DNA from: Synechococcus sp.
GTDB taxonomy: Bacteria > Cyanobacteriota > Cyanobacteriia > PCC-6307 > Cyanobiaceae
NCBI GenBank assembly: GCA_047284725.1
Contig: JBJBEO010000001.1
Span: 2,488,203 to 2,552,202 of the forward strand
Length of the DNA: 64,000 nucleotides
Reading direction: 5' to 3'
A program made the position numbers and the translations under genes. Under the pieces are notes generated by a model. It did not search any database and had not been told where the DNA came from. It saw only the letters and a list, made by a program, of their open reading frames with translations. This document shows positions 1-64,000 of the stretch, in pieces; within the stretch, counting starts at the first letter, position 1, and each line of letters begins with the position of its first letter.

Positions 1-640
1 TGGGACCATCACCATCGACCCATCCGCCATCCCAGGGGGGCTCTTCCAACCAACCTTCCAGGCGCTCTCCAGCCCGATCCCCCATCTGCTGGATCTGATC
101 GCGCCATCCCCGGGAACGACGCAGCAAGTCCTGGCGAACACTGGCGCGCGCCAGCGGCAGATCGTCGAGGGACGACAAAGCCGTGCTCACCAAACCAGGC
201 TGCTGATCAACGATTCGATCCGGGGTGAGGCGCCAGCGGCTACTACCGGGCAAGCGAGGGTCGCTGCGTGACACCAGGTAATGAAGGATGGCACCGGTGG
301 CTGGAACAAAGGCGAGATCAGCGATCTGGCCCAGTCGCTCACCATGGCGATCCACCAGGTCGGCCTCCATCAGGGTGGGCAAGCGATCGAGGGTGAGTGC
401 ATCGGCTGCAGCCGGCGGACCTTTGGCAAACACCTCCTGATCCGACAGGCCGCGCCATTGATCCAAGCGCCACACATCCCTGCTGTTTCGTAAGGCCGAG
501 GGACGACTGACCCAGCCCAGCAGACGGTGAACAGGAGGATGCATCCAGGCCATCACCCCAGGGCCATGGTCGAGTCCCTGATCGCAACGCACATGGTGGT
601 GCAGCAGATCACTGAGCAGGATCTGATCCGGAAGCGCCAC
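1..640 (-). CDS. Conserved cyanobacterial PRC-barrel-like protein downstream of dnaN (3' end outside window)
   Basis: Hand translation from GTG at 640: MALPDQILLSDLLHHHVRCDQGLDHGPGVMAWMHPPVHRLLGWVSRPS; this gene typically follows dnaN in picocyanobacteria. Not in the ORF track because it is truncated. Confidence 0.75.
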   Translation of the reverse strand, partial: MALPDQILLSDLLHHHVRCDQGLDHGPGVMAWMHPPVHRLLGWVSRPSALRNSRDVWRLDQWRGLSDQEVFAKGPPAAADALTLDRLPTLMEADLVDRHGERLGQIADLAFVPATGAILHYLVSRSDPRLPGSSRWRLTPDRIVDQQPGLVSTALSSLDDLPLARASVRQDLLRRSRGWRDQIQQMGDRAGERLEGWLEEPPWDGGWVDGDGP

Positions 641-661
641 GGTGTTCGTCGTTGAGGGGAA

Positions 662-1837
662 TCAGTTGCGAATCTGAACGGGCATCACCAGATAGGTGAA
701 CCCAGTGCGATCATCCGCCGGCGTGATGATCGCCGGTGTGGTGGGAGCATTGCACCGCAGAGCGATTCGCTCTCCCTCCATGGCCTTCAATCCATCGAGG
801 ACGTAACGCACATTGAAAGCGATCTGCACAGCATCACCATTGAGGCTGGCCGGCAATGATTCCGATCCGCTTCCCACATCCTGAGCATCAGCGCTGATCT
901 GCAACAGTCCTGCTGTGGGATCAGTGCTGATCCTCACCACATTGTTGTGCTGATCCGCCAGGACCGCCACCCGCTCAAGGGCCGCCATGAAGGGCCGACG
1001 CTCCAGCTCAATCGTGCGTGAGAAGCCATCGGGAATGAGCTGTCGGTAATTGGGGTACGTGCCCTCCAAGGTCCGGCTGGTGACCATCTGATCAGCGGCG
1101 AGCACCACCACCTGGCCCCGGTCATAAAAAAGGGTGACGGGATCGTCCCCTTTCCAACCGGCAATCAGACGTTCGACCTCCCGCAACGAACGGGCTGGCA
1201 AGGTCACGGCCAAAACCCCGTCATCCTGAGCCATCGATTCACCGGCAGCAGCAGTGGTGGGATCGTCTTTCAACGCATCGGTGACCGCCAACACCGCCAG
1301 GCGGTGACCATCGGTGGAGGCCGCTTCGAGATTGCGCCCCTGAAAGCGAAGATGAACGCCTGTCAACAGCTGCTTGGCCTCATCGCCACTGCTGGCGAAT
1401 AACGTGCCGCGCAGAGCTTGAACCAGGGCCGTCGCATCCACCCGCAGAGCAGCACCGTTCTCCACCAAGGGAAGGTCTGGAAATTCATCAGCAGGCATCG
1501 CCCGCATCTGGTAGCTGCCGCTGAGGCTGGTGAGATCAACCTGTTCTCCGGCTTCATCCGTGGCCAGGGTGATCGGTGAATCCGCCGACAGGCGAGAGAC
1601 AATCTCGCCCAGCAACCGTGCAGGGAGCGTCACGGCACCACTGGCTTCAACCGATGCAGCCAAGGAGGTCTGGATGCCGAGGTTGAGATCAAATCCGGTG
1701 AGGCTGAGGCGACCGGTGCCGGCATCGGCCGTCAGCAGCACATTGGCCAGCACGGGATGGGTCGGGCGGGATGCCACCGCTCGGCTGACGAGCTGCAGGG
1801 CTGCGTTCAGCTCCGACTGGGAACAGACCAGTTTCAT
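662..1837 (-). CDS. dnaN: DNA polymerase III beta sliding clamp
   Basis: MKLVCSQSELNAALQLVSRAV..., STDGHRLA, YPNYRQLIP, C-terminal YLVMPVQIR; start moved to ATG at 1837. Confidence 0.97.
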   Translation of the reverse strand: MKLVCSQSELNAALQLVSRAVASRPTHPVLANVLLTADAGTGRLSLTGFDLNLGIQTSLAASVEASGAVTLPARLLGEIVSRLSADSPITLATDEAGEQVDLTSLSGSYQMRAMPADEFPDLPLVENGAALRVDATALVQALRGTLFASSGDEAKQLLTGVHLRFQGRNLEAASTDGHRLAVLAVTDALKDDPTTAAAGESMAQDDGVLAVTLPARSLREVERLIAGWKGDDPVTLFYDRGQVVVLAADQMVTSRTLEGTYPNYRQLIPDGFSRTIELERRPFMAALERVAVLADQHNNVVRISTDPTAGLLQISADAQDVGSGSESLPASLNGDAVQIAFNVRYVLDGLKAMEGERIALRCNAPTTPAIITPADDRTGFTYLVMPVQIRN

Positions 1838-2298
1838 GGGGTCAACGTGCCGACCATGGGTCCTGAAGGCTCCCCACGGTTTCACAGGCTGGGGAGATGT
1901 GCAACGACCCAAGTCCGTTCCAGGCTCGGATCCGTCTAACGGGTTTGATGTTTTTTAAAACCAAACAAAACAGTCGTAGTCGGTGCTGGGGAAACCGTGG
2001 AAATCAACGCCAACCCCAGCACTGACACCAGGACTGACTTTCACAGGGTTGGGGATTGTCGTCTTGTCGATGCGGAGAAATGTTCTGATTTCACAGCTTC
2101 CACAGCCTGGGGGAAACTTTGCCCATGGTTGGCGGTGGGGTTGGCGGACGTTTTCCACCATCTGTTCCCCCTGTTGTACGAGGTCTTCCGCAGGCACTTT
2201 GTCGGCTGGATGGCGGATGGAGGTTTGATTCAGGGGGTGTTGCGCCAAGAAAAAACCCCCGCTGAGCGGAGGTGGTCAACGCGCACCAGCAAGCGGTG
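1838..2298. other. Putative chromosomal origin of replication (oriC)
   Basis: dnaN-thrC intergenic region with several degenerate TTTTCCACA-type DnaA boxes (e.g. ttttccacc 2151-2159, gcttccaca ~2096-2104, cgtggaaat ~1996-2004) and an AT-rich tract at ~1944-1970; oriC predictions in many cyanobacteria lie upstream of dnaN. Confidence 0.65.
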
Positions 2299-3405
<1,107 letters not shown>

Positions 3406-3439
3406 CGGCGAATGGCAAAGGACCGGTGGAATCTAGGTC

Positions 3440-4036
3440 TCAGGGCTGGGCGTCCTTCAGACCGTCGAGGGGCGACTCCGAAAAGAACTGCACCAGGCCG
3501 GAAATCGACTGGGCTTTGTCCACCACAGCCATCAGTGCGGGAATGTTCACTTCCATCACGTCTGCCGGATAGGCCTGCAGGAATTTGATGGCGGTGAGGC
3601 CCCCGTCATCGATCTGAAGCCCATTGATCACTCCGGCTCGGATGGCTGGAACGCTCACATCAGGTGAGGGAACCATCAAGGGATAGATGATGCGAGCGAC
3701 GCGGCGGATGATCACATCGCCGATGCGGGTTGACATCAAACGACTGGTGAGCACCAGCGGCAGCTTCAGTTCCTGGTTGAGCAGTTTCGCCACATTGGCA
3801 GGATCCTGATTGCTGAACCGCAGCAGATCCACCATCAGGCCGCGTGGTTTGCCGGTTTCGGCGAGGTAGGCGAGATCGTCAACGGACAAGGAGCGCCGGA
3901 AGGCTCCACTCACAAGGGCCACATCCTTGGCGGCTTGAGCGGGACGACTGCTCACCACTCCCAGTCCAGTGATGGCCATGCCCATCCCGGCGGCCATGGC
4001 CAGCAAGCGGAGCCGGCGACCTTTCGAACGGATCAC
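3440..4036 (-). CDS. DUF1400-type alpha/beta hydrolase-associated protein with signal peptide
   Basis: Signal peptide ending AQA, RSLSVDDLAYLAETG, IKFLQAYP motifs. Confidence 0.75.
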   Translation of the reverse strand: MIRSKGRRLRLLAMAAGMGMAITGLGVVSSRPAQAAKDVALVSGAFRRSLSVDDLAYLAETGKPRGLMVDLLRFSNQDPANVAKLLNQELKLPLVLTSRLMSTRIGDVIIRRVARIIYPLMVPSPDVSVPAIRAGVINGLQIDDGGLTAIKFLQAYPADVMEVNIPALMAVVDKAQSISGLVQFFSESPLDGLKDAQP

Positions 4037-4071
4037 TGCAGACAGCCCCGATACTGTGTTGTCAACGGAAT

Positions 4072-5958
4072 TTAGGCAGGGATTCCGGCTGCCACCTTCA
4101 CCAGGCGGACAACTCCTCGTTCGGCCAGGCCCTTCGCCACCTGGGCACCCATGCGTCGGGCCGTCGGCTCCTGGATGAGACGAGGCAGACGTTTGAGCAC
4201 CAGATCAGGGCTGAACCCTGGCAGTTGCTGCAGCACCGCCAAGAGCTGCCGGATCGGTTCCAGATCGAGCATGCTGTCCTGTTGATAGGCCAACGGATCG
4301 GCATTGGTGATCAAGGCTGGTTGCAGTGCCCGGGGCAGCTGACGACCAAGGCGTTGCACGGTGAGCCACCCCAGAGCATCCACTCGATCCACGACCGCCT
4401 CCACCAGTTGGCCGCGCAGCATGCCTCCGTTGGCTGAAAACAGGAAGTTGAGAACCTGGTCGAGCAGGGTGTCGAGATCCAGTTCAGCTTGGCTGGCGGC
4501 GCTGGCGACCAGGTTTTCAAGTCGTGTCCAGCGGAATGCCTCTCCTTCGAACAGCATTTCCTTGAGGCTTTCGCGCAATTGCGGATCGGGATCCTCCATC
4601 AAGCGCTGGGCGAAATAGGGATAGGCGGCTCCCAGGATCTTGAAATCGGGATCCACGCTCAAGGCGATGCCTTCCAGCGTCACCAGTGAGCGAATGATCA
4701 GGGCGTAATAGGGCGGCACGCGGAAGGGAAATTTGTACATCACCCCCGACATATCGTCGGTGACGCTTTTGAAATCCATGCGGTTGACCCCCATCTCGAG
4801 GGCCTGACTGAACACGGATTCGAAGGCCGGCACAATCGGCGCGAGATCGACATCCTCGGCCAGGAAGCCGAGGGTGACGAAATCTTTGGAGAGCTTGCCG
4901 AAGTTGCGGTTGACCAGATGCACCACCGCTTGGATGAGACCTGTGCGGGATTCCCTGCTCACCTCGCTCATCATGCCGAAATCGAGGTAGCAGAGTCGTC
5001 CGTCCTCCAGGGCCAGCAGGTTGCCGGGATGGGGATCGGCATGGAAGAAACCGTGTTCGAGCAGCTGTTGCAGGCTGCAACTCACGCCCACTTCCACCAT
5101 GTCGTCGGGATCGATGCCCATCGCCCGAACCGCCTCGAGATTGGTGAGCTTGACCCCGTTGATCCATTCCATGGTCAGCACACGCCGGCTGGTGGCTTCT
5201 CGGTAGATGGCAGGAACGGCGATGCGGGGGTTGTGGCGGTGGAGGTCGCGAAAGGTTTCGGCGTTGCTGGCCTCGTTGAGATAGTCCATCTCCTCGAAGA
5301 CGCGGCTGCCCAGCTCATCAATCAGGGCCACCAGATCGCTGCGGATCAGGCCGATGTTGCTGTTGAGCCATGCGGCGATGTTGCGCACGATGTAGAGGTC
5401 GAGCGTGATCTGCTCGCGCAGGCCGGGCCTCTGCACCTTCACGGCCACGGCTTGCCCGCCTTTGAGGACTCCCCGGTGCACCTGTCCAAGGGAGGCTGCG
5501 GAGATCGGTTCGCGATCGAGGCTTTCGTAGATCTCGTCCACGGGGGCGCCGAGGTCGTCTTCGATGCACGCCATCGCCAGGGTGCTGTCGAATCCGGGCA
5601 GTTGATCCTGCAATTGCGAGAGTTCTTCCAGCAGCACCGGCGGCACGATGTCGGGCCGGGTCGACAGGGCTTGTCCCGCTTTGATGAAGGCGGGACCCAG
5701 ATCAACGAGAAGTTCTGCGCATTCGCGGGCTCGACTCCGGGCTCGATCCGGATTGTTCAACAGGCCCAGTAACCAGTCGACGGCGAGCCCGATCAGCAGG
5801 AGCCCTATCGGCACCAGGGTCTGCCATAGCCGCCGCAACAGGCGTTGCGGGTGGCCTGCGTAGATGCGAGTGATGGCAGCCGGGTCGTAGCTGAGCAGAC
5901 CAGAGGCTTCGATGAAATCACCCAGTTCCTGTTCGATCACTGCCGTGCTGCCAATCAC
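4072..5958 (-). CDS. ABC1/AarF/UbiB family atypical kinase
   Basis: LGPAFIKAGQALSTRPD, AASLGQVH, VAVKVQRP, FFHADPHPGN, DFGM. Confidence 0.93.
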   Translation of the reverse strand: MIGSTAVIEQELGDFIEASGLLSYDPAAITRIYAGHPQRLLRRLWQTLVPIGLLLIGLAVDWLLGLLNNPDRARSRARECAELLVDLGPAFIKAGQALSTRPDIVPPVLLEELSQLQDQLPGFDSTLAMACIEDDLGAPVDEIYESLDREPISAASLGQVHRGVLKGGQAVAVKVQRPGLREQITLDLYIVRNIAAWLNSNIGLIRSDLVALIDELGSRVFEEMDYLNEASNAETFRDLHRHNPRIAVPAIYREATSRRVLTMEWINGVKLTNLEAVRAMGIDPDDMVEVGVSCSLQQLLEHGFFHADPHPGNLLALEDGRLCYLDFGMMSEVSRESRTGLIQAVVHLVNRNFGKLSKDFVTLGFLAEDVDLAPIVPAFESVFSQALEMGVNRMDFKSVTDDMSGVMYKFPFRVPPYYALIIRSLVTLEGIALSVDPDFKILGAAYPYFAQRLMEDPDPQLRESLKEMLFEGEAFRWTRLENLVASAASQAELDLDTLLDQVLNFLFSANGGMLRGQLVEAVVDRVDALGWLTVQRLGRQLPRALQPALITNADPLAYQQDSMLDLEPIRQLLAVLQQLPGFSPDLVLKRLPRLIQEPTARRMGAQVAKGLAERGVVRLVKVAAGIPA

Positions 5959-6014
5959 CCCCTTCTAAACGAGCTGTGCAGCCGCTACGGTCACCTTGAT
6001 CACCGGGTGCTGCC

Positions 6015-7718
6015 GTGCTGTCCGGTCTGCAACTTCACAACATCGCTCTGATCGACAGCCTGGAGCTGGATTTTCAGCCTGGCTTCACGGTGCTCACCGG
6101 TGAAACAGGCGCTGGCAAATCACTTCTGCTGGATGCGCTGGATGCCGTGCTTGGTGGCTTGCAGGGCATGGCGGCGACGCGTCTGGTGCGGTCGGCTGAG
6201 TCTCGGGCCGGCATCGAAGCTCGCTTCTCTCCCACTGCATCGGTCGTCGCCTGGTTGCGTCAGCACGATCTCAGCTGTGGTTTGGATGATGAGGATGCTG
6301 ATGACTTGGTGGTGAGTCGGGAATGGCGTCGCCAAGAGGATCGTCTTTCCAGTCGGTTTCGCATCAACGGCATTGCCGTCAACCGTCAGCAGGTGCTGGC
6401 CTTGCGACCGTTGCTGATCGACCTCACCGTTCAGGGCCAGACCCAGCAGCTGGCACGCCCTGGTCAGCAACGACGCTGGCTGGATCATCTGGGGGGGGCA
6501 TCCCTCGAGGCAGCCCTGGTGCAGGTGCGCACCTGCTGGTTGCAATGGCGTGAGGCGGCTTCGCTCCTGCTGCAGGCCCAGCATCAGGCGGATCAGCTCC
6601 AGGAGCAACTGGAGGAACGGCAGGCTTTGCTGGCGGAGCTGGATGCCGCTGCTCTGGATGACCCCGATGAACTGCGTTTGCTGACGGCGGAGCAAGACCG
6701 TCTCGTGCATGGGGTCCGTCTGCAGGAGGGTCTGGCTCAGTTGATCGGTCGTCTTCAGGACGGTGCGGACCAGGCTCCTTCAGCGATTGATCACCTCTTG
6801 GCCTGTTGCCATGAGCTGCAGCACATGCAGCAGCTGGACGGGTCCCTTCAACCTCTGAATGACCGCTGTCTCGACCTGGAGGCTGGTCTACGAGACCTGA
6901 TCCGAGACCTGGAGGTGTACGGCGCAAGCCTTGAGAGCGATCCCGCTCGTTTGAGTGAACTGCAAGACAGACTGGCTTTGCTCAAGCGCCTTGAACGTCG
7001 CCATGGCCAGGATCTGGCCGCTCTATGCGATCTGCGGGATCAGTTGCATGAGCAGATGGTGGAGGGCGGGGCTGCTGAGGCTCTGGAGCAGTTGACCGCT
7101 GCTGAGGCCGAGGCTTGTGGTGCCCGTGACCAGGCCAATCAGACCCTGACCGCAGTGCGCGAGCAGGTGGCCCATCAGTTGGAGCAGACCCTGCTCGATC
7201 ATCTGCGTCCGATGGGGTTGGCCAATGTTCGGTTTCAGGTGGCGATCACCCCCTGTGATCCCAGTGATCATGGAGCTGATGCGGTCAGTTTTCTTTTTTC
7301 CGCCAACCCAGGCCAGCCGCTGGCTCCCCTTGCGGAGGTGGCCTCCGGGGGTGAGATGTCGCGGTTTTTGCTGGCGTTGAAGACCTGTCTGGCCGGCGTG
7401 GATGGATCGAGCTCACTGCTTTTTGATGAAATCGACTCCGGCGTCAGTGGGCGGGTCAGCGGAGCCATGGCCGATCTGCTGCGCACCATGGCTCGTCAAC
7501 GTCAGGTGTTTTGCGTCACGCACCAGCCGCTGGTGGCGGCCGCTGCCGATCATCATTTCCGAGTGAGCAAGACCGTGGTGGACGGGCAGACCCGCTCGCG
7601 AGTGTCCCAGCTGCGGGACACTCAGGCCCGCGAGCAGGAGTTGGCCGAACTCGCAGGGGGAGCGTTGGGTGAAGCCCGTGCTTATGCCGCCAGTCTTCTT
7701 GATCAACGTGTGGCTTGA
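6015..7718 (+). CDS. recN: DNA repair protein RecN
   Basis: Walker A GETGAGKS, coiled coil, SGGEMSR signature, FDEID, VTHQP. Confidence 0.95.
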   Translation: MLSGLQLHNIALIDSLELDFQPGFTVLTGETGAGKSLLLDALDAVLGGLQGMAATRLVRSAESRAGIEARFSPTASVVAWLRQHDLSCGLDDEDADDLVVSREWRRQEDRLSSRFRINGIAVNRQQVLALRPLLIDLTVQGQTQQLARPGQQRRWLDHLGGASLEAALVQVRTCWLQWREAASLLLQAQHQADQLQEQLEERQALLAELDAAALDDPDELRLLTAEQDRLVHGVRLQEGLAQLIGRLQDGADQAPSAIDHLLACCHELQHMQQLDGSLQPLNDRCLDLEAGLRDLIRDLEVYGASLESDPARLSELQDRLALLKRLERRHGQDLAALCDLRDQLHEQMVEGGAAEALEQLTAAEAEACGARDQANQTLTAVREQVAHQLEQTLLDHLRPMGLANVRFQVAITPCDPSDHGADAVSFLFSANPGQPLAPLAEVASGGEMSRFLLALKTCLAGVDGSSSLLFDEIDSGVSGRVSGAMADLLRTMARQRQVFCVTHQPLVAAAADHHFRVSKTVVDGQTRSRVSQLRDTQAREQELAELAGGALGEARAYAASLLDQRVA

Positions 7719-7769
7719 ACGGTTAGGGGCTTTCTCTCCGTAGACTTTCTCGCTGCTGATCTGCGTTGC

Positions 7770-10748
7770 ATGCGTCCTGCCGCCGCCAAGACGAAGGACG
7801 TGTCCCGTCAGGAGCCTGTCAACCTCAGCGGTGGCTCTCTGGAGGACGTGATCCGTGTGCGCGGCGCTCGCCAGCACAACCTCAAGAATGTTGATGTCAC
7901 CATCCCCCGCAACAAGATGGTGGTGTTCACGGGGGTGAGCGGCAGCGGTAAGAGCTCCCTGGCCTTCGACACAATTTTTGCCGAGGGTCAACGTCGTTAC
8001 GTCGAAAGCCTGTCGGCTTACGCCCGTCAGTTCCTTGGCCAGGTGGATAAGCCTGACGTGGATGCCATCGAGGGGCTGTCACCGGCGATTTCGATCGATC
8101 AGAAATCCACCAGCCACAACCCCCGTTCCACGGTGGGCACGGTCACCGAAATCCAGGACTACTTACGCCTTCTCTTTGGCCGTGCTGGTGAGCCCCACTG
8201 CCCTCAGTGCGACCGGGCCATCCGGCCTCAGACCATTGATGAAATGGTCGATCAGATTCTCACGTTGCCTGAGGGCACCCGTTATCAGCTGCTTGCTCCT
8301 GTGGTGCGGGGCAAGAAGGGCACCCATGCCAAATTGATCAGTGGTCTGGCGGCTGAGGGCTTTGCCCGCGTGCGGGTGAACGGTGAAGTGCGCGAGCTCG
8401 CCGACAACATTGAGCTGGATAAGAACCACCTCCACAACATTGAAGTTGTGGTGGATCGTCTGGTGGCACGCGAGGGGATTCAGGAGCGCCTCACCGATTC
8501 GTTGCGCACTGCCCTCAAGCGCGGTGATGGGCTGGCGATTGTGGAGGTTGTGCCCAAAAAAGAGGAGCAGTTGCCCGAGGGATTGGATCGGGAGCGCTTG
8601 TATTCCGAGAACTTCGCCTGCCCGGAACATGGGTCGGTGATTGAGGAACTGTCACCGCGTTTGTTTTCGTTCAACAGCCCTTACGGAGCCTGTGACGATT
8701 GCCACGGCATTGGCCATCTACGCAAGTTCACCGCTGAGAGGGCTGTCCCCGATCCTTCCCTGCCGGTGTACGCCGCAGTGGCTCCCTGGGCGGAGAAAGA
8801 TAATTCCTACTACTTCTCGTTGCTGTATTCAGTCGGGGAAGCCTTCGGTTTTGAGATCAAAACGCCTTGGCAGGATCTCACCGATGAACAGAAAGACATC
8901 CTCCTCAATGGCAGCCGTGAGCCGATCCTGATCCAGGCCGACAGCCGCTACCGAAAAAGCGCCGGTTACACCCGTCCTTTCGAGGGCATTCTTCCCATCC
9001 TGCAGCGGCAGTTGCGGGATGCCAGTGGGGAGGCCATGCGCCAGAAGCTGGAGAAATATCTCGAGTTAGTGCCCTGTGCCAGCTGTGCTGGGCAACGACT
9101 GCGAGCTGAGGCTCTGGCTGTGCGGATCGGTCCGTTCCGGATCACGGAGCTCACAGCGGTGAGTGTGGGGCAGACCCTGGAGCGCATCGAACAGTTGATG
9201 GGCGTAGGGGCATCAGAAGGGTGTGAACCGTTGCTCACCCCCCGTCAGATTCAGATCGGGGACCTGGTGCTGCGGGAGATTCGCATGCGTCTGCGTTTCC
9301 TCCTCGACGTTGGCCTTGATTACCTCAGCCTTGATCGTCCGGCGATGACGCTGTCGGGCGGTGAAGCTCAGCGCATTCGCCTTGCCACGCAGATCGGTGC
9401 CGGTCTCACAGGTGTTCTCTATGTGTTGGATGAACCGAGCATCGGCTTGCATCAGCGCGATAACGACCGCCTGTTGGCCACGCTCGAGCGCCTCCGCGAT
9501 CTCGGCAACACCCTGGTGGTGGTGGAGCACGATGAAGACACCATTCGGGCAGCCGATCATCTGGTTGATATCGGCCCCGGCGCGGGTGTCCACGGAGGTC
9601 ACATCGTTGCGGAGGGCGACCTCAACACCTTGTTGAACGCAGAAGCGTCGCTGACGGGTGCTTATCTCAGCGGTCGGCGCTCGATTCCAACGCCACCGGA
9701 ACGACGCAGCGCCGGCAGTCGCAGCATCAAGTTGCTCAACTGCTCTCGCAACAACCTCTGCGACGTGAGTGTGGAGTTTCCCCTCGGACGCTTGGTGTCG
9801 GTCACCGGCGTGAGCGGCAGTGGCAAGAGCACGTTGGTGAATGAACTGCTCCATCCCGCTCTCGAGAATGGATTGGGTCACAAAGTGCCGTTCCCTGCTG
9901 GCCTTGGCGAGCTGCGTGGCCTCAAGTCAATCGACAAGGTGATCGTGATCGATCAGTCACCGATTGGTCGCACACCCCGATCCAATCCGGCCACCTACAC
10001 CGGTGCCTTCGATCCGATCCGTCAGGTGTTTGCCGCCACTGTGGAGGCGAAGGCCCGTGGTTATCAGGTGGGTCAGTTCAGCTTCAACGTCAAAGGGGGG
10101 CGCTGCGAGGCTTGCCGCGGTCAGGGTGTGAACGTGATCGAGATGAATTTCCTCCCCGACGTCTACGTGCAGTGCGACGTCTGTAAGGGAGCTCGTTTCA
10201 ATCGTGAGACCTTGCAGGTGACCTACAAGGGCCACACCATCGCCGATGTGCTCGAGATGACGGTGGAGCAGGCGGCAGATGTGTTCTCAGCCATTCCCCA
10301 GGCAGCCGATCGCTTACGCACGCTGGTGGATGTAGGCCTTGGCTACGTCAAGCTTGGCCAGCCAGCCCCCACGTTGTCGGGTGGCGAAGCGCAACGGGTG
10401 AAGCTGGCTACAGAACTTTCGCGCCGGGCAACGGGCAAGACGCTCTATCTGATCGATGAGCCCACCACTGGCTTGAGCTTTTATGACGTGCACAAGTTGA
10501 TGGATGTGATGCAGCGGTTGGTGGATAAGGGCAATTCGATCATCTGCATCGAGCACAACCTGGATGTGATTCGCTGTTCAGACTGGTTGATCGACCTGGG
10601 TCCGGAGGGAGGCGATAAGGGCGGAGAGATTGTGGTCTGCGGGACTCCGGAAGACGTGGCTCAGCATCCCACCAGCCATACCGGTCGCTACTTGGCCAAG
10701 GTGCTGGAGCAGCATCCACCTGAGGCTCTGGAGGCTGCTGCTGCGTAA
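7770..10748 (+). CDS. uvrA: Excinuclease ABC subunit A
   Basis: Two GVSGSGKS Walker A motifs, two LSGGEAQR signatures, Zn fingers. Confidence 0.98.
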   Translation: MRPAAAKTKDVSRQEPVNLSGGSLEDVIRVRGARQHNLKNVDVTIPRNKMVVFTGVSGSGKSSLAFDTIFAEGQRRYVESLSAYARQFLGQVDKPDVDAIEGLSPAISIDQKSTSHNPRSTVGTVTEIQDYLRLLFGRAGEPHCPQCDRAIRPQTIDEMVDQILTLPEGTRYQLLAPVVRGKKGTHAKLISGLAAEGFARVRVNGEVRELADNIELDKNHLHNIEVVVDRLVAREGIQERLTDSLRTALKRGDGLAIVEVVPKKEEQLPEGLDRERLYSENFACPEHGSVIEELSPRLFSFNSPYGACDDCHGIGHLRKFTAERAVPDPSLPVYAAVAPWAEKDNSYYFSLLYSVGEAFGFEIKTPWQDLTDEQKDILLNGSREPILIQADSRYRKSAGYTRPFEGILPILQRQLRDASGEAMRQKLEKYLELVPCASCAGQRLRAEALAVRIGPFRITELTAVSVGQTLERIEQLMGVGASEGCEPLLTPRQIQIGDLVLREIRMRLRFLLDVGLDYLSLDRPAMTLSGGEAQRIRLATQIGAGLTGVLYVLDEPSIGLHQRDNDRLLATLERLRDLGNTLVVVEHDEDTIRAADHLVDIGPGAGVHGGHIVAEGDLNTLLNAEASLTGAYLSGRRSIPTPPERRSAGSRSIKLLNCSRNNLCDVSVEFPLGRLVSVTGVSGSGKSTLVNELLHPALENGLGHKVPFPAGLGELRGLKSIDKVIVIDQSPIGRTPRSNPATYTGAFDPIRQVFAATVEAKARGYQVGQFSFNVKGGRCEACRGQGVNVIEMNFLPDVYVQCDVCKGARFNRETLQVTYKGHTIADVLEMTVEQAADVFSAIPQAADRLRTLVDVGLGYVKLGQPAPTLSGGEAQRVKLATELSRRATGKTLYLIDEPTTGLSFYDVHKLMDVMQRLVDKGNSIICIEHNLDVIRCSDWLIDLGPEGGDKGGEIVVCGTPEDVAQHPTSHTGRYLAKVLEQHPPEALEAAAA

Positions 10749-10896
10749 CAGGGCAGGGGCTTTTCAGGGGATCTGAGGGCTTAGGGAGAAGGGCTGGGCG
10801 TCAGGGATTGCTTGGATGTGATCTCTTGTGCCATCGCCTGCCTTTCCGTATTCGGTTTGAGTGGGCGAGAAAACCGGGGATAGGCATTGAGATCAT

Positions 10897-11279
10897 TCAT
10901 TCCTGACTTTTTCTTTGTCCTCGTCTCGGATGAATGGAATGTCGATTGGCAATGTAATGGCCGACTGTGGCGAATCCGCTTGCTCCAAGCCCTGTTAAGA
11001 CGGCTTCGGACCAAGCTTCACCAAAGTGTGATGGGTGAACCAAGTAATCGACCACTGCAGTGATCACTGCCAGTAAAACAATTGTTTTCCAGAATCGATT
11101 GACTCTTAAAATCTTTTTGGCGCAATGTACGTAGCGATGACGCCAAGGCTTACTTTGAGGGCTGTGAATGCATGGTCTCCGGTGATTTTTGAAACGTCAC
11201 CTTGAATCATGAACAGCATGCAAGATAGCCAGACTTCTCCTGTTCTTTCAATGAATTCAGGTAGCTCTAGGTCCTTCAA
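10897..11279 (-). pseudogene. Small multi-TM membrane protein gene split by a 1-nt frameshift
   Basis: 11279-11106: LKDLELPEFIERTGEVWLSCMLFMIQGDVSKITGDHAFTALKVSLGVIATYIAPKRF*; the -1 frame continues KKILRVNRFWKTIVLLAVITAVVDYLVHPSHFGEAWSEAVLTGLGASGFATVGH...* (stop 10897). Confidence 0.55.
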
Positions 11280-11500
11280 GTCAGCGACCAGTGATTGTTG
11301 GAATCATAGCCAATGGTTACTGTTTGACCACCTTGGTCTGCTTCAGCGACTGCTCAATGATCTTTGAGATTTTTAGCGGTCTTGGCTGTGTTGTGATCTC
11401 TACTCTGATCGGAAAATAAGTTTTACAAGACTGCCAGTTTCCAGGCAGGATGCACCCCTAACGGATGCTTCTCTGTCATTCAAGTATTAATATTGGCTGA

Positions 11501-11956
11501 TTAGAATGGACCATTGGCGTTCCCGTTGATGAATCCAGAAGGAAGATTGGAATATAGAATTTCCCAAAGACTTGGTCGCTTGAGGAGATCTCGTTTGGCC
11601 TCATCAATCAGTTGAGCTCGGCTGTTGTCATCGATTTCCAGTGCGTTGCATAAGCGATCGAATGCAAGTCGCTCATCGTGGTTCACTGAAAACTGGTAAT
11701 CTTCCCGTGATGAAGCAATGACCATATAGGCAAGCTTGGCTGTGAGCAATCTGTGGTCTTCATGGAGTTCAGTCACGAGCTTTTCGATGTGGTCTGGGTG
11801 ATTGAACTCAACAGCCCATGAGGGAATCGAGGCATCTTTCAAGTAACGTTGACTGAGGTCATCTAGTAGCTCTTCTTCTTCCGGTGCAACGTTTCCATCT
11901 GCAATCGCCATCAAATTGAGAATCTGAATCATGATCGCTGCTGAACGAAAATCCAT
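11501..11956 (-). CDS. TerB-like (tellurite resistance fold) protein
   Basis: LMAIADGNVAPEEEELL and VNHDERLAFDRL match the duplicated TerB A-D-G-x4-E pattern. Confidence 0.7.
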   Translation of the reverse strand: MDFRSAAIMIQILNLMAIADGNVAPEEEELLDDLSQRYLKDASIPSWAVEFNHPDHIEKLVTELHEDHRLLTAKLAYMVIASSREDYQFSVNHDERLAFDRLCNALEIDDNSRAQLIDEAKRDLLKRPSLWEILYSNLPSGFINGNANGPF

Positions 11957-11959
11957 CAC

Positions 11960-12260
11960 AGACTGAAGGCTTCCTCTTGTTTAACTCCTTAATCTCCTTT
12001 AGTGCCAATTTCTCTCTTTCTATCAAGCTTTCATCGCAACCAAGTTGCTTTGAGACCATCTGGGTGTCTTTTGATCAGCAGATTCCCTGCTTGCAACTGC
12101 ACTCCATCCCAGGTGAGATCGATTGATTCGTCCTTGTGCAGTCCGGTCTTTCACCATGGAGCACCTATGGAGACAACCAGCTCTCATCGGCCTTGAGATC
12201 CTCTTGCCTTCGCCTCACCGGCACCATCACTCGAATTGCCTGAAATGCTTCGTTTTGGTC
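11960..12260 (-). pseudogene. Possible degenerate tyrosine recombinase/integrase fragment
   Basis: Minus-strand frame reads KTGLHKDESIDLTWDGVQLQAGNLLIKR, resembling the box I (T/H)GLRxxExxxLxWxDVDL motif; flanked by stops, catalytic Arg appears as His. Confidence 0.4.
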
Positions 12261-12734
12261 GCCCAGTGCGGCTGGTGTTGAGGCTCTTTGACTTTGTTGA
12301 TGGCTCAATATCCTGCTTCTGTCTCCAGGTCACAAAGGCTTCTGTCTTTGTTTTGGTTCTTATTGGCTGTCCGTCCCACTGAACGCCCTGGTCCGCGTGA
12401 GTCTTGTCTGCCGGTCACTTGGACTCCATCAATCGCTTCAGTTCAGAAGATCCGATTCCTTTTTATCCACGAGGGGGGCGATCGCTGCTTGGTAATTTAT
12501 CCATTTCCCCCCTAATGGGTGTTGCTCCAGATCTCAGTCGAGATCACTTCCACCTTGCCAAACGTATTGGAGTGAGAGTTCACTTCTATCTGCCTCTGTT
12601 CAAGACCTATGGTTCATTTAGTTAATGTTTGATTCATATTACAGGTGCTATATTTGGCTAATGGCTCGCTTTTGCTGAATATCTTATATTTTGCTAGCCT
12701 TGGCAAAGAATGTTTGAGTAAAACTCTATAAAGC

Positions 12735-13889
12735 GTGACGATCCATCAAAAGTCGAGAGAAATTTTCACTAACGTGCGGAGTTTTTTTATTCCGTCAGTT
12801 GACGACTCTTCACCGGAACTTCTCGGTGATCAGTTTGTTGGTCTTTTCTGCTTAGTTGCGGCGTCTGTTCATTTTGTGATGGTTGTGACTTCTCAGCATG
12901 TGGTTGATGCGGGGATTTGGGAACGGTTATCGTTGCTTGTGGTGGCAGTTTGTTATGGCATCTGGCGACTTAGATGGAAATTTCCTGCTGCCGATCATCT
13001 ATCTCTCTCACGCAAGATAAGTCGGTTTTTGGCACTTTGGGTTTGTTTTCGTTGGTTGGCGATCTGGATGTCTCCAAATCCGGACACGTTATACATTAAT
13101 GTTGTTAGTGGATTGTTGTATATGCCACTATTACTTGCATGTCTTAATCTTTTAAGCATCGAAAGGCGAACTATTTTGCTTGTTACTATATGCTTTATCG
13201 TTTCACCCATACTGTTCAGCAATCAAATCTTATTACGCTTAACTCCTTTCCGTGACTGGCGCCTTAGTGTCAGTCTGGCCGGATTTTATTTGGTTTTTAG
13301 CTATCTTTTGTCTTCTATTCTTAGCTTAAAAGCCCAAGTCTCTAAGTTGACTGCAAGCAATGTGGTACTTGGCCATACTGCAATGACTGATTCGCTTACT
13401 CAATTACTCAATAGACGAGGTTTCGAGAATTTGCGTCAGCGCTTTAATCATCAAAATAGCGGGATTATTATGCTAGATGTTGATCATTTTAAGTTTATCA
13501 ATGATACACTAGGGCATGATATTGGTGATGCCGTCCTTGCGGCCCTTGCATCTACCATTCAGCAAGTGACTCGGACTGAAGACCTAGTGTCTCGTTGGGG
13601 TGGCGAGGAATTCTTGTTAATGGTGGGCTTGAATAAGGATGGTCGTGAAGCCGAAGCCTTGTTATTTCAATTGGCTACAAAAATTCTTGCTGTGATCAAG
13701 GATTTTAACTGGAATCAAGTCCACTCCGAGCTTAAAACTGTCACAGTAAGTGCTGGAATTATTGTGGTTAACCACGATATTGATTTTCGCCAGGCATTGA
13801 TCGCTGCTGATCTAGCAATGCTGAACGCTAAGCGCAACGGGCGTGATCAAGTTCACATAGGTGAAATAGAACATAATTCGAAGAATTGA
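12735..13889 (+). CDS. Membrane-bound diguanylate cyclase (multi-TM + GGDEF)
   Basis: ~6 hydrophobic helices, TDSLTQLLNRR, DVDHFKFIND, RTED I-site, GGEEF, AKRNGRD. Confidence 0.92.
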   Translation: MTIHQKSREIFTNVRSFFIPSVDDSSPELLGDQFVGLFCLVAASVHFVMVVTSQHVVDAGIWERLSLLVVAVCYGIWRLRWKFPAADHLSLSRKISRFLALWVCFRWLAIWMSPNPDTLYINVVSGLLYMPLLLACLNLLSIERRTILLVTICFIVSPILFSNQILLRLTPFRDWRLSVSLAGFYLVFSYLLSSILSLKAQVSKLTASNVVLGHTAMTDSLTQLLNRRGFENLRQRFNHQNSGIIMLDVDHFKFINDTLGHDIGDAVLAALASTIQQVTRTEDLVSRWGGEEFLLMVGLNKDGREAEALLFQLATKILAVIKDFNWNQVHSELKTVTVSAGIIVVNHDIDFRQALIAADLAMLNAKRNGRDQVHIGEIEHNSKN

Positions 13890-14515
13890 CGAGAATTTAA
13901 TTCGTGACTTTGATAATTATGTACGCCAATGATCTCTCATTTACATGAGCAAAATCCAGGATAGGTTTTTTATGCGGCTGTATACTTTGCTTTTCAATAT
14001 TGCAGAAGCTTCTTAGCATGCAGATGATGGCTGCGTTGGCCCTAGTGTTACAAGCTATTATGAGTGGTTTAACACTTGGCGACATAGAGGATATACACCT
14101 TAGGTTTACTGCCATTGATAACATCTAATCATCATGTTTAGTGATGGATTTGCTATAGCCCAAAAATTTGTCAATGATCAAATATTGATTAGCTAATAAT
14201 TTTTGGATTTGCGCTTTATTTTATATGTTATTGATCCAAAAAGAAAGTGGCTTGTGGCTCAGCACGATTGAGTTATTTCTATCTAAAATAATTGCAGTAT
14301 TGGATTGACATAAGAAACAGCCTACAGTATTTATGTAATTTTTAATAGAATTAAGCTGCACAAGGCCATAAAAGACCTTCGTATTTGCCTTTAAAATATT
14401 TAATTTAAGAAATCTATGCAAGGCCAAAGTTATTGCATCAGTTGGTGACATAGCTAGTGCTAACCATCCATTGCAATCTTTAGAGTTAAGAGGGCTTGGG
14501 ATTAAGGCTTAGATC

Positions 14516-15424
14516 ATGAAAAAAAATATTGGGTTTTTTAGCACCAAACTTGTTGCTATGACAATCAGTATCACCGCGCTCTTAGGTTGCGAAGTTGGTC
14601 GGCAACAGTCAACAATTATGCGTCATCAAAACTTCTCAAAACCAGACTGCTTTGGTGATCAATCACGGCAGGCACAAGTACGAAAAATTGGCATCGTTCC
14701 GCAATTCACTGCAAAGACAATATGGACAAAATGGGGCCCTCTATTAAGTGAACTCGGAAACAACACTAACCTATGCTTTCAAATTTATGCTGAGAGATCA
14801 ATACCCTCGTTTGAGGCACAGATTCTTAATGGCAAATACGATTATGCCTATATAAATCCAATTCATCAAGTTATGACAAAAGATCATTACGTTCCTCTAG
14901 TTAAAAACGGAAGCTCCCTACTTTCGGGCGTCATTATTGTTCATCCCGATTCAAAAATAGAGACGATCCACGATGCAGAGGGAAAAGATTTATATCTTCC
15001 AGCGCCTAATGCTTTTGGGGCATCAATTCTCGTGCAGCAAGAATTTCGAAAACTGAAGATCAAAATACATCCAATTTACGTAAGAACTCACACTAATGTT
15101 TACTCAGCAGTCGGTAAGGATAAGGAAGCGGTTGGCGGAATGATATTTCGTACTTTGGAAAAAGAAGAGGTACAACAAAAGCTTAATCTGAAAATACTAA
15201 AGCGAACTAAACAATATGTGCCTCATCCTTTTTCTGTTCATAGATTAATTCCAATTCATGAGCAAGAGCTGGTCAAGTCTGTAATGCTAGGTTTTGCCGA
15301 AAAGCCTAATTCTGCATTTTTATTGGAAAATGTACAGATCCCACAGCCCATTCCAGCAAATTATGTTGAAGACTATATGCAACTTGAGACAGTTATTTCG
15401 TCTAAATCTGAGCCTAAGAATTAA
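14516..15424 (+). CDS. PhnD/phosphate-phosphite-phosphonate-family substrate-binding lipoprotein (orphan)
   Basis: Lipobox-like LLGC, IGIVPQF, YDYAYINP, PAPNAFGAS, THTNVY, PHPFSVH; no permease or ATPase nearby. Confidence 0.8.
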   Translation: MKKNIGFFSTKLVAMTISITALLGCEVGRQQSTIMRHQNFSKPDCFGDQSRQAQVRKIGIVPQFTAKTIWTKWGPLLSELGNNTNLCFQIYAERSIPSFEAQILNGKYDYAYINPIHQVMTKDHYVPLVKNGSSLLSGVIIVHPDSKIETIHDAEGKDLYLPAPNAFGASILVQQEFRKLKIKIHPIYVRTHTNVYSAVGKDKEAVGGMIFRTLEKEEVQQKLNLKILKRTKQYVPHPFSVHRLIPIHEQELVKSVMLGFAEKPNSAFLLENVQIPQPIPANYVEDYMQLETVISSKSEPKN

Positions 15425-15437
15425 TGTATCGACTTGC

Positions 15438-17507
15438 TTAGGTCCCATAAATACTAATCATACTTCCAACTTGGCTTTTTGACTTGTAACACGCTTTGTC
15501 AGCGCGAGAAAGAGCTTCTTGCAGACCGTTAGTATTTGTCGAGTAGATTTCAGAAATTCCTATACTTGCGCCAATGCGAGATTCTGGATGATCAAGATGA
15601 ATACTTAGTTCATTAATTTTATCTATTAATTGTTTTGCTAGATTATTGCAGCTTTCAGCACTGCATTGCGTGAATAAAACACAAAATTCATCACCTCCAA
15701 ACCTTGCAGCTATATCAGTCTCTCTAATAGTTTGCTTAATTGACGCTGCAACCATTTCCAGTATTTTGTCTCCCATCTCATGTCCCATATTATCATTAAT
15801 AGTTTTAAAGCCATCTAAATCAATAAAAAGGAGTGAGTGGGTCAATATCTTACTGTTGCGTTGATTAGACAATTCAAGTTCTTTGATTTTTTCATTGAAT
15901 CCTCTCCTGTTTAATAGCTTTGTTAATTCATCATGCGTAGCTTTGTATTTTGCATCATTCTCTTCATTCGTCATTGTTAAGAACAACACTTGAGAACTGG
16001 CTACAGCTGCATTAAATCCAAGGATTTGGATTAAATTAAATTTCGTACCTGCGAGAATTGAGTCATCTCTGCAACCGTTAAGTGAAAGCCTACGCCCCAT
16101 GATATTGATGGAAACAGGTTCTAGAACGTAATCGTTCTGATTACACATGAGATTACCAAAACTTGCTAGACGTGTGGACATGCCAGGTAACGTTGTGTCA
16201 CTAATTTCAAAAGACCATTCTCTATTATTCTCATTATTAAGCTCTGTACTTAGTAACGCTTCAACGTCATAAACACCAACGGCAAATCCCTCTAATTTTC
16301 TCTGCTCGTTAAAGCTAGGAATGATCATTAATGAAGCAATACTGTCTTTTTCAGCGTCTTGAACAAGGTTGATTGGAGGTGTAAGGGTAGCTCGTTGACT
16401 ACGAACCGCTTCCTCCAGTGTTTTTTTCCTGACTGCGTCAGACATCAAATCCAAGCCAAGTGCATTTTCATTTCCTATGGTTGGATTCAAATAGGTGACT
16501 GGTGCGTAAACATCACGAATACCTGCGACAAGTGTTGACCCATTTGGAGACATTTGCATAATGTCGAAATCACTGATACCTGTCTCATCTCTGACTCTAT
16601 TGACAAACTCTTTCCTGTCCTTAAGATTTATAATAGGTGCCCATTCTAGTGCCCTAATCTCAGGATTTTGATTTAATAGTGGATGGGTAAACTGATTAAA
16701 TTCGTCTGGTGAAACGTAACTGGATGCACGTCTAAGGGCAATTGTTGAAAGAACGACCTGTTCTTGATTCTCAGTCTTATTTTTTAACTGGACAGAAACA
16801 TCTTCCAAGAAGCCTTGATCTCTAGATCTTAAAAGATCACTGTTTGTGATATATTGTTGGTGAAAAAGGTAAAGTCCAATCAGTGCAATTATCATGGGGG
16901 ATAGGATTCCTTTCCATGGGAGATGAAAAAGTTCTGTATACTTTGTTTTGAAAATTTTGAGGAATACTGGGGCTAAACAGATTGCTCCTGAACTATTGGC
17001 TCCCCATATAACCACCATGGATGTTAGTAAATTGATCTCTGTTGTCGAGTTAAATAATAATGTAAGTAGTTGGGGCAGAAGAAAAAATAAGGAGCCTGCA
17101 AAGCATCCAAATAATATAAATCGTATAACTAGATCTGAATTGACTGGTTCCCAGTCTTGATGGTGATTAGGATTGCAAACCTCCGCCCCTATCTTTGCAG
17201 CTAAAACAACACATAGGCTCGTCAAAAGAATTCCAGTAAAGCCTGCATCTATCGTGTACAGAGTTTGAGGCCATAACATCTGACAAACGACAGATGCCAG
17301 CCCTATGGAGCCGAGAACAGTATTTGAATAGCGTATTGTTGCTGCAAGAGCTAAACCCGCCGAAGGATTAAATAATGAATAACTACCGTCAATCGATAAT
17401 TTATTTCCAATCGAATATAAAAATATATAAGCTAAAAACACCAGTCCGTTTAAAATCAGCTGCCAACGCAGATGATTTGTCGGCCATGAAGGCCTTAGGA
17501 GTCGCAT
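15438..17507 (-). CDS. Diguanylate cyclase with MASE1-like TM region and CHASE sensor domain
   Basis: N-terminal TM bundle (FNPSAGLALA); CHASE motifs IRALEWAP, YAPVTYLNP, NENALGLDL, TPPINLVQD; RETD I-site and GGDEF. Confidence 0.9.
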   Translation of the reverse strand: MRLLRPSWPTNHLRWQLILNGLVFLAYIFLYSIGNKLSIDGSYSLFNPSAGLALAATIRYSNTVLGSIGLASVVCQMLWPQTLYTIDAGFTGILLTSLCVVLAAKIGAEVCNPNHHQDWEPVNSDLVIRFILFGCFAGSLFFLLPQLLTLLFNSTTEINLLTSMVVIWGANSSGAICLAPVFLKIFKTKYTELFHLPWKGILSPMIIALIGLYLFHQQYITNSDLLRSRDQGFLEDVSVQLKNKTENQEQVVLSTIALRRASSYVSPDEFNQFTHPLLNQNPEIRALEWAPIINLKDRKEFVNRVRDETGISDFDIMQMSPNGSTLVAGIRDVYAPVTYLNPTIGNENALGLDLMSDAVRKKTLEEAVRSQRATLTPPINLVQDAEKDSIASLMIIPSFNEQRKLEGFAVGVYDVEALLSTELNNENNREWSFEISDTTLPGMSTRLASFGNLMCNQNDYVLEPVSINIMGRRLSLNGCRDDSILAGTKFNLIQILGFNAAVASSQVLFLTMTNEENDAKYKATHDELTKLLNRRGFNEKIKELELSNQRNSKILTHSLLFIDLDGFKTINDNMGHEMGDKILEMVAASIKQTIRETDIAARFGGDEFCVLFTQCSAESCNNLAKQLIDKINELSIHLDHPESRIGASIGISEIYSTNTNGLQEALSRADKACYKSKSQVGSMISIYGT

Positions 17508-17712
17508 GGAAGGTAGTGGGATCTATATCACCATTATGAGTACATTTCTAGATCTTATTTTCTGCTTCATCAAAGCTTAAGTTATGAGGCTATAGAGGTC
17601 TTGAAAGCGTTAATATAGGGAGTAACAATTATTTCAATCGTTACTAGTCCTTGGCGCGGCGCTTGCTTTTTTGACTGTTGGGTCTTTGTCCTGTAAAGAA
17701 ATTCAATTAACG

Positions 17713-19746
17713 TCAGTAAAGAAAGCTTGGTTGTTGAGCTTTCCCAAATAAGTACCCTTGTCCAATTTTGTAGCCTATGTTTTCGAGGATGCTTCGCTGT
17801 AAAGTTGTTTCGATGCCCTCAGCAAGAACTTGGATTCCTAGCTCTTTGCAGGTCTGTGCTAGACATTTAACAACAACTCTTGCTTTTTTATCCGTCACCA
17901 TTAGTTTTGTAAATTCAACATCGAGTTTGACACTATCAACGAGCCCGCCTAGCAACCATTCAATACTGGAGTAACCGGTACCAAAATCATCAAGTGCAAT
18001 TTTCACACCAAGTTTTTTTATATTGTTAAGCCTTGAAAGTATAAGATCAGACCTTTTTAGTACGACTGTCTCTGTGATCTCAACAACAAGGTCTGAAAGG
18101 TCACAATTATGCTGCTTATTTAGCCTCAATATCAATTTGCTGATATCAGTATTCTTAAGGTGTGCAGGACTTATGTTGACCGATATTTTCCGTTTCAAGC
18201 CTGTGTCTTGAGTTTTCTTGAGTACGGAGAGTACATTGTTTATACAATAGCTCTCAATATTACCTATATCACCAGTATTTTCAGCGATTGGAATGAATTC
18301 AGCTGGCATGATCGTTTCACCATTGCTTTCCTCTGCCATCCTTACAAGTGCTTCTGCTCCATGGACTTCTCCATTCGATAAATTAATAAGTGGTTGATAG
18401 GCGACAATCAGCTTTCCATTGCTCAATCTTTTCCTGATAAGCTTCTTGATGTAATTTGCTCTTGTTGAAATTTTTTCAAGATAATCATCATAAAATGCAC
18501 AACTCCCTTTCTGGTTTGACTTTGCATAGTACATTGCACGATCTGCTTTCTGTAAGAAATCTTCTGCTGAACTGGTCTCACCCTGATGCTTAATTGCAAC
18601 TCCAATGCTCACGGACACTTTAGAGACTAATGCTTGAGGATGTAGAGTCGATAATTGATTGAGGCTTTCATTGAGTCGCCTTGAAATCTCTAGGACTGAT
18701 ATATTGTCATTAATGCGTTTTGCAAGAATAGCAAATTCATCTCCTCCTATCCTGGCAATTAAATCTCCATCTCTTACAGAGGCCTTGAGATAGTTGGCTA
18801 CTTCTTTCAAAAAATAGTCGCCATGTTCGTGGCCAAAGCCGTCGTTGAGAAGTTTAAAGTTGTCGATATCGCAATAGTAAAGTGCAAAATTGGTGTTTTC
18901 TATGCCTGAAAGTAGTGCCAGTTCTTTAATAAAGCATCGTCGATTAGCCAACCCCGTTAGCGAATCAGTCGCTGCGTATATTGATAGATTTTGTTCATTT
19001 TCCACTCTCTGCGATGTGTCTCGTTGAATTGAGATCCAATGCGTAAAGAGATCTCCATTCATGGCTGAAGGGGACGCTTTCAGTTCAACCCAATGTTTGG
19101 AATTATCTTTTTTCCGGTTAAGAATCTCCATGCTTGACTCTCTCCATAGCCTTAAACTGCTTCCAAAATCTTTAAGTGTCGTTACATCAGAGTCTTCACT
19201 CTGGAACAATCTCGGACTCATGCCCATTAACTCTTGATTCGAGTAACCAGTGGCACTGATTGACGCTTTATTTGCATAGATAATTAGCGGTCCAGGCGTG
19301 TCGAGCGGCTCTGCTAATGTAATGAGACAGCAGTCAGCAATATCATCAAGAGCTGATTTGAAGAACTGAATGGCATTTTCTAACCCTATATTTTTGCGTG
19401 AATGATTGCTCTGATTCTCCAGTAGTGCTATCCCTAGCCCTGTATGCGTTAGGAAAAACCTAACAATCCATTTTTTTTCAATCAGCGGCGTAGTATTTAT
19501 TTCGTAAAGCTTTGGCAGTTTGTCGCTGTATCTAAAATCTTCATAGACGGATCTTAATTCTTTGATGGTTTCAAAGAGATTAATCTCTTGATCGTCGCAT
19601 TGGTTGCTTATCAGTATTTCTTTTGCGGCTTGGTTTGTGTAGGTTATTTGACCATTCAGTTTGAAAAGGAAGATTGGATCGGATGGAAGCGCGAGCAAAT
19701 CTCCATAAAAACTATCTATTGTGTTTTTTCTGGGTGTGGAAATCAT
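17713..19746 (-). CDS. PAS-GGDEF-EAL hybrid diguanylate cyclase/phosphodiesterase
   Basis: PAS (IIYANKASISATGYS...SPRLFQ...WISIQRD), GGDEF, EAL motif GAEALVR, DDFGTGYSS, AEGIET, QGYLFGK. Confidence 0.93.
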   Translation of the reverse strand: MISTPRKNTIDSFYGDLLALPSDPIFLFKLNGQITYTNQAAKEILISNQCDDQEINLFETIKELRSVYEDFRYSDKLPKLYEINTTPLIEKKWIVRFFLTHTGLGIALLENQSNHSRKNIGLENAIQFFKSALDDIADCCLITLAEPLDTPGPLIIYANKASISATGYSNQELMGMSPRLFQSEDSDVTTLKDFGSSLRLWRESSMEILNRKKDNSKHWVELKASPSAMNGDLFTHWISIQRDTSQRVENEQNLSIYAATDSLTGLANRRCFIKELALLSGIENTNFALYYCDIDNFKLLNDGFGHEHGDYFLKEVANYLKASVRDGDLIARIGGDEFAILAKRINDNISVLEISRRLNESLNQLSTLHPQALVSKVSVSIGVAIKHQGETSSAEDFLQKADRAMYYAKSNQKGSCAFYDDYLEKISTRANYIKKLIRKRLSNGKLIVAYQPLINLSNGEVHGAEALVRMAEESNGETIMPAEFIPIAENTGDIGNIESYCINNVLSVLKKTQDTGLKRKISVNISPAHLKNTDISKLILRLNKQHNCDLSDLVVEITETVVLKRSDLILSRLNNIKKLGVKIALDDFGTGYSSIEWLLGGLVDSVKLDVEFTKLMVTDKKARVVVKCLAQTCKELGIQVLAEGIETTLQRSILENIGYKIGQGYLFGKAQQPSFLY

Positions 19747-20391
19747 GTCAACAACCTCTCTTCCTTAATTGTATGCGGTTCTAACGATTAGAACAATGAA
19801 TCTTTTAGAGTAAATTAAAATTGCCAATTTTATTGCCGTATTTTTTAGTTGATCCAATTGACCATTGTTTGTATTTTTCTTAGAGTTTAAGGAGAAATTG
19901 ATAAGAGATTGATTGTCGTTGATCTATGACCTTTATTCGAGAAGTCGTTCATAGCCAAGGCTTGACTTGACTAATTCCATGTTAAACGATCGGTTGGGGC
20001 GTGGCATTGGGACGTTGAGGTGCTGATGGTCTTGAGATGCGTGATAGACCTAAGCTCATCCCTTTTTTTGCATCGATTCATAGCGATTTATTATTTGGCT
20101 TGTCATTGATACTTTGGTTTTTGTAATGCGATGCATGCCTACAAAGGCCTGTGCGTTGTTGATTCAAACGCAAGCATCAGCAATCATCTCTTTAAATCAT
20201 ATTTTGTCGGTATAGCTTCGAACTGCTTGATTATAAATAGTACAAAATATCACCCTATTCTCAGGGCTTTATGGGAATCCTGGCTTGCTTGTGTCTTGGT
20301 CTCTCGTCCATCAATGTATCATTGGCTAATAATTTTCTAAGGACTTTCTGAGGCAATAATCATCGGATCATAGTTTTTCCTTTTTATAAGA

Positions 20392-22222
20392 TTGCCGACT
20401 AAAATATGTTGTTTCTATGATTTAATCCTAGCTGTATTTGATGTTGTGGCAGATCGACTTCTGCTTCAAGGTAATAAAGTTATCTGGATGGGTGGTCTTG
20501 CAGCCCTTGGTTTTCTGATCAATCTTTATCCCATCCCCCTTTTCTTTAGCGTCGCCCTTTTGTTTGGTTCGATTGCACCTGTTGCTTCGATCCTTGTGTG
20601 AGGTAGCTGGTGGTCGATCCCAATGGCCTCGATTGTTAGTCTGCCAACGTTGCAGTTCAGGGGACATCCCTATGCGAGTATTAATTTTACTTCTGAAGCT
20701 TTTTCCCTTTGGCAATTGACCAGAAAAAGATCGCCCTCTTCTTTTCTGGATCATAAAATTATTAGGCTTGATATTGTCTTTTGGCTCACGGTGGGCGTAC
20801 TACTTAATTTTATTTTTTACTTTAATATACTAAGCCTCAACCTTGTATCGTCGCTGACTGTCTATCTCAATCAAGTAATAAATGGCATTTTAAACACGTG
20901 TATTGTTTCCATCATCTTTCTCGTTGCTTCCATCTATCGACTTAAATGTACAAGCAAGGTGTCAATTAAGGTCTTGATCGTTGGCTCCATTCTCGGGTCA
21001 ATTCTTGCATCTTCGTTGTTGATCTCAACAATATCCAATTTTTTATCCTATCAGACATTGTGCATGGTCAAATTGTTCGATTCGCCGACATAGCGAGACT
21101 TGTAGTTAGTTCAGATGACAGAGCTGAACCATTAGAGCGTCGTAATCTCGAGCCTCTAAGCATTGTTACAGCGCGCGACCAGAAAAGGTCAGCATCCTGC
21201 ATTCCAGTCGGTGATGATCTGGAAAAAGCCTCTGTCATTTCGTCGTCTAAAAATCAGTGCCTAAGCATTCTTCTGGCAAATAATAGTTCATCTGGTATTA
21301 AGGAGTGTGTGAATGGTAAGTGGTATTTTGAATCTTTGGCCATGCCAAATCTAGTCGTTTCGAAACAGGAGCCCAGTCGTGAAGGTATCCTACAAATACA
21401 GCAAAATAGTTCCTATCTGCTTTTGCCACTGTTTTTGACTTCCTTCGCCGGTTATGGATTAAGTCGCTATATTTCATCATGGCTTAGTGCTCAGTTTGCG
21501 ACTGTTTCAAGTCATGTTCAGTTAACTGCTCCAAGGGAGATTTCAAGCGCTTCTCCCATTGCCGACCATGTTTTCGTCGACAAGTCTGCGCAATTGAATG
21601 AAATAAAAGTAATTGGCCAAGCGATTGCGAGTCATGTCAATACGAACAGACTGATTACAGAAGATTTGGCAGATATCAATGAAAGGCTGCAGGTGACGAG
21701 GAAAGAGCTTGAGTTGGAGTCGATTACTGATCGGTTGACGGATGTCTTCAATCGGCGCGCATTTGATCAGTGGATCGCCGTTGAATGCGAAAACGCTAAA
21801 CGCCAGAACACTCAACTTAGTTGCTTGTTGTGTGACGTTGATCATATTAAACAGATAAATGATTCCTGCGGTCATCAAATTGGCGATGCTGCCCTGAAAG
21901 CTGTAGCTGAATGTGTCAAAAGCCATCTGCGCCTAAACGATAAATTTTTCCGTATTGGTGGTGATGAATTTGCGGTTTTAGTCGTGGGTCAGCACGTCAA
22001 CAAGGGTGATGAGCATTGGCTAAGAAACTCTGCGAACTTGTGAATGGTTTGGAAATTGGTGAACAAGATCGCCGCTTTTCAATCAGTTGCAATATTGGTG
22101 TTGCGAGATTCAATCATGTGATCGATTCCACTTCTTCTTTGATTGCCAAAGTGGATAAAGCTCTTTATGAGAGCAGGCTTAATGGCCGTAATACAGTCTT
22201 TGTTTCAACCTATCTGATCTAA
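20392..22222 (+). pseudogene. Decayed membrane-sensor diguanylate cyclase
   Basis: ORFs 20392-20601 and 20623-21093 share a frame, separated by TGA; frame change near 21060-21093; the GGDEF part (to 22043) continues in another frame (22016-22222: SCNIGVA...DKALYESRLNGRN). Confidence 0.8.
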
Positions 22223-22413
22223 GTCTATGTCTTTTGCTTCAAATCAAGCTTGCCACTACTTCCGTCTTCTTAGGCGTGTGATTCCCCGTCCGTCGACGAT
22301 ATTGTGATTGAGAAAGTCCAGTCGGGATCTTGAGCCGTTGAGCTGGTCGGTGCTTTCAGCAGGTATTCTTTGCTGCGCTTCCGAGGCGGTTTTCGAGCAA
22401 GATCAGCTCAGAG

Positions 22414-23946
22414 TTGCCCGGTAACTGTGTGACCACGATCGCCCGCCGCTGTCTTCGGATTCTTGCTTTGACGGCATTCAGTGGGGGGCTCCTAATGCTG
22501 GCTCCCGTTCGCTCCGCTGCGCTTGAGGCGTTGCGGATGCGTCTGCCGCTTCTGGAAAGCGACATCACCCTCGAACTCGGTGATGCAGAGACTGCTCGCG
22601 ATCTCCTCCAGGTCAATCCTGATCTGGCGGAGCTCGACCGTGCCGGAGAGGGGGCGGTGACGAAAGTTCTGGAGCAGGTGCTCACGGCGCCTTTGCCGCA
22701 GGTGACCAAGGGTTTCCTGGATCAGTCAGCCGGTCAGCCCCTGTTTGAGCAGGCCTTGCTGGCTGCATCTGGGTTGATCCAGGTGGATGGGGTCGCCGCG
22801 CCTCTCAATGGCCGTGATCTCACAACTGCCTTGCAGCTGGCCTACAGCGAGGGCCAGCCCCACTTGCTCGGCGTCCTGCGGCGTCTCCCAGGAAGCACCG
22901 CCTCGATCGACCTGCAGGCCCTGATGTTTTATGCCAATCGACTCAGTCGTCATCAGGCTCAGGCCAAGCAGCTGATTCAGGCCGCTCAATCTCAGCCTGC
23001 GCCTGCGCCTGAGTTGTGGGCTGCCGTGCAGGCGGCTGGCGGCTGGCGGCGACGTGAGGCAACACTGGTGGTGGCCCATCGGTCTCATCCCCTTGAGATC
23101 GTGAGTTTCCAACCGTTGCAAGAGGCCAATGGGCATGTGGTGGTGATTTCCCACGGTCTCTGGGACGAACCGGCCAGTTTTGAAGCCTGGGCCCAATGGT
23201 TGGCCTCGCGCGGTTACACCGTGCTGCTGCCCTTGCACCAAGGTAGTGATCTTGCCCAGCAGCAGGCGATGTTGAGTGGCGAGCTGCCCCCGCCACCGGC
23301 CGATGAATTGCGGCGTCGACCACAGGATGTAACGGCTCTTCTTGACGGGGTGGCAGGCGGTGAGTTGTTGCCCGGAGCTCAGCTCAACACCGAGGCGGTG
23401 GCCATGGTGGGGCATTCCTGGGGTGCGACCACCACGCTTCAAGTGGCCGGTCTCCGCACCACCGATACCAAGTTGATGGCTCGTTGTCAGGACCTTCGCG
23501 ACCCTGAACGCAATCTCAGCTGGGTGCTTCAGTGCAGCTGGTTGCAGTCAGCGTCCGACACCGCGATGTCCGATCCCCGCATCCGTGTGGCGGTGGCGGT
23601 GAGTCCACCTCTGCGTCTGCTGTTTGATGCCGGCAGCGGCCATGAGCTGACGGCTCCGGTGTTGCTGGTGAGTGGAAATCGCGATTGGCTGGTGCCTTCT
23701 GGGCCTGAGGCGATCACACCTCTGCGTCGCAGCTCATCGCTCGCGAACGGGCATCGGTTGGTGCTTGCCTCCGGTGGTGGACATTTCAACCTGCGTGGAC
23801 CTGCCGGTCTTGAGCCGCCTGTGCTGGCTCCACTGATCGAAGCCTGGATCAACCAGACACTGCAGCCCGAGGCCGCTCTGCGTTTCAACGGAGGACGTTG
23901 GGGCAGCGTCCGCATTCCGCTGGTGGATGTCACCCCTCAGCTTTGA
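22414..23946 (+). CDS. Alpha/beta hydrolase with DUF1400-like N-terminus
   Basis: VISHGLW, GHSWG nucleophile elbow, GGHFNL; start uncertain. Confidence 0.85.
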   Translation: MPGNCVTTIARRCLRILALTAFSGGLLMLAPVRSAALEALRMRLPLLESDITLELGDAETARDLLQVNPDLAELDRAGEGAVTKVLEQVLTAPLPQVTKGFLDQSAGQPLFEQALLAASGLIQVDGVAAPLNGRDLTTALQLAYSEGQPHLLGVLRRLPGSTASIDLQALMFYANRLSRHQAQAKQLIQAAQSQPAPAPELWAAVQAAGGWRRREATLVVAHRSHPLEIVSFQPLQEANGHVVVISHGLWDEPASFEAWAQWLASRGYTVLLPLHQGSDLAQQQAMLSGELPPPPADELRRRPQDVTALLDGVAGGELLPGAQLNTEAVAMVGHSWGATTTLQVAGLRTTDTKLMARCQDLRDPERNLSWVLQCSWLQSASDTAMSDPRIRVAVAVSPPLRLLFDAGSGHELTAPVLLVSGNRDWLVPSGPEAITPLRRSSSLANGHRLVLASGGGHFNLRGPAGLEPPVLAPLIEAWINQTLQPEAALRFNGGRWGSVRIPLVDVTPQL

Positions 23947-24186
23947 GTCATGCCATTAAGTCCGCCTCAGCGATTCTGCAAGGCTGCAACGTTTGCATTC
24001 GCTTATCAAATCGGATCACCACAGGATGGGATGGAGGCCCGCTGACCCTTGTGCTGGAGCCGTTTTGTGATCTCCCGTCGCCGTTTGCTGGCTGAAATCT
24101 CAGCTTTTTTTCACGTTTTTCCACTGGGATTCTCCTAATCCTTGACAAGGCCATTCGGTCTGACGCGTTGGGCATCGGAGGTGCGT

Positions 24187-26331
24187 ATGGGCTTCAAGTT
24201 GTTGCATCTCCACCTCCATGGTTTGTTCCGGTCGCACGATCTGGAGTTGGGCCGGGATGCCGATACCGGTGGTCAGACGTTGTATGTGCTGGAACTGGCG
24301 AGGGGTTTGGCCGCTCGACCAGAGGTTGCGCGCGTGGAGGTGGTCACACGCCTGATCCATGACCGGCGCGTGTCGCTTGATTACGCCAGAGCTGAGGAGG
24401 TGATTGCCCCCGGTGCTTCGATTGTGCGTTTGCCGTTTGGCCCCCGACGTTATCTGCGCAAGGAGCAGCTCTGGCCCTATCTCGATGACCTGGCCGACCA
24501 GCTGGTGGCGAGGCTTCAGAATCCCCAGCACCGACCCGATTGGATCCATGCCCATTATGCCGATGCCGGTTATGTGGGGGCGTTGGTCAGCCGTCGCCTG
24601 GGGATTCCACTGGTGTTCACCGGCCATTCTCTGGGCCGGGAAAAGTTACGCCGTCTCCTGGCGGCTGGTGGTGACCACGATCAGATCGAGCAGACGTTCT
24701 CGATCAGCCGACGCATCGATGCTGAGGAACTGGCACTGGTGCATGCCGACCTGGTGATCACCAGTACCCGCCAGGAAGCTGATCAGCAGTATTCCCGCTA
24801 CGGACGGTTTCATCCGGATCGGGCGGAAGTGGTGCCGCCCGGCGTGGATGCCCGTCGTTTCCATCCCCAGGCCACCAGCCTGGAACGTCAGGAGGTGGAT
24901 CTCCTCCTGGACCCTTTCCTGCGCAAGCCAGATCTTCCACCCCTGCTCGCGATTTCCCGGGCGGTGCGGCGCAAGAACATTCCTGCCCTGGTGGAGGCCT
25001 TTGGTCGCTCACCGGTTTTGCGGGAACGCCACAACCTGGTGTTGGTGCTCGGCTGCCGTGAGGATCCTCGCCAATTGGAGAAGCCGCAGCGGGAGGTGTT
25101 CCAGCAGGTGTTCGATCTGGTGGATCGCTACGACCTCTACGGCCAGGTGGCTTACCCGAAGCAGCATCGTCGCGATCAGATTCCTGCCATCTATCGCTGG
25201 GCAGCCCAGCGGCAGGGGTTGTTTGTGAATCCAGCCCTCACCGAACCGTTTGGTCTCACCCTGTTGGAGGCGGCTGCCTGCGGTCTGCCGATGGTGGCCA
25301 CTGACGATGGCGGTCCGCGCGACATCCTCTCCCGTTGTGACAACGGTCTGCTCGTGGACGTCACCGATCTCGAAGCCGTGCAGGACGGTCTCGAACAGGC
25401 TGGGTCAGACCCTGTGCGTTGGCAGCGCTGGAGCGACAACGGCATTGAGGCGGTGAGCCGTCATTTCAGTTGGGATGCGCACATTTGCTCCTATCTGTCG
25501 CTGATGCAGCGCAAGTTGCGCAGTCGTGAGCGGGTGCTGACCGGTGCTGCGGACCTGAGCGTGGCCCCTGTATCGACGCCTTTGGGAGATCGTCTGCTTC
25601 TGCTCGATCTGGATCACAGTCTCGACAGTCCTGCGGGGGTTGGTTTCGATGCCCTGCGTGATCACCTGGAGCAAGAGTCACGCTCCGGTCGCCCCAGCAC
25701 CCTGGGGATCCTGACGGGTCGTTCCTTGGCGGCTGCCCGCCATCGTTTTGCAGACCTGCACTTGCCTGACCCCGGTGTGTGGATCACCCGGGCGGGCACG
25801 GAAATTGTCTACGGCCAAGACGAGACTCCTGACGCCGAGTGGTCACGCACCATCGCGGTGGACTGGAATCGCGCCCGGGTGGAAGAGTCCCTGCTCGGGC
25901 TTGGCTCCCACCTGAGGTTGCAGGAGGCCGACCACCAAGGCGAGTTCAAGGTCAGTTATCTGCTGCGGCAGTCGGAGGATCAGATCCTGTCGTTGGTGCG
26001 CCAGCGTCTGCGTCAGCGCCAACAGGCGGCTCGGCCTTCTCTGCGCTGCCATTGGTTCCTGGATGTGACGCCGATCGGTGCGTCTCGCAGTGAGGCGATT
26101 CGTTACCTCTCCCTGCGTTGGGGTCTTCCCCTTGACCGGATTCTTGTGGTCGCCAGCGAACACGGGGATGGCGAGCTGGTGCAGGGATTGCCCGCCACGG
26201 TGGTTCTGGCGGAGCATGATCCCAGCCTTGATGGCTTTCGCCAGCAACCGCGCGTGTTCTTTGCCAGTCGCCAGTCGATGTCGGGGGTTCTGGAGGGCAT
26301 CCAGCACTACCGCTTCCAAAAGCGTCGTTGA
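24187..26331 (+). CDS. spsA: Sucrose-phosphate synthase with C-terminal HAD (SPP-like) domain
   Basis: LGRDADTGGQTLYVLEL, HAHYADA, NPALTEPFGLTLLEAAACGLP, C-terminal LLDLD HAD domain. Confidence 0.93.
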   Translation: MGFKLLHLHLHGLFRSHDLELGRDADTGGQTLYVLELARGLAARPEVARVEVVTRLIHDRRVSLDYARAEEVIAPGASIVRLPFGPRRYLRKEQLWPYLDDLADQLVARLQNPQHRPDWIHAHYADAGYVGALVSRRLGIPLVFTGHSLGREKLRRLLAAGGDHDQIEQTFSISRRIDAEELALVHADLVITSTRQEADQQYSRYGRFHPDRAEVVPPGVDARRFHPQATSLERQEVDLLLDPFLRKPDLPPLLAISRAVRRKNIPALVEAFGRSPVLRERHNLVLVLGCREDPRQLEKPQREVFQQVFDLVDRYDLYGQVAYPKQHRRDQIPAIYRWAAQRQGLFVNPALTEPFGLTLLEAAACGLPMVATDDGGPRDILSRCDNGLLVDVTDLEAVQDGLEQAGSDPVRWQRWSDNGIEAVSRHFSWDAHICSYLSLMQRKLRSRERVLTGAADLSVAPVSTPLGDRLLLLDLDHSLDSPAGVGFDALRDHLEQESRSGRPSTLGILTGRSLAAARHRFADLHLPDPGVWITRAGTEIVYGQDETPDAEWSRTIAVDWNRARVEESLLGLGSHLRLQEADHQGEFKVSYLLRQSEDQILSLVRQRLRQRQQAARPSLRCHWFLDVTPIGASRSEAIRYLSLRWGLPLDRILVVASEHGDGELVQGLPATVVLAEHDPSLDGFRQQPRVFFASRQSMSGVLEGIQHYRFQKRR

Positions 26332-26337
26332 TGGGGC

Positions 26338-27504
26338 TCAGCCCGGCAGCACCTCAATGCAGGAGGCGGCCCGATCGGCTTTGTCCCGTGCGTTCGCCAC
26401 GTCTGTTCCACAGCTGAGGGCGACGCCCATGCGCCGGCCGGGGCGGGCATCCGGTTTGCCGAAGAGCAACACCTGGCTGTCTGGTTCGCTCAGAGCTGCT
26501 GCGACTCCTGAGAAGGTGACGCTGGTCATGGCTCGATCGGCCAGGATCACACGGCTTGCCGAGGGGGCCTGGCATTGAATCGTCGGGATGGGCAGGCCGA
26601 GCACCGCCCGCAGGTGCAGTTCGAACTCACTCAGGTTCTGGCTGGCCAGGGTCACCAGACCTGTGTCGTGGGGCCTGGGTGAGAGCTCGGAGAACACCAC
26701 CTCGTCGCCGCAGAGGAAGAATTCCACACCGAAGAGGCCGACGCCTCCAAGGTTGTCGGTCACGGTGCGGGCCATGGCCTGGGCTTGCTCCAGCTGGGTG
26801 GCACTGAGGGCGGCGGGCTGCCAGCTGCACTGATAGTCGCCGCCGCTTTGTTCATGGCCGATCGGCGGACAGAACAGGGTGGTGCCATCCGTCTGGCGAA
26901 TCGTGAGCAGGGTGATCTCCAGCTCGAACCGCAGGAATTCCTCCACGATCACCCGGTCACCGCTGCCCCGGGCTCCGGACACGGCTGTCTGCCAGGCGCT
27001 TTCGAGCTCATCGGCACTGTGCACTACGCTCTGGCCCTTGCCGGAGGAACTCATCACCGGTTTGACCACAACAGGAAAGCCGAGCGGAGCGGTCGCGGCC
27101 TTCAGTTCTTCCAGGTTGGTGGCGTAGGCGAAGCGGGCTGTGCGCAGGCCGAGCTCATCGGCGGCGAGGTCGCGGATGCGGTCGCGATTCATCGTCACCG
27201 CTGTGGCGCGGGCGGTGGGGATGACCTGGATGCCGTCATCCTCCAGGGCCTGAAGTGCATCCACCGCCAGGGCTTCGATTTCAGGGATCACGACATCGGG
27301 CTTGTGCCTCCGCACCATCGCCTGCAAGGCGGAGGCATCCGTCATAGCAATCACTTCCGCCTGATCCGCCACCTGCATGGCGGGAGCATTCGCATAGCGA
27401 TCGCAGGCGATCACCCTGCAGCCCAGGCGCTGGGCGGCGATCACCACTTCCTTACCCAGTTCGCCGCTGCCCAGCAGCATCACGGTTTTGGGGAACATGG
27501 TCAT
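26338..27504 (-). CDS. purT: Formate-dependent phosphoribosylglycinamide formyltransferase
   Basis: MLLGSGELGKE, KPVMSSSGKGQS, ELSPRPHDTG, RRMGVAL. Confidence 0.96.
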   Translation of the reverse strand: MTMFPKTVMLLGSGELGKEVVIAAQRLGCRVIACDRYANAPAMQVADQAEVIAMTDASALQAMVRRHKPDVVIPEIEALAVDALQALEDDGIQVIPTARATAVTMNRDRIRDLAADELGLRTARFAYATNLEELKAATAPLGFPVVVKPVMSSSGKGQSVVHSADELESAWQTAVSGARGSGDRVIVEEFLRFELEITLLTIRQTDGTTLFCPPIGHEQSGGDYQCSWQPAALSATQLEQAQAMARTVTDNLGGVGLFGVEFFLCGDEVVFSELSPRPHDTGLVTLASQNLSEFELHLRAVLGLPIPTIQCQAPSASRVILADRAMTSVTFSGVAAALSEPDSQVLLFGKPDARPGRRMGVALSCGTDVANARDKADRAASCIEVLPG

Positions 27505-27550
27505 GGACGGTGAGGCATCAGCATGGTGTGATCTTCGCGTTTCGCCGGGC

Positions 27551-27712
27551 ATGGCCTCGCTGTTTGCTTTTTCCACGGCCGGTGATGCTGCCAATGGTCT
27601 GCTGTTCGGCTGGGAGATCGCCACGTTGCAGAAGTGGGCATTGATTTATCTCGGGGTGTCGTCGCTGGCTTTTGTGGTGGTGTGGATTGTCGGTGCTGTG
27701 CGTCGTCAGTGA
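27551..27712 (+). CDS. Small single-TM conserved picocyanobacterial protein
   Basis: MASLFAF...LLFGWEIATLQKWALIYLGVSSLAFVVVWIVG; fills the gap and has one TM helix. Confidence 0.6.
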   Translation: MASLFAFSTAGDAANGLLFGWEIATLQKWALIYLGVSSLAFVVVWIVGAVRRQ

Positions 27713-27716
27713 TCGT

Positions 27717-27980
27717 TCACCCCTGATGGGGCGGATCGGAAGGATCGGGAATCAGAGTGAGCTGTCGCTCGGGTGATTCCTCGTTCACGAATCCCCAGGC
27801 ATCGAACACCGCCGGAGTGGGGTGGGTGATGCGTTGTTGCTGATTGCTGCGTTCCAGCTGGAACCCTTCCTTGGCCATCCGACGCATCAGGCTTGCCGCT
27901 TCTTCGAAGCGAGCAGCCATGGCTTCGAGGCTTGCGCAGTCGCTGGTGAGACCAGCTTCTTTCCAGGTGAAATAGGCCAT
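27717..27980 (-). CDS. Conserved hypothetical protein
   Basis: MAYFTWKEAGLTSDCASLEAMAARFEE; typical codon usage, syntenic downstream of mraY. Confidence 0.65.
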   Translation of the reverse strand: MAYFTWKEAGLTSDCASLEAMAARFEEAASLMRRMAKEGFQLERSNQQQRITHPTPAVFDAWGFVNEESPERQLTLIPDPSDPPHQG

Positions 27981-28087
27981 GGCCGTGACAGCGGGGTGGT
28001 GGTGCTGGTTGCTAACCAATCCTGCTTGGTTGGCGGTTTATGGAGACCCGTAACGAGACTGTGACGCGATTGACGCGTTGATGTGCC

Positions 28088-29191
28088 TCATGCGGTTGGG
28101 CGCAGCAGGAGGCCCAGCACCACCAGGCCTGCGGTTGTGAGCCAGAACCCGTGTACCACCTGCTGCTCGGCCATGCCTCCCAGTTCGAAGTGGTGGTGCA
28201 GGGGCGCCATGCGCAGCACGCGATGGCCCTGGCCGGTGTCGGGATCTTTGGTGGCCTTGAACACCCACACCTGCAGGATCACGGAGAGCGACTCCGCCAG
28301 AAACACCCCGCCCATCACCAGCAGCGGCCAGAGACTGTTGCTGAGCAGAGCCACCGCCGTGAGAGCAGCGCCCATGGCCAGCGACCCCGTGTCGCCCATG
28401 AACACCTTGGCAGGATTGCGGTTGTGGATCAGAAAGCCGATCCAGGCTCCGGCCATCGCCATGCAGAACCCCGCCAGTACGGGGTCGCCGCTGTTGCCGC
28501 GCAACAGCAACTGCAGCCCCAGACCGGTGAAGACCAGAGCGGCGCAGCCGGATGCCAGGCCATCCAGGCCATCGGTGAGGTTGGTGGCGTTGCTCTCCGC
28601 CAGAAACACGAACAGACCCAAGGGCCAGATCAACCAGCCGAGGTGGATCTGCCAGGCGAAGGGGAGAGCCACGGTGGTGGAGATCCACCCCTGCCATCCG
28701 GAAACGGTCAGAAACAGGGCGGCCACCCCGGCCTGGAGCAGCAGTTTTCCCTGTGGTGTGAGGCCTGTGTTGGTCTGTCGCGTCAGGCTGCGCCAGTCAT
28801 CGAGACCGCCGATCCACATGAACGCCAGGGTTACGGCAGCAACAGCCAGCAAGCGCATGTCCTGGCCGTCGCCAATGCTCACCAGAGCACCGATGATCAC
28901 ACCCACCGGCACCACCAGCAGACCACCCATGGTGGGGGTGCCCCCTTTGCTCAGATGGGCCTGGGGTCCGTCTTCCCGAATCACCTGACCCATCTTCAGG
29001 GCCCGCAGCCTGGGGATGCCCAGCCCGGCGATCAGGCTTGCCAGCAGTGTGGTGGCCAGCAGTGGCAGGCTGAGCAGGCTGCTGTGCTGTTGGGCGTCGA
29101 AGCCGAAGGCAGAGGCGAACACCACACTGGCCAGCACTGCCGCTGGCCAGCGACCGTCCTGCGGTTGGGACGGATCCTTGGGTTCACGCAC
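28088..29191 (-). CDS. mraY: Phospho-N-acetylmuramoyl-pentapeptide transferase
   Basis: [38 protein letters not shown]. Confidence 0.96.
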
Positions 29192-29302
29192 GGTTTGGCC
29201 TCGAGGCGCCCGGACGATAGGGGAACCGCCGGTTCCCCATCGCTGGGAAGGGTCAGTCGACCGTCAGGCCTGCCGGGGGCCAGCGCAGCGATCCGGCACG
29301 AC

Positions 29303-29554
29303 TCAGTCTTCCCAGCCTTCTTCTTGCTCGTCGTCCTTGTTGTAGTCCTCTTTCTCGCCCATCAGCGCCGACAGTTCCTCCTCTTCCACCGTGCTCACAT
29401 CGCTGGACGAGGATTCCTCGTCTTCCACCAGGCGTCCACTGGTTTCAAGCCAGCTGAGCAGATCGGGCTCTTCGCGCAGGGGCAGCACCGGTGCCGGCTC
29501 CTTGCGCCCGTAACGGGTCAGGGCTGGGTTGATGCTGTCGAGTGCGCTGCTCAT
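29303..29554 (-). CDS. DUF3134 family protein
   Basis: NPALTRYGRKEPAPVLPLREEPDLLSWLETSGRL with acidic tail. Confidence 0.8.
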   Translation of the reverse strand: MSSALDSINPALTRYGRKEPAPVLPLREEPDLLSWLETSGRLVEDEESSSSDVSTVEEEELSALMGEKEDYNKDDEQEEGWED

Positions 29555-29631
29555 CGCCGAGGACAAAGTCCAATCAGTCCAATCAATCAGCATAGTGGAC
29601 GGCAATCACACCGATCGGGAGCCGGAGCGGT

Positions 29632-29856
29632 TTGGGTAGCAAATCTCTGATGTTGCTGCTGGTCTGGGGATTGGCTCTTCTGATCAGCGTCTGTCTGCGC
29701 GCCTGGGGTGCTCAGCACCCCGGGGATCCCGCCATTGATGCCACCGTTGTGGCTCTGCTGGTGTTTGCCCCGTCGGGGCTGGTGCTGGCCTGGTTGTTGG
29801 TGGGGCTGACCGGCGGGGAGGGAGAATCAGACGATTGTGAACAGGAGTCCCGTTGA
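29632..29856 (+). CDS. Small 2-TM membrane protein upstream of argG
   Basis: Two hydrophobic segments; stop overlaps the argG start (TGATG). Confidence 0.55.
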
Positions 29857-31061
29857 TGGGCCGTGCGAAGAAGGTCGTGCTCGCCTATTCCGGTGGAGTG
29901 GATACCAGCGTCTGTATTCCCTATCTCAAGCAGGAATGGGGCGTCGACGAGGTGATCACCTTCGCGGCCGATCTCGGTCAGGGGGATGAGCTCGAGCCGA
30001 TCCGCTTGAAGGCCCTGGAAGCCGGGGCCAGCCAGTCGCTGGTGGGCGACCTGATTCAGCCTTTCATCGAGGAGTTCGCGTTTCCGGCCATTCGGGCCAA
30101 TGCTCTGTATGAAGGGCGCTATCCCCTCTCCACCGCTCTGGCACGCCCGCTGATCGCCCGTCGCCTCGTGGAGGTGGCCCGCGAGGTGGGTGCCGATGCC
30201 GTGGCCCATGGATGCACCGGAAAGGGCAACGACCAGGTTCGCTTCGATGTGGCCATTGCTGCCCTGGCGCCGGATCTGAAGGTGCTTACCCCTGCGCGCG
30301 AGTGGGGGATGAGCCGTGAGGAAACGATCGCCTACGGCGAGCGCTGCGGGATTCCTGCGCCGGTGAGCAAGAAGTCGCCGTATTCGATCGACCTCAACCT
30401 GCTCGGTCGCAGCATCGAGGCGGGTCCCCTGGAGGATCCGATGGTGGCGCCGCCTGAGGAGGTGTTCGCCATGACCCGGTCGGTGGCCGACACCCCTGAT
30501 GCCCCTGACGAGATCGAGATCAGTTTTGAGGCCGGGAATCCCGTCGCCATCAACGGTCAGCGTCTGGATCCGGTGGCCCTGATCCGCGAGGCCAACCGTC
30601 TCGCGGGAACCCATGGCATCGGCCGTCTCGACATGATCGAGAACCGGGTGGTGGGGATCAAGAGCCGCGAGATCTACGAAACGCCTGGTCTGCTGCTGCT
30701 GATTCAGGCCCACCAGGAGCTGGAAAGCCTCACCCTCGCTGCCGATGTGCTGCGCAGCAAGCGTCAGCTGGAGATGCAGTGGGCCGACCTGGTGTACCAG
30801 GGGCTCTGGTTCGGCCCCCTCAAGGATGCCCTCGACGGCTTCATGGACCGCACGCAGCAGCACGTGAACGGCGTCGTTCGCCTGCGCCTCCACAAGGGCA
30901 CCGCCACGGTCACCGGCCGGGCCTCCACCGGCAGCAGCCTCTATGTGCCGGCCATGGCCTCCTACGGCAGTGAGGATCAATTCGATCACCGTGCCGCTGA
31001 GGGCTTCATCTACGTGTGGGGTCTTCCGACCCGTCTCTGGGCTGCAACCCATCGCCGCTGA
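29856..31061 (+). CDS. argG: Argininosuccinate synthase
   Basis: [31 protein letters not shown]. Confidence 0.97.
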
Positions 31062-31110
31062 TGCAGCCAGCGGATTCTCCTCTGGCTTGCTGCCGCACCA
31101 GCTGCCGCCG

Positions 31111-31533
31111 TCAGGCGGCTTTATTGGATGCGTCGTGGTCGTCCTGCGTTCCGAGCCGGCGCATCAGAGGCCAGTTCCAACGCAAGGCAGGCCGTTGCAG
31201 GGGTTCGCGGGCCGGTTCGAGCAACTCCTGCGCCTGGGCCAGGAGGCGATAGCGCTCCAGCAGTGGTTCCAGCCGTTGCTGGAACTTGCGCTCGAACAGA
31301 TCGGGCAGATCGGCCAGGAGGCTTTCATACTCAGCCACGCTGGCTTCGAGTTCTTCGACTCGGGCGCGGAGACGGATCAGCTCAGCCTGCGCAGCGCTGT
31401 TGTCGTAGATGGTGTCGTCAAGGTCCATGACGGGCTCTGCGGTAACTGGACTTCCATGGGATGGCTTGTCCTTCCTGTCTACAGCAGCCCAGAGCGGTGA
31501 TGGCGCCTGATGGTCATCAAAAAAAAAGTCCAT
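31111..31533 (-). CDS. Conserved hypothetical coiled-coil protein
   Basis: LRARVEELEASVAEYESLLADLPDLFERKFQQRLEPLLERY; start uncertain. Confidence 0.6.
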   Translation of the reverse strand: MDFFFDDHQAPSPLWAAVDRKDKPSHGSPVTAEPVMDLDDTIYDNSAAQAELIRLRARVEELEASVAEYESLLADLPDLFERKFQQRLEPLLERYRLLAQAQELLEPAREPLQRPALRWNWPLMRRLGTQDDHDASNKAA

Positions 31534-31587
31534 GGCCAGACGGTATCGCCCGGCCATGGAGCCATCAATGCTTGGTCAGGCGATCAA

Positions 31588-31968
31588 TCAGGCGGGGGTT
31601 CCGGCGGGCTCAGCCTGGTCCTGTGCGGCGGCGGCAGGCGCGCTGCCGGGCATCACGCGGGGCTCGGGCAGAGGTCCTTCCTGCTTCACGGTGAGGTAGC
31701 GCATCACGTCTTCGCTGAGGCGCATGGCCTTCTCCAGCACAGCCACCTGCTGGCCGTCGCCGTTGTGGCTCAGCTGCACGTAGATGCCTTCCTTGTTCTT
31801 GTTGATCGCGTACGCCAGGCGACGCTTGCCGCGCATCTGGTTATCGAGCACCTCGGCGCCAGCCTCAACGAGGATGTCGCGGTACTTGGTGAGATGGGAC
31901 TCAACTTCCTCTTCCGGAATGTCCGGACGGAGGATGTACATGGTCTCGTAGTAAGGCGTCTGGGTCAT
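31588..31968 (-). CDS. rpsF: 30S ribosomal protein S6
   Basis: [28 protein letters not shown] C-terminal motif. Confidence 0.96.
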
Positions 31969-32049
31969 TGGGGATCGATCCGACAGGGACTCAAGGCTCA
32001 CCGAAGTGAGCGACGGATCGATCATGTTATCGCCTGGGGGGTTGACAGC

Positions 32050-32514
32050 TCAGTAGAGCTGCATGCGTACGGCCTGGCTGATGCCCGGTAGATCCGGCTC
32101 CCGGCCGCCCAGACACTCGATCAGGGCGAAAATCACGATGGCAAGAACCGCCAGCAGCACCGTGCTTCCCAGGGTGTGCAGGATCAGTCCGTTGCCGAGG
32201 GGGGCGATCAGCAGCTGAAAGCCGTAGCCCAGTAGCACGACAACAATGTCGATCAGAATGGCCTGCAGGGTGTTGAAGCGCAGGAAGTAGGGCACGTTCG
32301 GGTTGCGCGCCACGGCGAGGAAGAGCACGAAGAACACCAGCAGATTCCCGAAGGGAATGCCGCGTTCGAGGAGCACCAGCGGCAACGCCGGCAGGGTGAG
32401 CCACTGAAGCCAGGGGAATTGACCCATCAGATGGCCGCCAAAGGGGATGGCGTCACTCCAGGGGAGCACATACACCAGCACGCCCAACAGGCGTTGCCAC
32501 ACGGGGATCGTCAC
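32050..32514 (-). CDS. Tic20/Ycf60 family membrane protein
   Basis: YVLPWSDAIPFG, VPYFLRFNTLQAILID, PDLPGISQAVRMQL. Confidence 0.88.
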   Translation of the reverse strand: MTIPVWQRLLGVLVYVLPWSDAIPFGGHLMGQFPWLQWLTLPALPLVLLERGIPFGNLLVFFVLFLAVARNPNVPYFLRFNTLQAILIDIVVVLLGYGFQLLIAPLGNGLILHTLGSTVLLAVLAIVIFALIECLGGREPDLPGISQAVRMQLY

Positions 32515-32543
32515 GGGAACAGCAGGCCTGGATTGCGCCGACG

Positions 32544-33443
32544 CTAGGTGTTGAGATGCTCCAGGGCAGCGGATCGCATCGCTGTAACCGGAACATCGCT
32601 TCGCTCGGTCCACAACCGCAGGGCGGCGGCCCCTTGCTGCACCAGCATTTCGAGGCCGTCCAGCGTTCGACAGCCATGGTCGGCTGCCTGTTGCAGCAGT
32701 CGTGTGGGCCGCGGGGTGTAGATGATGTCGTACACCCAACTGCCGGGTTGGAGCCGGCGGATCTGTTCTGGGTTGAGGGGGCTGGCGTCTGCCGCTGCAG
32801 GGTTGTCCGGAGAGGCCATGCCCACCGGCGTGGTGTTCACCACCACATCGCAGTGGTCGAGTGCCGCCGCCAGGGCCTGGTCGCTGTTCCACAGCAGGGT
32901 CTCCAGCTGGGGCGACCAGCGGCCGCAGGCGGCCATCACCGCATCCAACACCTGTTGCCGGCGTGCGGCGATCTGGATGCGGGCGCATCCCAGTTCGGTG
33001 AGGCCGGCCACCACCGCTCTGGCACTGCCGCCGCCGCCGAGCACCAGGGCGCGGCGTTGGCTCCAGTTGGGTTCGGCCTCCTGCAGTGGCCGGTAGAACC
33101 CTTCCACGTCGGTGTTGGTGCCGAACCAACCGCCATCGTTTCGGGGTACGAGCACGTTCACGGCTCCCAGGCGCTGAGCCAGGGGACTGAGCTCACGGCA
33201 GAGCCCGGCCACGCTCTGTTTGTGGGGGATCGTCACGTTGAGGCCGCGGCAACCGATGGCCTCCAGGCCCCGTACGACGGTTCCCAGCTGGTCCGCCGGC
33301 GTGGGCAGGGCCAGAAACACCCAGTCGAGCCCCATTACCTGGAGGGCGGCGTTGTGCATGGCCGGCGACAGTGAGTGATGCACGGGATCACCCAGGAGGC
33401 CCACCAGGCCGGTGCTGGCGCCGATCGTGCCGGGGCTGGTCAT
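32544..33443 (-). CDS. aroE: Shikimate dehydrogenase
   Basis: [41 protein letters not shown]. Confidence 0.95.
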
Positions 33444-33573
33444 GGACTGCTGCGGGCTCAGGTCCCCCAGCCTGACTGCTGACCTGTTCGGGAACCACAC
33501 CTCGTCTTGGGGCCATGGCTCTGGTGAAGATGCAGAAGTTCAAGACGACATTTCGACGAGGAGGTGGGATCCC

Positions 33574-35481
<1,908 letters not shown>

Positions 35482-35513
35482 GCCTTCCAGACTCTGATCC
35501 GTTGGATCGTCTG

Positions 35514-35542
35514 CCCCGCCTGTCTGTCAGGCGGGGTTTTTT
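35514..35542 (+). terminator. Intrinsic terminator of dnaK
   Basis: ccccgcctg-loop-caggcgggg followed by a T run. Confidence 0.85.
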
Positions 35543-35851
35543 GATGAGAAAAAATGCTTGTCAGAAGCAGTGCTTTACTGGGAAACAAAGAGGAACATCA
35601 ATCTTGATTGGGTTGGATGTTTCATGAGGAGAATCAGGGGGTATGGAGGTATGTATGCAGGCCAGGGGTCGTTTTTGCACGCTTTAGCGGTGCAATGCTT
35701 CCCATTAAAAAACCGCGGCAATAATGCCGCGATTGGTGCGGTGAGTGAATGGTGAGCGTGTCTTAAGACTCTCTGAGTTGGTCCTGTCGGGTGCTGTTGG
35801 GGCCGCGCCTCCCCATCGGTTGATCGACTGCGCGGTGGGTGTTCCTGGCGC

Positions 35852-35876
35852 AAAAAAAGGGGGCGTGAGGCCCCCT
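35852..35876 (-). terminator. Intrinsic terminator of pstS
   Basis: aaaaaaa-gggggc-gtgag-gccccct: hairpin plus U tract on the minus strand. Confidence 0.75.
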
Positions 35877-35897
35877 GTCTGAGGATCCCCTGTGGGA

Positions 35898-36899
35898 TCA
35901 CTCGCTGATGCTGTTCGCCGCGGCCTTGGCTTTGCTGACCACTTCGGGGGGGAGGGAGACGTATCCGAGCTCAGGTGCTTTCGACTGGGCCTCCTCGGAG
36001 AGCATGTAGTCGAAGGTTTTCTTCAGCAACGGTTTCTTGTCGTCATTGCCGGTTTTGTAGGCCAGCACCCAGGTGAAGGTGACGATGGGATAGCCCCCCT
36101 TGGGGTTGGGGTTGCTGCCGATCAGGTCGGGGCCGAGGTCAATGGAGCCCAGGGCTTCACTGGCGGTGGCATTGGTGGGTTTCACCTGTTGCCCAGATGC
36201 GTTCTGCAGGGAAGCAGCCTGAAGCTCACCCTTCACGTAGGCCAGTTCCACATAGCCGATGCCGCCTTCAATCTGGCTGAGCTGTGCAGCCACACCTTCG
36301 TTCCCTTTGGCACCGACACCGGTGGGCCACTTCACGGATTTGTCACTGCCGACGCTGGTCTTCCACTCGGGGCTGATGGCAGCCAGGTGCTGGGTGAAGT
36401 TGTAGGTGGTGCCGGAACCGTCGGAACGATGCACCACCCGGATGGCTTGGTCACCGCAACCCAGTTCGTTGAAATTCTTGATTTGGCCGAGGAAAATCCC
36501 GGCCAACTGGTCTTGGCTGAGCGTGAGCTCACAACCGGGGTTGTTGTAAGCGACGGCAATGGCGCCGGCTGTCATCGGGATCTGCACCACGCCGCGATCC
36601 ACCTTGGCGATCGCCTCGGGCTTCATGGGCTTATCAGAGGCGCCGAAGTCGACGGTGCCAGCGGTGAATTGCCGCACGCCGGCGCCGGAGCCCACCGACT
36701 GGTAGTTCACATTCAGGCCCTGGGGGGCGAGATCCTGGAACCAGCGTTGGTAGATCGCGGCGGGGAAGGAGGCGCCGGCGGCTGAGAGCCGACCTGTGAG
36801 CTTGTCGCCTTCACTGCCAGAGGAGCAGGACACCAGGCTGACGGCTGCACCGATGCCGGCGACGGCGGCGGCAGTGCGGAGCAGGAGTGAGCGAGACAT
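35898..36899 (-). CDS. pstS: Phosphate ABC transporter substrate-binding lipoprotein
   Basis: GASFPAAIY, YQSVGSGAG, DFGASD, HRSDGSGTT, GAKGNEGV, YPIVTFTW. Confidence 0.96.
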   Translation of the reverse strand: MSRSLLLRTAAAVAGIGAAVSLVSCSSGSEGDKLTGRLSAAGASFPAAIYQRWFQDLAPQGLNVNYQSVGSGAGVRQFTAGTVDFGASDKPMKPEAIAKVDRGVVQIPMTAGAIAVAYNNPGCELTLSQDQLAGIFLGQIKNFNELGCGDQAIRVVHRSDGSGTTYNFTQHLAAISPEWKTSVGSDKSVKWPTGVGAKGNEGVAAQLSQIEGGIGYVELAYVKGELQAASLQNASGQQVKPTNATASEALGSIDLGPDLIGSNPNPKGGYPIVTFTWVLAYKTGNDDKKPLLKKTFDYMLSEEAQSKAPELGYVSLPPEVVSKAKAAANSISE

Positions 36900-36965
36900 G
36901 TGAGTGGGTCACATTCAGATCACCCAGATTTAGCGACGAGCCTGCCCTGCTCTTTAAAGAATGGC

Positions 36966-38087
36966 TTAAGGCTTCGTAAGCATTGTGCTGCCGATGCCGG
37001 GCTGGGGGATCTGATCAGTCACCCATTCGGCGGTGGCAGGGGCCAGCAGCACGCCATTGCGGTAATGGCCGCTGGCCAGGATCAGTCCCGGCTCCAACAC
37101 TTCCAGCAGAGGTGCGGGACGACCGCTCGGCCGGGCCCGAAGTCCATGCCACTGATCCACCACACTGGCTTGCCGCAGCCATTCGGGCGCATCCCCTTCC
37201 AGACGCCGCATCACCAGGGTGGCCCCATGGTCTGGTGCGCTACCCGGTTCAAGGGTGGCCCCCAGCCAGAGTTGATCGCGGCCCTGCCGCACCAGGTTCA
37301 CGCCATGGCTGACCAGCACGGCAGGCCATTGGCTGTTGAGGGCCGCTGGGTCGTTGAGGCGCAGTTGCAGCACCTGACCCAGCACCGGTTCCAGGGGGCG
37401 TGCGTGACCAAGGGGGGCGAGGAGCTGTTGACTGGCAAGGCCGGTGCAGATCACCACCTGGTCGGTCTCCAGTCTGCTGCCATCCTTCAGGTCCAGCCGC
37501 CAACGCTGCTGGTGTCGTCCCAGTCGGAACGCCTGGGTTGCCCTCAGGGCCACGTCACGTTGGGCGAGTTTGCGGCGCAGGGCCTGCTGCAGAACGAGGG
37601 GATCCACCCGGCCATCGCGCTGTGACAGCAGTCCGCCATGACGCGCTGCGGGCCAGTCGGGATGGTCGCTTGCCAGGGAACGGGCCGAACGAAACGCCAG
37701 TCCGAGATCGCTGCGGGCCTCAGCCAGGCGTTGCTGCAGGTCGGCTTCCTGCTCGGAGGCGGCGAGCTGAACCAGCGGTGTGTGCAGGATCAGCGGTTCT
37801 TCCGCTGTGCTGAGCAGTTCCGACCACAGGGGCCACAGTTCCATGCTGCGTCGCCGCAGCCGCCAGGCGCGGCCGCTGGAACGGCGGAACACCTGGCCCA
37901 TCAGGATCCCAAGGGAGGCTGTGGTGCCTGTCAGGGCAACCCCGCTGTGTCGGCTGGGATCGCGGGCCAGGGCCGGATCGATCAGGGTCACCCTGTGACC
38001 TGCTCGGGCAAGCCACCAGGCGGTGCCGGCACCGATGGCACCCGCACCCAGAACCGCAATCGAAGGGTTCAGATCGACACCGCTCAG
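36966..38087 (-). CDS. FAD-dependent oxidoreductase (DAO/glycine oxidase-like)
   Basis: N-terminal IAVLGAGAIG Rossmann motif upstream of the ORF-track start; GLRARP, GHYRNGVLLAP; probable CTG start. Confidence 0.85.
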   Translation of the reverse strand: MSGVDLNPSIAVLGAGAIGAGTAWWLARAGHRVTLIDPALARDPSRHSGVALTGTTASLGILMGQVFRRSSGRAWRLRRRSMELWPLWSELLSTAEEPLILHTPLVQLAASEQEADLQQRLAEARSDLGLAFRSARSLASDHPDWPAARHGGLLSQRDGRVDPLVLQQALRRKLAQRDVALRATQAFRLGRHQQRWRLDLKDGSRLETDQVVICTGLASQQLLAPLGHARPLEPVLGQVLQLRLNDPAALNSQWPAVLVSHGVNLVRQGRDQLWLGATLEPGSAPDHGATLVMRRLEGDAPEWLRQASVVDQWHGLRARPSGRPAPLLEVLEPGLILASGHYRNGVLLAPATAEWVTDQIPQPGIGSTMLTKP

Positions 38088-38545
38088 TTGAGCGCTTGCT
38101 CAGGAATCACCCGGGCGTAGTTGGCAAAGCCCGTTGCCACCGACACATAGCCCTTCTGTAGACGCGCGCCATCTTGGAGACGGGCCGCTTCGTCAAGGTT
38201 GGCCAGGCCATCTTTCAGGCTGGTGGCCAGCTGGTTGGCCTCGGCGCGATCGCCCGGCAGCAGACGCTGGTTGATGTAAAGCATTTCGCGACCCACCTCC
38301 TGCATGGGGCCGTGGATCAGGTTGCGGGTGAAGGTCCAGTCACGGGCATTCACCAGCTTGGCCAGTTCAGGCAGGCGATCCTGAGCCGCCTTGAATTCAG
38401 TGGCATTGCGCCGGATCACGGCCATGTCATCGGGGCTGATGGTGGCAGCCTTGGCGTTGGCACCGTCTCCGCAGGCCACAAGGCTGAGGCAGAGGCAGGC
38501 ACAGAGGCAGAACGAGGCTAGGCGACGCAGGGCTCTGAGTATCAC
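38084..38545 (-). CDS. psbQ: Photosystem II lipoprotein CyanoQ
   Basis: Lipobox LVAC, DWTFTRNLIHGPMQEVGREM. Confidence 0.88.
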   Translation of the reverse strand: MILRALRRLASFCLCACLCLSLVACGDGANAKAATISPDDMAVIRRNATEFKAAQDRLPELAKLVNARDWTFTRNLIHGPMQEVGREMLYINQRLLPGDRAEANQLATSLKDGLANLDEAARLQDGARLQKGYVSVATGFANYARVIPEQALN

Positions 38546-38633
38546 GGAGCAGAGAAGGAGAATGGCCGCGACTTTACCCGGGTTGGTCGGCCCCCAGCGC
38601 GGTCGCGAGAATGGTTGTTCATGCGTTCGGCTT

Positions 38634-39488
38634 GTGACGTCGCCTTCCGTCATCCTGCAGTTGATCTGCCCTGACCGGCCTGGGTTGGTGAGCGAGCTGG
38701 CGGGTTGGGTGGCAGCCAACGGCGGCAACATCCGCCATGCCGACCACCACACCGACGCGGGTGCTGGGTTGTTTCTGAGCCGCCTGGAGTGGGAGCAGCA
38801 GGGTTTCGGGCTGCCGCGGCCAGCGATCGCCCCGGCGGCCCATGCCCTGGCTGAGCGGCTGGGGGGAGAAGCCCAGCTGCATTTTTCAGATGCCTTGTCG
38901 CCGGTGGCGATCTTTGCCAGCAAGCAGAGCCATTGCCTGCTGGATCTGCTCTGGCGTGCCCGCAGTGGTGAGCTGCCGATGCAGGTGCCTCTGGTGGTGG
39001 CCAACCACCCCGATCTGGAACCGCTGTGTGCGGAGTTCGGGGTGGCCTTTGCCTGCGTGCCGGTGACGGCAGCCACCAAGCCGGAGGCGGAACGCCGCAT
39101 GTTGGCGCTGCTCGAGGAGCACGGCATTGAACTGGTGGTTCTGGCCAAGTACATGCAGGTGCTCAGTGCTGATTTCCTCAGCCGTTTCCCCACCGTGATC
39201 AACATCCACCACTCGTTTCTGCCGGCGTTCAAAGGAGCGCAGCCCTATCACCGCGCCTGGGAGCGGGGGGTGAAGTTGATTGGAGCCACGGCTCATTACG
39301 TCACCGAAGACCTCGATGATGGTCCGATCATCGAGCAGACCACGGCGCACGTCGGTCACCGCGATGAGGTGGAGGATCTGATCCGTAAAGGCCGGGATAC
39401 GGAGCGGTTGGCCCTGGCAAGGGCGGTCCGTTTGCACCTTCGCCGTCAGGTGATGGTGTATCGCGGTCGAACGGCAGTGTTCGCCTGA
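38634..39488 (+). CDS. purU: Formyltetrahydrofolate deformylase
   Basis: CPDRPGLV ACT domain, INIHHSFLPAFKGAQPY, LDDGPIIEQ. Confidence 0.95.
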   Translation: MTSPSVILQLICPDRPGLVSELAGWVAANGGNIRHADHHTDAGAGLFLSRLEWEQQGFGLPRPAIAPAAHALAERLGGEAQLHFSDALSPVAIFASKQSHCLLDLLWRARSGELPMQVPLVVANHPDLEPLCAEFGVAFACVPVTAATKPEAERRMLALLEEHGIELVVLAKYMQVLSADFLSRFPTVINIHHSFLPAFKGAQPYHRAWERGVKLIGATAHYVTEDLDDGPIIEQTTAHVGHRDEVEDLIRKGRDTERLALARAVRLHLRRQVMVYRGRTAVFA

Positions 39489-39518
39489 TCGGGGCGACGG
39501 CATGCGGGCGCGGCTGGG

Positions 39519-40865
39519 TTGGTGCGTTGTCTGGTGTTTGCATGGGTCGTTGCTCTGATGCGTGTGCCTGGCGTCCTCGCCGTTGTGAACCAGCGCCTCC
39601 GGGCTGGTTGTCCGCAGGCGGCTTCGCCCGTGGGTTGGCTGCTGTTCCAGCTCGGCTTGCTGCTGCTGCCCTCAACCGTGCTCCTTGCCAGCCTGCTGCT
39701 GTTTCCCGCGTTGATTCTGGGCAGCCTGCGGCGGCAAGGCGCCTATTGGCAGGACCCCTGGAACTGGCCTCTGCTGGCGGCCGGCGGCTTGATGCTGATC
39801 GGGTGTTGGACCGCCACCCGCACCGATCTGGCCTGGGCCGGACTGGCCAACTGGCTGCCGTTTTTCTGGGGGTTCTGGGGGTTTCAGCCCTATCTGGCGG
39901 ATGCCGCTGCCCGTCGCCGCTCGGCCCTCTGGTTGGTGGCAGGCACCGTTCCGGTGGTGGTGACCGGTCTGGGTCAGCTGTGGGGCGGCTGGCAGGGGCC
40001 CTGGCAGTTGCTGGGAGGTTTGGTGATCTGGTTCGTGGCGCCTGGCGGCGAGCCCGAGGGCCGTTTGTCGGGCCTGTTTGATTACGCCAACATCGCCGCC
40101 GCCTGGTTGGCTCTGGTGTGGCCCTTCAGCCTTGCGGCGTTGGTGCAGCCCGGTCTGCCCAGGATCCGTCGGCTGGTGGTGCTGGTGTTGGCGGTCACTT
40201 TGGTGACGGCCCTCGTGCTCACCGACTCCCGCAACGGCTGGGGGGCGCTGGTGCTGGCGGTGCCTCTGGTGCTGGGGCCGGTGAGTTGGCCCTGGCTGTT
40301 GCCCTTGCTGGCCCTTGCGTTGGTGCCAGTGGTGCTGGCCGTGGTGCCGGGGGTTCCGCCTCTGTTGCAGGACCCAGCCAGGGCCCTGGTGCCGGAGTCG
40401 GTGTGGTCGCGCCTCAGCGACAGTCGTTATGCCTCCGAACGGGCGTTGGCCTCCACCCGGTTGAGCCAGTGGGGCGTCGCCCTTGATCTGATTGCGGAGC
40501 GGCCCTGGCTGGGTTGGGGGGCTGCCGCTTTCTCCGTGCTCTATCCCCTGCGGACCGGTCAGTGGCATGGCCATTCCCACAATCTGCCGTTGGAACTGGC
40601 CGTGGGCCATGGGCTGCCGGTGGCGGTGGCGGTGGTGGGTGTGGTGCTGGCCCTGCTGGTGGTGAGCCTGCGTTGCGGCCGCATCGGCCTGTTCGATCGG
40701 GCCTGGTGGGCCGCTGTGCTGATCCTTGTCGTGCTGCATGGCACGGACATGCCGTTTTTTGATAGCCGGCTCAACATCGCCGGTTGGGTGTTGCTGGCGG
40801 GGTTGCGCAGCCGCATCCGCGACCATCACCGACAGGAGCAGACGTTGACCCTCACCCCTGGCTGA
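39519..40865 (+). CDS. O-antigen ligase-like membrane protein
   Basis: Polytopic; GRLSGLFDYAN, TDSRNGW, RPWLGWG, HSHNLPLE; start uncertain. Confidence 0.82.
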   Translation: MVRCLVFAWVVALMRVPGVLAVVNQRLRAGCPQAASPVGWLLFQLGLLLLPSTVLLASLLLFPALILGSLRRQGAYWQDPWNWPLLAAGGLMLIGCWTATRTDLAWAGLANWLPFFWGFWGFQPYLADAAARRRSALWLVAGTVPVVVTGLGQLWGGWQGPWQLLGGLVIWFVAPGGEPEGRLSGLFDYANIAAAWLALVWPFSLAALVQPGLPRIRRLVVLVLAVTLVTALVLTDSRNGWGALVLAVPLVLGPVSWPWLLPLLALALVPVVLAVVPGVPPLLQDPARALVPESVWSRLSDSRYASERALASTRLSQWGVALDLIAERPWLGWGAAAFSVLYPLRTGQWHGHSHNLPLELAVGHGLPVAVAVVGVVLALLVVSLRCGRIGLFDRAWWAAVLILVVLHGTDMPFFDSRLNIAGWVLLAGLRSRIRDHHRQEQTLTLTPG

Positions 40866-42486
40866 GGGCATCCTGCCGGTGCTCAAGCAGTCGTTCTCGG
40901 CTGAGGGGGCCATCGAGATGGTCCCAGGGCAGCGCTGCCGATGGGTTCCAGGCGTCGTGCACGACGCTGTCCCAGCTCGGTGGGAGCGGCAGGCTCACAC
41001 CGGCGCTGCGCGCATCGGGCAACTCACCGGCGCGGGCCGCCCGGTAGGCCTTTTTCCACCCCCCCAGGCTGTCCTGGGAGCCGCGGACCGCTGCGATCAC
41101 GGGAGCCAGTCGCCTGTCGCTGCGGGAGAGCAGGGCCTGGATCACACTCCAGCCATAGCTTTCCGGTCGCAGGTCGATGCCTTTGGGCTTGAGCCGTTTG
41201 GCCAGCAGCTTCAGTCGTTTCTCCGCCTCCGGTCTGACGCCTTGCCACTGGAACGGGGTGTGGGCCTTGGGCACAAAGGTGCTCACCCCAAGGGTGAAAC
41301 GCAGGCCTGGTGTGGCTTTCTTGAGGTGCAGCAGCAGGGCGGCGGTGGTTTCGACGTCGTCGTCGTTTTCGCAGGGCAGCCCCACCATTCCGTAGAGCTT
41401 CAGCGCTTTCAGACCCCCTTGTTTGGCATGGCTGGCGGCTGCTTCGATCTCCTCTCCGCTCAGCTTCTTGTTCACCACTCGGCGCATCCGCTCGCTGCCG
41501 CTTTCAATCGCGATCGTGAGGGATTTGCTGCCCCGGGCGGCCAGCACGGCGGCCAGCTCTGGGGTAACGGTGGCGGCCCGCACGGAGCTGACGCTGACGC
41601 GCAGGTCATCAAACCGGTCGTGGCCCAGCCAACGCAGCAGGTCGTTGAACTGGGGGTGCTGGGTCACGGAGGCCCCGAGCAGGCCCAGGCGTTTGGTGGC
41701 CGTCAGCCCTTTCTCCACGGCCGGGATGAGGCCGTCGTCGAGCGATGGGGTGCGGAACGGCAGGGTGAGGTAGCTGGCCAGACAGAAGCGGCAGAGTTCC
41801 GGGCAGCTGCGCACCACCTCCACCATGTGGATGTCGGGCCAGGCGGCGTCGGGGGTGATCACGGTGGAGTGGCTGAGGCTGTTGCCCCGCCAGGTCTGTT
41901 TCGCGATCCGAGCTGGCAGGGCCGGATCCACCGGCTCCACCCCCAGCAGCGTTCCTCCGGCGTCGTACCGGGGGGCGTGCAGGTCGGGCACGTAGAGGCC
42001 TGGCACCTGGGCCAGATGGGTCAGGCGCTCCTGGCGTGGTCGGTCCTTCACGGCCTGGAGGGCGTCGATGAAGGCCGGCAGCAGATCCTCGCCATCCCCC
42101 AGCAGCACCACATCGAAGAACGGCGCCAGTGGTTCGGGGTTGGCGGTGAGCACGGGTCCGCCGCCGAACACGATCGGGTGCTCGTCGGTGCGCTCGTGGC
42201 TCCAGATCGGAATGCGCTGCTGGTCCAGCAGATCGAGCAGCACGGGGCCGTCCAGTTCCCAGCTCAGGGAGAGGCCGAACAGATCGCACGACCGATGCGG
42301 CGGGTCGCTCTGGTCGGTGAACAGACGGCGCACGTCGAGATCCGGGCGCATCGCCAGGGTGGCCCAGACGAGTTGGTAGCCAAGGCTGGTGATGCCAACG
42401 GTGTAGGTGCTGGGAAACGCCAGCACCGTGCGCAGGGCACCGGGCTCCGGCACAGCCGGATCAAACAGCAGGGTTTCGTTGTTCAG
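40852..42486 (-). CDS. Radical SAM protein (B12-binding/Elp3-like family)
   Basis: CPELCRFC motif, FPSTYTVGITSLGYQ, FVPKAHTPFQW; probable CTG start. Confidence 0.9.
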   Translation of the reverse strand: MNNETLLFDPAVPEPGALRTVLAFPSTYTVGITSLGYQLVWATLAMRPDLDVRRLFTDQSDPPHRSCDLFGLSLSWELDGPVLLDLLDQQRIPIWSHERTDEHPIVFGGGPVLTANPEPLAPFFDVVLLGDGEDLLPAFIDALQAVKDRPRQERLTHLAQVPGLYVPDLHAPRYDAGGTLLGVEPVDPALPARIAKQTWRGNSLSHSTVITPDAAWPDIHMVEVVRSCPELCRFCLASYLTLPFRTPSLDDGLIPAVEKGLTATKRLGLLGASVTQHPQFNDLLRWLGHDRFDDLRVSVSSVRAATVTPELAAVLAARGSKSLTIAIESGSERMRRVVNKKLSGEEIEAAASHAKQGGLKALKLYGMVGLPCENDDDVETTAALLLHLKKATPGLRFTLGVSTFVPKAHTPFQWQGVRPEAEKRLKLLAKRLKPKGIDLRPESYGWSVIQALLSRSDRRLAPVIAAVRGSQDSLGGWKKAYRAARAGELPDARSAGVSLPLPPSWDSVVHDAWNPSAALPWDHLDGPLSRERLLEHRQDALSQG

Positions 42487-44027
42487 AGACTGTCTCGCGT
42501 CGGTGGGGTGTCGGGTAGTGGGGTGTCGGGCCGTGGGGCGTCGGGAGGTGAGGCGCTGGGGGGTGTGGGTTTGGGGGGAGGCGGTGGCGTGAAGGCCCGC
42601 CGCCGCACCGATCCCATCCAGGCGTGGTGAATGCCGCCTCGGCGCTCCCGCTTGGCTTCGAGGCGGTCTTCGTCCGCCAGCTCCATGCCCAGCTGACGTT
42701 CGTAGATCGAGCGTTCATCAAACAACCGGGCCACCAGGAAGCTGGCCAGGCAGGCCACCAGGATCGGCTTGAGGATGAGCAGATCCTTCGTGAGCGCAAA
42801 GGCCAGGAACATGGCCGTGATCGGTGTGCGTGAGCAGCTGGCCACAAAGGCCCCCATGCCGGCGAACACGTAGGTGCTGGGCACATGGCCGGTGAGCGCC
42901 TCCACCCAGATGCCGCACGCCAGGCCAATGGCGCCCCCCAGGGTGAGCATCGGGAAGAACAGCCCCCCCGGTGCCCCGGATGCGGCCGCCAGCCCGGTGC
43001 TGAAGAACAGCACCACGAATGTGCCCAGGGCCATCGGGATGTCGACTTCGCGCGCGGCGATCAGATCCTTGAGGCCGTCGAGGTTGTGGAAGGCTTCGGG
43101 CAGGAAGGCGTACACGGCCCCCAGCACCCCGCCGCTGAGCACCATGCGCAGCACGAGGCGATCCCCAAACCAGGCATCACCTTTGCGCTGCATCGCCAGC
43201 ACATAGCGGCAATAGAACTCCGCCAGCACCCCCACCACCATGCCCAGGGCGATCAGGTAGCCCAGGTCGATCGGCAGAAAACTGACCGAGGGGGTGTATT
43301 GCCGCTCCAGCTGGAACCCCTGGGTGGCATCGAGCCCCCCGGTGGCCGGACTGATGCCCACCAGGCCGAGCACATCGGCCCAGGCATCGGCCCAGAAGGT
43401 GGTGACGATCACCAGGAGCAGCACCACAGGCCTGGCCGAGTGCAGCAATTCCTCTACCGCGTAGATGAAGCCACCGATCGGGGCGCTGAACACGGCGGCG
43501 ATGCCGGCACCGCCGCCCGCGGCCACGATCACGCGACGGAAGGCCACCGGTGCCTTGAGCCAGCGGGCCATCTGCCAGGCCACCGATCCGCCCATCTGCA
43601 CCGCCGGGCCCTCAGGACCCAGGGGAAAGCCACTGCCGATGGCCACGATGCCGGCCACCAGTTTCACCAGGCCCACCTGCAGGCCCATCGGCACCGCCCG
43701 GTGTTTGAGGAATCCCATGATGTGGGTGATGCCGGAGCCGCCGGCCGCCGGTGCCAGCCGTGACACCAGCAGCCCTGAGATCAGACCGCCGCCTGCCCCC
43801 AGGCTGGGCAGCACGGCCCAGGCGGGAAACTCCGCCAGTAAGTCGAGTCGCCAGCCCCCCAGCAGTTTCAGACCCGCCTTGAACAGCACGCCGGTGAGCG
43901 CCGCCCCCAGGCCGGTGAACATCAGGGCGAGAACCACCACCCACCAGCGCCGCTCCAGCAGACGGCGGATGCTGCGGCTGGAGCCGAGCTGATGGCGGCG
44001 TTGTTTCAGTTCGCTGAGGACGACCAT
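42483..44027 (-). CDS. ClC family H+/Cl- exchanger
   Basis: GSGI, GPEGP, GLFFP selectivity-filter motifs. Confidence 0.93.
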   Translation of the reverse strand: MVVLSELKQRRHQLGSSRSIRRLLERRWWVVVLALMFTGLGAALTGVLFKAGLKLLGGWRLDLLAEFPAWAVLPSLGAGGGLISGLLVSRLAPAAGGSGITHIMGFLKHRAVPMGLQVGLVKLVAGIVAIGSGFPLGPEGPAVQMGGSVAWQMARWLKAPVAFRRVIVAAGGGAGIAAVFSAPIGGFIYAVEELLHSARPVVLLLVIVTTFWADAWADVLGLVGISPATGGLDATQGFQLERQYTPSVSFLPIDLGYLIALGMVVGVLAEFYCRYVLAMQRKGDAWFGDRLVLRMVLSGGVLGAVYAFLPEAFHNLDGLKDLIAAREVDIPMALGTFVVLFFSTGLAAASGAPGGLFFPMLTLGGAIGLACGIWVEALTGHVPSTYVFAGMGAFVASCSRTPITAMFLAFALTKDLLILKPILVACLASFLVARLFDERSIYERQLGMELADEDRLEAKRERRGGIHHAWMGSVRRRAFTPPPPPKPTPPSASPPDAPRPDTPLPDTPPTRDSL

Positions 44028-44061
44028 AGGTTGAGCTCGACCACGCAGGGCCGGTGGGGAA

Positions 44062-46662
44062 TCAGGCCCCCGCCAGCACTTTCGCTTCGTCGTCGGCGCT
44101 CACGACCCGGCCCTCGTCCTCGAAGCCGGAGATCTGGTCGAAGTTCAGATAGCGGTACAGCTCATCGGAGAGGGGATCGATTTTCGCGGCGGCAATGCTG
44201 CGGTACTCATCCGCGGTGGGGATCCGGCCCAGTTGGGCACACACGGCGGCCAGTTCGGCGCTTCCCAGATACACCTGGGCCCCTTTGCCGAGGCGGTTGT
44301 TGAAGTTGCGGGTGCTGGTGGAGAACACCGTGGTGTTGTCGTCGACGCGAGCCTGATTGCCCATGCAAAGCGAGCAACCGGGCATCTCCATCCGGGAGCC
44401 GGCGGCCTCGAAGGTGGCGTAATAGCCCTCCTGCTTGAGCATGTCCTCATCCATGCGCGTGGGGGGGCAGACCCACAACCTCGCCTTGTTCTCACCAGCC
44501 CCTTCCAGGACTTTGGCGGCGGCACGGTAGTGGCCGATGTTGGTCATGCAGGAGCCGATGAACACTTCCTGCACCGGGTCGCCAGACACCTCGCTCAGCA
44601 GCTTGACGTTGTCGGGATCGTTGGGGCAGGCCACCACGGGTTCGGTGAGCTCATCCAGGTTGATCTCCAGCACCTCGGCGTATTCGGCGTCGCTGTCGGC
44701 GCTGAGCAGCTGAGGGTTGGCCAACCAGGCCTCCATCGCCTTGATCCGACGGGCGAGGGTGCGGGCGTCGCTGTAGCCCCGGGCGATCATGTTCTTGAGC
44801 AGGGCCACGTTGCTGCGCAGGTATTCGCTCACGGTGTCTTCCGAGAGCTTGATCGTGCAGCCCGCACAGGAGCGCTCGGCGCTGGCATCGGTGAGTTCGA
44901 AGGCCTGTTCCAGCTTCAGGTCGGGGAGACCTTCGATCTCCATGATCCGGCCGTTGAAGAGGTTCTTCTTGTTGGCCTTCTCCACGGTGAGCAGCCCGCG
45001 CTGGATGGCGACCCAGGGGATGGCATTCACCACATCGCGCAGGGTGACGCCCGGCTGCAGAGAGCCGCTGAAGCGCACCAGCACCGATTCCGGCATGTCG
45101 AGGGGCATGGCGCCGATGGCGGCGGCGAAGGCCACCACACCGGAGCCCCCCGGGAAGGAGATGCCGAGGGGGAAGCGGGTGTGGCTGTCACCACCGGTGC
45201 CCACCGTGTCGGGCAGCAGCATGCGGTTGAGCCAGCTGTGGATGATGCCGTCTCCGGGGCGGAGGGCCACACCGCCGCGCTGGGCGAAGAAGTCGGGCAG
45301 GTCTTTCTGGGTCTGCAGGTCGACCGGCTTGGGGTAGGCCGCCGTGTGGCAGAAGCTCTGCATCACCAGATCGGAGGAGAAGCCCAGGCAGGCCAGCTCC
45401 TTCATCTCATCGCGGGTCATCGGCCCGGTGGTGTCCTGGGAGCCCACGGTGGTCATCAGAGGCTCGCAGCTGGTGCCGGGTCTGACTCCGGGCAGACCAC
45501 AGGCTTTGCCCACCATCTTCTGGGCCAGGGTGAAGCCCTTGCCGGTGTCGGCCGGAGCGGACGGACGGATGAACAGATCGGAGGCGGGCAACCCCAGCTG
45601 ATTGCGCACCTTGTCGGTGAGGGCACGGCCGATCATCAGGGGGATGCGGCCACCGGCGCGCACTTCGTCGCTGATGGTGCTCGGTTTCAACGCAAACCGC
45701 GCCACGATCTCGCCGGCCGCGGCTTCACCAGCCGCGCGTTCAATCGTGCCGGCATGGGGGCGGATCGTGATCACATCACCCGTGTTGAGCTGGGTGACAT
45801 CGCATTCGATCGGCAGGGCGCCGGAGTCTTCGGCGGTGTTGAAAAAGATGGGGGCGATCTTGCCGCCCAGAATCACGCCGCCAGCACGCTTGTTGGGCAC
45901 GTGGGGAATGTCGTTGCCCGTGTGCCACAGCACTGAGTTGATCGCTGATTTACGGGAACTCCCCGTTCCGACCACATCGCCCACATAGGCCACGGGGTGA
46001 CCTTTCTGTTTGAGCGCAGCCAGGGTGGTCAGTCCTTCCGGGTCACGGGTCTCCAGCATCGCCAGAGCGTGCAGGGGGATGTCCGGCCGGGTGGTGGCGT
46101 GGGTGGCAGGGGACAGATCGTCTGTGTTGGTCTCTCCATCCACCTTGAACACGGTGACGGTGATCTCCTTGGCCAGTTCGGGCTTGCTGGTGAACCATTC
46201 ACCGGCTGCCCAGCTGTCGACCACCTGTTGAGCGAAGCGGTTGCTGGCGGCCAGCTCCATCACTTCGTTGTAGGCGTCGTAGACGAGCAGGGTGCGGCTC
46301 AGGCCTTCGGCGGCACAACCGGCCAGGGCGGAATCGCTGTGCTGCAGCAGCTCGATCAGGGCTGCGACGTTGTAGCCGCCCACCATGGTTCCGAGCAGAC
46401 GAACGGCGTCGAGGGGTGACACCAGGGGGCTGCTGGCCGTGCCCTGGGCGACGGCGCTGAGCCAGGTGGCTTTGACGTAGGCGGCTTCGTCCACACCAGG
46501 GGGAATCCGTTCACTGAGCAGATGCAGCAGCTCCTGTTCCTCGCCAGCGGGAGGGGCTTGCAGCAGTTCGGTGAGTGCCTGGGTCTGTTCGGCAGTCAGC
46601 GGCAGGGGAGGGATCCCCTGGGCGGTCCGTTCAGCGGCGCTTGCGCGGTAGGCACTCAGCAT
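44062..46662 (-). CDS. acnB: Aconitate hydratase B
   Basis: [48 protein letters not shown]. Confidence 0.97.
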
Positions 46663-46777
46663 CGGGATGGGTCCTCGGACAGTGGTCGTTGCATCCATTC
46701 TTCTTCCTGACGGGTCCGCTCCTGGTGATGAATGCATCCAGAGGCATACGTAACCTGGGATTTTCTCGGCCAGGGGT

Positions 46778-47839
46778 ATGACCACCACTTCCGATCTCCA
46801 TGTGGTGGACACCCGCCCTTTGCTGGCTCCTCAACTGCTCCACGGCGATCTTCCCCTGGAAGTCGGCGCTGCCCAGACGGTGTCGGATGCCCGCCTGCGC
46901 ATCCAGGACATTCTCAGTGGGGATGACCGTCGACTGCTGGTGATCGTCGGGCCGTGTTCGGTCCACGACGTGGATGCCGCGCGGGAGTACGCCCGACGGC
47001 TGGCCCCCCTGAGGGACCGTCACCGTGGGGAGCTGGAAGTGGTGATGCGGGTGTATTTCGAGAAGCCACGCACCACCGTTGGTTGGAAGGGCCTGATCAA
47101 TGACCCCCATCTCGATGGTTCGTACGACATCAACACCGGACTGCGTCTGTCGAGGGGGTTGCTGCTCGATCTGGCCCGGGAGGGGATGCCCACCGCCACG
47201 GAATTGCTGGATCCCGTGGTGCCCCAGTACATCGCTGATCTGATCAGCTGGACCGCCATCGGTGCCCGCACCACCGAGAGCCAGACCCACCGCGAGATGG
47301 CGTCCGGCCTGTCGATGCCGATCGGCTACAAGAACAGCACCGATGGCAGTGCCACCATCGCCATCAATGCGATGCAGGCTGCGTCGAAGCCGCACCATTT
47401 TCTTGGGATCAATCAGGGCGGTCAGGCGTCGATCGTGAGCACCACTGGCAATCCCTATGGCCATCTGGTGCTGCGGGGTGGCAACAGGGGCACGAACTAT
47501 CACCCGGAAGCGATTGCCTCGGCCGCGGCTGAGCTCAGCAAGGCCGGTCTGCCGGATCGTCTGATGGTGGATTGCAGCCATGGCAATTCCAACAAGGACT
47601 ATCGCCGTCAACGTGAGGTGCTGCAGGCCATTGCCGACCAGGTGCGCCAGGGGTCAACGCATGTGATGGGGGTGATGCTCGAGAGCCATCTGGTGGAAGG
47701 CAATCAGAAGCTCAGTGCTGACCGCACAGCGATGACCTATGGCCAGAGCGTGACCGATGCCTGCATCAGTTTCGACACCACGGCGGATCTGTTGGATCAG
47801 CTGGCGGCGGCGGTGGCCGCCTCGCGCACTGCCGCATGA
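46778..47839 (+). CDS. DAHP synthase, class I-alpha (AroF/G/H)
   Basis: [38 protein letters not shown]. Confidence 0.95.
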
Positions 47840-47965
47840 GCTGGCACTCTCGTCCTCCGAGTGCCAGCTTTGTTTTTAATTAGTGCCTCGATGTAAGGCT
47901 TGTTGTTGATTCGTTCGTGATGAACTTCGCCCGCGTTTGTGATCACTAAATTGTGCACAGAGCGC

Positions 47966-48301
47966 ATGGAGCCTTGGTTCTTGATGTTCCTCCATTTTTT
48001 TGGTTTTGCAGACTCACTGCGTCTGTTTGAGCTGGAGCAGACCACGGGGCTGTGCCTGCGCGGCTTTCGTCCCCTCCAGCTCGATGCGTTGCTGCTGTGG
48101 AGTCAAGGCGTGGCTGGGCAGCAGCATTGGGATCAAGAGGCTCTTCAGCAGCAGGTGATGCAGACCTGGATGGAGCGTGCTGATCAGATTGTTCGGTGGC
48201 AGGCAGGGCTGCAGCGTCTTCCCGATGACCAGGTGCTGGTGGCTGGCCTGGGAAGTCAGGGGGACTGGCGTCGCCATTGGGAGCGAATGCTGCGGAGTTA
48301 G
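47966..48301 (+). CDS. Hypothetical protein whose 3' end is an apparent integration site
   Basis: High-GC host-like codon usage; last 8 codons plus stop duplicated at 49442-49471; start uncertain. Confidence 0.6.
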   Translation: MEPWFLMFLHFFGFADSLRLFELEQTTGLCLRGFRPLQLDALLLWSQGVAGQQHWDQEALQQQVMQTWMERADQIVRWQAGLQRLPDDQVLVAGLGSQGDWRRHWERMLRS

Positions 48302-48303
48302 TT
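48274..48303 (+). repeat. Direct repeat copy 1 (attL-like)
   Basis: ccattgggagcgaatgctgcggagTtagtt; 29/30 identical to 49442-49471. Confidence 0.9.
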
Positions 48304-48398
48304 TGGGACTCGTTAAGAAGGTAGATACGGCCTTCAAGCGGCTCTCTGTTAAGGGTCTTGACCGCCAGGGTTGATAATCTCGCCGACGAGTTGGCATT

Positions 48399-48427
48399 AA
48401 AAAAGCCGGGAGGGACTCCCGGCTTTT
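48399..48427. terminator. Bidirectional intrinsic terminator
   Basis: aaaagccgggag-gga-ctcccggctttt perfect inverted repeat with A/T tails. Confidence 0.8.
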
Positions 48428-48448
48428 ACATCTAATCCTTATCAGTAA

Positions 48449-48727
48449 TCAAAGGATGACTGTGGGATTGCCAGGTGAAGAATTGTCTTCATTAACACCA
48501 AAGAGCGTGTCTCCAACGGAACCAATTTGATTGTCGAGAATGTCAAGAATGTTTCCAGTCCCTGAACCCATACCTGGAAACATCCCTTCAGCCGGGGCGA
48601 AAACGTCTGTGATTTGTTCCTTGATGCCTTCCGTTACGTCAGTGAAAAGCTCAAAATTTTCGCCGGTAATAGAGTCTGGAATGTTTGCTCGAAAATTGTC
48701 AGGGCGCATTAAATATTGAAAAATCAA
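48449..48727 (-). CDS. Hypothetical acidic protein or gene fragment
   Basis: TTG-started 92-aa ORF ending just before the terminator; the frame is open upstream apart from one TGA, so it may be a remnant. Confidence 0.35.
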   Translation of the reverse strand: MIFQYLMRPDNFRANIPDSITGENFELFTDVTEGIKEQITDVFAPAEGMFPGMGSGTGNILDILDNQIGSVGDTLFGVNEDNSSPGNPTVIL

Positions 48728-48875
48728 TTTATATTTTCAGGCCCAACAGGCTGGTGTCTGCTGATATTTTGCAAAGTAAATCGTGAGAATATCCTGATCT
48801 CTGCGCTGATCATGCTCCCGGAGTCGTCGGAAGTGCTTGGCGAGGCATTGGCGTTACCTGAGCTACAAGCGACCC

Positions 48876-49163
48876 TTAGCCCTGAGCGACGACTGGGCCG
48901 AGCTCAACGTTGATGAGTACCAGTTCGAACTGTGGATGGGCTGCCACCCAAGCCTTCGCGACCGTATTTGAGGCCTCGGCATGCTCTGGCGTATCAAACA
49001 CACTCACCGACAGCATGCGGCGCCCCTCCTCATTGGGATCGATCCACATGTAAGAGACGTACCCGGGCAACCCTTGGATCTGAGGGACGAAGCTCTCCTG
49101 AATAGCCTGACTTAAAGCGTGCGGATCACCGGTCACCTCGTATTGACGGATGGTGGCGTGCAT
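48876..49163 (-). CDS. ABM-like (dimeric alpha/beta barrel) small protein
   Basis: FVPQIQGLPGYVSY...SVSVFDTPEHAEAS...AKAWV resembles antibiotic biosynthesis monooxygenase-fold proteins. Confidence 0.7.
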   Translation of the reverse strand: MHATIRQYEVTGDPHALSQAIQESFVPQIQGLPGYVSYMWIDPNEEGRRMLSVSVFDTPEHAEASNTVAKAWVAAHPQFELVLINVELGPVVAQG

Positions 49164-49441
49164 GTCGTCTGGGGGGAATGTCGGAGGTATAGCTGCCGTC
49201 AGGACAAGCCCAAAGCCTTAGGCCTGATCTCTTCCAAATCAAGCGTTAGGACGTGTCGTCATCGTTGTCGGAGCGAGAGCACCCCTTAAGCCATCGATAG
49301 GGCTGCACCGTCTGTCTGGCGGTGCAGCTTATGTTGGTTTGTGGTTATCGCTCAGGTCTCTTGGTTGATGTTTGGGTTGATATTTTGCGTATCAACACTC
49401 GGCTAAAGCCGTTGCAATGACTGGGTTTTTGAGATCATAGC

Positions 49442-49471
49442 CCATTGGGAGCGAATGCTGCGGAGCTAGTT
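49442..49471 (+). repeat. Direct repeat copy 2 (attR-like)
   Basis: ccattgggagcgaatgctgcggagCtagtt. Confidence 0.9.
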
Positions 49472-49679
49472 GGATCTCTCGTCATTCCCCTGCTTCAAAG
49501 GGCGCAGCGCGTCGACTGACCTGTCGAATCCCGTTGCATGCAATGCGTGATTCATCGCTGACTATTTTGATTGCGCTCTCAGACCACTCATCTGCTGCGT
49601 CCAAGTTCAAAGATTTGGTCAGCAAAGTCTGGCTGAAGAGCTGAAATGGTATAAAATAGACAAAATAGATCAGTAAATC

Positions 49680-52600
49680 ATGTCTGCGCTTTTAGATCTT
49701 GGCTTCTTTGGTTCAAAGAAAAAGAATCATCTTCTCGACACTCTCGACGGTCAGTTCGTTAATCCCAGCAATGCTCAATCTCGGTCTAATTTTGCTGTAA
49801 ATAGTGAGATTGTAGATTTATCTTACCCTACTCTTTGTAGTTGTTCGTATTGTTGCGGCCAAGTAGCTACAACGAGTCATTTCGATAACAGGCCAGGTCA
49901 AGCTGATGATAAGATTCCGCCGTTTGTTGATGTAGGAAATGGCAAAAAAGTAGCCGAGCTTGATGCATACAACGCAGCAACTGACTACTCTTTTAGCAGC
50001 ACATCTCAGCAGCAGTCCTGGAGTGAAGGCGAAAGTATCACGCTGACCTGGAGCATTGTTCTGGATGGCACAACAATTTTTGCAGCCTATCCAGGCGAAG
50101 GACAAGAGACGGGAGGGAGCAATCTTCAGGCAAAACTGACCGCACTCTATGGAAGCGAGGAGATTTGGCTGTCTTTATTCCAGCAATCATTTGACCGAAT
50201 ATCATCGATCAGTGGCGTTAATTATGTTTATGTCGACTATGACGATGGCGCATCCATAGGTGGCACTAATAATACCGGGGTGGATGGAGTAAGGGCGGAT
50301 ATTCGCATTGGCGGTATAACAATAGACGGCGCTGGTGGGATTTTAGCTTACAATTATTTTCCCGATTACGGTGATATGGTTATAGATACTTCAGAGCTTG
50401 AAGGTCAAGGATATTTCACAAGCACGGGTTCAAATTCACTGGCTTTTAGGAATATGATCCAACATGAAGCTCTCCATGGCTTAGGAATTTCCCATACAGA
50501 AAGCTCTGATTCCAGTTTTCTCATGGAGCCATTCATTAATACAAGCTTTGATGGCGTTCAATACGATGACATCTCGGCTGTGCAGAGTCGGTATGGTGAT
50601 GCCCTTGAGCAAGGTGCAGGAAATAACAGTTTTTCAACAGCATACGATCTTGGCCTGGCGAGTTCCAGCTTGAGCATTGGTTTTGATTCCATTGATATGC
50701 GCGTTGAGCCTGATGAGGTCAGTTTTTACTCGATTCATAATGCCTCTGATGTTGATTATTTTTATTTCGGTATCAGCCAAGCCTCTATACTATCTCTCAC
50801 GCTGACGCCTACTGGGCCTAGCTATCGACAATCACCTCAAGGAGGTGATGAGTTTTTCTATGACGCCTCGAGTCAGAACAATCTTGGCTTTAATGTTTAT
50901 GACTCCAGCCAAAATCTAATTGTAGAAGTTGACAATGGGTCGCTTGGTTTTCAGGATGCTTGGAGCAGTGATTTTGCTCTTGCCGGCAATTATTACGTAA
51001 AAATCTTTGGGACGTCTGGTGTGTTTGACACATACCAGAGTTATCAATTTGATATTGCTTTAGAACCAGCGACTCCTAATCAATCACCAACAGCAAGCAA
51101 TGATGATGTGCAGATACAGGAAGATACATCGGTTAGCATTGATGTTTTGTTGAATGATAGCGATCCAGATGCCGATATCCTCGTGATTTCAAGCTTTGAC
51201 ACGAATTCATTGCAGGGGGGGCAAGTTGTTCTCAATCAGGTCACTAATGAGCTTGAGTATACCCCAGTCTTGAATTTTTTTGGTACAGATCAATTCACGT
51301 ATCAAGTCAGTGATGGTAACGGTGGCTTCGACACTGCAACTGTTCAGATTAATGTGCTCGCTGTCAATGACGATCCTGTTGCCAATAATGACACAGCCAC
51401 AACAGAACAAGAAACTCCGGTCATCGTCAATGTTCTTGCCAACGATGAGGATGTAGATGGTGATGCATTAGAGCTGATGAGCACCTCAGAGCCGTTAAAT
51501 GGGTCGGTATCCATTAGCAATGGAGAAGTTGTGTACACTCCCAATTCGGGTTTTACGGGTGATGATTCATTCACTTATATCGTGTCTGATGGTCTACTCA
51601 GCAGCTCTGCCGAAGTGACCATTACTGTTAATCCTATGAGCGAAGTGGTCACCGCTCTAGATGCTGAGCGAGTAGATGGTGATTTCGGTAATTACATTGA
51701 AAATACCAGTGTTGAAGGAACTTTTGTCAAAGGTGATGGAATTAGCGCAGTGCTTAGAGAGGAGATTCAGCCGGTCACTGGAGGGAGAAAGCCAAAAAAC
51801 GGCAGTGTCTTAGATCGCGTTTGGGAATTTTCAGGGCTTAATTCAGCAACTTCCTTCACGGTTACTGCATCGCTTGATGGTTTCGATCAAGATGAGATCC
51901 AGTTCTCTTATTCAACGGATCTTTCTGGTGGATGGATCGATTTCTCGGCTATCCGAGTCAATTCATCCTCTTTGACCACCTATACACAAGAAGGCCTTTC
52001 CCTGTCGGGAACAGTGTATGTAAGAGCTGTTGACACTGACCGATCTCCATCCAATGGCAATAGCACGCCAGATCTTTCTGAACTTTCCATTGATTTTATG
52101 GGTTTTGAGCAGGTGAATGATCCCAGTAATGGTGGGCCCGGGTCTCTGACAGCCATCGGTGGAGATCCAGTCGTTGGTTCAACACTAGTCGCGCCTGAAG
52201 TGATTGGGGATCCAGATGGATTTACCAAGTATCTTGAATACAAGTGGTATGTCAGCGGTACTGAAGTAAAAACGTATGTTCCAGGTTCTGAGGGTAATCC
52301 AGATCTATTGGTTTCTGAAGATTATTTAGATTTAGGTAAAGAGATTACTGTTGTAGTCAGATACTTAGATGGTGAAGGATACGAGGAGAGTGTGACATCC
52401 GAATCAGTGACAATTTCTCTCCCGGCTCCTGGTAATGTTATTGAATTCACCGCTGACAGAGATGAGTTGTTGGGAGTAGAAAATAGCGTCGATTTGTTTA
52501 CGTTGAATAATCTGACTGACGCGCTTGTTGGCGGTGGCAGGAATCCAAGCACTGACAGCATTACTGGGCTTGAGCTCAGTTCAGATAAGTTGGATTTTAC

Positions 52601-52868
52601 TTCTGCAAATCAAGCCGCAGACTGGAGGGGCGATGGAAGATATGTAGGTGATGCGCGAAGCCTCAAGAATCGTGATCTAGGGCGTTTGCTGACATCTTCG
52701 GCTTTTCAAGCAAACGATATTGTTGCATTTTCTGTGAGTGGTGACAATCAATCGATTTATTTGGCTGTCAATGATCAATTCAATGGGTTTGATAACTCCA
52801 CTGACGCCATTATAAGATTGATCGGCATTGAACAGTCAGATGTGAATAATATTATGCTCGTAGCCTAA
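49680..52868 (+). CDS. Large extracellular metzincin (M10/matrixin-like) protease with PPC-like domain, two Ig/cadherin-like repeats and a bluetail-like C-terminus
   Basis: HEALHGLGISH zinc motif plus Met-turn FLMEP; DVDYFYF...GNYYVKI; repeats PTASNDD...VLLNDSDPD...FTYQVSDG and PVANND...VLANDEDVD...FTYIVSDG; C-terminal YLAVNDQFNGFDNSTDAII. Confidence 0.85.
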   Translation: MSALLDLGFFGSKKKNHLLDTLDGQFVNPSNAQSRSNFAVNSEIVDLSYPTLCSCSYCCGQVATTSHFDNRPGQADDKIPPFVDVGNGKKVAELDAYNAATDYSFSSTSQQQSWSEGESITLTWSIVLDGTTIFAAYPGEGQETGGSNLQAKLTALYGSEEIWLSLFQQSFDRISSISGVNYVYVDYDDGASIGGTNNTGVDGVRADIRIGGITIDGAGGILAYNYFPDYGDMVIDTSELEGQGYFTSTGSNSLAFRNMIQHEALHGLGISHTESSDSSFLMEPFINTSFDGVQYDDISAVQSRYGDALEQGAGNNSFSTAYDLGLASSSLSIGFDSIDMRVEPDEVSFYSIHNASDVDYFYFGISQASILSLTLTPTGPSYRQSPQGGDEFFYDASSQNNLGFNVYDSSQNLIVEVDNGSLGFQDAWSSDFALAGNYYVKIFGTSGVFDTYQSYQFDIALEPATPNQSPTASNDDVQIQEDTSVSIDVLLNDSDPDADILVISSFDTNSLQGGQVVLNQVTNELEYTPVLNFFGTDQFTYQVSDGNGGFDTATVQINVLAVNDDPVANNDTATTEQETPVIVNVLANDEDVDGDALELMSTSEPLNGSVSISNGEVVYTPNSGFTGDDSFTYIVSDGLLSSSAEVTITVNPMSEVVTALDAERVDGDFGNYIENTSVEGTFVKGDGISAVLREEIQPVTGGRKPKNGSVLDRVWEFSGLNSATSFTVTASLDGFDQDEIQFSYSTDLSGGWIDFSAIRVNSSSLTTYTQEGLSLSGTVYVRAVDTDRSPSNGNSTPDLSELSIDFMGFEQVNDPSNGGPGSLTAIGGDPVVGSTLVAPEVIGDPDGFTKYLEYKWYVSGTEVKTYVPGSEGNPDLLVSEDYLDLGKEITVVVRYLDGEGYEESVTSESVTISLPAPGNVIEFTADRDELLGVENSVDLFTLNNLTDALVGGGRNPSTDSITGLELSSDKLDFTSANQAADWRGDGRYVGDARSLKNRDLGRLLTSSAFQANDIVAFSVSGDNQSIYLAVNDQFNGFDNSTDAIIRLIGIEQSDVNNIMLVA

Positions 52869-52969
52869 TTTGATGTTCGCTAAATAAGTTTGTCCTCATG
52901 CTGATGAGGGTCCTCGACCCTATTAATAGTCATTGTGGCCATTGTGAGAATGAACCGCTGAGATTTGGC

Positions 52970-53620
52970 CTACGTGCTCAACCATTGCCAGCTCAGGCCG
53001 ACAGCCAGAGGCACCGTGAGATTGTCGATGCCCCAGCGGCTCACCTGTTCCAGTCCCACCGCCAGCAGACTGATCAGCAGCAAGCCTGTGGCATCCGGAT
53101 GGTGAGGGCTGAACAGGCTCAAACCAACTAGAACTCCAAGGCTGACCACGGCCATGGTGAGGGTTCCCGCGATTGATTTTGTCTGCCCCCAGATCTGCCA
53201 TCTGGCTGATGGCACGGCTCGGCCGATCAGTCCAGCCAGTCCATCGGCGGCAGCCATCACCAGCAAGCCAGCACAGGCGGCCTGCGGATGCTCTGGCCAG
53301 AACAGCACCAGCAGGATTGTGATGGCCAATCCATACGCGACCGTGCCATAACTTCGGCGATCCACATCCTCAACGGCTGGCAGCAATCGCCAGCGGTGGT
53401 TGATCAAGGCCACCACGGTGATCGCCCCGGCAATGGGTACGGCCCATCCCACAGGAATTGCAAAGTGCCACGCCAGGGGGAGCACCATGCCGCTGCCGAT
53501 GTGCACGATCTTGCGGCTCAGTTCCCGCTGCTCTGGCCAGCGGCTGCGGGCGAGCACCGCCGCGATCAGCACGCTACCGATCCATGCGGTGATCACACCG
53601 ATGCCGACCAGGGGAGGCAA
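52970..53620 (-). CDS. Phytol/dolichol kinase-like (CTP transferase family) membrane protein
   Basis: ELSRKIVHIGSG, ADGLAGLIGR, KSIAGT, IDNLTVPL. Confidence 0.88.
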   Translation of the reverse strand: MPPLVGIGVITAWIGSVLIAAVLARSRWPEQRELSRKIVHIGSGMVLPLAWHFAIPVGWAVPIAGAITVVALINHRWRLLPAVEDVDRRSYGTVAYGLAITILLVLFWPEHPQAACAGLLVMAAADGLAGLIGRAVPSARWQIWGQTKSIAGTLTMAVVSLGVLVGLSLFSPHHPDATGLLLISLLAVGLEQVSRWGIDNLTVPLAVGLSWQWLST

Positions 53621-53651
53621 GGCAGAGAGAGCAGAGAAGGCCTGAAGAATG

Positions 53652-54680
53652 TCAGGCCGCCTGCTGATGGTTCGTCATCGTGCGCAGCTTGAGGATGGCC
53701 TTGGCTTCCAGCTGGCGCACCCGCTCGCGCGAGACATTGATCTGGCGACCAATCTCCGCAAGGGTGAGGGGTTCTTCGCCATCGAGGCCGAAGCGCAGCC
53801 GCAGGATCTTCTGTTCCCGTTCGTTCAACTGCGAGAGCCAGCCGCCCAGGTGCTCCTTCTGGATGCTGCGGTCCATGCCCTCCATCGGCTCGTTGCCGTT
53901 GGGGTCGGGAATCAGTTCACCCAGGGTGCTGCGATCTTCTTCGCCACGGGCGTGAGCATCCAGCGAGGCGCAAGGAGCACTCTGGGAAATCAGGTCTTCC
54001 AGGTCTCGGGGTTCGATGCCCATGGCATTGGCCAGTTCGAGACGGTTCGGTTGACGACCGAAGCGGTGCGAGAGCTCCCTGGAGATGCGACGCATCTTGG
54101 AGAGTTTTTCGCTGATGTGAATGGGCAGGCGGATGGTGCGTGCGCTGTTGTCAATCGCTCGGGTCATGCCCTGGCGGATCCACCAGTAGGCATAGGTGGA
54201 AAATTTGTAGCCCATCGCCGGATCGAACTTGTCCACGGCGCGTTCCAGGCCGATGGCCCCTTCCTGCACCAGATCGAGCAGTTCCAGGCCCTGGTTCTGA
54301 TACTTCTTGGCAACACTCACCACAAGGCGAAGGTTGGCCGCCATCATCCGGTCACGGGCGCGTTTGCCCATGCGGATCTTGTGGCGATCCCGCGGGCTGC
54401 GCTCGTCTTCAGGCGTCTCCAGAAGTTGTTTCATCGCCTGCACATGGTGGGCAAGCTCAATTTCTTCGGCCGCTGTGAGGAGCGGAATCCTTCCGATACT
54501 GCTGAGGTAGTAGGCAATGGAGTCGGTGGAGAGTCGTCCACCCTGTTTGATCTGACGTGCCGCTTGTGAAGCACGACGTGACTCAGCAGTGTTGCGAACA
54601 CGGTTGGCGTTCGGCAACACAGGCTCCGACGGAGTGATGCGTTGGGCATCATCCGTGGATTCCAGAGGGATCCCCATCAC
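53652..54680 (-). CDS. Group 2 sigma-70 factor (RpoD-like)
   Basis: ANLRLVVSVAKKY, DLVQEGAIGL, FSTYAYWWIRQ, SRERVRQLE; no region 1.1. Confidence 0.95.
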   Translation of the reverse strand: MMGIPLESTDDAQRITPSEPVLPNANRVRNTAESRRASQAARQIKQGGRLSTDSIAYYLSSIGRIPLLTAAEEIELAHHVQAMKQLLETPEDERSPRDRHKIRMGKRARDRMMAANLRLVVSVAKKYQNQGLELLDLVQEGAIGLERAVDKFDPAMGYKFSTYAYWWIRQGMTRAIDNSARTIRLPIHISEKLSKMRRISRELSHRFGRQPNRLELANAMGIEPRDLEDLISQSAPCASLDAHARGEEDRSTLGELIPDPNGNEPMEGMDRSIQKEHLGGWLSQLNEREQKILRLRFGLDGEEPLTLAEIGRQINVSRERVRQLEAKAILKLRTMTNHQQAA

Positions 54681-54874
54681 CCTGGCCTCCTGAAATTAGA
54701 TTTGGGCGCAACTTAGCACCCGCTGAGCCAGCTGTTGCCCTTGATTCTGAAAATTTCACGAACAAATTCTTCCTGGGTTTTTGTGCTCATGCGGCGCGAA
54801 TTAGCTGTAATTTTTGCTTTGTTTTCGGTTTGTCTTGATCGCTTCTTGTGATTGTGAAGTAGCAATGATCACGT

Positions 54875-57043
54875 TCAGCTGATCTGGCTGGGCTCGGGTT
54901 TGCTGTTGGTGGTGGGCGCGGGTAGTCCTTGTCGCCAGAGCTCGCTGAGGGCGGACTGGGCATGGAGGCTGTGGCGGCCGGGTTTGCGTTGGCTGAAGCT
55001 GCCGTCACTGTTCATGTCCCAGGCGCCACTGTTGTCTTGGAGGTACAGCTCGAGCAGTCTCTCCAGTTGCTGACGCAAGGCCGGCTCTTCCACGGGGCTG
55101 AGGGCTTCCACCCTGCGGTCGAGATTGCGTGGCATCCAGTCGGCGCTGCCGATGAAGACCTCCGGTTCTCCATTGTTGGCGAACCAGAAGATGCGTGAGT
55201 GCTCGAGATAGCGCCCAATAATGCTCACCACTGTGATGGTTTCGCTCAGTCCTTCCCTGCCCGGATACAGGCAGCACATGCCCCGAATCACCAGGTCGAT
55301 GGTGACCCCTGCCTGGGACGCTTCATACAGGAGCGCAACGATCGCTGGATCCACCAGTGAATTCATCTTGGCTCGGATATGGCCCCCGAGGCCTTGCTTC
55401 GCATGCTTCATCTCCCGTCGGATCAGGTCTTCCATGCCTTTGCGCAGGGTGACCGGTGCCACCAGCAATTTGCGGAAGCTCTGCTGCTTGGAGAAACCGG
55501 TGAGGTAATTGAACAGTTCCACCAGGTCTTGCCCCAGTTCTGGCTCAGCCGACAGCAGGCCGATATCGGTATAGAGCTTCGATGTTTTGGAGTTGTAGTT
55601 GCCTGTGCCGATGTGCACATAGCTGCGGAGTCGTTGTTTCTCTTTCCGCACCACCAGAACAATCTTCGTATGGGTCTTGAGTCCGATCACGCCATAGACC
55701 ACATGCACGCCTGAACTTTCCAGGTGCTTGGCCCACTGGATGTTGTTGTCTTCATCGAAACGGGCTTTCAGCTCCACCAGTGCCATCACCTGTTTGCCGT
55801 TTTCGGCTGCACGGATCAGGGCCGCGATGATCGGGGAGTCCTTCGATGTGCGGTAGAGCGTCATCTTGATGCCCATCACCTGCGGGTCATCGGCTGCCTG
55901 GTTGATGAATTCCTCCACGGAGGTGGAGAACAGGTCGTAGGGATGGTGCAGCAGCACATCGCCCCGTCGGATCACCGAGAAGATGCTTTGGAACTCCTCT
56001 TCCTTGATCGAGCCGTCGTCCAGCTTGCTGCGTTGGGTTCGGGTGAGTGATTTGGCTGTGTAGCTGTTGAGTGGTTCGTCTTTGAGCGCGTCGAGCGGGA
56101 GCGCCAGCAAACTGAACAGATCGTCGAGACCGAGTGGACCATCAATGCGATAGAGGTCGTCTTCCGCCACTGACATGCCATCCATCAACATCTCGACCAC
56201 GTCATCCGGCATTTCGTTGGCCACCTCAAGTCGCACCACTTCTCCCCCCATCCGGCGTTTGTGAAGGCCCTGCTCAATCGCGATCATCAGATCGTCGGCT
56301 TCCAGGTCTCGCAGCTCCAGGTCCGCATCCCGGGTGACGCGAAAAAAGTAGTGGCCCTCCACGGTCATCCCTGGAAACAGAAGGCTGAGGTTGAAGGCCA
56401 CCACCTGCTCCAGGGGGACCGCGGTGTGAACCGGTTCAGCCTCCGTATCGCCCAAGTCGGTGGGCATCGCCACGAAGCGCGGCAGGATTTTCTGCGGCAC
56501 CTTCACCCGAGCCAGCAGCCGTTGACCGCTGTCGGGATCGACCACAAGAGCCGCCACATTGAGGCTGAGGTTGCTGACAAAGGGGAAGGGGTGGGCCGGG
56601 TCCACTGCCAAGGGCGTCAGCACCGGGAAGATGGCGGTGAGGAAGAAGTTGTCGATCCACAGCCGCTGGCGCTCGTTCAGCTGGGCGTAATCGAGGAGTT
56701 GAACGTCGTGCTTGTGAAGCTCCGTCTTGAGATGGCTCCGGTAATGCCGCTGCTGCTGTTCCAGCAGCGGGATCAGGGCGGTGCGAATGGCCTTCAGCTG
56801 CTGTTGCGGTGTGCGGCCGTCGGCACTGGTGCGGCTGATCCCGGCCTCCACCTGAGATTTCAGTGAGGCCACCCTCACCATGAAAAATTCATCGAGGTTG
56901 TTGCTGAAGATCGCGCTGAATTTCGCCTGTTCCAACAGAGGCGTGCGTTGGTCGAGGGCCTGGGCCAACACCCGTTGGTTGAAGGCAATCCAGCTCAGTT
57001 CCCTGTTGATGTACAGCTCGGGATCCAGGGAACGAACGGCCAT
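54875..57043 (-). CDS. ppk1: Polyphosphate kinase 1
   Basis: YINRELSW, NNLDEFFMVRVA, LLHHPY, ELKARFDE, GTGNYN, SADWMPRNLDRRVE. Confidence 0.97.
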   Translation of the reverse strand: MAVRSLDPELYINRELSWIAFNQRVLAQALDQRTPLLEQAKFSAIFSNNLDEFFMVRVASLKSQVEAGISRTSADGRTPQQQLKAIRTALIPLLEQQQRHYRSHLKTELHKHDVQLLDYAQLNERQRLWIDNFFLTAIFPVLTPLAVDPAHPFPFVSNLSLNVAALVVDPDSGQRLLARVKVPQKILPRFVAMPTDLGDTEAEPVHTAVPLEQVVAFNLSLLFPGMTVEGHYFFRVTRDADLELRDLEADDLMIAIEQGLHKRRMGGEVVRLEVANEMPDDVVEMLMDGMSVAEDDLYRIDGPLGLDDLFSLLALPLDALKDEPLNSYTAKSLTRTQRSKLDDGSIKEEEFQSIFSVIRRGDVLLHHPYDLFSTSVEEFINQAADDPQVMGIKMTLYRTSKDSPIIAALIRAAENGKQVMALVELKARFDEDNNIQWAKHLESSGVHVVYGVIGLKTHTKIVLVVRKEKQRLRSYVHIGTGNYNSKTSKLYTDIGLLSAEPELGQDLVELFNYLTGFSKQQSFRKLLVAPVTLRKGMEDLIRREMKHAKQGLGGHIRAKMNSLVDPAIVALLYEASQAGVTIDLVIRGMCCLYPGREGLSETITVVSIIGRYLEHSRIFWFANNGEPEVFIGSADWMPRNLDRRVEALSPVEEPALRQQLERLLELYLQDNSGAWDMNSDGSFSQRKPGRHSLHAQSALSELWRQGLPAPTTNSKPEPSQIS

Positions 57044-57155
57044 CAGAGCAGTTGAGGAGGGCGGGAACCCTTTGTCGGAAACGTAGCAATCGCCTGGGAG
57101 TGGGCGAGAGCGCTGGTGGTTCAGCTGTGGAGGGCGTGTCCGCTGTGGTGATCGG

Positions 57156-58235
57156 TCACCCGCCCACTGATGCTCTCCACTGGATCAGCTGTTCGAGCAC
57201 GGCCAGGCCACGTCCCTGGCTGAGGAGATCTGCAGCCTGGTGAAGGCCTGCTTCCAGGCTTGTGCTTGCTCCAGCCATCCACAGGTAGACGCCAGCGTTC
57301 CAGCGCAGGGCTGAGGCCAGCGGGCCACGGTTCTCCAGGGCTTCATGCGCCTGCTGCGTCCACTGCGCCAGGTCAGTCCATTCCTGGTCGCCGCCGAAGC
57401 AGGCATGGTCACGGGGATGCAGGATCAGTCGTTCGGCGGCTCGGCCTCGTCGCAGTCGTGCGGTGATGCAGGCGCGGCTAATCGGTAGATCCGTGCCACC
57501 TTCCTGACCCTTCACGGTGATGACATCGTGTTCTCCAGCCAGGATCAGGGCCTCCCAGGCTCGGCTTTCCGTCGGGGGATGCACGAAACCGCTCACCAGC
57601 AGATGGTCGCCGTCATGGGCGGTCCAGAGCAGTTCCGCACTGGCGATCGGTGGGCGTTTGCCCAGGTCATCACGATGGGGAATGAGGTGCTCGGCCAACG
57701 GGAAATGGGTGGGTTGATGCACCAGGGCCAGGCCATGGCTGTTGAAGCCTGATTGCACGGCTTCAAGGGGAAGATCAGCGAGCTGCAGGCCGAGGGCTTC
57801 AAACAGTTCAGCGGCTGTGATGCCGTATTTCACCGGCATCCGGCCCCCCGCCTGGAGCACCACCGGTTGACCAACACTGAGCAGAACCAGCGTTGTCAAC
57901 GGATAGAGCGGCGCTGTGCGCTTGCGGCCGTCGAAGGGCATGCCGAAACAGATCGGTCGCGCCTGCTCAGGGGCACTGGTGAGTCGGGGTCCAAGACGCC
58001 GATAGGTATCCACCATGCCGGTCAGTTCCTGCGGCTCAGGTCGACGGATTCGATGGGCGATCAGAAACGCTCCGATCTGGGCGTCGGAGGCTTCGCCGGT
58101 GAGCATGAGCTCGAAAGCTTCATCGGCTTCGGCACGGCTCAGCCCTGTGCTGGTGTGCTCACCACTGCCAACCTTGCGCAGCAGCTCCTTGAAGCGTTCC
58201 CGCGAGGAACGCTCAGCTGGCTTGGTTTGCAGCAC
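57156..58235 (-). CDS. Anthranilate phosphoribosyltransferase-like (YbiB-type) protein
   Basis: RFKELLRKVGSGEHTS, QIGAFLIAHRIRRP, GFVHPPTE; start approximate. Confidence 0.85.
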   Translation of the reverse strand: MLQTKPAERSSRERFKELLRKVGSGEHTSTGLSRAEADEAFELMLTGEASDAQIGAFLIAHRIRRPEPQELTGMVDTYRRLGPRLTSAPEQARPICFGMPFDGRKRTAPLYPLTTLVLLSVGQPVVLQAGGRMPVKYGITAAELFEALGLQLADLPLEAVQSGFNSHGLALVHQPTHFPLAEHLIPHRDDLGKRPPIASAELLWTAHDGDHLLVSGFVHPPTESRAWEALILAGEHDVITVKGQEGGTDLPISRACITARLRRGRAAERLILHPRDHACFGGDQEWTDLAQWTQQAHEALENRGPLASALRWNAGVYLWMAGASTSLEAGLHQAADLLSQGRGLAVLEQLIQWRASVGG

Positions 58236-58299
58236 GACAGGTGACCACCGAATAGAGGTAATCCTCCAAGGTCGCGCGACGGCCTGGAAGTAGCAGTTG

Positions 58300-58473
58300 C
58301 TACCAGCAGCCCAGGCCTGCCTGACTGCCATGGCGTGGATGATCAGGGTGATGGCGACCTTCGGCGTAGTAGAGGCGCTCGATGATCAGATTGGGGAACG
58401 CCGGTGTGGCGTGATTGGTGGCGGTGGACAGTGTGAATCCACGGTTGACGCGTTCAGCCAAACGTTTGAACAT
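58300..58473 (-). CDS. 57-aa His-rich small protein (missed by ORF track)
   Basis: MFKRLAERVNRGFTLSTATNHATPAFPNLIIERLYYAEGRHHPDHPRHGSQAGLGCW*; resembles the picocyanobacterial LYxxDGRxxPDHPxHG small-protein motif (from recall). Confidence 0.6.
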   Translation of the reverse strand: MFKRLAERVNRGFTLSTATNHATPAFPNLIIERLYYAEGRHHPDHPRHGSQAGLGCW

Positions 58474-58670
58474 GGGATTAATTCAAAGTAAATTTATTTC
58501 CGCACCATTGCGTCATCCTTGCTGTCGCGATTGCTGCAAAATCGATTGCAAGTTTTCTGGGTTTTGGTAGCAAGTATTTCATTTTGAGGCTGGGCTTGCA
58601 GCAAAGGTTGATAGGCCGTTCAAGGCTCCTGCGAGGGAGCTTTGCGGTCGAGATTCCGCAATCAGGTTTT

Positions 58671-59150
58671 ATGACTGCTTCCACGTTGACGTCTTCGTTG
58701 GCTGCGCCTTCCCAGGCCACTGTGACTGCTTCACTGATGGCTGCGAAGAAGGCGAAAGGGCTGAGTTTTGCTGATCTTGAGACTGCTCTGGGTCTGGATG
58801 AAGTCTGGATTGCCTCACTGTTTTATGGTCAGGCCACCGCGTCTCCTGAAGAAGCAGACAAGCTGGCTTCCTTGCTGTCGCTCGATCCTGCCATCACTGC
58901 GGCGTTGCAGGAGTATCCCACCAAGGGAAGCCTTGAGCCAGTGATCCCGACGGATCCACTGATCTATCGCTTCTACGAGATCATGCAGGTGTATGGCATG
59001 CCGCTCAAGGATGTGATCCAGGAGAAATTCGGTGATGGCATCATGAGCGCCATCGATTTCACCCTGGATGTTGACAAGGTCGAAGATCCAAAGGGTGATC
59101 GCGTGAAAATCACCATGTGCGGAAAATTCCTTCCTTACAAAAAATGGTGA
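58671..59150 (+). CDS. cynS: Cyanase (cyanate hydratase)
   Basis: [30 protein letters not shown]. Confidence 0.96.
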
Positions 59151-59177
59151 TGGTCTGACGACAAGGGGGAGCATTGC

Positions 59178-59201
59178 AGCCCGGGATTCCCGGGCTTTTT
59201 T
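59178..59201 (+). terminator. Intrinsic terminator of cynS
   Basis: agcccggg-att-cccgggct followed by a T run. Confidence 0.8.
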
Positions 59202-59210
59202 CATGCTTGC

Positions 59211-59951
59211 TCAGGTGCGGTATTGCTGCTGCAATTGCTTGCAAGCCAGCTGCCTGCGTTCTCCGACTGGAAGGTTTTGGCTTAATTCCAGTAGCCAGCT
59301 CTGACTGCTTGGGGTGGCGATGCAACCCAGGGCGCGCAGAGCAGCAGCGGCCACGGTGTCGGACCCTGTGCCACTCAATTGCGCGAGGCGTTCACTGACC
59401 TCAGCTCCATCCCGGCGTTGCAGCAGCCGGATTGCCGCGAGCGCCACGGGGTCTCGAAAGTCGTTGAGCAGTGGTTCGCAGAGTTGCAACAACGTGGTGT
59501 CGTTGAGTTGGTAAGCGTGGAAGCTGAGCAACTGCAGACCTGCGAGCCGAAGTTGCAGACCCGGCAAGCTCAAGGTGTGTTGGATCAATCCCAGCGGGAG
59601 TTCCCCTCCCCAACAGGCCAATGCCTGCAGCACCACCAGGGCTTGGTCGGCATCCAATTCGCTGTCGATCTCATCAAGCCGCTGAAGCAGCCAATCCCGG
59701 CTTTCCGGTTGATGGGTGAGCCCTGCGGCCAGGATCAATTCGTCTTGCACGCCGTGGCAAGCGATCAGCTCCTGCACGAGGGGCCAACCCGTTTCGGCCA
59801 ACATGCCGATTTTCTCGGCGAGGGCCCGACGCAGCCCAAGAGAAAGGCTGGGAGAGTAAACCTCCCCCAGCCATTCGGGCTCCAGAGGAGCTCGTCGTGA
59901 TGATTTGGAAAGCCGCTCCCAGAGAGCGGCTTCATGGACATCGCTGTGCAC
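59211..59951 (-). CDS. HEAT-repeat protein downstream of focA
   Basis: Leu/Ala-rich helical repeats (DFRDPVALAAIRLLQRRD, VAAAALRALG); start uncertain. Confidence 0.7.
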   Translation of the reverse strand: MHSDVHEAALWERLSKSSRRAPLEPEWLGEVYSPSLSLGLRRALAEKIGMLAETGWPLVQELIACHGVQDELILAAGLTHQPESRDWLLQRLDEIDSELDADQALVVLQALACWGGELPLGLIQHTLSLPGLQLRLAGLQLLSFHAYQLNDTTLLQLCEPLLNDFRDPVALAAIRLLQRRDGAEVSERLAQLSGTGSDTVAAAALRALGCIATPSSQSWLLELSQNLPVGERRQLACKQLQQQYRT

Positions 59952-59961
59952 GGAATCCTGA

Positions 59962-60924
59962 TCAGCGGGCACCGAGTTCGGCAGCCAGTTCACGCTCCAG
60001 CTTGTCATCGTGCTCGGTCGGCAGCACGTTCTCAACTTTGGTGCGGTGGGTGCTGTAGAAGAGCATGCCGATGAAGACCATGCCGCCCACAATGTTGCCC
60101 AGGGTGACAGGCAGCCAGTTCCAGAAAATCACTTGAAGAGGGCTCACGCCGGAACCCAGAATCGGGCCCATGGTGTGCAGGAACTGGTTCACCACGATGT
60201 GCTCCATGCCCATCGTTTGGAAGGCGGTAATCGGCAGCCAGCAAGCCAGGATTTTGCCAGGCACGCTCTTGCTCACGAGTGCCATGGTCACGCCCAGGCA
60301 CACCAGCCAGTTGGCAACAACTCCGCGCAGAAATGCGAGGAAAAAGCCCATGGAGCCAAGGTCCTGGTACTTCTTGACGACGTTGGCGATGTTGAGGTCG
60401 ATGATTTTCTGAGCAACCTGCTGCCACATGCTGGCTTTGATGACGGTTGCATCACCGGCAACTGCAGCTGCTTTGGTCGCCGCTGCGGCAGCAGCAGCAG
60501 ATAGAGGCTCAACATTGAAGCCGTTGGTGAGGCTGATGGCCATGATCACGGCCACCACAGCGGTGCCGATCCAGTTGCCGAGCCAAACCCAAGCCCAGTT
60601 GCGGAAGGTGGCACCCCAGGTGCTTTTTCCGGCCCAGGTGGCCATGGGGAGCAGGGCAAAGTTGCCGGTGACCAGCTCCATGCCGAACAGCACGATGCTG
60701 GCGAAGCCGAAGGGGAAAAGTAGGGAGCCCACAAAGGGAGCTTTGACGGTCAATCCCACGGTGAGAGCGAGGATCACGGCAAGGCCGAGAATCGCGCCGG
60801 AATAGAACCCACGCAGCAGGAGATTTTTAACGCTGACGGTGGCTTTTTTGCCGCCGGCGGCAATCATGCCGTCGACGAGCTCATTGGGTAGGACGTAGTC
60901 CATCTGTGAGGCAGAAACGCTCAT
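59962..60924 (-). CDS. focA: Formate/nitrite transporter (nitrite transporter FocA/NitM)
   Basis: ELVTGNF, WLGNWIG, ANWLVCL, GMEHIVVN, GNIVGG. Confidence 0.92.
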   Translation of the reverse strand: MSVSASQMDYVLPNELVDGMIAAGGKKATVSVKNLLLRGFYSGAILGLAVILALTVGLTVKAPFVGSLLFPFGFASIVLFGMELVTGNFALLPMATWAGKSTWGATFRNWAWVWLGNWIGTAVVAVIMAISLTNGFNVEPLSAAAAAAATKAAAVAGDATVIKASMWQQVAQKIIDLNIANVVKKYQDLGSMGFFLAFLRGVVANWLVCLGVTMALVSKSVPGKILACWLPITAFQTMGMEHIVVNQFLHTMGPILGSGVSPLQVIFWNWLPVTLGNIVGGMVFIGMLFYSTHRTKVENVLPTEHDDKLERELAAELGAR

Positions 60925-60986
60925 GTCGAGGTGAGAAAGAGTTTGAGGAGGGGAAGACGTGTTGTTCTCGCCTTTTGATCCAGCGA

Positions 60987-61121
60987 TCAGCCGCTGATTT
61001 TGTTCATCAATTTGGAGAACACATCGCGCTGATTGGCGGGACGAACAATCGGAGTCTTTTCACTGCCGCTTGCACTAAACCAATTGACGAAGCGGGAAAA
61101 CAGATCGCGGTTTTGAGACAT
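60987..61121 (-). CDS. cynH: 44-aa CynH-like small protein (missed by ORF track)
   Basis: MSQNRDLFSRFVNWFSASGSEKTPIVRPANQRDVFSKLMNKISG*; located between nirA and focA, the position I recall for marine Synechococcus cynH. Confidence 0.65.
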   Translation of the reverse strand: MSQNRDLFSRFVNWFSASGSEKTPIVRPANQRDVFSKLMNKISG

Positions 61122-61215
61122 GGATCCTGTGGGGTGAGGGGAGGGGAGAGCGCTGAACGGCGAGCCAAAACAGCCATGGCTTCAAAAGAAAGCGCCACGG
61201 CCGTGGAAGGCGGAT

Positions 61216-62757
61216 TCAGCTGCGGGGTTTTGCGCCGTACTTCTCGATCAGGAGTTGCTTCAACACGCCATGAATGTCTTCCGCGGGAACGGCTTTTTGA
61301 TGCAGTTCACCGATCTGGGGGTCGGCGCCCTGAGAGCCGCCCACGGTGAGGGTGTAGCCCTCACCCATCACGCCGTCTTTGTTTTTGGCTTTGGTTCCAG
61401 TGAGGCCGATGGCGCCCATATAGGCCTGGCCGCAGCTGTTGGGGCAGCCGGTCCAGTGGATCTTCAGCTCTTCGGGCAGTTCCAGTTCCGCATCGAGTTT
61501 TTTGGCGATGTCCGCTGCCTGGTCTTTGGTGTTCACCAAGGCGAAATGGCAATAGGAGCTGCCTGTGCAGGAGACGGTGCCAGCGGAGACAGCACCGGGT
61601 TCCAACGGGAAGCGTTGGAGGAGTGCATCGCTCTGGAGGGCCTCAAGTTTGTCGTTGGGCAAGCCCACCAGGATCACGTTTTGATCTTCGGTGAGGCGCA
61701 CCTCGCCGTTTCCGTAATTGAGGCTTGCGGTGGCGAGGTCTTGAAGATCCTCAGCAGTGAGCCGCCCGACGGGAACGTGCAATCCGGCGTAGTGGAGCCC
61801 CTCCTGTTTCTGGGCATGAATGCCGTAGTGGGAACGGGGGGTTTCGTCGAAGACCGAGCCGGGGTCTGGGGTCAGCGGACCGAAGATCTCCTCCACCATC
61901 GAGCGGAAGGCCTCAAGGCCCACCTGATCGAGGTACATCCGGAAGCGTCCCTTGGGGCGCTTGTCACGCTCTCCGTTGTCCCGCCAAGGGCGAATCACCG
62001 CGTCGGTGATTTTACAGAGTTCATCAGGCTTGACCCAGGCATTGAGGGGCAAGGCGTAGGCATTCATCTGCGATGACAGGACGCCGCCGATCCAGACCCC
62101 GAAGCCCAGCTCACCGTTGTTTTCAACGGGGTGGAAGATGATGTCGTTGTGGAGCAGGAAGTTGTCCTTGGCCCCTGCAACAGCGGTGTTCCACTTGCGC
62201 GGCAGATTGGAATATTCGGAGTTCCCTTCTTCGTTGTTGGTCAGGAAGTTGTTCAGTTCACGGGTGTAAGGACGGGTGTCAACGATCTCCTGGGGATCGA
62301 TGCCAGCAAGAGGGTTGCCGGTGACGTTGCGTGGGTTGTCAAAGCCCGACTGAATCGTGCTTAATCCAGCTTCTTTGAGGCGCTTGAGGATTTCTGGAAG
62401 ATCATTGAGCAGCACGCCGCGCAGCTGCAGGTTCTGGCGGGTGGTGATATCGCAGCTACCGTTTTCGCCGTAGCGCTCAACGATGGAACCCACAACGCGC
62501 AGTTGCTGGGCGCTGAGAATGCCGTTGGGAACGCGCAAGCGCAGCATGAACTTGCCAGGCGTCTTGGGTCGCCAGAACATCCCGTACCACTTCAGTCGCA
62601 GTTGCAGATCCGTTTCGTCCACCTGCTCCCAGCCCATTTCGGCAAATTTGTCGATCTCGCTGCCGACAAGCAGGCCATCTTTATTGGCTTTGTTCTGCTC
62701 AATTTTGTTGAGCTTTTTGCCTTCCAGATAAGGGCGTGAGAGAGCGCTGCTGGTCAT
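61216..62757 (-). CDS. nirA: Ferredoxin-nitrite reductase
   Basis: FMLRLRVPNG, DITTRQNLQ, SCTGSSYC and WTGCPNSCG siroheme/4Fe-4S ligands. Confidence 0.97.
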   Translation of the reverse strand: MTSSALSRPYLEGKKLNKIEQNKANKDGLLVGSEIDKFAEMGWEQVDETDLQLRLKWYGMFWRPKTPGKFMLRLRVPNGILSAQQLRVVGSIVERYGENGSCDITTRQNLQLRGVLLNDLPEILKRLKEAGLSTIQSGFDNPRNVTGNPLAGIDPQEIVDTRPYTRELNNFLTNNEEGNSEYSNLPRKWNTAVAGAKDNFLLHNDIIFHPVENNGELGFGVWIGGVLSSQMNAYALPLNAWVKPDELCKITDAVIRPWRDNGERDKRPKGRFRMYLDQVGLEAFRSMVEEIFGPLTPDPGSVFDETPRSHYGIHAQKQEGLHYAGLHVPVGRLTAEDLQDLATASLNYGNGEVRLTEDQNVILVGLPNDKLEALQSDALLQRFPLEPGAVSAGTVSCTGSSYCHFALVNTKDQAADIAKKLDAELELPEELKIHWTGCPNSCGQAYMGAIGLTGTKAKNKDGVMGEGYTLTVGGSQGADPQIGELHQKAVPAEDIHGVLKQLLIEKYGAKPRS

Positions 62758-62902
62758 GGTGAAGGGGGTAAAGGTGAAGGGGGTAAAGGGGATAAAGATT
62801 GGAAGTGAGGTGGATCGGGGCGGCCCGTTTCAGTGTCTGCAGCACCTCAACATCCGAGAGCGCTGGTAGGGGTTCTCTAGCGATCAGCCGTGGTGCATTT
62901 CG

Positions 62903-62959
62903 GTAACAGATGGAACCAAAATCGATGGACTTTGACTCGAATTTGGTGCCTGTTGATAC
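62903..62959 (-). promoter_or_regulatory. Two imperfect NtcA boxes upstream of nirA
   Basis: gta-acagatgg-aac (62903-62916) and gtg-cctgttga-tac (62946-62959), each one mismatch from GTA-N8-TAC; nirA is a canonical NtcA target. Confidence 0.6.
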
Positions 62960-63014
62960 ATGCAAAGTTGCGGCAATCTGCATTGGCAACCCAATGCGGG
63001 AGCTCAGGCTGCGC

Positions 63015-63581
63015 TCAGTACTGGCGTCCGACTTCGCCCAGCATGCGAACGGCTCCCTGGCGAATCATTGACCACACCTTGCCCATCGCTTCCAGGTCTT
63101 GGTCAAGTTCGGAGCGTCCGCGGCTTTGGCCGTAGGGCTCACGCGAATTCCAGGCGTCTGGTTGGCGATAGCTGTCATCGGCATCGTTGGAATAACGACG
63201 GTTGTCCATCCGCTCGTCCCAATGGCTGTCGTGGGCGTCATGGCTGTCGTACGCATTGCTGAAGCGGCGGCTGTCGTCCATCCGTTGGTCCCGATAGCGG
63301 TCGTCGTGGTCGCCGAAGCCGCTGTGCTTGATGTGCTGCGCGTGTTCGATCTCGTATCTGCTGGTTTGGAAGTGGTCAGCGTGGTGCTCGTCGTCGTAAT
63401 CGGATCTGAAGGATGGTCTGACGGGCTCTTCAAGGCTGTTGTCGTCGCGATAGCTCTCACGCTCCCAGTGTTCCTCACGGCGCCCACTTGTGCTGGCACT
63501 GGATGCGCGGCTGCGTCTCGAGCTGGCTTGGATGGCCAGACGGCGTTGGGTTTGCTCCGGGCGGCGACGCTGACTCGTCAT
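63015..63581 (-). CDS. Low-complexity R/D/H-rich hypothetical protein
   Basis: Internal repeats DQRMDDSRRFSN/DERMDNRRYSN; structured-looking C-terminus LDQDLEAMGKVWSMIRQGAVRMLGEVGRQY. Confidence 0.65.
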   Translation of the reverse strand: MTSQRRRPEQTQRRLAIQASSRRSRASSASTSGRREEHWERESYRDDNSLEEPVRPSFRSDYDDEHHADHFQTSRYEIEHAQHIKHSGFGDHDDRYRDQRMDDSRRFSNAYDSHDAHDSHWDERMDNRRYSNDADDSYRQPDAWNSREPYGQSRGRSELDQDLEAMGKVWSMIRQGAVRMLGEVGRQY

Positions 63582-63690
63582 GATGCAGATCGATATGGCT
63601 AATGATTCACAGACTTCATCAGCTCAGGGGGCCCAGCATCCGTGGCGGTTGTTACGGAAGCCCGCTTTTTTGTGTCCATCGCCACGGGGC

Positions 63691-64000
63691 GTGGACGCTT
63701 CCGTCGTTCATTCCCCAACGGTTTTGCGCCTGGTGGTGCATGGGCGCAGTGGTGGAGAAATTCCTGGTTGCTTGGTGGATTTTGCGCAGGAGCTGGCCGC
63801 ACAGCGCCAGGGGCCGGTGGAGCTGGAAGCGCTCACGGCAGAGCCCCCTCCGACCCAACCGGGCAGGCGCTATTGGTTGATGCCCTTGCTGTTGTTGCCG
63901 GGCAGCCATGCCCGATCGGATCTGCCGCAGATTCGCGAGCGGATGCGCCGCGCAGGGGCCGAGGTCACCATGGTGCCTTTTCTCGGGGCCTGGCCCCAAT
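63691..64000 (+). CDS. CbiX/SirB-like sirohydrochlorin chelatase (partial)
   Basis: Hand translation: LRLVVHGRSGGE...LMPLLLLPGSHARSDLP...PFLGAWP; runs off the window end; fits siroheme supply for NirA. Confidence 0.75.
   Translation, partial: MDASVVHSPTVLRLVVHGRSGGEIPGCLVDFAQELAAQRQGPVELEALTAEPPPTQPGRRYWLMPLLLLPGSHARSDLPQIRERMRRAGAEVTMVPFLGAWPQ

Follow-up and report, generated by a model that had tools for sequence, protein, structure and literature searches.

An AT-rich insertion at uvrA carries genes for predicted c-di-GMP enzymes that probably belong to a genome-wide network in a marine Synechococcus-type genome

Genes of the block

The window analysed here, a stretch of 64,000 nucleotides, contains an AT-rich block of approximately 11.7 kb between uvrA and an alpha/beta-hydrolase gene (Table 1). 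The block harbours three intact GGDEF genes, one of which also has a complete EAL domain, one GGDEF pseudogene and one solute-binding-protein gene. According to the list of open reading frames, these genes alternate in orientation and do not share an operon. The GGDEF domains of the four genes, designated DGC1 to DGC4 in map order, score 116, 137, 139 and 95 bits in Pfam (cut-off 23.8); the EAL domain scores 191 bits, and the PAS and CHASE domains likewise exceed their cut-offs. Together with the seven EAL motifs and the three-frame reading of DGC4 described below, these matches bear out the initial annotation, which had reported four GGDEF genes, one with an intact EAL domain and one decayed. 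The Phosphonate-bd protein gene and the TerB-like ORF were missing from it.

Table 1. Features of the block and its flanks (positions in the window).
Feature	Position	Strand	Basis
uvrA, left core flank	7770..10748	+	992-aa ORF
AT-rich insertion, ~11.7 kb	10749..22386	.	GC, synteny break, ORF list, Pfam
Small membrane-protein gene, probably split, two frames	10897..11279	-	Translations
TerB-like ORF, 152 aa	11501..11959	-	Pfam PF05099 18.3 bits, under cut-off 24.4
DGC1: membrane sensor (MASE-like) + GGEEF with RTED I-site, 384 aa, intact	12735..13889	+	Pfam, motif scan
Phosphonate-bd (PF12974) solute-binding protein, 302 aa	14516..15424	+	Pfam 116 bits
DGC2: MASE1-like membrane region, CHASE, GGDEF with RETD I-site, 689 aa, intact	15438..17507	-	Pfam, motifs
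DGC3/PDE: PAS-like + PAS + GGDEF (RDGD) + complete EAL, soluble, 677 aa, intact	17713..19746	-	Pfam, motifs
DGC4 pseudogene: membrane sensor, coiled region, GGDEF	20488..22222	+	Three frames map onto intact 578-aa wild protein
Probable decayed remnant of former uvrA 3' end	22387..22428	+	Anchored comparison with relatives' uvrA ends
Alpha/beta-hydrolase gene, right core flank	22429..23946	+	Pfam

DGC1 to DGC3 carry the GG(D/E)EF, DxDxFKxxND and DxLTxLxNRR motifs within a GGDEF domain (PF00990) above the cut-off. DGC4 has the same cyclase motifs with an F-to-I exchange, but the gene is broken. As initially annotated, all four combine GG(D/E)EF with an RxxD five residues upstream (RTED, RETD, RDGD and RLND), but RxxD is common in this genome: 18 of its 22 GGDEF domains keep the signature, and 13 of these 18 have the RxxD. 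From these motifs, DGC1 to DGC3 are predicted to make c-di-GMP, and DGC3 also to degrade it.

The sensor of DGC1 leads to unnamed and MASE2 clusters in the Atlas (0.90-0.91). Its N-terminus matches none of 300 family genomes and has a paralogue of 49% identity within its own genome; beyond that genome and metagenome proteins, DGC1 has no placeable relative, and the matches listed in a metagenome scan with it were generic GGDEF domains. In DGC2, the C-terminal motif reads YKSKSQVG and lacks the usual arginine, whereas the other three block cyclases have K..GR or K..QKG. The MASE1+CHASE architecture first proposed for DGC2 stands for CHASE and not for MASE1: Pfam MASE1 (PF05231) gave no match at E<=0.05. 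Since MASE1 is scored only by a paralogue (genome 698054-700099, 30.5 bits), whose N-terminus is 20% identical to that of DGC2 (E=0.007), the region can be called "MASE1-like" at most.

The EAL domain is commonly scored by the motifs ExLxR, N, ExTE, DDFGxG, KxD, EGxE and QG. All seven are present in DGC3 (PF00563), and its catalytic motifs are invariant in an alignment of six homologues, down to 38% identity. The double-PAS N-terminus has matches in 24 of 200 family genomes. The hallmark of LOV photoreceptors is the cysteine of the GxNCRFLQ motif; the PAS region of DGC3 reads GMSPRLFQ, and the cysteine occurs in none of seven aligned proteins, so a LOV photoreceptor was rejected.

DGC4 is interrupted by a premature stop (20599-20601) and by frameshifts near 21057 and 22016; wild contigs have one extra base at 21057. 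Every Atlas match of its sensor lies below 0.9. The two frames at 10897..11279 have no Pfam match and no second copy in the genome; their translations suggest that they are probably one split gene.

At loci homologous to that of the solute-binding protein, the next gene downstream on the same strand encodes a membrane sensor-GGDEF protein in 19 of 21 cases and a kinase with the same sensor in one of the 21. Receptors controlled by such proteins include NspS-MbaA and ScrB-ScrC (GGDEF/EAL) and AioX-AioS, a Phosphonate-bd protein with an sCache-like kinase; the examples taken from PMC8050422 do not include a Phosphonate-bd protein paired with a cyclase. The partner is missing in the window, where no cognate membrane GGDEF gene is co-oriented with the binding-protein gene in the NspS-MbaA manner that the 19 homologous loci show. 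A search of this genome for the cognate sensor found none (best E=1), and DGC4 or any other gene of the genome was rejected as the partner. The protein has lost its conserved C-terminal tail and is changed at otherwise conserved positions. A PDB search gave one weak PhnD match (E=2.5e-5), which offers no hint of a ligand.

Insertion site and boundaries

The AT-richness first noted just after uvrA is confirmed: GC content is 0.409 over 10749-22420, against 0.598 for uvrA, 0.630 for the hydrolase gene and 0.594 for the genome. Orthologues of uvrA (89-96% identical) are present in 16 of the 18 genus genomes searched. In a synteny comparison that leaves out one relative whose contig stops inside uvrA, uvrA directly adjoins the hydrolase gene and the block is absent in 14 of 15 genus relatives. 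The check suggested by the initial annotation thus shows that the block is not syntenic core; it is accessory DNA inserted at uvrA.

Compositional deviation, accessory genes and a break in core synteny, by which marine Synechococcus genomic islands are recognised, are all found here. Islands described in PMC2441476 and PMC7522525 resemble the block in deviant composition, position between core genes, long intergenic gaps and the small number of relatives sharing them; the block differs in its cargo of second-messenger enzymes. GGDEF does not occur in the main text of PMC2441476, nor do diguanylate, c-di-GMP or uvrA in that of PMC7522525.

Compared with the uvrA ends of 15 relatives, the 42 nucleotides at 22387..22428 match in 11 of them at 22-26 of 42 positions (shuffle mean ~16.5), with anchor and length picked post hoc. 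An unanchored local alignment for a uvrA-end duplicate reached p=0.02 in one of 16 comparisons, which is not significant. The segment is a probable decayed remnant of an earlier uvrA 3' end.

A self-contained mobile element (ICE, integron or tycheposon) was rejected because the block contains no integrase or transposase (ORF list, Pfam) and no intact terminal repeats, only the decayed 42-nt remnant, and because a tRNA target is lacking, no tRNA gene being present within the 64-kb window. Repeats in the block are limited to GGDEF self-similarity and chance pairs, and no relative of DGC3 was found on viral contigs. Rfam gave one chance-level match over 10500-22600 and no riboswitch, and promoter and terminator counts in the block show no excess, being at or under shuffled expectation.

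Ancestry of the block genes

The four GGDEF domains of the block are 31-36% identical to each other, and the mean over all domains of this genome is 32%. In a tree of 380 domains they come together only at the root; as they are not one clade, tandem duplication of one cyclase was rejected as the source of the block. For three of the block genes, the closest paralogue is encoded at another site of the genome. Among the matches listed, the best full-length match scores 434 bits (picocyanobacterial) versus 298 (non-cyanobacterial) for the DGC3 family, 209 versus 103 for DGC2 and 251 versus 111 for wild DGC4. This speaks against import from a distant donor, the nearest full-length relatives among the matches listed being picocyanobacterial. 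As the non-cyanobacterial set was drawn with the DGC3 and DGC1 patterns only, a closer distant donor may have been missed. A genome scan with the DGC3 homologue alignment gave generic matches among those listed.

One relative clusters orthologues (54-62%) of three other island genes of this genome, at a site that holds a different gene pair here. The gene combination of the block was not seen in the other family loci examined, and its recurrence as a unit is confined to the species. Import as a unit, as first proposed, therefore survives only as persistence at the same site within the species; the domains are unrelated, and the closest paralogues of three genes lie elsewhere.

Genome-wide c-di-GMP enzymes and candidate receptors

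The 2.58-Mb genome has 22 GGDEF matches above the cut-off and 10 EAL matches, corresponding to 24 GGDEF/EAL genes at 13 loci, and also encodes HD-GYP. The uvrA block accounts for four of these genes and one locus. Low-GC islands hold 18 of the 24; GC is below 0.55 in 21 and core-like (0.60-0.62) in two. The number of GGDEF domains is at least four times that of any of 45 other species of the genus, which have 0-5 each and in 35 cases none. The initial statement that relatives are poor in c-di-GMP enzymes is thus upheld, in agreement with PMC3747582 and PMC10124867. Across the Cyanobiaceae, GGDEF is present in 148 of 300 genomes, some with 20-48 candidates.

GGDEF/EAL genes are likewise found in the marine Synechococcus-type genome of the coastal Synechococcus sp. 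CC9311, with 5 such proteins in the table of PMC3747582 against 24 genes plus HD-GYP here, nearly all in islands. The same table gives none for five other marine Synechococcus and twelve Prochlorococcus strains, and lists 20 for freshwater S. elongatus, close to the 24 found here. Because the block is one of 13 sites in a genome rich in c-di-GMP genes, a genome-wide network is likely, rather than a single imported module. The self-contained module of the initial annotation is not borne out: it comprises four of 24 genes, it has no receptor, and its binding protein is without the usual cyclase.

No effector is seen in the block itself, as had been noted, but the genome does encode PilZ proteins. 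Four stand-alone PilZ proteins exceed the cut-off, and a fifth scores 20.2 bits (cut-off 22.5); all five lie outside the window and carry RxxxR and D/NxSxxG, which makes them candidate c-di-GMP receptors. GGDEF is present in 60 of 61 PilZ-positive family genomes and PilZ in one of 100 GGDEF-negative ones, counts in which kin are not independent. The single-sequence fold of one PilZ protein has a pLDDT of 37 and is uninformative. Candidates for a direct output are weak. For MshEN and ComFB, there is no Pfam match in the genome, and PilB has no MshEN motif. A cellulose-synthase-like GT2 (genome 598521-600533) is unlikely to be a direct receptor, as its PilZ region is degenerate, without RxxxR and with A for D; its orthologues are also found in species of the genus that lack GGDEF. 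The unicellular Thermosynechococcus, with the SesA/B/C-XcsA aggregation system (PMC10124867), similarly has several make/break enzymes and a cellulose-synthase-like GT2, but the block has no cyanobacteriochrome GAF domain, and the receptor role is assigned here to stand-alone PilZ proteins as candidates.

Proposed role and alternatives

The block is probably an accessory insertion at the uvrA end, a patchwork of picocyanobacterial island cassettes that feeds a genome-wide c-di-GMP pool. The genes would have been gathered piecemeal from the Cyanobiaceae island gene pool; integration at the uvrA 3' end may have been followed by a cassette replacement that left the binding-protein gene stranded. 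The three intact sensor-coupled proteins are likely separate inputs to a pool that about 20 other enzymes share and that is probably read by stand-alone PilZ proteins from other loci. The cues sensed would come from the membrane or periplasm for DGC1 and DGC2, and from a PAS ligand in the cytoplasm for DGC3, with an RxxD site in each of the three to damp its activity. The least certain step is the output, which may be cell-surface stickiness, most likely via PilZ adaptors and type I secretion of a 4,776-aa protein.

A more far-reaching version is tentative and, taken as a whole, rather doubtful. A coastal or reef lineage would have rebuilt from island cassettes a full c-di-GMP lifestyle switch otherwise absent from its genus, with 24 enzymes, five stand-alone PilZ adaptors and a giant secreted adhesin, and would use it for aggregation or for settling on the surfaces of sponges and corals; the uvrA island would be its largest input cluster, in which the binding protein had been coupled to a new sensor. 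The block is found in the same order at the same site, approximately 95% identical, on sponge and coral metagenome contigs. Sponges filter picoplankton, and near-continuous coverage came from only two metagenome studies, so a host association is not claimed.

These copies bear on a further alternative, a coherent local make/break module held together by selection. The binding protein, altered at otherwise conserved positions, would in that case have been rewired to the sensor of either the CHASE protein or DGC4, and DGC3 would reset a local pool. DGC4 is intact in the metagenome copies; all five genes (four GGDEF genes and the binding protein, 94% identical) are intact on contigs of identical 19,355 bp, and a 76%-identical DGC3 homologue and DGC4 are both on contigs of 54,254 bp. 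Since the block persists whole and ordered in two studies, selection may act on the entire cluster. However, descent alone predicts linkage inside one species, the genes alternate in orientation without a shared operon, the combination recurs in no family locus examined, and 20 more enzymes are encoded elsewhere. In this genome DGC4 is a pseudogene, and its 156-aa fragment recurs in a genome of 2,574,287 bp. A local module is therefore improbable.

Decay has also touched other genes, which could suggest that the block is near-neutral island cargo being lost, with little c-di-GMP signalling in vivo. DGC4 is a pseudogene, a DGC1 paralogue and probably the small membrane-protein gene are split, the binding protein is stranded, and DGC2 lacks the arginine. 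The two decayed DGC genes imply that some network members are dispensable. This reading is nevertheless very improbable: DGC1 to DGC3 are intact and 93-97% identical to the wild copies at a DNA difference of 4-5%, against 12-13% (DNA) and 19-26% (protein) in the DGC4 region; most GGDEF domains retain the signature, and PilZ receptors co-occur. Least probable of all is an ancestral picocyanobacterial network kept here, lost in sister species and drifting to AT in place, since the uvrA-hydrolase junction is empty in nearly all relatives, the probable uvrA-end duplicate marks an insertion, most of the genes are low in GC and orthologues lie at different sites in one relative, even though the homologues are picocyanobacterial, GGDEF genes occur in half of the family, the GC of two of the 24 genes is core-like, and PMC2441476 allows for loss in some islands.

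Significance

The island by itself consists of ordinary parts at an ordinary kind of locus; the interest lies in the genome-wide pattern. According to reviews, most marine Synechococcus and Prochlorococcus live without c-di-GMP, and this genome is a clear exception to that picture. Cyanobacterial c-di-GMP receptors are poorly known, and concrete candidates are offered by the small stand-alone PilZ proteins, whose occurrence in the family follows that of GGDEF genes. The genome offers a test case for how a second-messenger network may be regained from island genes, and for whether picocyanobacteria control their stickiness, a question that matters for how such cells sink, are grazed and are caught by filter feeders.

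The uvrA insertion and its genes

The block is an insertion. It spans 11.7 kb between uvrA and an alpha/beta-hydrolase gene, with a GC content of 0.409 vs 0.594 for the genome, and the hydrolase directly follows uvrA in 14 of the 15 genus loci compared (a sixteenth, whose contig ends inside uvrA, was dropped). The AT-rich block that the initial annotation placed after uvrA stands. In the closest relative, G010 (96% UvrA identity), different low-GC DNA follows uvrA until the contig stops 346 bp on, which suggests that the site has been reused. The block showed no integrase, tRNA or long terminal repeat, and free local alignment gave no significant duplicate of the uvrA end. In an alignment anchored where the hydrolase gene starts, 22-26 of the 42 nt before it agree with the uvrA ends in 11 of the 15 relatives, a level reached in at most one of 150 shuffles each. 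Because the anchor was picked after the match was seen and the relatives are kin, these 42 nt are a probable, not a proven, remnant of the uvrA end.

The four GGDEF genes described initially, one with an EAL domain and one decayed, are borne out: signature and RxxD are present in all four domains, and DGC3 has all seven scored EAL motifs. The MASE1 domain assigned to DGC2 is not, since the Pfam model matches only the paralogue of DGC2. The second PAS domain of DGC3 is LOV-like but lacks the cysteine of the LOV motif, and was rejected as a LOV domain.

Features of the block, its flanks and related loci (plain coordinates, window; L, extracted loci)
Feature	Location	Strand	Description
uvrA	7770-10748		flank
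Small membrane-protein gene	10897-11279	-	apparently split; no Pfam match
TerB-like ORF	11501-11959	-	in block
DGC1	12735-13889	+	384 aa; membrane region, GGEEF
SBP	14516-15424	+	Phosphonate-bd solute-binding protein
DGC2	15438-17507	-	membrane region, CHASE, GGDEF
DGC3	17713-19746	-	PAS-like, PAS, GGDEF, EAL
DGC4	20488-22222	+	GGDEF; broken
alpha/beta-hydrolase gene	22429 (start)		flank
Gene in second low-GC region	49680-52868	+	1,062 aa; M10 peptidase, Ig-like, cadherin-like domains; candidate secreted surface protein
G010 DNA after uvrA	L002:1-346		low GC
Binding-protein and cyclase pairs	L063:9104-11427; L066:7192-9564; L072:9580-12020		three further pairs, this genome; NMT1/SsuA/urea-like binding proteins
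DGC1 paralogue	L072:4219-5271 (genome 2372219-2373271)		broken here; intact (404 aa) in 28-member wild cluster
Stand-alone PilZ-type genes	L329:4879-5283; L328:4957-5292; L328:7039-7392; L327:5932-6651; L351:4047-4547		canonical motifs
Cellulose-synthase-like GT2	L325:8521-10533 (core)		PilZ region degenerate
HD-GYP phosphodiesterase gene	L352:8116-11013		HAMP/GAF-like; ~5 kb from giant-protein secretion locus
G063 locus	L320:6677-15501		PilZ gene adjoining GGDEF-EAL gene

The SBP was missing from the initial gene list. Its homologues occupy 21 loci, spread over 20 of 300 family genomes. At 19 of these a membrane sensor-GGDEF gene comes next on the same strand; at one, a histidine kinase carrying that sensor takes its place, and at one the sequence that follows is unrelated. 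SBP and membrane sensor-GGDEF form a recurrent operon in the family, with a sensor that has no Pfam name. A gap of 13 bp separates the end of the block SBP from DGC2, with which it converges, and the conserved C-terminal tail of the SBP is gone. Searched against 57,618 reading frames of this genome, a profile of the 19 partner sensors found no cognate sensor (best E=1). PMC8050422 treats cyclases under SBP control and the Phosphonate-bd protein AioX.

Probable patchwork origin of the cyclases

The block is a patchwork. Its four GGDEF domains are 31-36% identical in pairs (genome-wide mean, 32%). A tree of 380 domains, with poorly supported deep nodes, joins the four only at its root. DGC1 clusters with its paralogue at genome position 2372219 (support 0.997), DGC2 with one at 698054 (support 0.72). 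Among the matches listed, same-architecture full-length proteins score 434 bits in the family vs 298 at the best non-cyanobacterial locus for DGC3, 209 vs 103 for DGC2 and 251 vs 111 for wild DGC4. Because the non-cyanobacterial set consists of listed matches gathered with DGC3 and DGC1 patterns, this gap is only suggestive of full-length relatives within the same family. The DGC1 sensor was found in none of 300 family genomes and is matched in four unnamed metagenome proteins (52-58%). The relative G029 carries orthologues of three other island genes of this genome together, adjoining an efflux-pump gene; this genome has a different SBP-cyclase pair there. Cassettes therefore appear shuffled among island sites.

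Expansion in the genome

The whole genome holds 22 GGDEF matches over the cut-off (GG(D/E)EF kept in 18), 10 EAL matches and one HD-GYP protein. Its 24 GGDEF/EAL genes are spread over 13 loci, and 18 of the genes lie inside nine of the 29 low-GC regions. Of 45 other species of the genus, 35 show no GGDEF match and none has more than five (13 of the 46 genomes in the set are below 90% completeness or above 5% contamination). GGDEF is found in 148 of 300 wider-family genomes, several with 20-48 candidates (at most 11 scored per genome). The genome is therefore an outlier in its genus, not in its family, and for the genus the expansion is truly exceptional. PMC3747582 counts five c-di-GMP proteins in a single coastal Synechococcus; for five further marine Synechococcus strains and twelve of Prochlorococcus it lists none. 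PMC10124867 describes these enzymes as absent from most marine strains and their receptors as poorly studied. The incompletely covered literature yielded no account of the island or of a marine picocyanobacterium so GGDEF-rich.

Candidate receptors

The block contains no receptor gene. With this, the dispersal over 13 loci and the low identity of the four domains, the claim of a self-contained module fails. In the genome, four small PilZ proteins exceed the cut-off and a fifth lies just below, all five with RxxxR and D/NxSxxG. Among 200 family genomes, 60 of 61 PilZ-positive ones have GGDEF, and PilZ occurs in one of 100 GGDEF-negative ones; kin are not independent, and some matches are synthase-fused. 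The cellulose-synthase-like gene is also present, as 60% orthologues, in members of the genus that lack cyclases. MshEN and ComFB have no Pfam match in the genome; a 227-aa MshEN-like candidate ORF has one loose motif and adjoins a type I secretion locus (ABC and HlyD genes, 4,776-aa ORF). As a candidate self-contained module, the G063 locus, which also holds a divergent operon with glycosyltransferase-like and GAF-GGDEF genes, is better placed than the uvrA block.

Persistence and possible function

Part of the block was found in 18 metagenome runs from 10 studies, and six distinct runs were compared in detail. Two runs, X4 from sponge and X5 from coral, cover it almost continuously; in X3 and X7 the cover is patchy. 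Wild contigs bridge uvrA and the island, and one from sponge run X6 bridges into the hydrolase. DGC1, SBP, DGC2 and DGC3, near-identical (93-97%), and an intact DGC4 all lie on contigs of 19,355 bp, which we read as one contig. Such linkage within a species is expected from descent; a selected local module is compatible with it too, and is unlikely beside the scattered cyclases.

From DGC1 to DGC3, one example of this near-continuous cover has 231 differences in 5,496 bp. DGC4 has one stop and two frameshifts here and is intact (578 aa) in a 10-member wild cluster; DNA divergence is 12-13% at DGC4 vs 4-5% elsewhere in the block. This pattern would fit DGC1-3 being under purifying selection while DGC4 drifts. 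Decaying cargo might account for DGC4 and is, with DGC1-3 so conserved, very improbable for the block. Ancestral retention, by which the genes would be a picocyanobacterial inheritance lost from the sister species, is likewise very improbable.

RxxD limitation is established for GGDEF proteins. The intact enzymes are probably separately sensed inputs to a shared c-di-GMP pool: each would add its own sensed input, limited at its RxxD site, and PilZ adaptors would read the pool. Surface stickiness is the most probable putative output. The block is a real island that combines known parts in a locus of a known kind, and the genome-wide GGDEF expansion is worth testing.
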